Shown here one piece after another: positions 1-64,000 of a stretch of 64,000 nucleotides of DNA. The notes beneath the pieces are model-generated. The model had not been told where the DNA came from. It saw only the letters and a list, made by a program, of their open reading frames with translations, and did not search any database. The stretch is from Phoronis australis. Its lineage: Eukaryota; Animalia; Phoronida. Positions within the stretch are counted from its first letter, which is position 1. Every line of letters starts with the position of its first letter. The position numbers and the translations under genes are program-made. The stretch is from NCBI GenBank assembly GCA_002633005.1, contig NMRA01000822.1:1-64000 (forward strand), written 5' to 3'.

Positions 1-149
1 ATGGAAAGTCATTGAATTCAATGCCAAAATGTGCTCAGGAAAAAAAATCCCTTGTCTGCCATATTATGTCTGAAATCGAACAGAGTTTACTGTACTGCTA
101 TGAAATTGTGCTAATCTTGTTCCTAACTCATGTTAGAAATAATTTATCA

Positions 150-441
150 GCTTGAGTATAACTGACAATTCCTTATTGCTCAGGATGCATGATGGTAGCT
201 TGAGTATAACTGACAGTTTATTACTGCTTAGGATGCATAATGGTAGCTTGAGTATAACTGACAGTTTATTACTGCTTAGGATGCATAATGGTAGCTTGAG
301 TATAACTGACAGTTTATTACTGCTTAGGATGCATAATGGTAGCTTGAGTATAACTGGCAGTTTATTATTGCTCAGGATGCATAATGGTAGCTTGAGTATA
401 ACTGACAGTTTATTATTGCTCAGGATGCATAATGGTAGCTT
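150..441. repeat. 48-bp minisatellite, about 6 copies
   Basis: Unit GCTTGAGTATAACTGACAGTTTATTACTGCTTAGGATGCATAATGGTA repeated head to tail with few substitutions; explains the repetitive ORF 152-490. Confidence 0.95.
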
Positions 442-871
442 GTCGTGGCAGGTTTTTTGTCAGCCTCTGAAGCAATACAGTTGTCACTAAAATGCCAGGT
501 CATCGCTTGATTTGGCAACCTGCATGTAGTCAATGCGACCTCAAATTGTGTTTGGCGACCAGGGAAAAATTCCATTTTGCCATGAAATCGCCACTGCAAG
601 TATCAAAGCCAGACTATAATTCACTCTAAGTTTCCTTCAAAGTTCGTGTTGAGTTGCAAACTTGAAACTACTAACAATTTTCCTAGAATTATAACCTTTG
701 ATTCACAACAATTGTTCTGTTTATTTTGTGAAATCTGCACATTTGCTAAGTCGCCAAATGCAACTTGACATTAGGAAGGTGCATGGTCTATGTGCCTATA
801 TGAAATTCAAATTTGATTTTAATGTTAACAGTAAAAACAGACAATGCTTAAAGAACCTAATTCGTGATGTC

Positions 872-1036
872 TCACTTCTTTGACATGTTACGGCGTTTGT
901 CGATAGACAATTCTCTTAGCCCTTGAATAACAGACGTCTGTTCATTTTTACTTTTAAGCTGTCGACATTTTTTCTTAACATCAGCAAGAGACTGTGACTT
1001 TTTCTTGTCCTTCTTAATCTTTTTCTTCTCCGTCAC
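872..1036 (-). CDS. Probable coding exon of an unidentified Lys-rich protein (VTEKKKIKKDKKKSQSLADVKKKCRQLKSKNEQTSVIQGLRELSIDKRRNMSK)
   Basis: Minus strand: acceptor ttccctacAG at 1037-1039, then an open frame of 54 codons, ending at either a GTGAGA donor or an in-frame TGA (872-874). No recognisable domain. Confidence 0.5.
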   Translation of the reverse strand: MTEKKKIKKDKKKSQSLADVKKKCRQLKSKNEQTSVIQGLRELSIDKRRNMSKK

Positions 1037-1167
1037 CTGTAGGGAATGCTGTTATTACAAGACATGTATAATGATTACTTTGCGACAGAAAATGAAGCAC
1101 AAACAAAGAGATGATACATAAAATGTTAGTCAAACATGAGTCACGAATAGGTAACAATGGTCAAGAG

Positions 1168-3568
1168 TAAAATACAGTCTAAATTTGATCAAATCATAAA
1201 ATACAGTCTAAATTTGATCAAATCATAAAATACAGTCTAAATTTGATCAAATCATAAAATACAGTCTAAATTTGATCAAATCATAAAATACAGTCTAAAT
1301 TTGATCAAATCATAAAATACAGTCTAAATTTGATCAAATCATAAAATACAGTCTAAATTTGATCAAATCATAAAATACAGTCTAAATTTGATCAAATCAT
1401 AAAATACAGTCTAAATTTGATCAAATCATAAAATACAGTCTAAATTTGATCAAATCATAAAATACAGTCTAAATTTGATCAAATCATAAAATACAGTCTA
1501 AATTTGATCAAATCATAAAATACAGTCTAAATTTGATCAAATCATAAAATACAGTCTAAATTTGATCAAATCATAAAATACAGTCTAAATTTGATCAAAT
1601 CATAAAATACAGTCTAAATTTGATCAAATCATAAAATACAGTCTAAATTTGATCAAATCATAAAATACAGTCTAAATTTGATCAAATCATAAAATACAGT
1701 CTAAATTTGATCAAATCATAAAATACAGTCTAAATTTGATCAAATCATAAAATACAGTCTAAATTTGATCAAATCATAAAATACAGTCTAAATTTGATCA
1801 AATCATAAAATACAGTCTAAATTTGATCAAATCATAAAATACAGTCTAAATTTGATCAAATCATAAAATACAGTCTAAATTTGATCAAATCATAAAATAC
1901 AGTCTAAATTTGATCAAATCATAAAATACAGTCTAAATTTGATCAAATCATAAAATACAGTCTAAATTTGATCAAATCATAAAATACAGTCTAAATTTGA
2001 TCAAATCATAAAATACAGTCTAAATTTGATCAAATCATAAAATACAGTCTAAATTTGATCAAATCATAAAATACAGTCTAAATTTGATCAAATCATAAAA
2101 TACAGTCTAAATTTGATCAAATCATAAAATACAGTCTAAATTTGATCAAATCATAAAATACAGTCTAAATTTGATCAAATCATAAAATACAGTCTAAATT
2201 TGATCAAATCATAAAATACAGTCTAAATTTGATCAAATCATAAAATACAGTCTAAATTTGATCAAATCATAAAATACAGTCTAAATTTGATCAAATCATA
2301 AAATACAGTCTAAATTTGATCAAATCATAAAATACAGTCTAAATTTGATCAAATCATAAAATACAGTCTAAATTTGATCAAATCATAAAATACAGTCTAA
2401 ATTTGATCAAATCATAAAATACAGTCTAAATTTGATCAAATCATAAAATACAGTCTAAATTTGATCAAATCATAAAATACAGTCTAAATTTGATCAAATC
2501 ATAAAATACAGTCTAAATTTGATCAAATCATAAAATACAGTCTAAATTTGATCAAATCATAAAATACAGTCTAAATTTGATCAAATCATAAAATACAGTC
2601 TAAATTTGATCAAATCATAAAATACAGTCTAAATTTGATCAAATCATAAAATACAGTCTAAATTTGATCAAATCATAAAATACAGTCTAAATTTGATCAA
2701 ATCATAAAATACAGTCTAAATTTGATCAAATCATAAAATACAGTCTAAATTTGATCAAATCATAAAATACAGTCTAAATTTGATCAAATCATAAAATACA
2801 GTCTAAATTTGATCAAATCATAAAATACAGTCTAAATTTGATCAAATCATAAAATACAGTCTAAATTTGATCAAATCATAAAATACAGTCTAAATTTGAT
2901 CAAATCATAAAATACAGTCTAAATTTGATCAAATCATAAAATACAGTCTAAATTTGATCAAATCATAAAATACAGTCTAAATTTGATCAAATCATAAAAT
3001 ACAGTCTAAATTTGATCAAATCATAAAATACAGTCTAAATTTGATCAAATCATAAAATACAGTCTAAATTTGATCAAATCATAAAATACAGTCTAAATTT
3101 GATCAAATCATAAAATACAGTCTAAATTTGATCAAATCATAAAATACAGTCTAAATTTGATCAAATCATAAAATACAGTCTAAATTTGATCAAATCATAA
3201 AATACAGTCTAAATTTGATCAAATCATAAAATACAGTCTAAATTTGATCAAATCATAAAATACAGTCTAAATTTGATCAAATCATAAAATACAGTCTAAA
3301 TTTGATCAAATCATAAAATACAGTCTAAATTTGATCAAATCATAAAATACAGTCTAAATTTGATCAAATCATAAAATACAGTCTAAATTTGATCAAATCA
3401 TAAAATACAGTCTAAATTTGATCAAATCATAAAATACAGTCTAAATTTGATCAAATCATAAAATACAGTCTAAATTTGATCAAATCATAAAATACAGTCT
3501 AAATTTGATCAAATCATAAAATACAGTCTAAATTTGATCAAATCATAAAATACAGTCTAAATTTGATC
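1168..3568. repeat. 29-bp tandem satellite, about 83 apparently identical copies, ending at an N
   Basis: Unit AAAATACAGTCTAAATTTGATCAAATCAT, no spacers; contains the 12-bp palindrome ATTTGATCAAAT; truncated by N at 3569. Confidence 0.98.
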
Positions 3569-3570
3569 NC

Positions 3571-3609
3571 CTCTGGAGCAGTGACTGAATCTTGTGTAGC
3601 TTCATCCAT
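3571..3609 (-). CDS. Possible first coding exon (MDEATQDSVTAPE) splicing in phase 0 to the 872-1036 exon
   Basis: Acceptor-like tttatttAG just upstream, ATG at 3609-3607, 13 codons, then G followed by N (donor obscured by the gap). A candidate 5'UTR-exon donor AAG/GTAAGT lies near 4918. Confidence 0.35.
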
Positions 3610-5494
3610 CAGCTTTCACTAAATAAATGCTAAACGATAAAAGAGCAGTTATAAAACATGGATACAAAAGATTATAGTAAACGTTATAGAGCGATATGCT
3701 CTTTGTCTACAGTAGGAGGTAAAACTTCAATGACTGGGTGGAGTAAAAACTTGTACTACAGAAGGACGGGCGAGGATGACAACCTATGGATACTTGATCA
3801 CAAAGGGACCTTGTTTACCAATGTGGACACGTGCATGTTTTGGGGAGCGTTCGTTAAGTATTGAGAATGATGTCACATATGTCTGCTCTTGAGCCCTGCT
3901 GGGCTGAAGCCCTGAAATTGCAAGTTCCCTAAATTCCTTTTCTCAAACTATTAAAGTTCAGCCAGGGATAATTGGAAACTACAAAAATACCAAATCTGTG
4001 CATGTGCGAGCTTCTATCAGAACAGCAAAGTTACATGACAGTCAAAATGAAGAATACCATCAACAATACAATGGTGTACCCCTGTTGTACATCGGTTTTT
4101 TGCTTGATAATGGTCAATTTTCTCTTGGACGAGATCCCGGTTTTTAAAGCAAAGTACAGTACAACTGAGGACTACACGAAGCAGACCAAATGACATCACA
4201 TTATGGGTTTTGTGATGCTAGGCATATAGTCATGATCGTAAATAACCATCAGTTGAAAGAACAAGAAATTTTCTACCAGGATAGTAAACTTTACATGCGT
4301 CAAATACTAGCAGTTGTTCACTACTGTCATGATACGGGGCAGAAGTGTACGGGTCCCTAGTTAAGAGAAGCAGTTTCATCCACTGAATAACACTATATCT
4401 GACCAGAGACAGCGCCACTGTAGGCTGAACCTCGAGCAAATAATAAGGGTGGAAGACCACATCTGGGCACAGGCAACTCGGACGATATTGTTATATATGA
4501 CCTCCCTAGAAGGTACAACAATGAAAATTGTCTTTTAAACTTCGATTTGCTTTGGTCTAACATGAGTCCACACCCACCCAGCTCCCCCCCCCAACCAAAT
4601 GTAATGCTTCACGATTTCTGGGTTTGTCATTAATTTTCTTGTATGTTCTGTGAATTCTTCAATAAAAATATATCACCTTAAAAGAAACCCAATGCAACAC
4701 CACTCCCTAGGCCCCCTTCTTTCGCGTCTGCCTATTGCATGTGGATACTCAGACTCACGTGCGTAATGCCAAATGGCAGGTGACTTTAACTAAGTGACAG
4801 TCGAGTCGTCACAAGAAAGTCTTGCATTTTCTCATCGGACTACGGGCTGCCGGCAGCACTCGATCGATATAGATATGATGTAAATAGCGGGTGAAAACAG
4901 AAAGTCTTTTAAACTTACCTTTGGTTTAGATGAGGCCAACCCTCACCCATCTACCACACCCTCACTCCCTAGGTCCCCCGCATCTGTATCCTGGCCAACA
5001 ATATGGCCACCTGGCACATTCACACCCAAGCTATCGTGTTAACCATAATGCCAAACAACAGGAGACTATTTAACAAAGCGGAAGTCTTGCGATATCTTGG
5101 GGGCCATAATATTGTCCTGTCCAGAAAACGCATTTCCCTTGAGAAGACAATATATGTCCTCTTGACAAAACGCGAATTCGTTAGCAAACATATTGTTGGG
5201 AGGGAAAATGCTTGGGAGACAAACTTGATTTGTCAAATATCTTCTCAGGTGTTGTTGAATTCATGAAAGGGTGGTCGTGACTCAGTAAAGGTTGGGAATG
5301 TATAGTTCACCACTTCATTTCACTGTATTTACTATGAGCAAGGTTTGAAACGGGCATATTATATCAGACTATTACATTTTAGTCAGCCACGCGTCATGAC
5401 ACTGTATCACACACTGTAACGCCGAGCGGCTGATGCTGATGAGAGCACTGTCCTCACTGTTCCACTATGCCATAGCATTTAGCTGAATACTGCT

Positions 5495-5880
5495 GTGCCG
5501 GTGCGCGAACTTGGAATCCCGCGTGAACTTGGAATTGAACATTTATTTGAGCAATCAGGTGAAATTTTTCCAGTGAAAAGAATATTTGTAATAACTGGCC
5601 TCACACACATTTTTTCCTTTAGTCTAACTTATGTGTCAAAGAAGGGAGAAATATGTGAATGTTAAATCAATTAAAGTTTGATAATAAAGATCGCCAATAG
5701 TTGGAGAAATATTGGTTAAAATTAAAGTTATTTTATGAACATTTAATTTCATTCAGAGCAGTGTAAATTTTTATAAACATAAGCCTGATTATTTGAGTGA
5801 ACTTATCAAGTTTCCTCGTGTATTCCAAGTTCATGCATACAAGATCTTGAGATTAAGCAGGATTTCAAGTTCACGCACAG
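5495..5880. mobile_element. MITE-like element, copy 1
   Basis: Ends GTGCGCGAACTTGGAATCC ... GGATTTCAAGTTCACGCAC are inverted repeats; internal sequence is homologous to the adjacent copy at 5928-7257. Confidence 0.65.
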
Positions 5881-5927
5881 GTGATGCACAGCAGCACAAC
5901 AAGACAGTTGTAGACAGTGCCACTCAG

Positions 5928-7257
5928 CTGTGCATGAATTTGGAATCCTGCTTAATCTCAAGATTAAGCGGAAGTGAGTGTTGCGTGAACTTGGAATTCA
6001 ATATTCTTTAAGGCAAAAGGGTGAAATTTTTGTTCGGTGAAAAGAATTTTTGTAATTATTGGCCTTGCGATCAACCATTTTCTCCTTTACCGTAACTTGT
6101 GTCGCCGAACCGGAGGAATATGTGAATGGCTAAATAGATTATTGTTTGGTGAAACTGCATCGCCTGTAGGCAATGACCATCGCCTCTGTTGGCCCGAAGC
6201 AGAGGCGACGTAGAGGCTATAGGCGCTCAGTACGCCGGAAGCTTTTCGGCGAATTATGCCTCGCACCGACTAAACCATCAAAGTCACGTTGTTATAAATA
6301 CCTTTTCGCATAGAGGAACACCTTAGGAGGTTGTCGATGTGATTAATTCCTTCCAATTCGAACAAATACTCCCGTTATGAAACTTTTTCTTCGAGCAGTC
6401 CCTATTTCAGTTCCCAAAATCGTGAACTCACCATTTTTATACTGCGCACGCTCCAATTCATGACCTCAATCTTTAAATAGGCCAAAGGTGAGCCATTGCG
6501 GTCTTGTCAGTCAAATGTTCGTTTCCAAAATGCCACCACTTATACTTGTCTTTAATTGGCGTTACTTGAAACTGATTGTATTTCAATGAATCATTGTTTG
6601 TATTTGATAAAAATAAATGCTGTTGATATGACATTTAATAGTCTTTGTGCACATATTTGACATTTTAATGTTTAACAACACGGCAAATGCACGGCTGGTT
6701 CCCGGCAGCACGTACGCGAAGGGCGGGAACTTCAGCTTTCAAAGTTCGCCGGTAGGTCCGCAACTTCTGACCTTCGGCCTGGTTAAAAAAATGAAAAAGT
6801 TGATTTCACGATTTTGGGAACTGAAATAGGGACTGCTCGAAGAAAAAGTTTCATAACGGGAGTATTTGTTCGAGTTGGAAGGAATTAAACTTGAACACAT
6901 CGACAACCTCATAAGGTGTTCCTCTATGCGCAAAAGGTATTTGTAACAACGTGACTTTGATGGTTTAGTCGGTGCGAGGCATAATTCGCCGAAAAGCTTC
7001 CGGCGTACAGAGCGCCTATAACCTCTACATCGCCTCTGCTTCGGGCCAACAGAGGCGATGGTCATTGCCTACATCGCCTGTAGCTGAAAAGGTTGGTTAA
7101 AATTGACATTATTTTATTCACACGTAACTTGATTTAGTGCAGTGCAGATTTTTATGAACACGAACCTGATTATTAGAGGGAACTTGTCAAGTTGCCTCGC
7201 GTATTCAAAGTTCATGCAACACTCACTCCCGAAGCAGGATTCCAAGTTCACGTACAG
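5928..7257. mobile_element. MITE-like element, copy 2, interrupted by a nested insertion
   Basis: Ends CTGTGCATGAATTTGGAATCCTGCTT ... AAGCAGGATTCCAAGTTCACGTACAG; 5928-6166 plus 7081-7257 is colinear with copy 1. Confidence 0.7.
6167..7071. mobile_element. Non-autonomous Mutator/MULE-like foldback element, 905 bp
   Basis: About 260-bp terminal inverted repeats (TAGGCAATGACCATCGCC ... GGCGATGGTCATTGCCTA) and a perfect 9-bp TSD CATCGCCTG at 6158-6166 and 7072-7080. Long TIRs with a 9-bp TSD are typical of MULEs. Confidence 0.85.
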
Positions 7258-7319
7258 CACCACCGCCTCGGCTCGTTGAGTCCCAACAGGCTGCACACTA
7301 TACATGTGACACAGTAGAG

Positions 7320-7423
7320 TCACAGGCATCGTCAGCTTCTGATCGTCCCCAATACACTATGTATAATAGTACGTAGTATTATATAGTGTATTGGGGACGA
7401 TCAGAAGCTGACGATGCCTGTGA
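7320..7423. mobile_element. 104-bp hairpin mini-MITE
   Basis: 41-bp perfect inverted arms (7320-7360 and 7383-7423) flanked by direct repeat GTAGAG (7314-7319 and 7424-7429). Confidence 0.75.
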
Positions 7424-8377
7424 GTAGAGACTAGAGTAGTGAGTAGACAACATGTGACTTAAGTTTTAACCCCTCGGCCTCGGGTGGCTGCGGTATTCAG
7501 AGCGATGTAATTACCGAGCCTAAAGACTTAAGTTCGGCCATCCCAAAAATCATGGTGCAATAAGTACCTTCTGCGCATAGACTCCGAGTTGACGATCGTA
7601 GTGCCTTTGAAGTAACAGGTAACAGTGTTGTATGCTTTCGTCGCTGTTCACTTCTTCGCAAAGTCGAAAGGGACCAGTTTTTGAAGTGGGGAGATAAAAA
7701 TCGAAACGGACACGCCTGACATCTGGTGGAAAGTGGTTATTACCTGAGCATCGGGCGATATGGGACTCTGACTCCCAAAAGATGTTTTTCCTAGAAACAT
7801 ATCCCTAAATAGGTTTCCTTTTTCGAATTCATTTTCTAGCTGTCACCCTGCCGTCGGTCGGTCAAAAATATAGTTGAGTACACTCGGGTCTCATGTTCAT
7901 ACTCGGCAGAAGTCTAAAGTAGCCTAGTACTTGGTTTGTGCGGGCCGGGCTGCCTGTACGGGCTTTCAAGTAGTGCCCGCTGCGCTCACGTACAAGGTCA
8001 TACATGTATTCAACCATCCTGGTAGTTCTCACAAGATTAATTTCGTTGCAGGAAAGGCCTCAGTTATACTTAGTTTCCAAGTGACTTCCTACGTCTGCGG
8101 AACGGCTGGACTTAGTCTCAAATTTTAGCGTGCCGCTTCTACACAAAACGTTTCACAGCCTTCCTAAATATTTTACCGAGATGCCCCTTATGTGGCTATG
8201 AAAAGGAAATAAAAAGTTGAATAGACTTCTAGCCGATTATACTAGCCTTTAGCTATCCTCAAGTAGTGATGAACGCGCAAACAACTTCAATAAACCTTAG
8301 TCTAGCGCGCCACCGTCTCACTTTTGTGGTGGCATGCAGGCTCTTGACTCCGTGATTCCACTGGCATGCGCGGCATC

Positions 8378-8580
8378 CAGCCTAAAATATGAGGGGGCTC
8401 GAATTTTTGAGAATGTGGACCGCTACTTCAAAAAAAAAAAAAACGGCGTACGTAGCCTACGGCAGGGCAATGAATTTTGCATTCGCCTTCTTTAAAATTA
8501 ATGGACTTTTTTCTCGGCGGACCCGCCAAATGTGTAGGCTTTCTTCGAGCCCCCGAGACCCCCCTGGGTGCACGCATGCA
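8378..8580. repeat. Dispersed repeat of about 200 bp; inverted homolog at about 61848-62035
   Basis: CAGCCTAAAATAT...GGGG and CCCCCTGGGTGCACGCATG match the reverse complement of CATGCGCGCACCCAGGGGGG ... CCCCTTATATTTTAGGCTG. Confidence 0.7.
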
Positions 8581-10859
8581 TTTCACTATTATTATGTTAT
8601 GTTAGCTGTTGGTATTGCAAAATAAGTTACGTTTTTTTCAGCATTCAACCAAAATCGTAATCCCCTCAGGTTTACAACCTCAGCTGGCCCCAAAAACCCG
8701 CCATTGAAGTTCTTAATCCAGAAATGTTTAGTAAAGTTGCTACTGATATAGCCGTCTAAACAAGCAATATAGAGCAATTGTAATTTAAACTGTTAATGGT
8801 AATTCATTATTTTACCAAGATCTGTACAATGCAGGCTTAATCTCCGAGTCTGATGACATAGATAGTCAGAATAAAATTCTTAAATGAATACGTCGTATCT
8901 GTCCGAAAATGTGAATGGCTGGGTCGTTAAGGGCTTAATAAAACCCTACTTACTAAATATCATGGAAATCCGTCAAGGAACTCCGACGAGGCAAAAGATA
9001 GTAAACATGCCACTGGAGCGGGCAGAGCGGTAGTCAGATCCGTCAGAAAGTCGACACCCATAGCTAGGTGGCACCCAAGAATGTTAACCCAAGGTTCATC
9101 GTTAGAAGGCACTCAAATGTTTTTAAGCCAAGCTTGATCGTTAAGAGACATCCAATAGTTTTTTTAAACAAGTGGTTTAAAAACCACTTCTTGTTTTATT
9201 ACTTTATTGTATTACATCACTGTTTTATATTTTGTTGTTGAGGGCCCTCTTGGGAAGCAGTGTCGATACTGAAGAGGCCACCCTCATTTTAATTATCACA
9301 ATAAATAAATAAATAAAATGTTGATCGTTAGCGGGTGGAATTGGTCTACTGAACGGATGACTTTAACAGAAGACAACACAAGGCCACCACGTAAGTTCAT
9401 GATGTAGTCACAGTCCTATAGTACCTCTTTTGTACTGAACGATTATCCAACTATGAGTACTTTGGCGGTGCGAACAGAATACCATGACCTGAAACTGTAT
9501 TTTGCCCTGTAAAACCGGTTAAAACTAAAAAATGATTAGGTCTCTTTTACTAGCATGAAATGTGTCTCTTACTATTCGAAGCCACAGTCATAGAACTCTA
9601 TTTCCATCTACCAACAAAAACGTCGAAGCCCCCGATAAGCAACACCAGGAAAGACGCTTCATTTTTAAGGTACTGACTAACCCTAAAATTGAAGATCAGA
9701 AAATGCCGCTTGTGTGCATCGCCTCCAGGCCCGGAGCCACCATTGTCACTGAGAAGCGGACCTTTGATACTTTGTAAACGTCCACACTGTAGTTTTCCGA
9801 CGGTAAGGCCAGGGAAGGAAAATCTGGCATACACAACCATGACTCCCAGCTCAAAAGCCTGAGATGAGACGGAATTCGTAATACCAGAAATGAGGATGCC
9901 GTGACGTTGGTCCCAAATAACGGGACTCAAACTCGGTTGTCTGTCAACGTGGTCCACAAAGAGAACCGAAACGTACTTTCGCGTTAACCCCCCTCCCCCG
10001 TCCAAACGTTCAGATCAGACGTGCTTACTAAATGAGTGATTACAATTCATTAATTGCTTGGAAAGAAACATTTTGTCCAAAAATGACTTGAAACGCTTTA
10101 CCTTGGTTGTATTTTAGTCAAGTTGCTTACATCACTAGAAACACCTACAAATGGGAACAGACCACTATTCCGGAAGGTCGTAGCGCGGTATTTCAAAGGT
10201 TCACCGTCCACTTCAAAGGTTCACCACTCCAGAAATATCTAAAATTTCGGATTCAAGTGTAATTTTATACTTTTACATGCAAAAACGATCATTACTTCGG
10301 TTATTAGAAAAACTGAGAGGTATCTGGCCAAAATAACGCTCGGAGCTCATGCGCATCCGATTGGCCGCATGTCTCACGAATACGGAACATGAGCACGTGT
10401 AGACCTCATATTTGCATATGTAAAAGGATGATGAAGTAGAAATATTGATGAATTAATTATCATTCACGATTCATTCCTCGAATTCACTTCAAGATCGCAT
10501 CATTTCACAGCGTGACTGGGCCGCTGCGTCCCAACCTCAGCCACCAGAACCACGCGCACGACTTATGCGGATCGAAACTAAATGTACCTGCTAGTCTTCA
10601 CGAAGTCATAGAGTTGCATTCAGTCTACCGCCGTTGGTCCCCGCAGCCCTAACCCGATGGTGTCTCTGCTTGGAGTCGTTAGTAAGATTTAGATATCACG
10701 ATCGGCATTGATTGGAACTGAGCTCAACAATGTAATCATAGTTTTAAGAACTATTCAACTTTTGCAAACCCTTAATAAATGATTACTAGATGAACACAAA
10801 CACATTACAGTACTTTATTCATGTCAGTTCCGACTTATATAGCAGACACTCAGAATACT

Positions 10860-12275
10860 GCACCGTCGGAGTTAGTTTCGGAAATTGTGGACAGTTCAAA
10901 GTAGTGAACATATGAAGGTAGCCACCTTCGGAGTAGTGAAACTTGGGAGTAGGCCTAGTGACATGTAACCTTGGAAAATTTTCCATAAACTTTGTTGATT
11001 GTATGAAGTCTGAAAGCCTATGCACCAGTGTCACTGATTGAGTTTCGGTCTGTTCGTGTATGACATTCGAATTAGTATTCTTCCGAGAAATACAGACAAG
11101 AGAACCTAGATCTCTGGTAAAGTCACTGAACGGCAAAACGCTGTCTGGTCATGTGAAATTGGAAACTAGGATTCATCAAATTCAGATGCGTTGTGACCTA
11201 TCTGTAACCTATGAGAGACACTTTACAAAACTGCGGAGCACTGCTATCAAATTTTGTTGTTAAATTACGGTCTTTTTTCAAATGTTCTGAAATCCCAGGG
11301 CGAAAACTTGCTGACTGATGCGTCGTGGCCTCGCGATCGTCGATAGGCCGGCAACTTGAATTTTTGAGTAAAAATACAGTTTCGACTCAACAAATTACCT
11401 AAAATCCTCCTTCCATATAGCGACAATCCTGATTAAGATTTTAATCTGCGGTTAATTCCTACTTAAAAGTCCAAATCTGCGCTAGATCGCACCGAGCAAC
11501 ACGAAAAAATCTGTGATGAACACAAATGTTGACGTTTGTGTCGAAGTTAGTCTGCAGGCCGAGTGAGCGAGCTTGTGCGTGTCATCAGAGTTCATTTGCC
11601 AGCGTAGCAGGCCCGTTGTCTCTCAGGTTGAGAATGAGTCGTGATCACACAATCAGAATAGCGAACTGTCGGAGTTCTGGGCCCAGTCTCGAATCTTTTT
11701 TACTCGAAATGGAATTCGAAATTATGTTTGACATTTTTACCCTAATTTAGTGCGAACTCAAGATAAGTGTCTATTACTCTATATGCTCGAGTACATAATG
11801 ACTTACGTGGATGACATATTAGTACTAATTTGCAGTTGAAAAATCCACCATTAAAGCTAAAATTTCGAGTTTAAACTCGAAGTTTAAAGTTTTTACTCGA
11901 GGTTGTAGCACGAATATAAGGGTTTTTAAGTGCAAACTTGGACTAGAAACTCATATGCGTAAATTATAAGTATTCGAGCACAGTCTGATAACCAGTTATC
12001 TTGAGTTAGTACAAAAGGAGCAGAGATATTGCCAAAAATAATTCCGAGTTCGTTTCGAGCACAAAGATTAGAGACCGGGGACTGATTTTGGAATAGTGGA
12101 AATTCAAAGTAGTGAATTTTAGAAGATAACGAACCTTCGGAGTAATGGGCATTCGGAGAACTGGACCTTCTGAGTATTGAACCTTCGTTACAGTGACATG
12201 GAACCTTGGAAATCTTTTCCATCAAGTTTGTTGCTCGTATGAAGTCAGCAGGGTTGTGCACTATTGACATCGATA
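10860..12275. repeat. Two diverged copies of a transposon-end-like repeat (about 10860-11040 and 12080-12275); related inverted motifs at about 10160-10235
   Basis: Shared TTCAAAGTAGTGAA...CCTTCGGAGTA...GTGACATG(T/G)AACCTTGGAAA...TTTGTTG...GTATGAAGTC blocks. Confidence 0.6.
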
Positions 12276-15200
12276 GACTAGAGATTTTCATTGACCGAAG
12301 TTGAGGTCTACCCCTATTTTTCCATCATAACGTGAACATGCCCAACGGCGTATTCTCAGTGCAAGAAAACAAGGTAGTCCATAGTAGTTAAATGGTTTTT
12401 AGCACTATGTGGGACTGCCTATAATGAACTTACCGTCAGCGTGTACTGAATTTAAAAGAACAGAAACGTTCAAACGTGTACAGGCATTCATGTCAATCCA
12501 CCAATCCACAATCAAAGTGGACACTGGATGAACAACATATTTAGATTTTTGACGGTCACTTTCAATTCAAAATTTGAAAATTCCTACACTTCTACCGTAT
12601 TGTGCTGGTAGTTGGCGCGCATACATAACGCAGAAGACGGCAAAAGAAGGCATTTTAATTATTATTCGTTTTAGCAGTTGCATCAAGTGACTCGTCTGAA
12701 AATAGAGGGACGCAGCTTAGACTGGTAAAATATGACAACGGAAAATCGAAATCCGTGCAAACACAATGTGCTATCCGTCTCAAACAGGTTTTAGGTCCTG
12801 TTTCTAATAGTGAATCATGTGGAGTATTCCGCTGTTTCCGCATGGTCTTGTGAGGTCTCTGCAACATCAGGCGCGATGTTTCTGGTTTTCATGCCCTGAC
12901 GTAAACTTGCGGACAAAAATCTTTCACCACCGGACTCAGTGGCTTTATTGAAAATCGAAGTGCCTAGTTCCTCAATGTGATGCTTATTCATTGTAAATGG
13001 GCTTATAGTCAATTTTTTTCGCCTCTTCAGGCCCGTAGGAAGGAAAATGTGTATTGGGGAGGCACAAAACCAATTTGACTTCGCCAACTTACCCCCTTGC
13101 TATCGTAAACCCCCCCCCTCCCCCCGTTCTCTGGATGTCACCATATTTGTACCGAACCCCACCCCTTATGTCCGCCATCGGTGGGCGTAATACCGGGGGT
13201 GTAGCCATCAGGATTTGAGTAACCGTGAACCAACAAAGATTCACGGGGGCTAAGAATGGGTCTAGGCCCCGAAAGCACTGACGAGTAGCTGGGAGCTGCC
13301 TGGAGTAACTATAGCTGGGTCGAAGGTCAAGATTCCTTTTATTTTGTTCCAGTTTTGGGAAAACTTCATTTAATTATGGCCATTCTTTGAAGTATTTTTT
13401 GGAAAGGTGAGTTCCCGAGGTGCCTGGTATGAGTGCCTTTGTGGCCGATTCAGAATCCTTTGATGAAACACATCCGGTAGTCCAGTTTCTGGTTGCTGGG
13501 GAAAAATGATACAGCGTCTTAATTTCATCAGTGTTTTTGAGAATTATTTTTGATAGGCAAAAAGCGTCCAAGTGCACTTCACTATTTGGGGATAGGATTA
13601 TAGTTTTTTCCATACTCAGGCTTCAACTAAATTCCCTGAATCGTCATCATTTCTTAAAAGATTAGCTTCTAATTGCCAAAAATCACAAATTAATCCGTCG
13701 GTGGATACATAAATATGTTTATCAGAAACAAACGAATTTGTTGATCAAAATGGGATATCATAAGCAAGTTCCGCAGGCATGTCGCAGATTTTTGACGGGT
13801 AACCGGGGGAAATGAGAGATTGGGCATTCATATTGAGGTGTATTTTTGTTCTTTCCGAGGTACTTATAACGGTTCACTAGTTTAACTTGACCTAAAAAAC
13901 GCTGAAATATTTGTTTAATTTGTTTATTATTGCAAGTATTTGGGTACACTAGTTCGACATGTACACGGTCACCCCAATGGTAGCCTCGACAGCACTGTTT
14001 TCCACATGTTGTAATTCCTTACAAACAACTCATAGTAACCATCTTCTAAAGAGATAGTATTCTTGTGATAATATTGGAAACAGTTACATTATTTTATAAC
14101 TAACGATCGGACTAAGTCCTTTTGTGCAATTAACAAACAGCGGTCTTCACTTTCTTTGAAATTCCGGACTCCCTTTCGATGGCGGTCAATCCTATTGTAT
14201 TTTTTTCACATTTTCTGTTTCTTTGGGTCGAATGTCTTGATACTGCTGTGCTGTGCACAAATGTTTTTTTTATTTTTTAATGAATTTCGAATCCCAACTT
14301 CCCTCGTGAATACTTGGCAGTGTCGGATTTACATGTATAGAGGGATAAAGGGACATTTCTCCGAACTGCTCCACCGTGAGAGGGTGCTGTTTGAAATGGA
14401 ACGCCTAATTATGAAAAGCTAAACATCATTAAGCTTGGAAAAGAATGACTGTTCATTCCACCGTCGTGTGGTCAGACGACGGTGCAGGAAGTGACCTTCT
14501 TCAACATAAAAGTTGATTTCACAAAAAACAGGAAAATAGACTTACAGATGTAATCGAGCCCAACATTATGGGACCTCCCTCCGTGAGCGTACCCTTAAGA
14601 ATTTGTTAATAGAAACATAAAAACTGTGGCCACTTGACTGTCATCAATGGCTTCCTTCAGACATGGGGCCCCTCTATGTGAAAATGTCTATATTTTCAAA
14701 GATCAAGAAATGTGCAGCAATTGATGATATATCTGTCAGGTCATCAATTTTTCTCAAGTGATATACAATTCGAGAAAAAAGAGACAATTGTCTCCGTTAT
14801 CCCTTGCCAGAGAAGGGCCTCTAGAAAAATATTGTTTTGCAGTCGCAAAATTGTCTTACTGTGTTAAAAAATCCAGTAAATCAATACGCTCCGCAAAAGC
14901 TTCGAAGCTTCGCTTTACAGGTTTTGTCGATTTTTCGAAATATATGCATGAATCATTACGTGCGAAAGCGGAAACCCAACAACCAGGCCAGGGTCCTCAA
15001 AAGGTAAACCATATTATGCACTGAAACAGAGTTATTACTATGTGAGTATGTTCTCTTGAGTTTTCTCTCTTAACTGCATTCAGCAGTCTTTCTTTTCTCG
15101 ACTGTCCCCGCCCCACGCGTATGTCGGTTGCCGCAGTTTAACCCTGACGCCTGAAATTTTTTTTTGGGAGGGGGGGCGTGCTGTTGCAATTAATTTGTGG

Positions 15201-17464
15201 TTAATTTTCTGTTCTGTCATGGATTTTATTAGTATTTTCTTGTTGATGATGTATTTTGTCCCTTCCGTTGTGTCCTAGAGATTTTCTCGGCTGAGGCCTG
15301 GCATACAGGGGGCAGGAAGGCGACTAGTCAGGGGACGTGAATTTTAGTCAATATTAGTGACTGCATGCTGATGTTGGGATGACCAACGGACTCGTTAGGG
15401 AAGCCTATGGAACTGTTTTAACATTAAAATGACTGAAAACTAGGAAGAACACCATATTCATTAGTACCAGTCGACAATACGTACGCGTTTAGTTTTTTTG
15501 TACGTGATCACTTCAATGTATTCTCTTACTTAGATCCGGTCAGGCTTCCTCAAGCGGGTTTTGACGTAAAACCTGACATTATGCTAGTTGTAAATTTATA
15601 ACACGAAAAACAATACCACGAGACCATTCCAGCTTTTAATAATTAGTTTTCTTCCTTGAGCTAACTGATGGTCTTGTCACCTAAAGACGTAGTATACAGG
15701 AACAGCGACCGTCAGAGGGCACCACCTGACGGCGATGCAATAACCCGGGAGAGGTACATAATTATTAATTTTTGAATTTGACTGCAGTTATTTGCAGTTA
15801 TTTGTTAGAAGCATCGGTAGCAAGCGGGTTGGCTCGGATTCCTGCTGTGGTTATAGTTGGTACAATGAATCTCGCTTTCCTTGCACCTGCAAGGAGTTGT
15901 GTAGGCTATAACTCGATTTCCAAGCACTTTCTTTGAACACACATTTGGAAAATCGCCAGAGCAATATGAGTCATTGCTACAAATAAAAGCGCGTGACGCT
16001 GTTAGCGCAGACAACGAAGGTATTTGATAGCAGTCGGACGTGTCGACCGAGCTCTCTGTTCAGCGTTAGGCGGGAAACTGCTGACACTCGTTTCGTTTCA
16101 GTAAGTTTACGCTATCACTAATCTGAAATGAAAGTTTGTAAAGATTAAGTTTGAATCATGTTATCATCCACGATACTGGTTTAAGCCGCACCGATCTTGA
16201 GACTTCTATTTTGGAATCAACTGAGGAACAATGTTGCAGAGGAACGCGTACGCGTTGCCCCTAGGTGTTGTATAGGCATATATAGAAATGTTTGTTGAAG
16301 AATGCTGTCAAGGTTTTTGAAAAGTACTGTAGAATGTTCCTTTCGGAGTTGTATATCGTGTATAACAATGTCTTTTGATAAACGAAGTAAGAGTGTGAAT
16401 TTCATGTGTTGCGTCTTTCTACATGGGTCATGGTAGACCCTATTAATTTTGTACTTTAATAAGTAACTAGTACATGTAAGCCTACTTGTGACAACTTGTG
16501 TTAATGTTGTTTTCTTGTCCTATTTTCCTGTACCGATGCATAGTAAACATTTTATTTAGTTGCTTACTTTTTAAGCCTTATTACAAACTAGCTAGCGTTG
16601 GTGTAAAGCTGTTTGTCTTCATAGTGCTAGTTGTCTTGGTGGCTAGCTGTAACTCTGTGTTCATTTCCTTCCAACTCAAACACATTTTTTTTCAAATCCA
16701 AGGAATATTACAGAGTACCCCAGAAGTGACTGAACAAATTTACGTGCAAATTAAAGATATTACACTTTCTGCACTGTTCTTCAAAATACTGTTAGGTATT
16801 GATTTAAAATGTTCCACTTTTGCATCAGGGACTGTCAAAAATAGGGCGGATTTTAGTGAAAAAATCAAAGTTACATCTAACGAAAAGGAATTGATAATTT
16901 AGAAAATAACTATGACAAAGATTTTGAGATTTTATTTGTAGCATTTACATCATACTAAATTTAATCATGTAATTGATCTCGTGGTTTTGCTTTGAATGCA
17001 CTTCCCTTTTGTTCAAAATTTTACGATAACAGCATACTAATCACTTGAGCTTATTAATGGGAGGTTGGTTTAAAGTCAGCTACTAACTTCTAGGTAAATT
17101 CTGCTTTCAGAAAAAATATACTTTCGCTGAGAGTTAAGTTCTATAGTTGTACATATATTTTGCTAAGTGTACAGATTTGTCAATAAGGTCGTATATAACC
17201 TTAAAATGGTTGTTGTTAAACGTTAATAAGAAGGAATACAAAAAGCAGTCGACGTTTTGCTCTGATAAAAAACCGCAGAAGTTGAATTTGAATTAACTTG
17301 CCTAGGACTATTTTAGTTCCATGTACCACGAAGTAAATGACTTTTGATAAGGATAAGCCCCAGTTTAATGTCTATCGGTTATCAAAGGTTAGTTCATTGA
17401 AAAAACACCGGTATGATGCTGAAATATGTCTTGAGTGATTAAAATTATTTTCTGTCTGCAGGAC

Positions 17465-19258
17465 ATGGCGTCGAACGATCCAGTTGTCCAGCTACGTCGA
17501 CTGGTAGAGTGCCCCGTGTGTTTTGAACGATCCAGTGACCAGAGGGTTTTGCCATGTCTTCACTCATTCTGCGAAAAATGCTTGAACAGTCACATGGCAG
17601 AACAGGGGCAAAGTGGTGAATTTCCATGTCCACTGTGCAAAACAAAATTTGCTGTTCCAAGAGAAGGTGCTAGTGGCTTCAAGCATAATTTTTTTCATGC
17701 CGGTATCTGTGACATTGTTTCGAATTATGACAGCATGAATAAAATGCATTGTTCAGCTCATGAAGACCGGCTTTTGGAAATGTACTGTGAACAGTGCAAG
17801 GTGGCCATATGTTCACGATGCGCAACTTCAAGTCATAAGCGACACGATCTGAAAGATTTAGACGTTGCTGCAAAAGACGCCATTGAGGTGATGCAAGATT
17901 TGTTGAAACCTTGGCGAGATGTTACGCAGCACTGGGAAATGTTGCGCAATAAACGACAGCAAGTTGCACAAAGTTATGCCCAGCAACAAAAAGCTTGTAA
18001 GAATGAGATAAAACGTGTATACAGCGATTTCCTGGCAGAGATCACTCGTCAAGTCAAAGTTAATGAAGAGAAAGCTATTGCTGAGTTGGAAAAACAAGTA
18101 GAGGCGGCAAGAAAACAGGCAGAAGCTGCTTGTGATGAGGCTGAACTGAACAGGGCGAAGTTTGCTAGCGTATATGATTATGTAAATAATGTTCTTGAGT
18201 CGTGTCATGACAATGAGAAACTGCAACAATTTAATGAGATTAAGTCTCTTCTTAAAAACTTGAATATTGATCAAATCCAGAAGCGGGTTGAAAAATCAGT
18301 CTTTGAAATACAACCTGCGACAATTGCAGTTCCAAATGTAGCTGTGAATATTATGAGAAAAATGGAAGACGAAAATATTTCATCCAATTTTTTTGAAAAT
18401 TTTGCCTCAGTTGTTGCAGTTTCCAGTAAATCACCTGTCCACCGTGTGACCCCTCAACTGACTGTTAAACATGTTCAACTTGAGCGGAGATTTAGCAGTC
18501 TGCTTGAGGGGGAGGGGGGAGGCAGTTGTTTGGGACTGGCAGTGGGTGATGGGGTGGTGGTTGTAACGGACAGTAAGAACAAGAATGTCAAGGTGTTTGA
18601 TAAAAACACCTTGACATTCAAATTCACGTTAAACACCGCCCAGCACCAACTGCAGAACCCTTCTGATGTGACATGTAATAGACTTGGTGAGATCTTCATC
18701 ACCGACCGCGACATTCACGGTGTTGTCAAGTATGACGCCAGAGGTCAACTGGTGAAGGCCTACCCAGGTGTGTATAAAGGTGAGGGGTGTATTACATGTC
18801 ACACCGACCAGCTGATAGTGACGGATACACAGGGTGGACGGGTGTTATACAGTGACTTTGATTGTGAGGTCCATCATCAAATAGACGCCCGCTCCCTGGG
18901 TCTGAGTGAGTTCTCACCATACTATATATGTGTGGATGAGAACACTGGACATGTGGTGGTGAGCCAGGACTACCCCCCACGTGTGTACGTGATTGACCCC
19001 AGACAGCCGGCCGTTATACACACATTCAGTGATGGACTGTGTGTGCCGTGCGGTGTGTGTGTGGATCAGTTCGGCCACATTCTCCTGGCTGACTGGGGCA
19101 TGTTCAAACACTGTATCCATCTATTGACCCCTGCACGTGCACACGTGATCGCCACGAAGGATGATGTCTGCAGGCCTACAGCCATATGTCCATCACGCCC
19201 AGGGAAGATGTATGTACTGGAGCAGGGAGGTGGTGTGAAGGAGTTTAGTTATCTGTGA
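17465..19258 (+). CDS. TRIM-NHL family E3 ubiquitin ligase (RING, B-box2, coiled coil, NHL beta-propeller), 597 aa, single coding exon
   Basis: RING CPVC..CLHSFCEKC..CPLC; B-box CSAH..YCEQC..ICSRC..HKRH; heptad-rich helical region; NHL repeats (GLAVGDG-VVVTD, PSDVTCN-GEIFITD, PCGVCVDQFGHILLAD). Acceptor tttctgtctgcAG at 17460-17461 just before GACATGG, so the real start is ATG 17465, not GTG 17435. Confidence 0.93.
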   Translation: MASNDPVVQLRRLVECPVCFERSSDQRVLPCLHSFCEKCLNSHMAEQGQSGEFPCPLCKTKFAVPREGASGFKHNFFHAGICDIVSNYDSMNKMHCSAHEDRLLEMYCEQCKVAICSRCATSSHKRHDLKDLDVAAKDAIEVMQDLLKPWRDVTQHWEMLRNKRQQVAQSYAQQQKACKNEIKRVYSDFLAEITRQVKVNEEKAIAELEKQVEAARKQAEAACDEAELNRAKFASVYDYVNNVLESCHDNEKLQQFNEIKSLLKNLNIDQIQKRVEKSVFEIQPATIAVPNVAVNIMRKMEDENISSNFFENFASVVAVSSKSPVHRVTPQLTVKHVQLERRFSSLLEGEGGGSCLGLAVGDGVVVVTDSKNKNVKVFDKNTLTFKFTLNTAQHQLQNPSDVTCNRLGEIFITDRDIHGVVKYDARGQLVKAYPGVYKGEGCITCHTDQLIVTDTQGGRVLYSDFDCEVHHQIDARSLGLSEFSPYYICVDENTGHVVVSQDYPPRVYVIDPRQPAVIHTFSDGLCVPCGVCVDQFGHILLADWGMFKHCIHLLTPARAHVIATKDDVCRPTAICPSRPGKMYVLEQGGGVKEFSYL

Positions 19259-19294
19259 TATCTAATTTAACACACCTGTACCATCACCTGGTTG

Positions 19295-19300
19295 AATAAA
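19295..19300 (+). terminator. Polyadenylation signal of the TRIM-NHL gene
   Basis: AATAAA 37 nt after the stop, followed by a TG/T-rich tract; a second AATAAA at about 19422. Confidence 0.55.
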
Positions 19301-19620
19301 TGTTTGTGATTTTGTTTTGATGAAATGTTTTGTGAAATAACTGTTTGAAATTCTTGAAGTCTGTATGTAACATTGTGTGCAGACGACAAAGTAATATTGG
19401 ACATATTTTGTCTAAAAATTCGAATAAAAATTTGACAAAAATCAGCACATTTATACCTGAAGGTCTCGTGCATTTGAATGATCATTGTAGTTATATTATA
19501 AAGTACGTGTGTTTACCTTTTTTACAGACTTGTTTTACCTGTGCGTAGTTGTGCACGGCGACATTTTATCATCTTAAAACGCACTTTCTCACATTTCTGT
19601 TCGAGTGAAACACGTGTTGT

Positions 19621-21659
19621 AAAGACTGTGCGCTGTTCTCAATTTTCAATACCAAAATTCTATTCAGGACGTCAATAACATTATCATATTTCTACAATAT
19701 GAAATAAATGTGATCATAGTGTTCTCAACCGTGCAATTAACATTTTTATGACTTGAAATAGTCGTATTAATGCAATATATCAAATTTGTTAGTGATTACT
19801 TAGTCCTCGTTTTAATTGAAATTGTCGCTCTAAAAATTCTTCATCAATATTATTGCACACGTAATATTTCATTATCGTCAAAACAAAACATTGGTTAAAG
19901 GGACGTTATCATTTTCACGGCCGAAAAACGCAAGTTTGGGATTGAGTGGGATAAAATTTTTGAACGGTTTGATTCGTGATTTTATTACAAATCTCAATTG
20001 CCGCCGTTATTTTTCACACATCAGCTGAAGTGAATTACTGTGACTTCACCGGTGAAGTACGCTTGAAGTACTCTCCCACATGGGCCTACTGATGCTGGGA
20101 TTTAACGCAGCTAACGAAACTTCTGACTGCGGCGCAAGAATTTGTTAAGTTCGATTCCGAGCTGGGGCTGATCTCGGAAAGTGATTCTCCTTGACTGTAG
20201 TGTTGCGTTGGTCGTTCACGTGATCAAATAAACTGAAACCAAAAAGAACTATATTGATTTCAGGAACAGTGTCGTATCCTTGCACATGAAGTCACACCAT
20301 TAAATCAACAACGAAAAATTGCTCATTCACGCCCTTTATCGACTGATTGAAAACAATCGAATTTTGGACGTCAGACTAAGTGTGATAATCTCGGTTGGAA
20401 TGGGTGGCGTGGACAGCACACAAAATTAATGTGAAGTTTTGTTTAAATGGCCATCACATATGTGCGAGTTGTCTTTGGTTTGCATTTTTAGAGAAAAAAT
20501 CGTTTAATATTACACAATATAACTTTATTGAAAAGACCACCATCCTTTGTTTTTATTCACAGCCCGAAGATGGCGCGTTATCATCGAGTTCAACCACAAA
20601 AGATTGTGCGCTGTTCTCTATTTTCAATACCAAAATTCTATTCACGACGTCAATAACATTATCATATTTCTACATTATGAAATAGCTGTGATATTAGTGT
20701 TCTCATGTGTGCAATTAACATTTTTCTAACTTAAAATAGTCCGCATTAATGCAACATATTAAGATTGCTAGTTTTTGGTATTCTAATTGGAATTATTGAT
20801 TAAACGGTGCATTCGTGGATTAAACTGCGATTACATAGTGCTCGTTTTAATTGAAATTGTCGCTCTTATAGTCAGTATTATTGCATACTTGAGATTTTCA
20901 TTACCGCCGAAACAAAATACATTGGTTAAAGGGACGTTATCATTTTCACGACCGAAAAACGCCAGCTTGAGATTGAGTGGAATAAAATTTTTGAACTTAC
21001 AAGCTTTTAACAGAGCTAAACAAACCCCAAACTATTCGTTGTGTTGTGCGATTTTACTACAAATCTCCAATTACCGCCGTTATTTGCCAGGCATACGCTG
21101 AAATCAAGTTCTGTGATTTCACCAGTGAAAGTACGCTTGAAATACTCCCCACATATTGATGCTGGTATTAAGCGCAGGTAACAAAACGTTTCCTTGCGAC
21201 GAAAAAATTTGTTGAGGCTGATCTCGGAAAGTAATTTTTCTCAACTATAGTGTCACGTTGGTCGTTCACGTGATCAATGAAACTGAAACCGAAAAGAATT
21301 ATTTTGATTTCAATAACAGTGTTGTATCTTGCACATGAAGTCACACCACTAAATTAAAGAAAAACTTTTTATTCACGCTCTTTATAGATTGATTGAAAAC
21401 AATCGATTTTTGTATGTCAGTCTAAGTACGTAAAGATAATCTCGGTTGGTATGCGCAGTGCAGACAACACACAAAATTAATGGAATCCGTTATTAAAATT
21501 GCCATTACATATTTGTGAGTTGTCTTTGATTAACATTTTTCAGAGAAAAAATCATATAATATGATATAATATAACTTTATTGACAATGCTAATGCCACCG
21601 TCCCTTGTGTACATTATTCACAGCCCGAATATGGCGCGTTATCATCAGGTACAACCATA
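19621..21659. repeat. Diverged tandem duplication of a non-coding unit of about 1 kb (19621-20598 and 20599-21659)
   Basis: Both units begin AAAGA(C/T)TGTGCGCTGTTCTC..TTTTCAATACCAAAATTCTATTCA and end ATGGCGCGTTATCATC...CAACCA; colinear throughout with many substitutions and indels. Confidence 0.9.
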
Positions 21660-24600
21660 AAAATAACACATCAGAGTGTACGTCTTTTTGAAAACGAGAG
21701 ATAAATGGCTAATTTCCAAACCTTACGTACAGATATAGTTACGAAACTTTTCCTTATTTACAAGCCTAGAAAAATACCGTACTTTGCTCTCAAACCAGCG
21801 TATGCAGGACAGTCGAGTAAAAATGAATTTCATTCTTCAACTACTCTTGTAGAACATGTTGTACACAAACGCTCTTCGCTTAGGTTTCTCTCATATTCGA
21901 TTTTCACTGAATGGTTTACAGATCTAAATATAGCCTGTAACTGACAAGTTTACTAAAGATGACACTTTTTTTCATGCTATAGCTGAGAATCAATACCTAA
22001 AGATCTCCTTTAGGCTTGGCTTTGATTTGAGACGGGTTGAATTCTTTACTGCGCTCTGTTCGTTAAAATACTCTGTAAACTAACTCTGAGCGAATCGGTT
22101 ACTTTTTGAGTGCAACATCTTTGTTGTAATGATTTTTAAGATTATGCCCTAGAGATTTTGTAATATTCATATAGTTATAACGAGAAATCAGTCAGTTCGA
22201 GAGTTCGAGCTTCCGTCAGCAAGTGAATGTGCTGGCCCCCGGGTCAGTGAGCTGAATATGAGATCACATCCACATAGCGCCGCAAATCTGGGCCAATGGG
22301 TGAGCGTGTATTTCGAACGCTGGTCAGTTGTCAACATGCGTAATTTGTATTGGACATCTAAAGGATCAAAAGCTTAAGCACAACTTTCGAATGAAATTAC
22401 TCTAAAATTAATGACAATAAAGACAACCATTCATTTTAATATCAATTATTTTTTTTCACATACACGTTCGCTTTGAATTTGTTTTTAAATGAGATGCTTG
22501 TTACTCGTTCGCTTCAGCGTCGTCGTAATTATAAGAGAAGTTTTAAATGTTTTCGTGAACAATTGCCAACAGTTACACAATTCAATGTTTGCTTATGAAC
22601 TGAATATTAAGGCCAACTAAATAGTTGAATTAAAATAAGAACGAGAAAAAATCCATTACTGAAACGATGCAGTTACAACTCATCAATTTATACTGTTGAC
22701 CCGCGGGACACTTGGCCGACATTGGAGTCCTGGCGTTCACTCCGTAGACATACCTGTAGTTTCTTGCTAGAAGAGCGATAGCATTCAAGACATTGCGAGT
22801 TTTCGTCAGGTATTGCAAGCAAACAAGCTAAACAGATGTGTCATTTTCTGCCGCACGAATGAACTTTCCCAAAAATCATAGCATAAATAATCTAAATAGA
22901 GCATGGTAATCAACAAAAGACAGTAGTACCCTCTACACATAGTTAAACCTCATAATGATTGCAGTTAAAACCATAGATCTTAATCTTAGTTTGCCAACTT
23001 TTTTATATGCTTCCTTAGTTGTGTGACGAAACGGGTCACTGCACAGAGTAAACCTGTGTATAAACCAGCGTTTCAAGATGAAGTTGAGTTTGAGCCGAGT
23101 TAAAAAGGAAACGCGTGGTGTACTGCGTAAACGTGAGCCTACGTCCTACTACGTCAAGGCGCACCGTGTGGCGGTTTCGACAGTTCTTTATAGGTGGGCC
23201 CAGGTGAGAAAATGCACCGTCTACAGTGTTATTTGCCGCATATTGTGAATGTGATATCTCAAATTTGCCGGGACAGTGTACACGTTATGAATAACAAAAC
23301 AGAATTTAGTAAAGAAAAGTATCGATATGCTTTTTATCCTCCTCGAAACAAAAAAGAACGCTTTGGCACAAACTCAATTTAATGGCCTAGTTTCAACTGA
23401 ACATGTTTAGTCACCCATTCTATCTCCAATTGCATATGGGATAATTGTTTGTTCATTCATTACACAGGGTTAAACATGATACAAAGAAGCTTTACGAGAT
23501 CTAAACAATTCTACTCTCCCAATTTGTAAAACTCTACACATGTTACATTTTCAGGATACATTTACATTATCTTGCTTAAAGTGTAACTACAAAATAAAAA
23601 CATAATGCTCCCTATATACTTTCACAACAAGGAATTCATCCAAGAATATCGGCCACTTCGAGAAAACACGTGCAGAACAACACCATTACAATCTCCCAGT
23701 TACATGTACGTTAGTAATAATACAAATAACCGACCATCATACACTGTGCTTCCAGCGGAAAAAACAAACATCAACACAAAAGAGATTGTTTTACCATTTC
23801 TTTTGAATAAGTGCAATTTCTTAGAATTAGTTTTGAATAAAACAATAACTCGTTCCTTATTAGGTTTTAATCTCAAAAATATTCTATGAACAACTATGAT
23901 GAAAATTGCCATGTCGTAAATTTTTATGTTCGAATGTTTAGAGATTCTGTGTTGCCGATGGTCATCTCTAATGATTCTTGCTTGGGATTGTGTCTTTCAG
24001 TACTCTAAATAAACACATTTTTTCTATGAATTCATGTTGCACATATCACTAATAATTATCTCTAGTAACCAGCCTTTAGCAGTTTATACCTTGGTTGGTA
24101 ACGAAATCAAGTTGTACAAAATATGCCATATAAACGGAAAGAAATTAATATATACACATACGATAGCAGTCATTATTGTATTCTTGTTTTGTATATACAC
24201 TCTTTCATATTTCTTTTGTACAAATACGCCCATTCAACACAACTCTACTGCGTACACAATAGTTTTAGTGTCGTAGTTGCAACTTACGGAACTTGAACCC
24301 CAACAGGCAAGAGTGATCCGGCTGGGGGTCCGGGTCGGATTCAATTTCAAGATTTCCGTCTTCACCAAATCCTTTTCAGTGCAGTATATACTAGTTGCAC
24401 TTACACAAAAAAGAAAAAGCGTCACTTGACGTTTCTGCAGGTTTACCCAAAGCCGTTTAAACAGGGACGACAAGACATACATTTGACGGATGTTTGGCAC
24501 TGGTGTTTTCAGCAAGACTTTCTGACATTATGGCAGTCGTTCTAGATATCCTAAANTGTTCCCTCGTTGAGACTGTGCTGCGACTCATAATATCCATAAT

Positions 24601-25572
24601 TTACATGATCCTTGTCCATTTTTTCCTTGATTTACTCAAATTTTCCGTGCTTTGCCCGAATCCTATCGGCAATTTCTCCCGCCATAACGATAGATCTAAG
24701 TCCCGATATGGTAGCTCACCTTCTGACCAGCTTCTGATTTTTTTAACCACACATCTGACATTTGAAGATCCTGTGTCGGATCAACAAGGCACTAGGCAAG
24801 AACGACATTAGTGACGGAGTGTGTCGTAAAACAACTACAAAACAACCCTCTTGTCGTGTAACGAAAATAGTTTACAAACATTGTTACAGTTAAAACAACG
24901 AAAAGTGAAACTTTATGTACACAATTTGAAGCACTGTACATTTTCTGATTTGGCGCCCCTTAAAATGTGATTTTGGCGCCTTTGTAACGCATTTTCAAGG
25001 GGATCAGGACCATCCACATCGCTACTAGGCCTACAACAAGAGCGATACCAGTAAAGTGAACTGGGTGATAATGAAAAGTGAAACTAGTGCTAGTACTAGT
25101 ACTAGTACTGGTATGGCGGTGGGCAGAGGAAACAAATTTACCCGTGGGTCTCACCGGCGTCTCTTACCTCACCTTAATGCCCTATAACATCAAGCATCTC
25201 TAAGTTAGTATTAAAAAGTTTTGTCACTGTGGCTTTGAACTAATTCATAAGTGGGAGAAGCAAACTGAAGGAACTTGAAACGGGAAAGTAACAATGCTAC
25301 TGTAAATCTGTCGAATTTAAGTCAAAGTTGTCCGTTCTTGGCTATGCATCCCCAACCCCTTTCATCGAGATCTCAGATTGCAGGACGGACCGGGACGTTG
25401 TTTGAAACAGGTTGGTGTGTCAAGGGCTTTTATTTGCAAAATAGTAAAACTAATTACATTTTTCTATTCCTCAAGCGATGCAATGCATTAATCGCCAGTC
25501 AAAGCAATAAAACATTCACTCTGAGCTCTAACTGTTTCATGCTCCCGTAGGCTACAGCAATGTAAAGACCAT

Positions 25573-25819
25573 GGGCCTGTTCCAAGAAAATGACTTAAGT
25601 TCATTATTGACTTAAGTTTAAGATTTGTCTTAAATTCCAAACTTTGAAACTTCCACACTCTGTTAGTTAGTGAAATTTAAGACAAACTTACATCACACAA
25701 TTAATCCAAACTTAAGATCTCTTTCTTGAATTGGTTTTAAGACAAATTTAACTTTTATTTTAAAATTTACTAAAATTTAGGATTTGTCTTAGCTCAGTCA
25801 GTTTTGTTGGAACAGGCTC
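25573..25819. mobile_element. PIF/Harbinger-like MITE
   Basis: TIRs GGGCCTGTTCCAAGAAAATGACT ... AGTCAGTTTTGTTGGAACAGGCTC, with a 3-bp direct repeat CAT on both flanks. Confidence 0.65.
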
Positions 25820-39900: not shown

Positions 39901-41411
39901 CGTACCCAGACTAAACCACGGTCAGCATCGAAAAGGAAAAACACTAAAGGTTGCACCGTGAAATAGTATCGGCAAATCAGAACGGAGAAGTCCTTAAAAT
40001 GACCAATTTTTTTCGACTAAAAGCTTTCACCACTATAGTGCTTTTGGGGCAGCAAACTGATCAACACCCTTTGTGCAAATATGTTGCGAGCCGAAGAAGT
40101 GACGATATCGATACCACCCACTCCAGGTTATGAGCTGCTTCAGATGTCAACAACTTCCTGGACACCATCTCTTCCAGCACATCCCACGTGGTGTCAGTAC
40201 TCAACCAGAAACACGACTTGAACAACGTAACTATCAGCGTAGGCAATCTGAACATACTCTTCTTGATGTCGCGAACAGTCTCGACTGGCTTGTGGAAATT
40301 TAAAATTGGACCAAATTCCATAATTATTTCTAATAATTCTCTGAACGCTTTGAGTCTGACGCGGATATCGACTTTTGCTGATGCCCGAAAGGAGGTGAAC
40401 TTGTGTGCAAGCTCGTCTGCTTCACTACTTCCGCCAATCTTTACAACTGACGTCATGATACGATCAAAGTTATAACCCTCTTTCAGCGCAGTGTTATATT
40501 CACACAGCTGTGCCATACGCTGAGGTGTCCGGATCAGTTCACGACCTACCTTGGTTGGCCTGTCCGGTCGACCGAGAGGTGTGTTACACGCGTAAGGCGC
40601 GGCGCTGTCGAACTGAAACCCACGAACTGCAACACAGTCTATAAACCAGTTCCCATCTTCGGTGTCGTAGTCATTCAAGGATTTGATGGCCAGTGATTTA
40701 AGCAGAGTTTCCTGGATGTTCAATACGAACAAATGGACCAATCTTGCCAAATTTCTAAAATAAGCTGTGTCTTTTGATTCATCTTCTACGAGAATAGCCC
40801 ATTCGATATCCGAGAAAGGAGTCGTGTCTCCTCTCGCTAACGAACCTAGTCCTATAGCCGCGTATTCCTGGGGTGGTGTGCCAAGGATGTTTTCACTCTC
40901 AGAGATTAGATATCGAAAAAAGTCCGCCATATCGGCACTTGTTTGAGCAAAAATCGTACGCGATTTTTCATTGAATGTCTTTTCTGTAGATACCCTTTCG
41001 GTATCACTTACGTCGAGACTATAACTACTTTTGATTTCTTCCAATGATTTATCAACTGTAGCACAAGTCGTGTCTCGTATCCTGGCTAGCCTAGTCTTAA
41101 CGTCAGATTTGTAATCTAATGATGTTTTCCCCGGCTCAATAGAAAGAACCTTACAAAAAGCCAACTCAGTATTCTTTAAGTGCCCTTCAATCTCAGTCGC
41201 TAACTCAGGCGAGTGTGCTCTTAAAAGAGCAGCGTTAATGAGTGCTGACGATTTTACAAAGTTGTCCAAGTCTTTCGTCAGATACCACGCTCACAATAGA
41301 CCATTCCCATCTCCTTTAATAACTCAGCGTCTCTCTTCAGGTCATTACGTGACCCTTCCTTCAACGAGTCCGCCAGTTCTTGTTCCCTTTGATCCAGCTT
41401 CGAAATGCATT
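36908..41411 (-). pseudogene. Disrupted paralog of the nucleotidyltransferase (DUF294-like)-TPR gene, main exon (about 1450-1500 codons if repaired)
   Basis: ORFs 40061-41269, 39522-39956, 38935-39525 and 36908-39010 are colinear with the 1130-aa ORF. Lesions relative to the intact copy: 1-bp deletion at about 41281, 10-bp deletion at about 40064, in-frame TAG at 40017-40019, frameshift at about 38990. Acceptor ttttAG at 41412-41413 is at the same position as in the paralog. Confidence 0.85.
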
Positions 41412-42440
41412 CTAAAATCAGAGGAAAACGGCTGTTATGAAGATATTGCTACAGAATTATGTACGCTGATTTGGTTATTTTTATCAACTACTGAACAGTT
41501 CACACAAACAGCTTTACAACATAGCCGACGATACTTAGCACTTAATTTCGGAAAAATCTATTTAATTTTCGTTTGCTCAAAGCCACTCCTTCAGAAGATC
41601 ACTGCACGTGCATTGAGAGACAACCATTCTGCTTTTTGAAGGTTTGTTCTGCCGTTCCGCCACACCATCAAAATGTCGGGCCAGTCCTTGACACGAGGGG
41701 AAATTTACTCATTTTCCACGCAATCCAAAATGAAAACACCATCGGTGCGCATTTGGGTGTTCCGCCTGGCATTTCTATCACAGACCCAGGTGTCTAGCTA
41801 AACTTTTAGATTTCTACATGTTCAATCTAGGTTCCAGTCTTGATCATTTTACATGTTAGTAACTATGCATCTCGGGGAAGCCACTACCGTCATGGCTATA
41901 AGCGAATGTTTATTGGCCGCATGGATTTGATGAGCATTACCTGTAAATATTATTGTTTGCTGGGTATTGCTGGTTTACTGGTGTTCTTTACGATCACGAG
42001 ACACTTGGTTATGACCAAGGTAAAATTTTGGCCGGCAACAGAAATAAGTGGTTACCTTTGTATAATTCACGCCTACTACTGGATTACGTCAAGATCGTTA
42101 TGTCAGCGTTCACAAAGACTGGCAAAACGCCAATGGCTGGTTAGTCATGATCGAATAACCTCAAACTGTCATATTGCAAAAGGCATTGTCAGTATGCATA
42201 GGCGGATTTAGGGGGGCTTGCAGGGGGCCGCCCCCCCCTTCCTTGGCTGCCGCAAGAAAATAAAAAAGGAAGAGCGTGAGGAAACATTGAGTTCATTAAG
42301 CAACGCAGGTACCTAACTTACGGCTGAAAGGGGGCTCAACCAGCGCAATCGTTTCCCTTCTAGCAGTTTTTTTTTTCAAGCGATATGCAACCCACGAACG
42401 TTGAACGTTATTTACTCGGTAATACAATGTCTAGACTTAC

Positions 42441-42465
42441 CATCGTTTTGAATGTCTCCCGACAT
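42441..42465 (-). pseudogene. First coding exon of the disrupted NTase-TPR copy (MSGDIQND plus 1 nt)
   Basis: GACGACACA-ATG, 25 nt, then GTAAGT donor; phase 1 matches the acceptor at 41411; homologous to 56681-56705. Confidence 0.8.
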
Positions 42466-45029
42466 TGTGTCGTCTGTTTTCTTAGTTTCACCAGATGTTT
42501 GGAATCATTAACTGGAAGGAAAACATATATTCGTTAATTAGTTAAACGGAAATCATGACACCTGGGCAAGGGTACCTCATGATACAGTTATTCAAAAAGG
42601 AACAGTGTGCAACTTAGCGGCAATTGAACACATATTTGTCTCGGTAAAATTACAAAAAATAAGAATAATAAAAGAAAATTTTCAATATTGAAATAACCAT
42701 GCAAATTATGTCAAAGCTTCGAATGGTAAGAAAATTATCACAAATGGCCTTGTTTACGAAATATATGCCTACACCGAAACCCTGCTAGAGTCTGGAGTCG
42801 ATGTCAAAAAATTTAATGTCAAATCCAATGGATGCCAGTGGCTCACTTTAAACACTGTCATCATCTATGTACTGTGTGGCAATGTAGAGATGTTCGTTAA
42901 AACTCCTGCCTTGTCATTGCGACTAGGCGTGTATTAACAAAGCCACGAAGTGCTAAGAGTTCAGTGGCGGACTTAGAGGGGGACCAAGAGGGCCATGCCT
43001 CCCATAAAATATTCTCCCTAATTCCATTTGGCAGTTCGGGAGTGCGAATGTCTGACGATTAGAACCCAATATTATTATATTGTATTCTATTAGAGCCCAT
43101 TATGTATTATATTGTATTCTGTCCACTCAATGTTATTCTGGTACACCAGAAAACTATGTCGATGGTGACTGTTATCACCAAAAATTCTTCCCATCAAATT
43201 TCATCTATACTTTTGGAATATCTTGCGGACTAATGAACACAACCATTGTCAGGCGCCAGGGTGAAACCATGGCAAAAGGCACATGCGTAGGGCTGGCGAC
43301 AGTGGAGAAAAGGAAGACACCATAAAACTATAAGTCAATAACCAGAGCTAGCAGCCTTTGCGAGTCCCAGCCACTAAGACATTTTTTGTTAGAGTGGGGA
43401 ATGAAGGGAAATTCTTGCAGTATGAATGGCATGAGTGCACTTAAGAACTTGCACTTATGAGTGCACTTAAGAACTTGCACTTAATCAAACACATTTCGAA
43501 ACGTCTGATAAAACTTGTTACATGAACAGATTTTCAAAATCATAATCACTCCAACTTTTAAAGCCAATAAGGCAATGTATTTTCCCGGCAGGTCTCCTCT
43601 GCAATGAATAATGTTGTCATCTGCCGCTCTTTTCTCTTTCGTTTTTTCAAACTCTGTATCACTTCAATGTATATATGCGGAGCCTGACGGAGAAGGTCCT
43701 TGGTGATACCATCAATTGCTGCTCATTTCTTGTTGTAGTGGAATGATAAGTAGCGCCCCCAGCTTTGATGACACCCATTTCCACCGTTATTCTGTTCTTT
43801 ATTCACATCCTTTCCACTTAAGGGCAGTTCACGTAAGAAAGTTATGATATAATGCTTTCTAGCACATTCTGCACGTAAATCTACTTTTCTTAATGGACAT
43901 TAAAATGGAAACTGTTTGCCCATATTTTTTTCAGAAATCGTACACGCTTTTATGATGAAGCTACTACAAACCCTCTCACCGTGATTCTGGTCTTGACTCG
44001 TTCCACTTCCTCTAGTAAATAAAAATACCCCTGTTTCCAAACAGACTCGTTCACTTACCTGTCAGATAATGCTTCGAGATTAGTCAGTTAGTCACTTGTG
44101 ACGGAAGTTTATTAATTAACTTCTACGTTAAAAATCACTTACACAGAGCAACCAGTATCTCAAGGCCGTCATTGAACTCACCTAGCATAAGTTTGAAAGT
44201 GACAATCGATGATGGGTGTTTATGTAGGGGAAGGTAGGGGGTTGTCGCTTTTGTCTCAATGCAATGAAGGGGCATTTCAGTGATGTTGGAAGGAATAAGC
44301 TTCGATTTCAGTCTAGGCGTGATCGAAGTATTTCCTTTTGTTTTCGTTATTTCTTTGTGTTATTGCTGTTTATTATATTCTTTACTTAAATATTTTATGA
44401 CTGTGTATACACTGGAGGTAATGATTCGTTTTCTCGGCTAATTCTATTTACCGTAATCTTACATTGTCTCATACTTGTGTTGCAGTATTGACCCCACTCG
44501 TGTGCACATGGATGTCTTTGACGCATGCGCATGCCCTCCCGCTCATATGCGTTATAAGTTGCAATCTTAATCGTTCACATTATATCTTGTTCAACCCGGA
44601 TTTTTGCCCAAGAGCACGGTTATGACGGATCGTAATTCTTCCCCGGGTTCGTAAGTCCTGGCTATTTCCAACTAAGACTTCCTGTTTTGTATTATAATGA
44701 ATGGATAATTCGCGGGTGACTTGTCCGGCTAGGCCAACCATGTGTTCATAATTTGTGATGTTATTTTTTATTTTTAAAGTCAATTGGATAGATATGTCTT
44801 CCAAAACTAATTTTTCTGTATACAGAAAAAGCAATAACAATTCCGGTAATGCCTTATCGTCTTAGCGCATTTGCTCAGTGACAAACTGTTTTAAGCCGAG
44901 TAAGACAACAACATGAGTAGGAAAGTGGGACACAGCGAAATAGCTCTAGATAAGTGGTAGTAAATGCATGTAATACTTTAGACCGTGGAATTAAGATTTA
45001 TTGTGGGTTGTTTCTCAACGGATTCAGAA

Positions 45030-45490
45030 GCTACGTCGATCTGGCTAGTCTTCAGACTCTGTACAAGAGCGTAATTGTACCTCCTTTTTGTTACTGTGAT
45101 GTTATGTGGGGTAACTGTGCAGGATAGACTTCAAAAATTACAAAACAAGACTTTTATAATGATTTTCCTATATCTGACCGCCTCGATACACTTTGTTGGC
45201 TGGCGCGCCTTTCATTTAAACTTGATGGTGTCCAATGCCAAGCATAGCCTTACTCCTGATTACCTCACTACATTCAAAACAGTCAGATATTCTTACATTT
45301 ACAATACTAGAGCCAGTGTATTAAACTGCCTGGTGCCAAAGACCTAAAAACAATTATTGCAGCAAAAGAGCTTTTGCCGCAGAGGCGCTCTCGCTCACAA
45401 CGTGCTTGGAATTGCCGTCACGAACGCGCCCAATGCCAACGTCTTCAAACAGAAATACTGGGAATTTGCGCGCGGAGCAGGACTGTAGGC
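45030..45490 (+). mobile_element. Degenerate 3' fragment of a CR1/L2-type LINE ORF2
   Basis: Across frameshifts reads YCDVMWGNC / DRLQKLQNK...PDYL..F...YNTRAS....VPK...KRAFAA.G, a typical LINE ORF2 C-terminus. Confidence 0.6.
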
Positions 45491-47672
45491 CTCAGCTCAT
45501 CATTATTTTACTTTATTTAATCTTATTTATTCACCTGATTGCACATATCTGATAAGGATGTATAAGTTATATACTTATTTAACTTTTCAATGTAATTGTG
45601 AGAAGCTCTGTGTATTTCAAACCCCCGCTCCAGGTCCTCGACCCCTTTCCGATGTCTTGGGTCTGTTTCAAATTTCCTGAGGCTCCCACGCAAGATTGTG
45701 TCAAGTGCACCCTTGGGATGAAAATACACTTCACAATCGATAAGGTGTATAGTTGTTATGGTGAATAAATAGCTTAGGTTACTCTATACACAGGTAGATA
45801 ATAGTTTCACTGTTGTTACCACATGCCCGTACCTAAGGAGTAACACCAGTGCCCGACGTAACAGGGGGGTGTGACCTGGGCCTCCCTGCAGGCTTGTCAT
45901 GGCGCGCCAAAGGGATTTCAGGGGCGCCCAAACCCGTTTGTGCGCCCCAGGACGAGTAACACTTCGGTGTTGCAATCGACCGTTGCGTTGTGAGTCAGTG
46001 ATGTTTACTTGGTATTTTCTTTGTTTTATTTGTTCAACTTTGGGTCTTGCTGAAGGTTCTCCCCTGGTCCCACCATAAATCCACCTATGTTACTCGTTAA
46101 TGTTTCGCCATTGACTGTGCGAGTGAGACTCCCGTGAAAAGTACCCTCCAACAAACGTCAAAGGTGGGGTCAAACTTAACGAGGGTCACTTTTCCACGAG
46201 AGAAGGGTCGGTATTGAACTGGCAATTTCAACATTAAAAGTTGTCACTTATCTGCTGAAAAAATGACCCCGGTCATTTATTCAAAGGAGTCGAAACTTAA
46301 TGTTACAACGACACTCCACAGTTGGCGTTATTGATAGTTATGTTTTGACACAGGTATAAGGTACTTTAAGGTAGAGTTCTGTAAGCGTTAAAAATATCGA
46401 TAAGCAAGCGATACTGTGATCGCTTGCTTCGTTTGTAATATCTGGCAATTTTCTCTTGAAATCTTGTGTGTTCTCGCGTCTTACTCATAACGGTGTGATT
46501 AGTGAATATTCTACTTCCAGCGTAGTGCTCAGCGACTCATCGTCAGCGATAATCCTTTTGAAAATGCTTCTTTTGGATGAGTTAAAATTTTACTGACAAT
46601 TTGTTTCGATAGAAACATTTGTTTGTAAGATAACGAAGGTCAAAACTGGCGCATGAGATGGGTACTATAGGACGTATATATGTAATATTGAACTATCTGA
46701 GTTCGTGGTCTAATCCTTGTACTGAAAATCAAACTCGGAATGAATTTTGAAATTTTACATTCTACTATAATATTCAAAGTGAAGAAAAATTTGTATTATT
46801 CAGTGCATGGCTTTGTTATCGTTTACGCTGATAAATTATCTATCCATTCTACTCATTGATGACGCCTAGATTAGAGCTAAAAACTCGAGTAAAACTTGAG
46901 ACTGCTGGTAAAAGCTCGATTTTTTTTAGTTCAGAATCTAAATCATAGTGTTAATAATAGGGTCATCAAGTGCAAGCCAGGATTAGAAAAATGGGTCATT
47001 TTCGTGAACCATAGTGTACTGCAGCATAGAATAACAGACATTTATCCTGAATTCAAATAAAAGTAAATGAAACAGGCAAAAAAATAATTTCGACTTCAAG
47101 CACAATAATTAAACTGCGGGCCCAGACCTGAGTGTGCTTGTAAATATCGCAGGTTCTTGTTTGCGGTGATGTTTGTTTTTACTGAGATGTACATAGAAAT
47201 GAAGGTAAAAAGTTGCACATTTAATTACCCATCTTTCTGGAGGGTATTAATTTTCCTTATTATCTTTGATAAGTAAGAATCATTAGTCTTCATACACGCC
47301 ACCTGTAGGTCACTTATAGCTACATATATGTCTGGAAAGATTTCTGCTCCGACCATGGTTCATCCTTTTTCTTTGTGCTATTTAGTCATAATAAACAATA
47401 TGACCTTATTTTCCCAACATTGATCTCGTTTTCTTTACTGCGTCTTTAATCTTTGAGATACATAGGTAAATCATAAAAGACAACTGGTATACATGTAATG
47501 GCATAAAACAATACAACAAGAATAGGAACTAAATAAAACTGAAAAATCGAGATTTGAAAATGGACAGTAACAGCAGGACTTCCCGGTCATTACTTGGACC
47601 TTCAGGCACACCATTCTATAGTGAGTGGATGCAAGTCAACTTTCGTGAAATGCAATTATAGCCTTATCCAGT

Positions 47673-50600
47673 CTATCTCACTACGCTTGCCGTACCCGAA
47701 CGCCCCCGATTTCGTATTTTACACTGCACGCGATTCAGTCTGTGTCTGCTTGCAAGGCACTCTGGGTGGCTCTGGTCACCGTGAAGTCTCTGTCTCATAT
47801 TTAGCGCATCTGTGTGAAACGTCACGGCCAAGTCAAGCTGACCTAACCTAGCACGAGCCATTCCAAGATTATTCAGTGTTATAGCAATTCCTAGGTGGTC
47901 GCGTTCGCCAAGGAGTCTGCGTTTCACTTTCAGCGAGTCCATCAAGAATTGACAGGCGCGTTCCTCACGTTTCATCATGATGTACACCGCTCCAATATTG
48001 GTCAAGCATATTCCAATCAAATTATCACATAATCCACGCTCCATTCTTGCCAACTTCAGGGCACGTTTAAGCTTGCCCATTGCTTTTTTTTGCCTTCTAA
48101 TCTTGGCGTATATAATCGCGATTTCCAGGGTATATTTAGCGGCATAAAAATTGTTTTTAGCAACTTCAACCTCCTGTATTGCTTGTTCGCCATACTTTAA
48201 GGCTGCATCCCACTCCTTCATAGCTACATGCACGTGCATGATGGCGTTTAAGCAAATCGAGATGTTCAGATTATTGCGACGTCTGTTTACACTTCGATGC
48301 ATTTCCAGCGATTCTCGTTGGTATGCTAGAGATTTCGTGTACTCTCCCATATCACAATATATTTTTCCGATATTCCACAGACTCACAGCAATACTTTGAG
48401 AACTATTATTGTGAAATTTTTGTTTCATTTCATGTGCCCTCAACTGATACCTCAAAGCTTGCTCTGCCTTTCCTAAAAAGCTCAAAGCTATGCCCACAAA
48501 ACACATGATATCAGCAACAATTACTGGATTAACGTTTTCATCCGTTAGTGCTTTTTCCAAGTCCAGTGGATTATTTGGGTATTGTACATTTGTGTATGGC
48601 CACAACCAGCCTTCGCTCCTGCTGCGCTCAATGAAGGCAACGCACGTGTCATAATCACTTAGTTCCCTCCTGAAAAGTTCTGTCCTTCCAATGCAACCCA
48701 TTAATGCTGCAATTTTCGGATGCTCTCTGGTATAAAATCTTTTCAGAATTTCCAGCTGTTGTGAAAAATAATCCAAAGACAAACCTGTAGCAAATAAGTT
48801 AAAGTACACAACAGCAATATTTTCAAACAGGGGCAACACGTCGGGATGAATACCCCTTCCGTGTAATCTTTTAGACATTTCTATTGCGTCTTTGCAGTAT
48901 CTTAGCGCTTCGCCAAAATCTCCCGCCGATATATAAATATTTCCCCTGGTGCCGATTATATACAGTATGTTAGGATTGTCACAGTCACCATATACTTTCC
49001 TTGCCATATTTAGCGCAGCATCAGAGTATTGAAGAGCTTTCCAAAATTCGCCTGTTTCTGAGTGCACTGTAGCAATATCATTCAGGACTACAAGAACATC
49101 TTCACAGTCTGCGTCTCCATGTAAAACTTTCAAGGAAGACAACGCCGCCATTAAGTATTTAAGAGCTTCGTCATACTTATGCAAGTTGAGATACAAACAT
49201 CCCACTAATACAACGCATTCAGACACTTTCTTTTCTCTACAGTGACAAGTTGAACACATCTCTAGCGCCAATTCCGAATATTTTAGCGCCAGGTCATACT
49301 CTCCTTCTAAACGATACGTCCAAGATATAACAATGAAGCACTCTTGAACTTCTTGATCTGTCACATCATACATCAACATTTCGTCTTTGTAGGTAAATTT
49401 CTTGATGTTTGTATTGGTGTCAACGTTAAGCTTCAAATCTTTGGTGACTAAATACCTAAAAAAGTAATCATGTGCTTTCTTGTAATGACAGCTGTTTAGC
49501 TCTATCATACCCCTTACGTGACAGCTGCTTTTATAGAAGCTACCTTCATGTATGGTCACTCTTGCACCATAAACCAGGTTAATAAAATCGACACTGCCAA
49601 TGAAATCACGCAAAGGAAGGATGGTGAAGTAATATCGGCTTATAAGAACGGTCAGGTTTTCAAAATGTGTGACACTCTCTCGACCTCCGGAATGTTTGTC
49701 TTGGGGCAGCAAGCTGATCAGCTCGTCCTGACATCGCTTCTTCAAGTATGTGTTGAGTCGAAGAAGTGCAGCAATAGATACTACACACATTAAGTTGTGT
49801 GCAGCTTTGCCAGGCAATATGTTTTTAGACGCCATCTCTTTCAGTATTTCCCAAGTCGTGCAAGCATTCAAAGCAAAACATGATTTAAACAAAGTAACGA
49901 CAAGTGTGGGCAACCTAAACATACTCTTCTTGATGTCACGAATTGTTTTTGTCGGCTTGTGGTAATTTAAGACTGGCAGAAACTCATAAAATGATTGCAA
50001 AATCTCGTCACATGCTTTCTTCCGCACACTGGTATTATTTTTGACTTGGGAACGAGCCAAGTTGAATTGTCTGACGAGTTCGTCTGCTCTGCAACTTCCA
50101 CAAATCTTTACAGTTGAAGTCATGATACGATCAATGTTATAACCCTCTTTCAGCGCAGTGTTATATTCACACAGCTGTGCCATACGCTGAGGTGTCCGGA
50201 TCAGTTCACGACCTTCCTTGGCTGGCCTGTCCGGGCGACCAAGAGGTGTATTACACGCGTAAGGCGCGGCGCTGTCGAACTGAAACCCACGAGCTGCAAC
50301 ACTGTCTATATACCAGTTCCCGTCTTTGGTGTCGTAGTCATTCAGGGATTTGATGGCCAGTGATTTAAGCAGAGTTTCCTGGATGTTCAATACAAACAAA
50401 TGGACCAATCTTGCCAAATTTTTAAAATAAGCTGTGTCTTTTGATTCGTCTTCTACGAGAATAGCCCACTCGATATCAGAAAAAGGAGTCATGTCTCCTC
50501 TAGCTAGCGACCCTAGTCCTAAGACAGCATATTCTTGTGGCGGTGTACCAAGAAGTGTAATACTTTTTGACACTAAGTCTTGAAAAAAATCACTCATGTG

Positions 50601-51079
50601 CGTACTTGAGCTGGCACATATCAACCTTGTTTTTTCAATGAATTCCTTTTCTGTAGAAATTCGTACAGAATCGCAAACATCGAGACTATAGTTGCTTTCG
50701 ATTTCATTCACAATTTTCTCAACTTCACCACGAACGGTTTTTCGTATTGTACTTATCTTACATTTTATTTCAGGACTGAAGTATAAAGGCGTTTTTTCAG
50801 GGGTGAGGGACAACACTTTGAAAAACGCCAATTCAGTTTTCTTTAACTGTTTTTTAAAATTACGCGTGCGTGTTTTGTTTGTTGTTCTCAACAAAGCAGC
50901 ATTGATGAGTGCTGAAGATTGCACAAACATGCCCAAGTCTTTCGTCAGCATACCACGCTCACAATAGACCTTTCCCATCTCTTTTAGTATCCCAGCATCC
51001 CTCTCCAGATCATCACGTGACCCATTCTTGAGCGAGTCCGCCAGAGCTTGCTCCCTTTCGTCCAAGGTCGAAAGCCCGT
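47673..51079 (-). CDS. Main exon of an intact nucleotidyltransferase (Pol-beta fold, GlnD/GlnE/DUF294-like) + DUF294_C-like helical domain + TPR-repeat protein; 1143 aa with exon 1
   Basis: Uninterrupted 3.4-kb frame; NTase signature YAVLGLGSLARGDMTPFSDIEWAILV (hGS..DhE); helical domain DIKK..FR.P....TTWEILKEM...AAHNL....LLRL; about 10-12 TPRs of roughly 42 aa (e.g. HLGIAITLNNLGMARARLGQLDLAVTFHTDALNMRQRLHG). Acceptor tttcAG at 51080-51081. Confidence 0.9.
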
Positions 51080-51845
51080 CTGAAACCCATGGGAAATGAT
51101 ATTAGGAACGCAATACGTCAACAAAATGTGGTAACATGATCGTGACTAACTTTTGTTAAACTGTTCAACAAAAACAGGATAAAACAAACCAACCGCTCTT
51201 CAAATACATTGGGATGAGTCGTTGGTTCATCGCCAGGTTCTGACATAGAACCAGAACAATTCCACCTCAAGACCCCAGTTCCGCCGGATGATGTGAATTC
51301 ACGATTTCTACAGCTTTATAGGAATGAGTTAAATAAAGGTTGGAAAATTGCATGTCGCCATGCAGCAGTAGGCATCGTAATGTTTCTGTGTCATAAAGCA
51401 CACCTTAACTGTGATTAGGTAAAACAAAATGCTATACACCTTCAATAGTCCGTTCAGTTAACAGAGGCAAAAGTTGGAACTACGTTAATCGGCATATTCT
51501 CAGACTACACGTTGGAAATGGGTAAATTAAAGATTTTCATGTTATACATTGCCAAACCTTCACTCGAAGATGTTTGACTGGGATGTCACCTTGGTGACTT
51601 GAGAAAATGTTATGCGCATGTTGCGTAAAGTCGACAAACAAACAATGAGCTTTACCCGACAACGTTTTGTTTGTCGGGTAAAATGGCGGCTTGGAAACGA
51701 GGGTGTGTCAGGCATGCCGCGTTCTGATTGGTCAGTTAAGCCGTCACTCAAAATCCTGGCGATAGGTCAATTGAGTACCAGCGTCAGTTTTTGTTAGAAT
51801 GCGATGATTCTAGACACAAATTTAATTTGCCTATTGTTTACTTCC

Positions 51846-52659
51846 TGTCAGAATAAATTTTTATTAAGTAATTAGTAAGAATAGATCCATTTTAATTTTC
51901 CCAAAAAATGTGCATATGTACTTTTAAATCATGGGGACAGACTTGTTGACATGTACTTTAACGTCAAAATCTATTTTTAGGTGGTGTTTACAACTTTGGG
52001 TTCTGGGGTCAAAGTACTCTAATGATTCTACAAAATTCTGAGAACAAATTTTAACAGCCAATAATATGAGTGGATATGATCATTTGGTTTTTATTAGCCA
52101 ATCACTAAATAAGTAGAATGTTATATTATGGGCTGAAATCAACAAGATAATTAGATGCGCTATAGTAGTTGAAGCATAAAGACTTGCTACGGTGTACAGA
52201 AGCAATTGTACGACAGAGCCATCTCGTGGAAGATTCTAGAAAGGATCTTAGCAAGGGCAAGGGTTAACGAATAGGAAGTTAACTAAGAGCTTGTCACTTG
52301 CATTGTGGGTAGTAAGATACTACCTGAAGTGTTGCGTCATTAGCCAGAGACTGTGACCAGCAAGAAGAATCGCGGGTAGAAGAAATTGCCTGCAAGTGTT
52401 GCATCACCAGAGACGGTGACCAGCAAGTACACTGTCGCTATACAGTGTGTGTAGTGGAGAGTCCTACCTTGGATAGCAGATAAGACATTTGATTGTTACT
52501 CTTTGTAGTTGATTACTTAATTAACAATAGGTTTCATTTGTCTAATTAGGGATTATCATATAATAAATTAATTACTGGATTTGATTATTCACTCTCCATC
52601 TACGCACAATCTCAGAGCATAGCTACTTTTTAAACAAATCCACAGTCAATCGCCTGACA
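51846..52659 (+). mobile_element. Probable solo LTR (814 bp) in the NTase-TPR intron
   Basis: Termini TGTCAG ... CTGACA, flanks CTTCC / CCTCC (5-bp TSD with one mismatch), AATAAA at 52562. Confidence 0.65.
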
Positions 52660-53583
52660 CCTCCAAAAGATAGATCATGAAAGCGAAGGACAACTGCATA
52701 TTACGTAATATTGTAAAATTCCGTCTAATGTTATGTAGGATCTTATTGGCAAGCCTGTGTGTTTATCCAAATCTCTACTAAACTATTAAAACAGTAAAAT
52801 ATAAATCCTCTGAAAGTGGTGAGGCTGTGGAGTGTGAATTGTTATCAATCTGCCACTAATTTAGCAAAATGAAGCTACATCAATGGCAAAACCTCGGTAT
52901 CAACCACGTGACCAAATTTAGTGTTACAGTTTTCTAAATTATCACTTTATTTTTGTTTTAATCATTTTTTATGTTTTTATAGAAATGTTTTAAGTCCAAT
53001 TTGTGATAGTCCGTCTAACAAAAGTGAAACATTTGAAAAGAATTCCTAACACAGCGTTGTAGTGGACAATGCGTGAATGGTCATAAGAATCCCATCTCTG
53101 CTATTTATTGCTCCTGAGTTGGCCAAATTTTTGACATTTTCTAGGGTCCTACATACATTTAATCTTGATGACGAGAAAAGATCACTTTTCTTGAATGTTG
53201 AACCTTAGACGATTGTATACTGCTATGTATGTGATATAAAGGGCCGATGGAAGTCAGTAGCTACTGTATATCAGCATGTCAGTTTTTCCCCACGTTATCA
53301 TTAATTTCAAATACCATTCACCACCTATTGTCTCCTTCATTCACCCTTTCCCCACAACCGCATTCCTCCCTCCACGGATGTCGGTGTTGCATTCACCAAC
53401 TCCTCCGGCGTCAGTATTGCCTGCGCCTCCTTCCCCCGGGGGTTATCATCGCCTCAACCCCCCCCCCACTCACATCCTAGTGTTAGTATTGCCTGCGCCT
53501 CTTCCCTACCCGGGTTATCATCGCCCCACCTCCCCACTCACATCCCTGTCACCTTATCCCATTATTGCATATCTTGTACATAC

Positions 53584-54450
53584 TGTTGATGCCGTGCATC
53601 ATTTTTTGTCATTGGTTGTTGTATTTCATTTACGTGTTACGCTGTTTATTTTCTTTCTAGGTAGCAGGACACCTTTCACCGCTGTGATTTGGTTTCTTTT
53701 AGCAAGCAGGTTCTTTCCAGTGGTTACAATAGCATTTGCATAGTCGAATAGTAGCTTGACCGGCTGGCCATTGTTACGTATTAGCATCTGTATGTTACGC
53801 GGGTTTTGGTGACTAGCGTTTCATGAGTTTACCGGCATTCGTTGACAAGATCTGTAACACGAATTATGTGTTTTCCTCGGTTGCTGGAACTTTTATATTA
53901 AGCACAGACTGTTAGCCAAACTGTTGTAAGTACTGAGTATTATGGCATAGCATGTTGTACTTGTGTGTATCTACTAGCTGAGTTTAGAGCGTACTTAGTT
54001 GTTGTTGTTTGACGTATAGTTTCCTTCAGCTGCTTGTTTGGCGTGTATGTTGCGCGGTACCCGGTTCATAGAATAAATAGTTACGGGTCGCAGTTAGGCA
54101 ATTGTTTGTGTACGGTAATGGTTCCCAGTTGTAGAATAGATAGTACGGGTTCCAGTTAATTATGTATTGTTAGCGAGGTAGTATTTGCCTGTCATAGAGT
54201 CATTCGCGCGAGTCTTTCTAACGCTCTGATATAGTGCTTGTTAATTTACGCTTGCTTGCCGAATACTCAGACTGTGTGTGTTTTTTCTTTATTGTAGATA
54301 ACCACGCTTTTCCGGTTTCTCCTTTTCAACGCTTGTTCAGTTTCTCATTCAACGCTTGTTCGGAAACTTTCCATCGCTTGCAACTAAATAATAAAGTGTG
54401 TTATGCAAACGGCTTCTTTTAATTTATCCCTGTAGCCAGACGCGGCTACA
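53584..54450 (+). mobile_element. Probable solo LTR (867 bp) in the NTase-TPR intron
   Basis: TG...CA termini (TGTTG ... CTACA), perfect 5-bp TSD CATAC (53579-53583 and 54451-54455), AATAAA at 54390. Confidence 0.7.
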
Positions 54451-56680
54451 CATACTCTTGTTATTTATGTTACTTTACTAGTCCATCTCTACTCCTCGTT
54501 AGTCATTTTGTTAGACCACTATATATTTTATGTACATATTATGTTTAAACTATTACTTAACATCATCTAGTCGACATGATCTGTTAGCTCAACTCTAACC
54601 TTACTCTGCGTTAGCCATTTTATTAAGCAACTGTATAGGATGTGTGAACGTGTTTAGTTTTAACTTGTTCCTCTACCTCAACTAGCCTAGTTTGTCCGTT
54701 AGCCATTTTGTTTCTCTTATATTTTTAGTTGCTAGCTTACATTTTATTTTGTTGTATCATTTATAATATTCTTTACAACTGCCCTTCGTTTGTCTAAGTA
54801 TGCAGTTATTCCTGTCACGACACAGGGTGAGACAACAACTGGCATTTGTTCAAGTCTCGGGCAATCGCACCTCCCCCTCCAGTTTGGCACCCGGAGTTAG
54901 GGTTGGGTATCCGGTTGACACTACTTGCACGCAGTCGGGCACATCGTTCATTTCATTCCTCTCATTTTGTGCGTCCCTGCGGATACCCTTGAGCTGTCTT
55001 ACAACATATCCTGCGGTGCTTTTCTATTGTCCATCTTACCATAAATTATCCTTTTTTACTTTACTTATGTTTATTCACTACCTATTACTTGTAATTGTAT
55101 TAGTCGTAATAAATGACCTTATATCGTCTATCTCCGTCTTCTTTTCGGCTCTGGCAATGAGCTTGTGACGCAAGAACCTTTATATATTATTCGGGATATA
55201 TGTCGATCATAAATAACGATGTGTTAACATTTTTAGTTAAGTGTCTGAACTCATTTTTACCATGCAGAATGTTTCGTTATTTGTGGCACTAAATAGTTGT
55301 ACCTTCTGACACAGCACCATCTATACTGAAAAATGGCCCTATGGAAACACGAACGACAAACGAAATTCCGTGTGTGGGCATCAATGCGCATGCCTTGGTC
55401 GGAAATATACCGATCACAACGCCACCACTTGAACATGCCTTCATACACTGTACCTGTTTGAGCTTAAGCCACTGGATCGGGGTTTCTTTGACTTTGTTTA
55501 CTTCGACCACTGTCCGTTTTAATATATTGCAGCTTTTCAAGTCAAACAACATATCAATAAAATGAAAGAGGGTTTCCCAGATTTCAACCAATGGGAATAA
55601 CTGAATGTTATGACGTCGATTTCATTGCTTTAACCAATGAGAAGTCCTGTTTAACAGTATTCCACATTGCTACCTTTCGTAGCACTGCTCAATAGTGTGT
55701 AAATAGTTGTCGCTGAGTATTCTAGATGTAGGAAAATGAAATCGAATACATCTGTGTCAGTAGTGACGTCTGGGGGAAGTGGTGCCTTGAAGGTATGGTG
55801 AAGTCGATGGCGACAAGGAGGGACGCCAAATTGTATGGTTCTGGTGGGTGAATTGGCGGGTGACCGAAAATGGGATTATATTGATGGTGCGGAACTCTTG
55901 TTGACCGGAAGAGGGGGATTGATGGCCGACAAGTTGGGACGTAAATGGGTGTTATGGTGGGAGTGGCATGAACATTTAGCCAATACAAAATAAAATTCTT
56001 TCTAAGCTCATGCTGGGGTCAATCAGCTTCAAATAGTCATAGAACCACATCAACTTCACAGAAATAGTAGTTCAATTGTTAAAATGTCGTGTCATAAACT
56101 GCCATGTTTGTTAATAGATTACATACTGCATTTATCTATTATGAAGACCAAAAGAGCTCCAGAAAGTATTCTAAATGTGGACACTAGAGCAACGCAAAGC
56201 GTTGAAATGCACCCACAACTGCACTACTAACAACATTCTTCTTTTTCAACACTAATCAAAATAATATTAATGTCGTGAAAATGGTCACAAGGTGTCACAG
56301 AATATGTCCAAAAGTCATTTGACCATTTCACGGGACTCAGTGAAAAGTTCATCCCACCTATTTAGTGCATGAATAAAGTTGCAAAAAATTTGTCCCTTCA
56401 GCACACCATATCACGTGACCTGATGAATATAGGTCTGAAAAGATTTCTGACCCGGACCGGGACTAGAAACTATCACTTTCTGCTAACGTTGCAGATGCTC
56501 TATAGCCATTGAGCCGCAGTGACCACTAGTCAAACGCCCGAAATCCGACAATCAGACTTCAGTGGTGGGCATCTTACCCTTGATCCCCATTGTGAGTAAA
56601 GTTGTATGTGATTTACTGCGCCAACCTAGTTAGGAACACACTGAATGCTAGTTATGTTTCGATCCAAAGTCTTGACTTAC

Positions 56681-56705
56681 CAACACTTTGAGTAGCTCCC
56701 GCCAT
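56681..56705 (-). CDS. First coding exon of the intact NTase-TPR gene (MAGATQSV plus 1 nt)
   Basis: ACACA-ATG-G Kozak-like context, 25 nt, GTAAGT donor at 56680; joins in frame to 51079 giving MAGATQSVDGLSTLDEREQ. Exon length, donor and upstream UTR are conserved in the paralog (42441-42515). A ttccAG acceptor at about 56747 implies a further upstream non-coding exon. Confidence 0.8.
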
Positions 56706-57009
56706 TGTGTCGTCTGGATTCTTGGTTTCACCAGCTGGAATTCTAACTGGAATGAAATCATAAATTTGTTCACTAGTCAGTGAGAGAGGATTCTTTTAGA
56801 CTTTGGCGTGAACAAGGATGACATCTTCCTGATGAAGTTTATCCAAAAAAGGAACAGTGTGTAATAGAAATCCCTGGGCAGCAATTGAAGAAATATTTGG
56901 CTCAGGAAAATGATAGAAAATAAGAGCAATTTAAGGGAAAATATGAAACCATGAAATACGCTCATAAGTCATATCTTAGCTTAATGTAGTGAGATAATCT
57001 GTACTAATG

Positions 57010-59251
57010 CAGTGTTCTCCACGACCACTTTTAACGTGTCGCAGCGTCCTGTTTGGCCGAGCGCGCGTCCTGTTTAAATGTCCCGCGTCCTGTTTAAAAA
57101 TCCAGCGTCCTGTTTAAAAATCCCGCGACCGCCAGTTTAAAATATAGGTTCTACTTTGTAAAAAAGACGTCGTCGCCGTTAATAAGTTCTTCACTGGTTC
57201 AAATTACGCTTGACAGCAACTGGCCATAGCCCACTGAAACTGAATAAAGGCTAAGCCTAAGGAAGTCGGTGGTCCGTTGTGGACAGCCTAATCATCGGAC
57301 TCAGTCAAGCGGCAGACCGGGCCGCAAGTCTATTTATGATGTAACGCGGCGTGTAAATAATCTCTCGATTATCTTTTCAATTCATCCTGAACAACTAGTC
57401 AATTTAAACAAAGGCCCAGTGCTACCTATACGCCTAATCCACTACCTGCTCACTGGAGGTGCAGTCCGGCACGAAAGTAGCTGATCGTTGCGTTAGGCCT
57501 TTTCGCTTTTGCAGTCACCTTTTTGTGTTCGGCGGAGAACTAAATCATATTACCCATTGAAAATAAAATAATTAAGGCTCGGTGGTTAGTTCTGCGAAGT
57601 GTATGTTGTCAGCAAAGACACCGTTGCGCAGCCGTTTATGCAACGGCCGTCTTCTGGGAGGCCAGAATTTTGGTTTTCGTAGCACATTTTTCAATATTCC
57701 GTGGGCCCCACGACAGACTTTACCGATACCAGTCTCAAAAACATTTGCATGAAACTGCCTTTGATGGTTCTCATTGGTTGTTGTTTGTGTATTTCTCACT
57801 TAGATGAATATTATTGGTTACTTTTTGTGCCACCGGCCCATTGAGATTGACCGAGTTCATCTCGTTGCCTTATAAGGAGTTTCGTTGGCAGCATGAACAT
57901 TATGTTTGTGGCGCATACTCCCTCTAAAAATCTGCCGAGCCGTTCGCAAACTCAACTTCGACAGTGGCTGTGACGTTTGCGGTTTCGGGGGAGTATTCCG
58001 AGATTTGGGACAGCGGGTGACGTCACTGAGTAAAGTTCAAAATATATGTGTTTCGCGCTAAGAAATTGCAGCCAAAATCAAGTGCTCTCATTGAAATCAA
58101 GCGGTAATATCTCGCGTAATCTCGCAGAGTTTTGTTTACCTAGCGTGGTCCTTACGTTAGTGAATTCTATCCTGGCTTCCGTTACCAATTGACATGCGCA
58201 TTCTACATACTTAGAAATGTCGTCTGCCGCGCGAAAGCGAAGCACCGCTAAACCTAAGGATTATTTTAAAAACCGAGAGATGTTTCAGATACTGACGTTG
58301 ACTCAGATGCATATACGACAGATAATCCAGGGCCAGATGGTGGTGATATTGCCGGGCTCGGTCAACGAATCGAAGATATCCGTGTCACAACCGGTGAACC
58401 GAATTTTTGCCGACAACGTCAGACATCGGCAATACAAATGAATACAATTCGCTCTAACATGAGAATAGATGATTTTCATCTGGAAGAATGAGTGTGACAA
58501 TCCAGAAAATTATGGGAATTCCATAGTTGCAAGCGTTTGATAATTCGGTTGATATCTTTTTAGAAATATTGGTTGTCATCAACAGGCCTGACACTCCCGT
58601 CCAAGTAGGTCTAGATGGAAAAATTGCAAGTGAATTGTTTGTTTTGTTTACCCTACCTAATTTGCATTCAAGGGGACTCGCGTATTGTGCAGTTTTTACA
58701 AGAGTTCTGGTAGTGCAGAAGTGCAATATGTTGTACCGTCTTCAGAACATCGAATTCAGACTTTAAGAATGTGCAAGATATTACACGTACAGACTGAGAG
58801 AAAACGTAAACTCTGTTATCAAGACATAAAAATGTGACTGAGTTAACAAAGACACTTCACTTGGACTGTCTACGTCATAGGAAAAGTTTACTTCTGTGTT
58901 AGACTTTTTGTACTTAGTTGACATTGACATCATTATTGAGTAGCCTAATACATTTCCCCATACTGTATCAAACACTCTGTAGACTTCCATTTCAAAGTCA
59001 TTGACTGAGCAAATGGGTTATGACATATGTGATATGTTTGTAAATAAGTCCAACTTTTAAAAATAAAAAGTTGAATACACACAGTTATTTGTTTGCACTA
59101 CTGTGCATTACTATTAAAATGAGTGGGTAAAAATAAGGTGCACAAAAAACTGCACACTAGCTTATGGAGAACATTGACCGCCGCGCGGTTCCGGCACGTT
59201 GCAGTTTTTACGCGTGCGACCTGTTTAGATTTTCAGATGTGGAGAACACTG
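57010..59251. mobile_element. 2.24-kb non-autonomous hAT-like DNA transposon with a 5-bp TSD
   Basis: Perfect 13-bp TIRs CAGTGTTCTCCAC ... GTGGAGAACACTG, TSD TAATG (57005-57009 and 59252-59256), subterminal GCG(T/A)CCTGTTT repeats; no intact transposase. Confidence 0.85.
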
Positions 59252-62200
59252 TAATGGCCTTTTTCGAAGTGAACACCAGGTTATAATGCTAAAAGTAATA
59301 CTAGGGTCTCACTGCATACACTACTACATCGTACGTCAAAGCAAACAAATTTTTTGGTTGGTTAATTTCGGTGAAATCAGGAATGTTCTAAAAAAGTTCA
59401 GACTTGGGGAGCAAAGAACTTGTGAGACATGCAAGCCAGGTTTATGTACTGTTGAAATGAGGTGTGTGACGACGATGTGTACCGAGAAAGCGGTGCTGCG
59501 GCGTGAAGACGTTTGTAGAAGAAAGTCGCAAACTGATCGGTCTTCTACCCGCCACAGGCAATAGGAAAACATCATTTTTTAACAAATTCATAGACGTCTA
59601 CTGATGAAGTTCGATTAGAACCCATTATGTATTGTATTCTGTTCACTCAACGTTATTCTGGCGCAGCAGGAATGCTGCTGACGTATTATTCTTGCGCGGA
59701 GCCCAGAGACCAATTCTATACTGACTAATGAATAAGATGGGGCCATTTTTGTTACGATGAACTAGTGGTCTAAATCAAAAGTTGGGTTTTGGTAGAAACC
59801 CTGAATAATTAGGGTCCGTTACCAGGTGTTTGAATGAAAGTACTGGATCAATTCATAACAAAAAGTTCTTTTTAACTCTGTTACTTATTGGGAACTACAT
59901 TGTGGTCAAACTTAAATATTGCGCATTTTGTTATGCTCTGTAATTACTACCAGACAGCATTAATTTCAATCTACTCAATACGTATATCAAGTTATATTGT
60001 TCAATAAATGAAAGTCGATGTCCGACCAATTCAATACACTGGTTTAATTGAAATGGTTGCAAAATTTATAGTGAATTTAGTCCAGTAAACGTAAATTATC
60101 AAATCTTTAACCCACCTGTTCGCAAAACCCCTCTCTCTTTTCTTACTTGTCTTATGACACCTAAGGCAGATAAGGCGGAGTTAAGTCACATTAGGACGTT
60201 AAAGTCACAGTCAGTTGTTATTTTCTGCTGTCACAGAAGTTTAACGTTCAACTTTAAAATCGTTTGCACAGTGAATACATGCATGATCTCAAAGCCGTCA
60301 TTTCTTCAGGCGAACTTGTTTGAAAGTGTCAATCGGTGCGTGTTTATATAGGTTGTTTAACGTTTGTACCAGGACAATGGGGAGGCGTATTTCAATGACG
60401 TCGGAACAAAGACTTGTTTTTCAAGGAAAAAGCGTAATCGAGGCAGCCAGCTTATTCGTGTGTACGTCGAAATTCCTCGAAAACTGCAACGTGGCATTTA
60501 CGCAACATGTCAAGCTGGCGTCTGGAGATCTACATTGTCACCCTCCTAAAATCTGTTCGTGGTGGCGCGAATGAAAACTTGAACTGACGCAGGCCGATTG
60601 TCCATTTGTGGTTATGTACCGCTAGTATATTCATTTTATTGTTTCACACGTGTGATCAAGTCACCATTTATACTTCCTATTTTAAACTCAAAAGTATATT
60701 ATTATAACATTGCCATTCACTGTCACCACTAAAATTTCCCCGGCCCATGAGACCCCCCACCCCCCACCCCCCATAGAAATGGCCGCACATTATTCGCATT
60801 TTCCATTCTTCTGCTGCTCGATCCAGAGATACTAAATTCTAATGACGTAATTACTGAAAAATTGGTCGCAACCCCAAAAACGAGCCATCGATTGTGGTTT
60901 CCACTGGTAGTTTTATAGGGGTGGGGGCAAGGGGGCCATGGCCCACTCTAAATTTTTCCCGGATTCCATTTTGCAGTTTGTCCACAACCGATTCCGAGAA
61001 TGTTCACGTGTCGAATTGGCAATACAGAGTTTGTCATGGTCAGTGATTTCTCAGCTGTAAATGTAGAGGTCCGTGATAATCACAAAAACGCTCCATTCAA
61101 AGGGGCTCAAATAATTTTGAAAACACTGGAATAAAGAGCTTATAAAATAAGGCATATTGAACGTATTCCGGTATTATGCATAGTAGAATTACGTGCGCTG
61201 ATCTGGCTTAGGTCTCTTGTGACCATGTTTACTGAAAAATAAATGCTAGTTTAAAAGGTTATTCAAATGTCATACAGAGCAAATAACTGTACAGCAGGCG
61301 GTACTACATTTGGGGCACAAGAAATATAAAAATGTGCCAGTTTCCGTATATACGCCTTTGGAAAAAATTCCGGTAGAGTTTAAATTTCTATACACTCAAA
61401 ATTAATCAGGCAGAATGTTGGGTCTAGAGATGAAGAAGCCAAGTCGAAATAGACTAAAACAAGAGTGCAAGTTGGAACAGGCGTGTACAGCGCTTCAGGC
61501 CCGTGATAGGGCCACGACGATTCCTCGATGTTTCCTCACTGACGCTGCGCATGCGCATGCCCCCGCTTCCAATCATCTGCTTCATAAGTTGCAATATTTT
61601 CGTTTTTGAGTAATTTCGTGTTCATGCTTCTTGCCAAAATGCACAGCTGCGATTCCTTTGACGGATACGTACAAGGTATGAATGCTTGGGTACGTGACTT
61701 ACAGTAATTTCCAACCCTTTCGTAGGCTACAAGCTTTGTGTTCTGCCGAATACATCGTCCATAGGTGACTTACATGTAATCGTATTTGGCAAAGCACTTC
61801 ATTGATTCGCTTTAACAAAGCGAAAGAACATGTTCATCAACGTTTCACATGCGCGCACCCAGGGGGGCTCTGGGGCCTCGAAACAAAAATCGGAGAAATC
61901 GAGACAAAAGTCCACTACAAAGGCAGGAATTTTATGAATTCGGCGAATGCACAATTCATAATTCTGAAAGTACCCCGTTTTTTCAGTAAAAAGTCAACAT
62001 TTTCAAAAAATTGAACCCCTTATATTTTAGGCTGTGTGTGTGCATCTGCACAATGCAACAGTATTTTTAATTCATATGTCGGAATACCATCCTTAAGTTG
62101 CAGCCGAATTATGGACAGTTGATCGACAGTTTTTTCGAGTACAGTATGTAAGTCAAACACAAAATGACACACTCAAGGCCGCCTGCCTTCTACATCAGTG

Positions 62201-64000
62201 GTCTCAGAAGGAAATATTCTGTTCATGTATAGAAATTGTGTCACGAACTTCTTATAGCAATATGTCACCATGGTGACGGTTTGATTTTAATTTTGTGTCC
62301 AGTGTCAGAAGAAATAATCCAGCTTGTGGAAATCAAACAAGGTAGGCTGACTACAATTTTGAATTTCATTTATTATCTCGCTGAAACGTATTAAAGGCGT
62401 AAATCAGTCCAAGTACCAGTAGATAGATCCCACCATCACTAGTGTTTTTCTGTCATTTCTATCGTTATGTTGAAAGTTATATTCCAAACATCTCGTTAAT
62501 GAGTACCGTATGGTGTGTCACGTGGTGCTCATAGTTTTGGTCACTTTACGGTTGTTCTAGTCAGAAAAATTCAAAGTTTGTCTCCAATAAGCGGACGATT
62601 TGTCGAACCTAAATTTTTACCTAAAGGTTCACCGGTGGCCAAAACAAAACGAATGATCCAAAACAAGTGTTTGTGTACATTGTATTGATTTCATCAAATT
62701 CGAATCACTTGTTCGGTAAACAACGTGAAAGCCTGACGGACCCAAAATACAACATTACAAATTTTTAAGTTTATGTTCCGTTCCTCAGTGTTCGCCTCTT
62801 CAATGCCGAATAGTAGATTTAGACCATCCGTAATGCAAAACCTTCCCCCTTACAAAATTGCCCATACCAGGGCCCCCAAAGCGCAACACAAGCACTTTTA
62901 GTTAACAAATATTCGCTAAATTTTCGATGCATGTTTGGCTGTGTCTTAAATATCGCGCTTGCCCCTGCGCCACGCCACATAAAGGGGACTCTTACTCTAC
63001 CAATTCTCCCCGCCTCTTACGTCCTTGTTTAGTGGAGGGAGCGCTGCCCAAAACTTTGCAAGTGGAACGAGCTCCCCTGCCCCTGCTTCCTAAACGTATG
63101 AATTTGCACACACATTAAACTGATTCGCCTTCAATTGTCGGCGCAGACCCGCCCTCCCCGTCCTTCCCCTTGCAATTTTTACGGCCTTTCTCCACCGGCA
63201 CTGATATGTCGCAAACCGAAATTAAACCGAGCGTTTATGAGCTTGAATTTGTTGCTTCTCTAACACCGATTCAATCAATTGTTGGATAAATGCTATTCAT
63301 TTAGAATCGATTATGCACTTATGTAACAAAATTTTGGTGAACAATGAGAAAATAAAGATAATATTACAGAACTCTAGACAAGAAGCATTAAGTTGTGTCA
63401 GCACAAATCCTTTGAGACAGCAGACGTGAAAACTTTGAATTTGTATCATTACTTTATTTACGAGTTTAAATTTGTACTTTAAAATGCTTATTTTGCTGTT
63501 TTGCCATTTTTCATGCATATCTAATATTTCAAGAAGCCACCGAAGTTTAATTTGATTTTATACGGGACACATTTGTAGAGTGTACGATGTAGGAAGGAGG
63601 CCAACACACTTTCAAAAGGTAACGCGAGCTATGATGGCGACCGCTAAATTTACTGTGTAATTTCCTCGGTGTGGTAGTTAGAGGACCGTACCAGGGGGAA
63701 CCTCAGCATACCGACGGGAGGAAAAAATAGAACATTGCAGGCGGCCCAATACCTGAACAGCATCGGGCGTGTGCAGGCCGCATAGGTCGGGTCAATTGCA
63801 TAAAACACCCGATTTAAAACACACGAGAACCCTCTTATGTAAGTATAGTAATTAGGTTCTTCCAGAGGGAGCTTGCAGAAACCCGTACCCAAGTACCAAG
63901 GACCATGTGGTAGATAAGTTTTACACTTAACATGTTTTTTATCTTCTATAAATAAAGTTATTATTATTATTATTATATTATAAGTAGGCTACATACATTC

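Follow-up and report, generated by a model that had tools for sequence, protein, structure and literature searches.

Low silent divergence in the catalytic core of two tandem DUF294-TPR paralogues of Phoronis australis is probably due to interlocus gene conversion

Two tandem genes with a nucleotidyltransferase domain and TPR repeats

The window analysed here is a 64,000-nt stretch of the Phoronis australis assembly (contig NMRA01000822.1, positions 1 to 64,000). It contains two paralogous genes, referred to as copy A and copy B, which lie in tandem and in the same orientation on the minus strand, 9,667 bp apart (Table 1). The start of copy B appears uncertain: its first in-frame ATG is found at codon 30, with an acceptor-like TTTCAG directly upstream. 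A search for upstream exons with the N-terminal 330 residues of 10 homologues returned only a repeated helical motif that is already present within the large exon. The TPR regions of the two copies could be aligned at the protein level only, with 28-33% identity, in agreement with an earlier note on this DNA according to which they barely align. No similarity between the copies was detected in the intergenic DNA around them, which for tandem copies on the same strand points to an old duplication. The possibility that A and B are mis-placed haplotypes of one locus was rejected, since the coding sequence flanking the block described below is 63% identical and the intergenic DNA is dissimilar.

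Table 1. Features of copies A and B (positions in the window)
Feature	Position	Strand	Description
Copy B	47673..51065	-	Uninterrupted 1,130-codon ORF; N-terminal helical region, DUF294 / GlnE-DrrA-like nucleotidyltransferase, C-terminal TPR repeats
Copy A	36908..41397	-	Paralogue with the architecture of B and a longer TPR region; five disruptions in the window
Homogenised block, copy A	40452..40854	-	Codons 139-273 of the 402-codon ORF 40061-41269; 94.5% identical to B; dS 0.169
Homogenised block, copy B	50119..50521	-	Approximately residues 182-316
Nucleotidyltransferase signature G185-X11-D197-X-E199, copy B	50469..50513	-	A equivalent 40802-40846
Third invariant acidic residue D264, copy B	50274-50276	-	A equivalent 40607-40609
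Weaker second island	41284..41397	-	B equivalent 50952-51065; 5' end of large exon; 38 codons; pS 0.39, dN 0.127, compared with pS 0.67 in the adjoining flank
1-nt deletion, A relative to B	41281..41282	-	Frameshift; extra base present in contigs of the same sample
10-nt deletion, A relative to B	40063/40064	-	Frameshift; 10-nt insertion here in same-sample contigs
In-frame TAG in A	40019-40021	-	G at 40019 in same-sample contigs, giving CAG
101-nt tandem duplication in A	39519..39720	-	Two copies approximately 84% alike; length not a multiple of 3; single N (39619) exactly at the junction
Frame change in A	38985..39005 (approximate)	-	Between reading frames 38935-39627 and 36908-39022

Both translations matched the Pfam family DUF294 above its gathering score of 21, with 26.8 bits for copy B and 27.7 bits for copy A. 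The residues G185, D197, E199 and D264 (columns G66, D78, E80 and D145 of the aligned fragment, which begins at residue 120) did not vary in any of the 82 aligned sequences and are retained in both A and B. A G-X11-[DE]-X-[DE] loop followed by a third acidic residue is the defining motif of GlnE and DrrA. An earlier structural model of copy B (residues 1-470, 25-sequence alignment) was poor in the core, with a mean pLDDT of 62.1 and values of 30-50 over approximately residues 183-323; it was replaced by an AlphaFold model built from the 82-sequence alignment, with a pLDDT of 89.2. Foldseek comparison of the latter model gave four matches with E ≤ 0.001, all of them DrrA or GlnE: DrrA 6yx5_B (E 1.4e-8, TM 0.56, probability 1.00) and GlnE 1v4a and 3k7d (E 1.8e-6 to 3.4e-5, probability 1.00). 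A sequence search of solved structures returned 0 matches at E ≤ 10. We predict that the products act as protein nucleotidyltransferases (AMP/UMP), with the TPR part as a domain for binding or sensing.

The earlier note had used the involvement of a pseudogene as an argument that protein-level selection does not explain the conservation described below. The five disruptions of copy A are indeed present in the window, and the argument is weakened by contigs of the same sample that contain an A-like version, an allele or a further paralogue, in which three of the five are missing, namely the TAG and both small deletions (10 nt and 1 nt). All 4 runs showed the 10-nt insertion and the A-to-G change at 40019; the extra base at 41281 was seen in 2 of them, the other two giving no cover at this place.

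Extent and silent-site divergence of the homogenised block

For 40452-40810 compared with 50119-50477 the earlier note had estimated about 16 mismatches in about 359 nt (about 95% identity), with a perfect run of roughly 78 nt and a translation beginning DIEW and ending DRIMT. Pairwise alignment of these segments showed exactly 16 mismatches, 343 of 359 columns identical and 0 gaps; the longest perfect A-B run measured 79 nt (40469-40547 in A), and the translation was correct. The limits of the similar block were then determined by a two-breakpoint likelihood search over the ungapped coding alignment of the copies (A 41269-40064 against B at the fixed offset of +9667), which comprises 1,206 nt with 318 differences. 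The block was placed at A 40452-40854, equal to B 50119-50521, with a log-likelihood ratio of 81.8. It reaches approximately 44 nt further 5' than the 40810 end, so that the Gly-Ser loop is also included, and it encodes the catalytic core of a GlnE/DrrA-like nucleotidyltransferase, comprising the G-X11-D-X-E loop together with the third Asp. Inside the block 22 of 403 nt differed (94.5% identity), whereas the remainder of the alignment contained 296 differences in 803 nt (63.1% identity), in line with the description of the adjacent coding sequence as far less similar. The longest run common to A and B outside the block was 20 nt. When the positions of the differences were permuted, 0 of 500 permutations reached the observed log-likelihood ratio (79.6 on a coarser grid), the permutation maximum being 12.4. 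Third codon positions taken separately gave a similar picture, with 11 of 133 differing in the block compared to 141 of 269 outside (log-likelihood ratio 45.9; 0 of 500 permutations reaching the observed value, maximum 12.9). The block is, as expected of a conversion tract, a discrete segment whose identity is significantly above that of the surrounding A-B alignment.

Divergence within the block was graded, rising from the 3' end (1 difference in 96 nt) through the middle (13 in 254 nt) to the 5' end (8 in 53 nt). The 3' edge was abrupt, the single difference in 96 nt being followed by 14 in the adjoining 50 nt. The GC content of the block was 0.469 in both copies, compared with 0.431 (A) and 0.381 (B) in the flanks, and GC3 was 0.47 compared with 0.44 (A) and 0.37 (B). 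The block is GC-richer than its flanks, which agrees weakly with the prediction of biased conversion and may alternatively be mere composition.

Silent and replacement divergence were estimated by the Nei-Gojobori method in a single pairwise comparison of copy A with copy B. We obtained dS 0.169 and dN 0.033 for the block (dN/dS approximately 0.2), dS 1.65 and dN 0.38 for the 5' flank, and dS 2.07 and dN 0.31 for the 3' flank. Rather than being uniform along the gene, dS was approximately ten-fold lower in the block and saturated on both sides, and the conservation extends to synonymous sites as the earlier note had stated. Its description of a homogenised enzyme module holds for approximately 134 codons around the active site and not for the helical parts of the approximately 450-residue N-terminal module, where dN was 0.31-0.38 and dS was saturated. 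The second island (Table 1), which is weaker, could be an older tract or an effect of constraint.

As protein, too, no segment is better conserved across the family than the block: its mean top-residue frequency was 0.84, and the two flanks gave 0.76 and 0.69. In a comparison of 253 homologue pairs, identity in the core exceeded that in the flanks by 15 points on average and by 0.374 at most, the excess for A-B being 0.370. Since such an excess is general across these pairs, part of the A-B identity excess is ordinary purifying selection, and it is the synonymous-site evidence by itself that carries a conversion reading. Codons 330-352, outside the block, served as an internal control and showed dN 0.058 yet pS 0.86, that is, saturated silent sites; a stretch conserved as protein but saturated at silent sites indicates that protein constraint elsewhere in the gene does not lower silent divergence. 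In codons 120-150 pS was 0.68, and in the C-terminal 128 codons, which encode conserved TPRs, it was 0.74. Synonymous sites are thus homogenised in the block and not in a comparably constrained protein stretch elsewhere, the pattern expected from conversion, and the claim that selection on the protein alone is insufficient is supported by the control codons.

Origin of the block

We consider it probable (about 0.8) that the block was copied between members of the family by interlocus (non-allelic) gene conversion, the tandem paralogues A and B lying less than 10 kb from each other. The drop of dS inside the block supports the gene conversion or recombination that the earlier note had proposed, and most simply the exchange would have been direct between A and B. 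A break in one copy would be repaired on the paralogous core as template, and the resulting tract would measure a few hundred bases and end where usable homology stops. The core, evolving slowly as protein, would retain enough nucleotide identity for renewed conversion, while the flanks and the TPR repeats would escape conversion and diverge. As the flanks, at 63% identity, lack homology for strand invasion, any event would have to start and end inside the block. The graded divergence hints at several nested conversion events rather than a single one. A dS of 0.17 would mean that the latest A-B exchange was not recent, and the dN/dS of the block suggests that selection probably acted on copy A during most of the period after it. 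As to the direction, none of the signals appears decisive: in our reading of the alignment, the 10 amino-acid differences in the block carry the family-majority residue in A at 3 positions, in B at 2 and in neither at 5; strong/weak alleles are split 10 to 9 between the copies; and GC3 of the block is closer to the flanks of A than to those of B.

Within the conversion reading, the core of A, of B or of both might have come from a third member of the family, which would make the A-B similarity indirect and the family concerted at its core. A 532-nt contig (X3, record 22) matches 50415-50946 with 53 differences, where A and B differ by 167, and this indicates a third, B-like copy or allele spanning the 5' boundary of the block. 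The same sample also contains contigs that are 6-9% different from the TPR region of A (records 15, 23), besides the A-like version without three of the disruptions. For neighbours 9.7 kb apart, a direct exchange is the simplest assumption, and we regard a third donor as unlikely. Very unlikely, in our view, is an artefact of assembly, gap-filling or polishing that composed one of the two cores from the reads of another copy. The assembly is scaffolded, with single Ns at 3569, 24556 and 39619 in the window and a 410-N gap between 97%-identical duplicates of 950 bp, and alternative versions of copy A are present in the sample, including indels at two of the frameshift places of A; the same-sample contigs cover both genes, and none among those listed bridges a block boundary of A or B. 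However, an artefact would more likely yield complete identity, and with 22 differences between the blocks neither was copied from the other as assembled. With shared runs of no more than 20 nt outside the block, a k-mer assembler could not have crossed from one copy to another if these were truly diverged. Of the 31-letter words sampled from copy B, a fraction of 0.85 was present in run X1.

Silent sites could also be constrained in both copies, without any exchange, by a function at the nucleotide level; an antisense product, a structured RNA, or an element that serves in regulation or as a small-RNA target would be examples. Only two sequences were compared, and the part of the protein encoded by the block is the most conserved one, both of which leave some room for this explanation. 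However, the single Rfam match stayed below threshold (sR22, 18 bits where the gathering score is 40; E 0.53), the folding energy equalled that of shuffled sequences on both strands (z 0.01 and 0.22), and no antisense ORF of at least 100 codons spans the block. The abrupt 3' edge, moreover, resembles a breakpoint and not graded constraint, and we consider a nucleotide-level function very unlikely.

Related systems and the gene family

The mechanism favoured here, gene conversion between paralogues, would be textbook interlocus conversion, a known phenomenon with RHD/RHCE, CYP21A2/CYP21A1P, the globins and the opsins as classic cases, in a family that is itself unstudied. The value of the locus lies in a clean and well-bounded example, with an approximately ten-fold drop of dS in saturated flanks and a tract matching the active-site core. 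In the portion of the preprint used here, human non-allelic conversion tracts are given as typically a few hundred bp long and converted regions as GC-richer, 48.9% compared to 39.6% (Harpak et al., bioRxiv 10.1101/135152); the 403-nt length and the GC-richness of the block are both consistent with the tracts so described. Interlocus gene conversion between tandem duplicates has been surveyed in Drosophila (PMC2588116). As far as the consulted portions of these two sources describe them, the tandem-duplicate cases in Drosophila and human resemble A and B in that the paralogues are linked and share one strand, and in that duplicates which are old and diverged contain an internal tract, a few hundred bp long, that shows low silent divergence and is GC-richer than its flanks. 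A and B differ in their saturated flanks (63%), in the unusual isolation of the island and in the coincidence of the tract with a catalytic core, all known here from two copies.

The gene family is less ordinary than the mechanism, as it joins TPR repeats to a DUF294 nucleotidyltransferase folded like GlnE and DrrA, which are bacterial protein AMPylases, and is uncharacterised in animals. The DUF294-TPR family is expanded in invertebrate chordates. One protein search gave 1,580 cluster representatives at E ≤ 0.001, and in another the best named matches were Branchiostoma sequences. No relative above 42% protein identity was found in the protein libraries searched. Judged by titles and the starts of abstracts, none of 19 among the 22 papers containing the term DUF294 dealt with animal genes, and a literature search found no paper joining uridylyltransferase, amphioxus and TPR. 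The A/B family shares with GlnE and the DrrA/SidM AMPylation domain a DUF294 score above gathering, a fold match and the invariant G-X11-D-X-E loop; it differs in being fused to KLC-type TPR repeats, in being encoded by an animal and in having no sequence-level match to solved structures. An Atlas search returned a Chlamydiota cluster with DUF294 and TPR (score 0.82). The strongly expanded NEX2 family of Neochlamydia, in the part of the article consulted, has the architecture F-box - DUF294 - TPR (PMC4209131). On that description, and by architecture, it resembles A and B in a DUF294 nucleotidyltransferase followed by C-terminal TPR repeats and in belonging to an expanded family, but it is bacterial and carries N-terminal F-box or OTU domains.

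Sequence exchange in a clustered immune-receptor family has been described for the plant NLR RPP8 (bioRxiv 10.1101/694240). The likeness, within the portion of that preprint used here, lies in a multi-copy family with a conserved module and a variable repeat domain, in exchange between paralogues, and in structurally different and null alleles; the difference is that A and B have neither NB-ARC nor NACHT and that the exchanged part is the enzyme core. An immune role for the A/B family is only a guess. If the family is a true sensor-enzyme system, a homogenised core beside diverging repeats would be informative on its evolution. More speculatively, and in our opinion doubtfully, the core might be a self-sustaining conversion island in a multi-copy animal family of GlnE/DrrA-like AMPylase-TPR proteins with polymorphic null alleles and with TPR arrays that grow more diverse in both sequence and length. 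If so, the family would follow an evolutionary regime in the style of NLRs and represent a new class of sensors linked to an enzyme, and broken copies may act as donors or reservoirs.

Extent and silent-site divergence of the similar block

The two genes studied here, copy A and copy B, are tandem paralogues on the minus strand. In both, DUF294 (a putative nucleotidyltransferase) scored above the Pfam gathering score and was followed by many TPR_12/TPR_10 repeats. Over the 1,206 nt between A 41269 and A 40064 the two copies align gap-free, always 9,667 nt apart, and differ at 318 positions. A likelihood search for two breakpoints defined a best block (LLR 81.8); when the difference positions were permuted 500 times, no permutation came near the observed value (permutation maximum 12.4 versus 79.6 on the same grid). 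The earlier note had described nearly identical intervals, containing a perfect run of roughly 78 nt and adjoining far less similar coding sequence. Our measurements agreed: 343 of 359 positions in those intervals were identical, the longest perfect run was 79 nt (40469-40547), and 22 differences fell in the 403 nt of the block versus 296 in the 803 nt outside it, where the longest perfect run was 20 nt. No further block-like sequence was found elsewhere in the window.

Coordinates of the paralogues, the block and other features of the window
Feature	Position	Strand	Description
Copy B	47673-51065	-	single open frame, 1,130 codons
Copy A	36908-41397	-	layout as in copy B, broken
Block	A 40452-40854 = B 50119-50521	-	
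Copy A disruption 1	41281	-	1-nt deletion
Copy A disruption 2	40063	-	10-nt deletion
Copy A disruption 3	40019-40021	-	TAG
Copy A disruption 4	39519-39720	-	101-nt tandem duplication of segment just before first TPR; repeats ~84% alike; N (39619) exactly at junction
Copy A disruption 5	near 39000	-	frame change
Acceptor-like motifs	51065-51101, 41397-41420	-	TTTCAG/TTTTAG
Scaffold gap	28508-28917		410 Ns
Gap flanks	27424-28370, 28918-29866		950-bp segments, 96.8% identical
TRIM-NHL-type ORF	17435-19258	+	607 codons; RING, B-box, NHL matches
Reverse-transcriptase-like remnants	35878-36330, 29966-30403		zf-RVT match at 29966-30403
Contig pile-ups	36500-37000, 42011-43513, 45017-45517		summed word depth up to ~10,000 versus 15-140 nearby
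Tandem array	1168-3568		29-nt unit, 82.8 copies, 100% identity; ends at single N (3569)
Second tandem array	149-442		48-nt units, 6.1 copies, 95% matches
Local tandem duplication	19621-20601, 20599-21662		~1 kb, 78-88% identical
Inverted repeat	6165-6438, 7073-6794		280 nt, 94% identity

The conservation extended to synonymous sites, as had been claimed. Of the third codon positions, 11 of 133 differed within the block compared with 141 of 269 beyond it, a contrast reached in 0 of 500 permutations. Nei-Gojobori estimates were dS 0.169 and dN 0.033 in the block (14 synonymous and 10 non-synonymous changes), compared with 1.65 and 0.38 in the 5' flank and 2.07 and 0.31 in the 3' flank. The further claim that protein-level selection alone is insufficient was borne out by control codons 330-352, which are as conserved as the block in protein (dN 0.058) but saturated at silent sites (pS 0.86). 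Codons 120-150, which lead up to and enter the Gly-Ser loop, gave pS 0.68 and dN 0.190, and the conserved C-terminal TPRs gave pS 0.74. Since codons 330-352 are saturated, protein selection lowers silent divergence nowhere else in the two copies, and the block is the exception.

The block region was also the best conserved across 23 homologues (0.84 versus 0.76 and 0.69; two of 25 were left out, their match stopping short of residue 440). Core identity exceeded flank identity by a mean of 0.154 and a maximum of 0.374 over 253 homologue pairs, placing the A-B excess of 0.370 at the top of the range. Purifying selection therefore accounts for part of the A-B excess in protein, but does not account for the silent-site pattern.

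The encoded protein and its family

Sequence searches retrieved 1,580 cluster representatives at E <= 0.001, of which 313 reached E <= 1e-30; identity was at most 42% among the best 150 of the 1,580. The nearest named relatives were uncharacterised Branchiostoma proteins (24-29% identical over the full length, 30-34% over the N-terminal module), and one other was a tunicate Clavelina protein. We aligned 80 of the best 150 representatives (one matched stretch, moderate length) with both window copies. G185, P194, S196, D197, E199, F214, D264 and I289 (copy B numbering) were invariant in the 82 sequences; they form a G-X11-D-X-E loop with a third Asp, and the whole motif lies within the block. 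An AlphaFold model based on the alignment of 82 sequences was confident (pLDDT 89.2, pTM 0.88), after an initial one had done poorly in the core. Foldseek returned only four matches at E <= 0.001, all of them to the Legionella DrrA AMPylation domain (E 1.4e-8, TM 0.56) and both E. coli GlnE domains; solved structures searched by sequence gave no match. The invariant loop and these fold matches led us to predict that the proteins are candidate protein nucleotidyltransferases whose TPR domain would bind partners or act as a sensor. A bacterial parallel to this architecture is the Neochlamydia NEX2 family (F-box, DUF294, TPR; PMC4209131), and is also represented by an Atlas cluster. Titles and abstract openings of the DUF294 literature matches listed included no animal-gene work, and a literature search found nothing joining uridylyltransferase, amphioxus and TPR.

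Copy A, related contigs and gene surroundings

The earlier note had taken a pseudogene to be involved. Copy A carries five disruptions in the window; contigs from four sequencing runs of the same sample, however, contain an A-like version without three of them, and copy A may be more than a plain pseudogene. All four runs had a 10-nt insertion at 40063 that is homologous to the copy B sequence (depth with insertion/all: 59.8/79.9, 10.1/10.1, 13.4/23.7 and 6.88/9.68), and likewise a G at 40019 that turns TAG into CAG; an extra base at 41281 was present in two, the other two having no cover there. The A-like version may be the other allele or an additional paralogue. Contigs in three of the four runs joined 37875 to 38836 with 18 other letters between, skipping 960 nt and leaving A's TPR array ~314 codons shorter with the frame kept, which points to TPR-array length variation. 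A 532-nt contig from run X3, lying on 50415-50946 and crossing the block's 5' edge, differed from B at 53 positions (90% identical), where A has 167 differences (69%). It is a third, B-like sequence: another member of the family or a highly diverged allele.

The similarity between A and B begins abruptly just after acceptor-like motifs, and the first in-frame ATG of copy B is at codon 30. There is likely to be an exon further upstream; a homology search found none. No relatedness was found between the intergenic DNA of the two genes. The contig pile-ups, on either side of both genes, are dispersed repeats or transposons. The window has ~40% GC and few ORFs, and looks like animal DNA.

Origin of the block

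The block could be constrained by a nucleotide-level function, but the sole Rfam match was to a snoRNA and fell below threshold (E 0.53), neither strand folded better than its shuffled versions (z 0.01 and 0.22), and no antisense ORF of at least 100 codons spans it. An assembly artefact is unlikely. The window does carry assembly scars, namely single Ns and a 410-N gap between near-identical duplicates that looks like haplotype duplication around a scaffold gap. Against such an origin, the A and B blocks differ at 22 sites, the longest shared run that an assembler could have used outside the block to switch copies is 20 nt, and 0.85 of the sampled copy B words were present in run X1. Among the contigs listed, none was seen to bridge the block's boundaries.

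The drop in silent divergence inside the block, between saturated flanks, supports the proposal of gene conversion or recombination, and interlocus gene conversion between the same-strand tandem paralogues is the most likely explanation. The block's length would fit a conversion tract, for which a few hundred bp is typical. Its GC content (0.469 versus 0.431 and 0.381 in the flanks) would be in line with conversion; regions converted non-allelically in humans are likewise GC-richer, according to Harpak et al. (bioRxiv 10.1101/135152). Graded divergence within the block suggests that conversion events of different ages may be nested there, and its dN/dS of ~0.2 suggests that, since the last event, selection has acted on both copies for most of the time. 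The further related contigs imply that the family includes additional members or highly diverged alleles, and the block may have been donated by a sequence other than A or B. Gene conversion being well known, the A-B block would be one more case of it, in a family that is new to study.

Follow-up and report, generated by a model that had tools for sequence, protein, structure and literature searches.

The closest solved relatives are bacterial. The AMP-transferase domain of DrrA (SidM) from Legionella and the AT and AR domains of GlnE (GS-ATase) are protein AMPylases with a G-S-x10-D-x-D/E type of motif, according to PMC7815794 and PMC8097203. DrrA-like proteins were very rare in a genome survey, limited to Legionella pneumophila (PMC4454073), and GlnE and GlnD are listed as bacterial only in table 1 of PMC3710099. 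The eukaryotic AMPylases named in PMC8097203 and PMC12409994 are FICD (HYPE) and SelO. In Neochlamydia, the tested members of the NEX2 family of putative effectors (F-box-[OTU]-DUF294-TPR) carry a functional type III secretion signal; the domain of this family is termed a putative nucleotidyltransferase, and DrrA and animal members are unmentioned in the passages of PMC4209131 consulted. Our literature search found no functional description in animals, as the first-pass annotation had supposed, and both the animal family and the capture in Hydra appear undescribed, though the supplementary architecture tables of PMC3710099, PMC8195603, and PMC3482391 could list such proteins.

The window (the whole analysed stretch of Phoronis australis DNA, 64,000 nt) encodes a 1143-aa protein in which an enzyme module is followed by 12 TPRs on one chain, the fusion originally proposed from the sequence. 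We consider it slightly more probable than otherwise that the protein is a DrrA/GlnE-type AMPylase of proteins, whose TPRs likely bind the target or the trigger, which probably acts in microbial conflict, and which likely descends from an endosymbiont effector. The gene consists of two exons on the minus strand, with 3432 nt coding for 1143 aa and a stop codon, and no internal stops:

56681..56705, minus strand: coding part of exon 1 (start codon, 8 codons + 1 nt) with a phase-1 GT donor, supported by junction reads and by the same 25-nt exon in the paralog
51080..56680, minus strand: GT-AG intron of 5601 nt, placed by RNA read alignment; repeats inside it draw reads of both strands
47673..51079, minus strand: coding part of exon 2, with an AG acceptor, open to the stop codon, with sense-strand RNA depth

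Four RNA reads with 3 starts, all in one of the four runs aligned, cross the splice junction 56681/51079 and leave out 5601 nt, which reads CT..AC on the plus strand. RNA coverage of exon 2 is restricted to the sense strand in all three raw-read runs, and depth is absent in the fourth run, which is stored as contigs. The only RNA-read indel listed within the 1143-codon frame is in-frame. Intact, as first annotated, this is a real, spliced, and expressed animal gene.

The Pol-beta superfamily is characterized by the pattern hG[GS]x9-13Dh[DE] on the core sheet, and this pattern is present in the 1143-aa protein, which is organized as follows:

50781..51077 (aa 10-108), minus strand: TPR-like N-terminal unit of two helical hairpins in the model (fold matches to TPR proteins at Z 8-10)
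50070..50780 (aa 109-345), minus strand: Pol-beta-type nucleotidyltransferase lobe, DrrA/GlnE-like by Pfam, structure model, and fold and profile matches
50466..50522 (aa 195-213), minus strand: catalytic motif G198-S199-x10-D210-x-E212, LGLGSLARGDMTPFSDIEW, aligned with DrrA G98-S99...D110-x-D112
50271..50291 (aa 272-278), minus strand: RGFQFDS with D277, putatively the third ligand of the metal; 411 of the 416 family domains have D at this position
49560..50042 (aa 355-515), minus strand: HEPN-like helical lobe with K392, R397, and R449, from fold and profile alignment
47697..49355 (aa 584-1136), minus strand: 12 degenerate TPRs and a capping helix in the full-length model, units 1-6 being the most divergent among RNA reads

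The N-terminal TPR-like unit is an addition to the layout first described. Pfam recognizes DUF294 (26.8 bits, above the gathering cut-off of 21), Polbeta, and NTP_transf_2. The structure model is confident for aa 45-515, and in a fold search of 48,161 chains the best match is the DrrA/SidM AMP-transferase domain (PDB 6yx5_B, 3nku, 3l0i; Z 25.6, 327 aligned residues, rmsd 4.0), followed by the two E. coli GlnE domains (Z 22.3 and 21.9), with Z 10.4 for the best row outside DrrA and GlnE. The same top three are returned by two further structure searches. The matches to DrrA and GlnE span 302-327 residues and include both the nucleotidyltransferase lobe and the C-terminal helical lobe. All four Foldseek relatives at E<=0.001 are protein AMPylase domains, and a 33-row domain profile matches DrrA in both lobes (E 2.6e-11); the profile is required, as the N-terminal half used as a single sequence finds no match in the PDB. 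The Pol-beta fold of the GlnE/DUF294 kind expected by the first-pass annotation is in line with these results. A shared fold at 13% identity to DrrA is, nevertheless, no proof of function.

G198, S199, D210, and E212 sit on strands of the predicted model. D277 adjoins a strand residue and lies 67 residues after D210, versus 40 in DrrA; it would be the counterpart of DrrA D150, to which it is not aligned, the alignment leaving D150 uncovered. This catalytic set, including the motif noted at the outset, is intact here and in 405 of the 418 family domains. In the C-terminal lobe, K392 and R397 align with DrrA K241 and R246 (numbering derived from the alignment). Four near-invariant family positions are altered (G242 to Q, P247 to K, K285 to N, and Y396 to F), N at position 285 being shared with 9 other family domains. 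The position of DrrA D249, assigned to metal binding by one review (PMC8097203), is occupied by T400; aspartate is found there in 100 of 416 family domains.

Unlike DrrA, the protein is encoded by an animal gene, has a TPR array in place of the GEF and P4M domains, and reaches 18.8 bits with the Pfam SidM_N profile (cut-off 27). Unlike GlnE and GlnD, it has one enzyme module and not the bifunctional layout, and the NCBIfam GlnD model TIGR01693 gives 13 bits versus a cut-off of 519.4. With cGAS/cGLR, OAS, and CD-NTases it shares the Pol-beta superfamily only: its second lobe is HEPN-like, no Mab-21, OAS, or SMODS match is found by Pfam profile search at E<=1 (so that the distinction from Mab21/cGLR and OAS drawn earlier holds at the profile level), and these families are absent among the matches listed in the fold searches (best 50 or fewer), where unlisted families are possible. 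PADLOC returns weak PDC-S09 and PDC-M70A matches and no others. In respect to the second lobe, the helical domain seen at first as DUF294_C-like is retained as a helical lobe by the fold matches, but the assignment to DUF294_C is not, with no Pfam match at E<=1; two homologs give 19.9 and 19.5 bits, below the cut-off of 22.5. The HEPN RNase motif R-x4-6-H lacks its histidine after R449, while it is present in 54 of 137 family representatives.

The TPR array is modeled as a run of 12 helical hairpins, each about 42-43 aa long, within the 10-12 repeats of roughly 42 aa counted initially. The units show a mean pairwise identity of 12.5% and a single NNLG, and with such strong degeneracy the description as HPxxAxxLNNLG type suits few of them. 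The pTM of the full-length model (0.83) only hints at a fixed arrangement of the TPRs and the enzyme. At a likeness of 92% hardly any reads are left over TPRs 1-6, whereas they are present again at 82%, and these divergent reads may stem from other alleles or unseen paralogs. The 42-aa TPR class and the enzyme-plus-repeat layout are shared with the STAND-TPR receptors (NB-ARC/NACHT-TPR). In contrast to those, the protein is without an NTPase switch: as stated from the beginning, it has no Walker A motif, and no NB-ARC or NACHT match is found in Pfam at E<=1.

A second family copy, the only other one seen in the window, lies 6 kb away:

42441..42465, minus strand: coding part of paralog exon 1, a 25-nt phase-1 first exon (junction 42441/41411)
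36908..41411, minus strand: paralog exon 2, of the same layout, with several frameshifts and a stop in this assembly, transcribed and spliced

The paralog junction 42441/41411 is read by 5 RNA reads; at the low read depth over the breaks of this copy, no indel is listed among the RNA reads. Identity between the two proteins is 68% over the enzyme and 28-33% over the TPRs. The core dN/dS is 0.042/0.233, an argument weakened by the low core dS, which points to gene conversion.

The family was counted from matches re-scored with a domain-only profile. This gave 418 domains, which come from many endosymbionts and from invertebrates belonging to four or more phyla. An alignment with TPR columns (A2) produced 366,282 matches at E<=0.001; these counts are TPR-driven and, with the PDB list of that alignment, were excluded from the census. 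The family is expanded in lancelets (80 of the 105 first matches are from Branchiostoma) and is present also in an annelid, hemichordates, a tunicate, and an octocoral. In viral contigs, 36 pattern matches yielded no confirmed member. With a tandem paralog, a large lancelet expansion, and a patchy spread, this is not a single-copy housekeeping gene. In an unrooted tree without an outgroup, the animal group has a support of 94/86, below the starred level, and the 1143-aa protein groups with animal sequences through a flagged long-branch join. Hydra copies fall inside Rickettsiaceae (AU p 3e-40; unrooted tree), a position that indicates a separate capture. The closest non-animal relatives, which the first-pass annotation did not name, are mostly endosymbiont proteins: 25 of 55 bacterial loci are titled Rickettsiaceae, Holosporaceae, Chlamydiae, or Amoebophilaceae, and the Neochlamydia F-box/DUF294/TPR proteins score high (E about 1e-108 for an EPS4 protein). 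NEX2 resembles the animal protein in its homologous enzyme module, C-terminal TPRs, and the birth-and-death evolution described in PMC4209131. It differs in being bacterial, with an N-terminal F-box that Pfam does not find in the 1143-aa protein. An Owenia member combines OTU, DUF294, and TPR, which ten NEX2 members have together with an F-box.

In the proposed mechanism, D210, E212, and D277 would hold Mg2+, and G198-S199 with K392/R397 would hold the triphosphate. An NMP, most likely AMP, would be moved to a hydroxyl side chain, probably of tyrosine, of a protein held in the TPR groove. The enzyme may, in addition, be activated when the target binds, as DrrA is on binding Rab1. Possible targets are foreign proteins, from a symbiont or a pathogen, and host switches, for example a small GTPase. 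Evolution of the conflict type is suggested by the lancelet expansion, the TPR divergence between paralogs and among RNA reads, and the core dN/dS. A fuller scenario, which we regard as tentative and rather unlikely to be right in full, involves at least two events in which animals acquired an AMPylase effector resembling DrrA from bacteria living inside cells (one early, one recent in Hydra), followed by expansion into single-chain sensor-enzymes, in which hypervariable TPRs would recognise a microbial protein and the enzyme would AMPylate that protein or a host switch.

The same chemistry could have been domesticated to regulate a host protein, in which case the TPRs would be a simple adaptor for the substrate and immunity would not be involved; we judge this unlikely. 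The TPRs of FICD position BiP for catalysis (PMC12409994), and here they could equally pick the substrate, the receptor role being putative. Expression of the gene is low in the three same-species RNA runs, with no challenge stated for them, and the birth-and-death of NEX2 is partly ascribed to non-adaptive processes (PMC4209131, abstract). A stable housekeeping role is, however, poorly suited to the patchy spread, the lancelet expansion, the decayed tandem copy, and the TPR hypervariability; in 524 TPR units of the lancelet cluster, helix A positions 6, 13, 16, and 17 show 3.2-3.5 bits of entropy versus about 1 at the framework positions (unanchored). It is quite unlikely that enzyme activity is reduced or lost in this copy, with the protein retained as a TPR binding protein or decaying. 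The four altered positions, the aspartate missing at the D249 site, the long branch, and the broken sister copy would fit such a state, but the three acids, G-S, K392, R397, and R449 are all retained, N285 recurs elsewhere in the family, and the 1143 codons are open, with the lone listed indel keeping the frame.

The first-pass annotation left open whether a target is nucleotidylated or a messenger is made. Since DrrA and GlnE, the closest solved relatives, are both protein AMPylases, nucleotidylation of a protein is favoured. A receptor making a diffusible nucleotide messenger on TPR ligand binding (cGAS-, OAS-, or Hailong-like) is a decidedly unlikely reading: it agrees with the Pol-beta fold, with a weak Foldseek match to Hailong HalB (E 0.29), and with two bacterial relatives in which the enzyme domain stands N-terminal to NB-ARC and TPRs (P0120) or together with OTU, TIR, and TPRs (P0121), whereas the Pfam searches for Mab-21, OAS, and SMODS (no match at E<=1) and the AMPylase identity of all significant Foldseek relatives speak against it. 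Nucleotidyltransferase toxins targeting tRNA exist, and kanamycin nucleotidyltransferase is next after DrrA both by profile (E 0.053) and by fold (Z about 8), but modification of a small molecule or RNA end, in the manner of such toxins or of aminoglycoside nucleotidyltransferases, is improbable, as these matches are far weaker (rmsd above 6) and a groove built from 12 TPRs points to a protein as the partner. Contamination with bacterial DNA or insertion of symbiont DNA that is not expressed, to which the bacterial-type domain and the single exon holding nearly all of the coding sequence could point, has a negligible chance and is refuted by the junction reads; spliceosomal introns are RNA-confirmed in both copies, a TRIM-NHL gene and a retroelement remnant lie in the same window, and the tree groups the protein with animal sequences.

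An active protein AMPylase would constitute a third animal AMPylase class. FICD and SelO share the proposed reaction, and FICD too joins TPRs to an AMPylase, but their folds (Fic and pseudokinase) are unrelated and they do not form large variable families. It would also suggest what the NEX2 effectors may do biochemically, and the family would be a clear example of a symbiont's weapon put to new use by a host. If the sensor-enzyme reading is true, the protein would represent an immune receptor type needing no STAND NTPase.

Among the bacterial relatives, the N-terminal regions are named by Pfam in 7 of 50 cases. Their neighbourhoods contain 214 ORFs with a length of at least 150 aa, among which no conserved partner gene is found; the largest cluster comprises 27 ORFs from 21 loci.

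The gene lies on the minus strand, where positions 51101-47673 hold a stop-to-stop frame of 1142 codons; splicing of 56705-56681 to 51079-47673 yields a protein of 1143 amino acids. The splice sites are canonical and the exact junction is crossed by four RNA reads (in one of the four same-species runs), which bears out the intact spliced gene proposed in the first-pass annotation. Exon 2 is covered on the sense strand only in three raw-read runs (mean depth of at most about 5, with 18-19% of each run sampled for depth), and is uncovered in the fourth run, which consists of contigs. Divergence of several percent between reads and assembly marks the reads as coming from other alleles or close paralogs.

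In Pfam, the protein matches DUF294 above the cut-off and SidM_N, Polbeta and NTP_transf_2 weakly, with TPR_10/12 present. No match to NB-ARC, NACHT, Mab-21 or OAS was found in Pfam, in line with the earlier view of a protein lacking NACHT/NB-ARC and distinct from Mab21 and OAS. The predicted structure of residues 10-540 (pLDDT 88.8, pTM 0.90) gives four Foldseek matches at E<=0.001, namely the Legionella AMPylase DrrA (6yx5_B) and three GlnE chains. Against 48,161 representative chains, DrrA ranks first (Z 25.6, 327 residues, rmsd 4.0), followed by GlnE (1v4a, Z 22.3; 3k7d, Z 21.9), and the next-best protein reaches Z 10.4; a second fold alignment agrees with the order DrrA, then GlnE. The model thus supports the GlnE-like Pol-beta fold suggested on first reading. 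Residues 10-108 of the model are TPR-like, and residues 355-515 resemble HEPN-fold bundles (Z about 8-9.5); the HEPN RNase histidine is absent from the protein. The full-length model (pLDDT 86.6, pTM 0.83) predicts 12 TPR hairpins at residues 584-1108, then a cap, against an initial estimate of about 10-12; mean identity among the 12 units is 12.5%.

A 33-row domain-only profile matches DrrA (E 2.6e-11); the alignment sets the G-S...D-x-E motif against DrrA G98-S99...D110-x-D112, and K392, R397 and T400 against DrrA K241, R246 and D249 (DrrA motif numbering as in the available part of PMC7815794). The nucleotidyltransferase motif and RGFQFDS, both picked out earlier, are found at residues 195-213 and 272-278; D277 is the putative third ligand. 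The five-residue catalytic set is whole in 405 of the 418 family domains, the gene and its tandem paralog counted in. In the 416 others, G198 is kept in 413, S199 in 405, D210 in 404, E212 in 405 and D277 in 411, and the C-lobe residues K392, R397 and R449 in 407, 403 and 403. The protein itself departs at G242 (kept in 390/416), P247 (364/416), K285 (384/416; N here and in 9 other domains) and Y396 (403/416). The equivalent of DrrA D249 is absent, and is present in only 100 of the 416.

With the gene, its expression, the motif and the distribution observed, and the fold predicted, we lean slightly towards a protein AMPylase whose TPR arm targets or senses and which acts in host-microbe conflict; from these we infer chemistry, target, gating and immune role. 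The arm would pick or sense the target for the attached enzyme. FICD, holding its substrate with its TPRs, is a precedent for an arm that serves as an adaptor (available part of PMC12409994). Ligand binding to the arm may also gate the enzyme, by analogy with DrrA, which Rab1 binding switches on (available part of PMC7815794).

Other readings are less probable. A regulator without an immune role, with the same enzyme chemistry, is unlikely, yet heads the alternatives. It is followed by a weakened enzyme, doubtful in our view, to be read beside the four departures and the complete catalytic set. A messenger synthase, a poor prospect, ranks behind that; the closest matches of the predicted fold are DrrA and GlnE. 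Transfer to a small molecule or RNA seems very improbable, and contamination, for a gene with a spliced transcript in same-species reads, scarcely credible.

The first homologue search returned 105 proteins, 80 named Branchiostoma, the other names being Paramuricea, Clavelina, Owenia, Glandiceps, Holosporaceae and Jidaibacter; later searches added Hydra, Neochlamydia, Ptychodera and Neptunochlamydia. Outside the paralog, the closest domain has about 38% identity to that of the gene. A motif-seeded scan of 185,579 prokaryote genomes gave 55 family loci, 25 of them titled Rickettsiaceae, Holosporaceae, Chlamydiae or Amoebophilaceae. Nine share one 1.06-Mb Cytophagales chromosome (L006, L012, L014-L017, L025, L028, L039), and one, from Pyrinomonadaceae, is a weak partial match. 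Domains fused to the enzyme in bacteria include F-box, ankyrin, OTU, RickCE, methyltransferase, TIR and NB-ARC. Two chlamydial loci (L002:4405-5718, L004:4570-5613) have the methyltransferase N-terminal to the enzyme. The enzyme precedes NB-ARC, DUF7779 and TPRs in the bacterial protein P0120, accompanies OTU, TIR, DUF7779 and TPRs in P0121, and WD40 arrays in P0122; these layouts indicate that it can occupy the effector slot of NLR-like proteins. The animal protein P0296 (Owenia fusiformis), which combines an OTU domain with a pair of DUF294 modules and TPRs, comes near the domain set of NEX2, 50 Neochlamydia F-box-[OTU]-DUF294-TPR proteins; secretion is predicted for only two of these, yet the type III signal works in tested members (available part of PMC4209131).

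A bacterial source of the family is suggested, because a table in the available part of PMC3710099 gives GlnD, GlnE, DUF294_C and DrrA as bacterial. In the main tree (unrooted, 44 named rows picked from the 418 domains, unnamed rows omitted), a branch with support 94/86, not starred, separates the 17 non-Hydra animal rows from the rest, and the gene and paralog are flagged as a long-branch join. In a FastTree of 144 representatives, two long-branch bacterial rows, neither in the 44-row tree, fall among animals with weak support. Three named Hydra vulgaris genes (P0155, P0156, P0282) carry the domain, on RefSeq scaffolds of 45-70 Mb. Two Hydra proteins group in the 44-row tree with symbiont genes of Tisiphia and Rickettsia (support 100/100); their domains are 72% and 66% identical to the best bacterial match, a Rickettsia insect-symbiont gene. 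Forcing these two with other animals was rejected (p-AU 2.7e-40). The Hydra copies are likely a recent Rickettsiaceae transfer with expansion.

The protein shares the motif and predicted fold with DrrA and GlnE, and falls outside the DrrA, GlnD/GlnE and NLR families by the membership tests applied, and outside cGAS/OAS by profile match. Some animal members bear the database label 'Protein-PII uridylyltransferase N-terminal domain-containing protein'. No paper on the animal family was listed in the literature searches made, and no description of it is given in the available parts of PMC3710099, PMC8195603, PMC3482391, PMC7815794, PMC8097203, PMC4209131, PMC12894286, PMC3417536, PMC4454073 and PMC12409994. 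The window contributes RNA-confirmed splicing, a paralog comparison, read-level TPR divergence and a test of separate Hydra capture.

The paralog and the other features of the window are as follows.
1168-3568: tandem array with 82.8 copies of a 29-bp unit, all at 100% identity, that stops at an N; a satellite or an assembly artefact
17435-19258, plus strand: TRIM-NHL gene (RING/B-box/NHL), single frame, about 600 amino acids, 17 kb from the paralog
27424-29866: duplication flanking an N gap, 949 bp at 97%
29966-30403, plus strand: retroelement remnant, weak zf-RVT match
35878-36660, minus strand: presumably a retroelement remnant, reverse-transcriptase-like by eye, without Pfam support
42465-36908, minus strand: paralog, exon layout as in the gene, splicing shown by 5 reads
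39519-39728: duplication flanking an N gap, 110 bp at 85%
The duplications at 27424-29866 and 39519-39728 are typical of unmerged haplotypes.

In this assembly the paralog carries 1-nt and 10-nt deletions, an in-frame stop and one further shift. A duplicated stretch in it surrounds an N and has the look of an assembly artefact. It is 68% identical to the gene over residues 53-458 and 28-33% in the TPRs. Catalytic core DNA (50100-50550 against about 40430-40880) is 92% identical, with flanks at about 62-66%; over residues 186-335 dS is 0.23 and dN 0.04, far below the flank dS (>1.1), which suggests that the core was likely gene-converted recently between the paralogs.

At 92% likeness, RNA depth over 48666-49387 (residues 573-813) is 0 in five of six run-bins, and at 82% the overlapping bins regain 0.5-3.1, marking TPRs 1-6 as the most variable. 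The best-supported 11 exon-2 read differences affect nine codons (five residue-changing, four silent), too few for a selection test. Among 524 units from 153 lancelet-cluster proteins, in which some positions are fixed by the search pattern, variability peaks at four positions of helix A (6, 13, 16 and 17) as well as at position 35. A repeat at 51550-52650, within the intron, shows high RNA depth on both strands, with a recurrent insertion of ~33-38 nt in reads near 52453.
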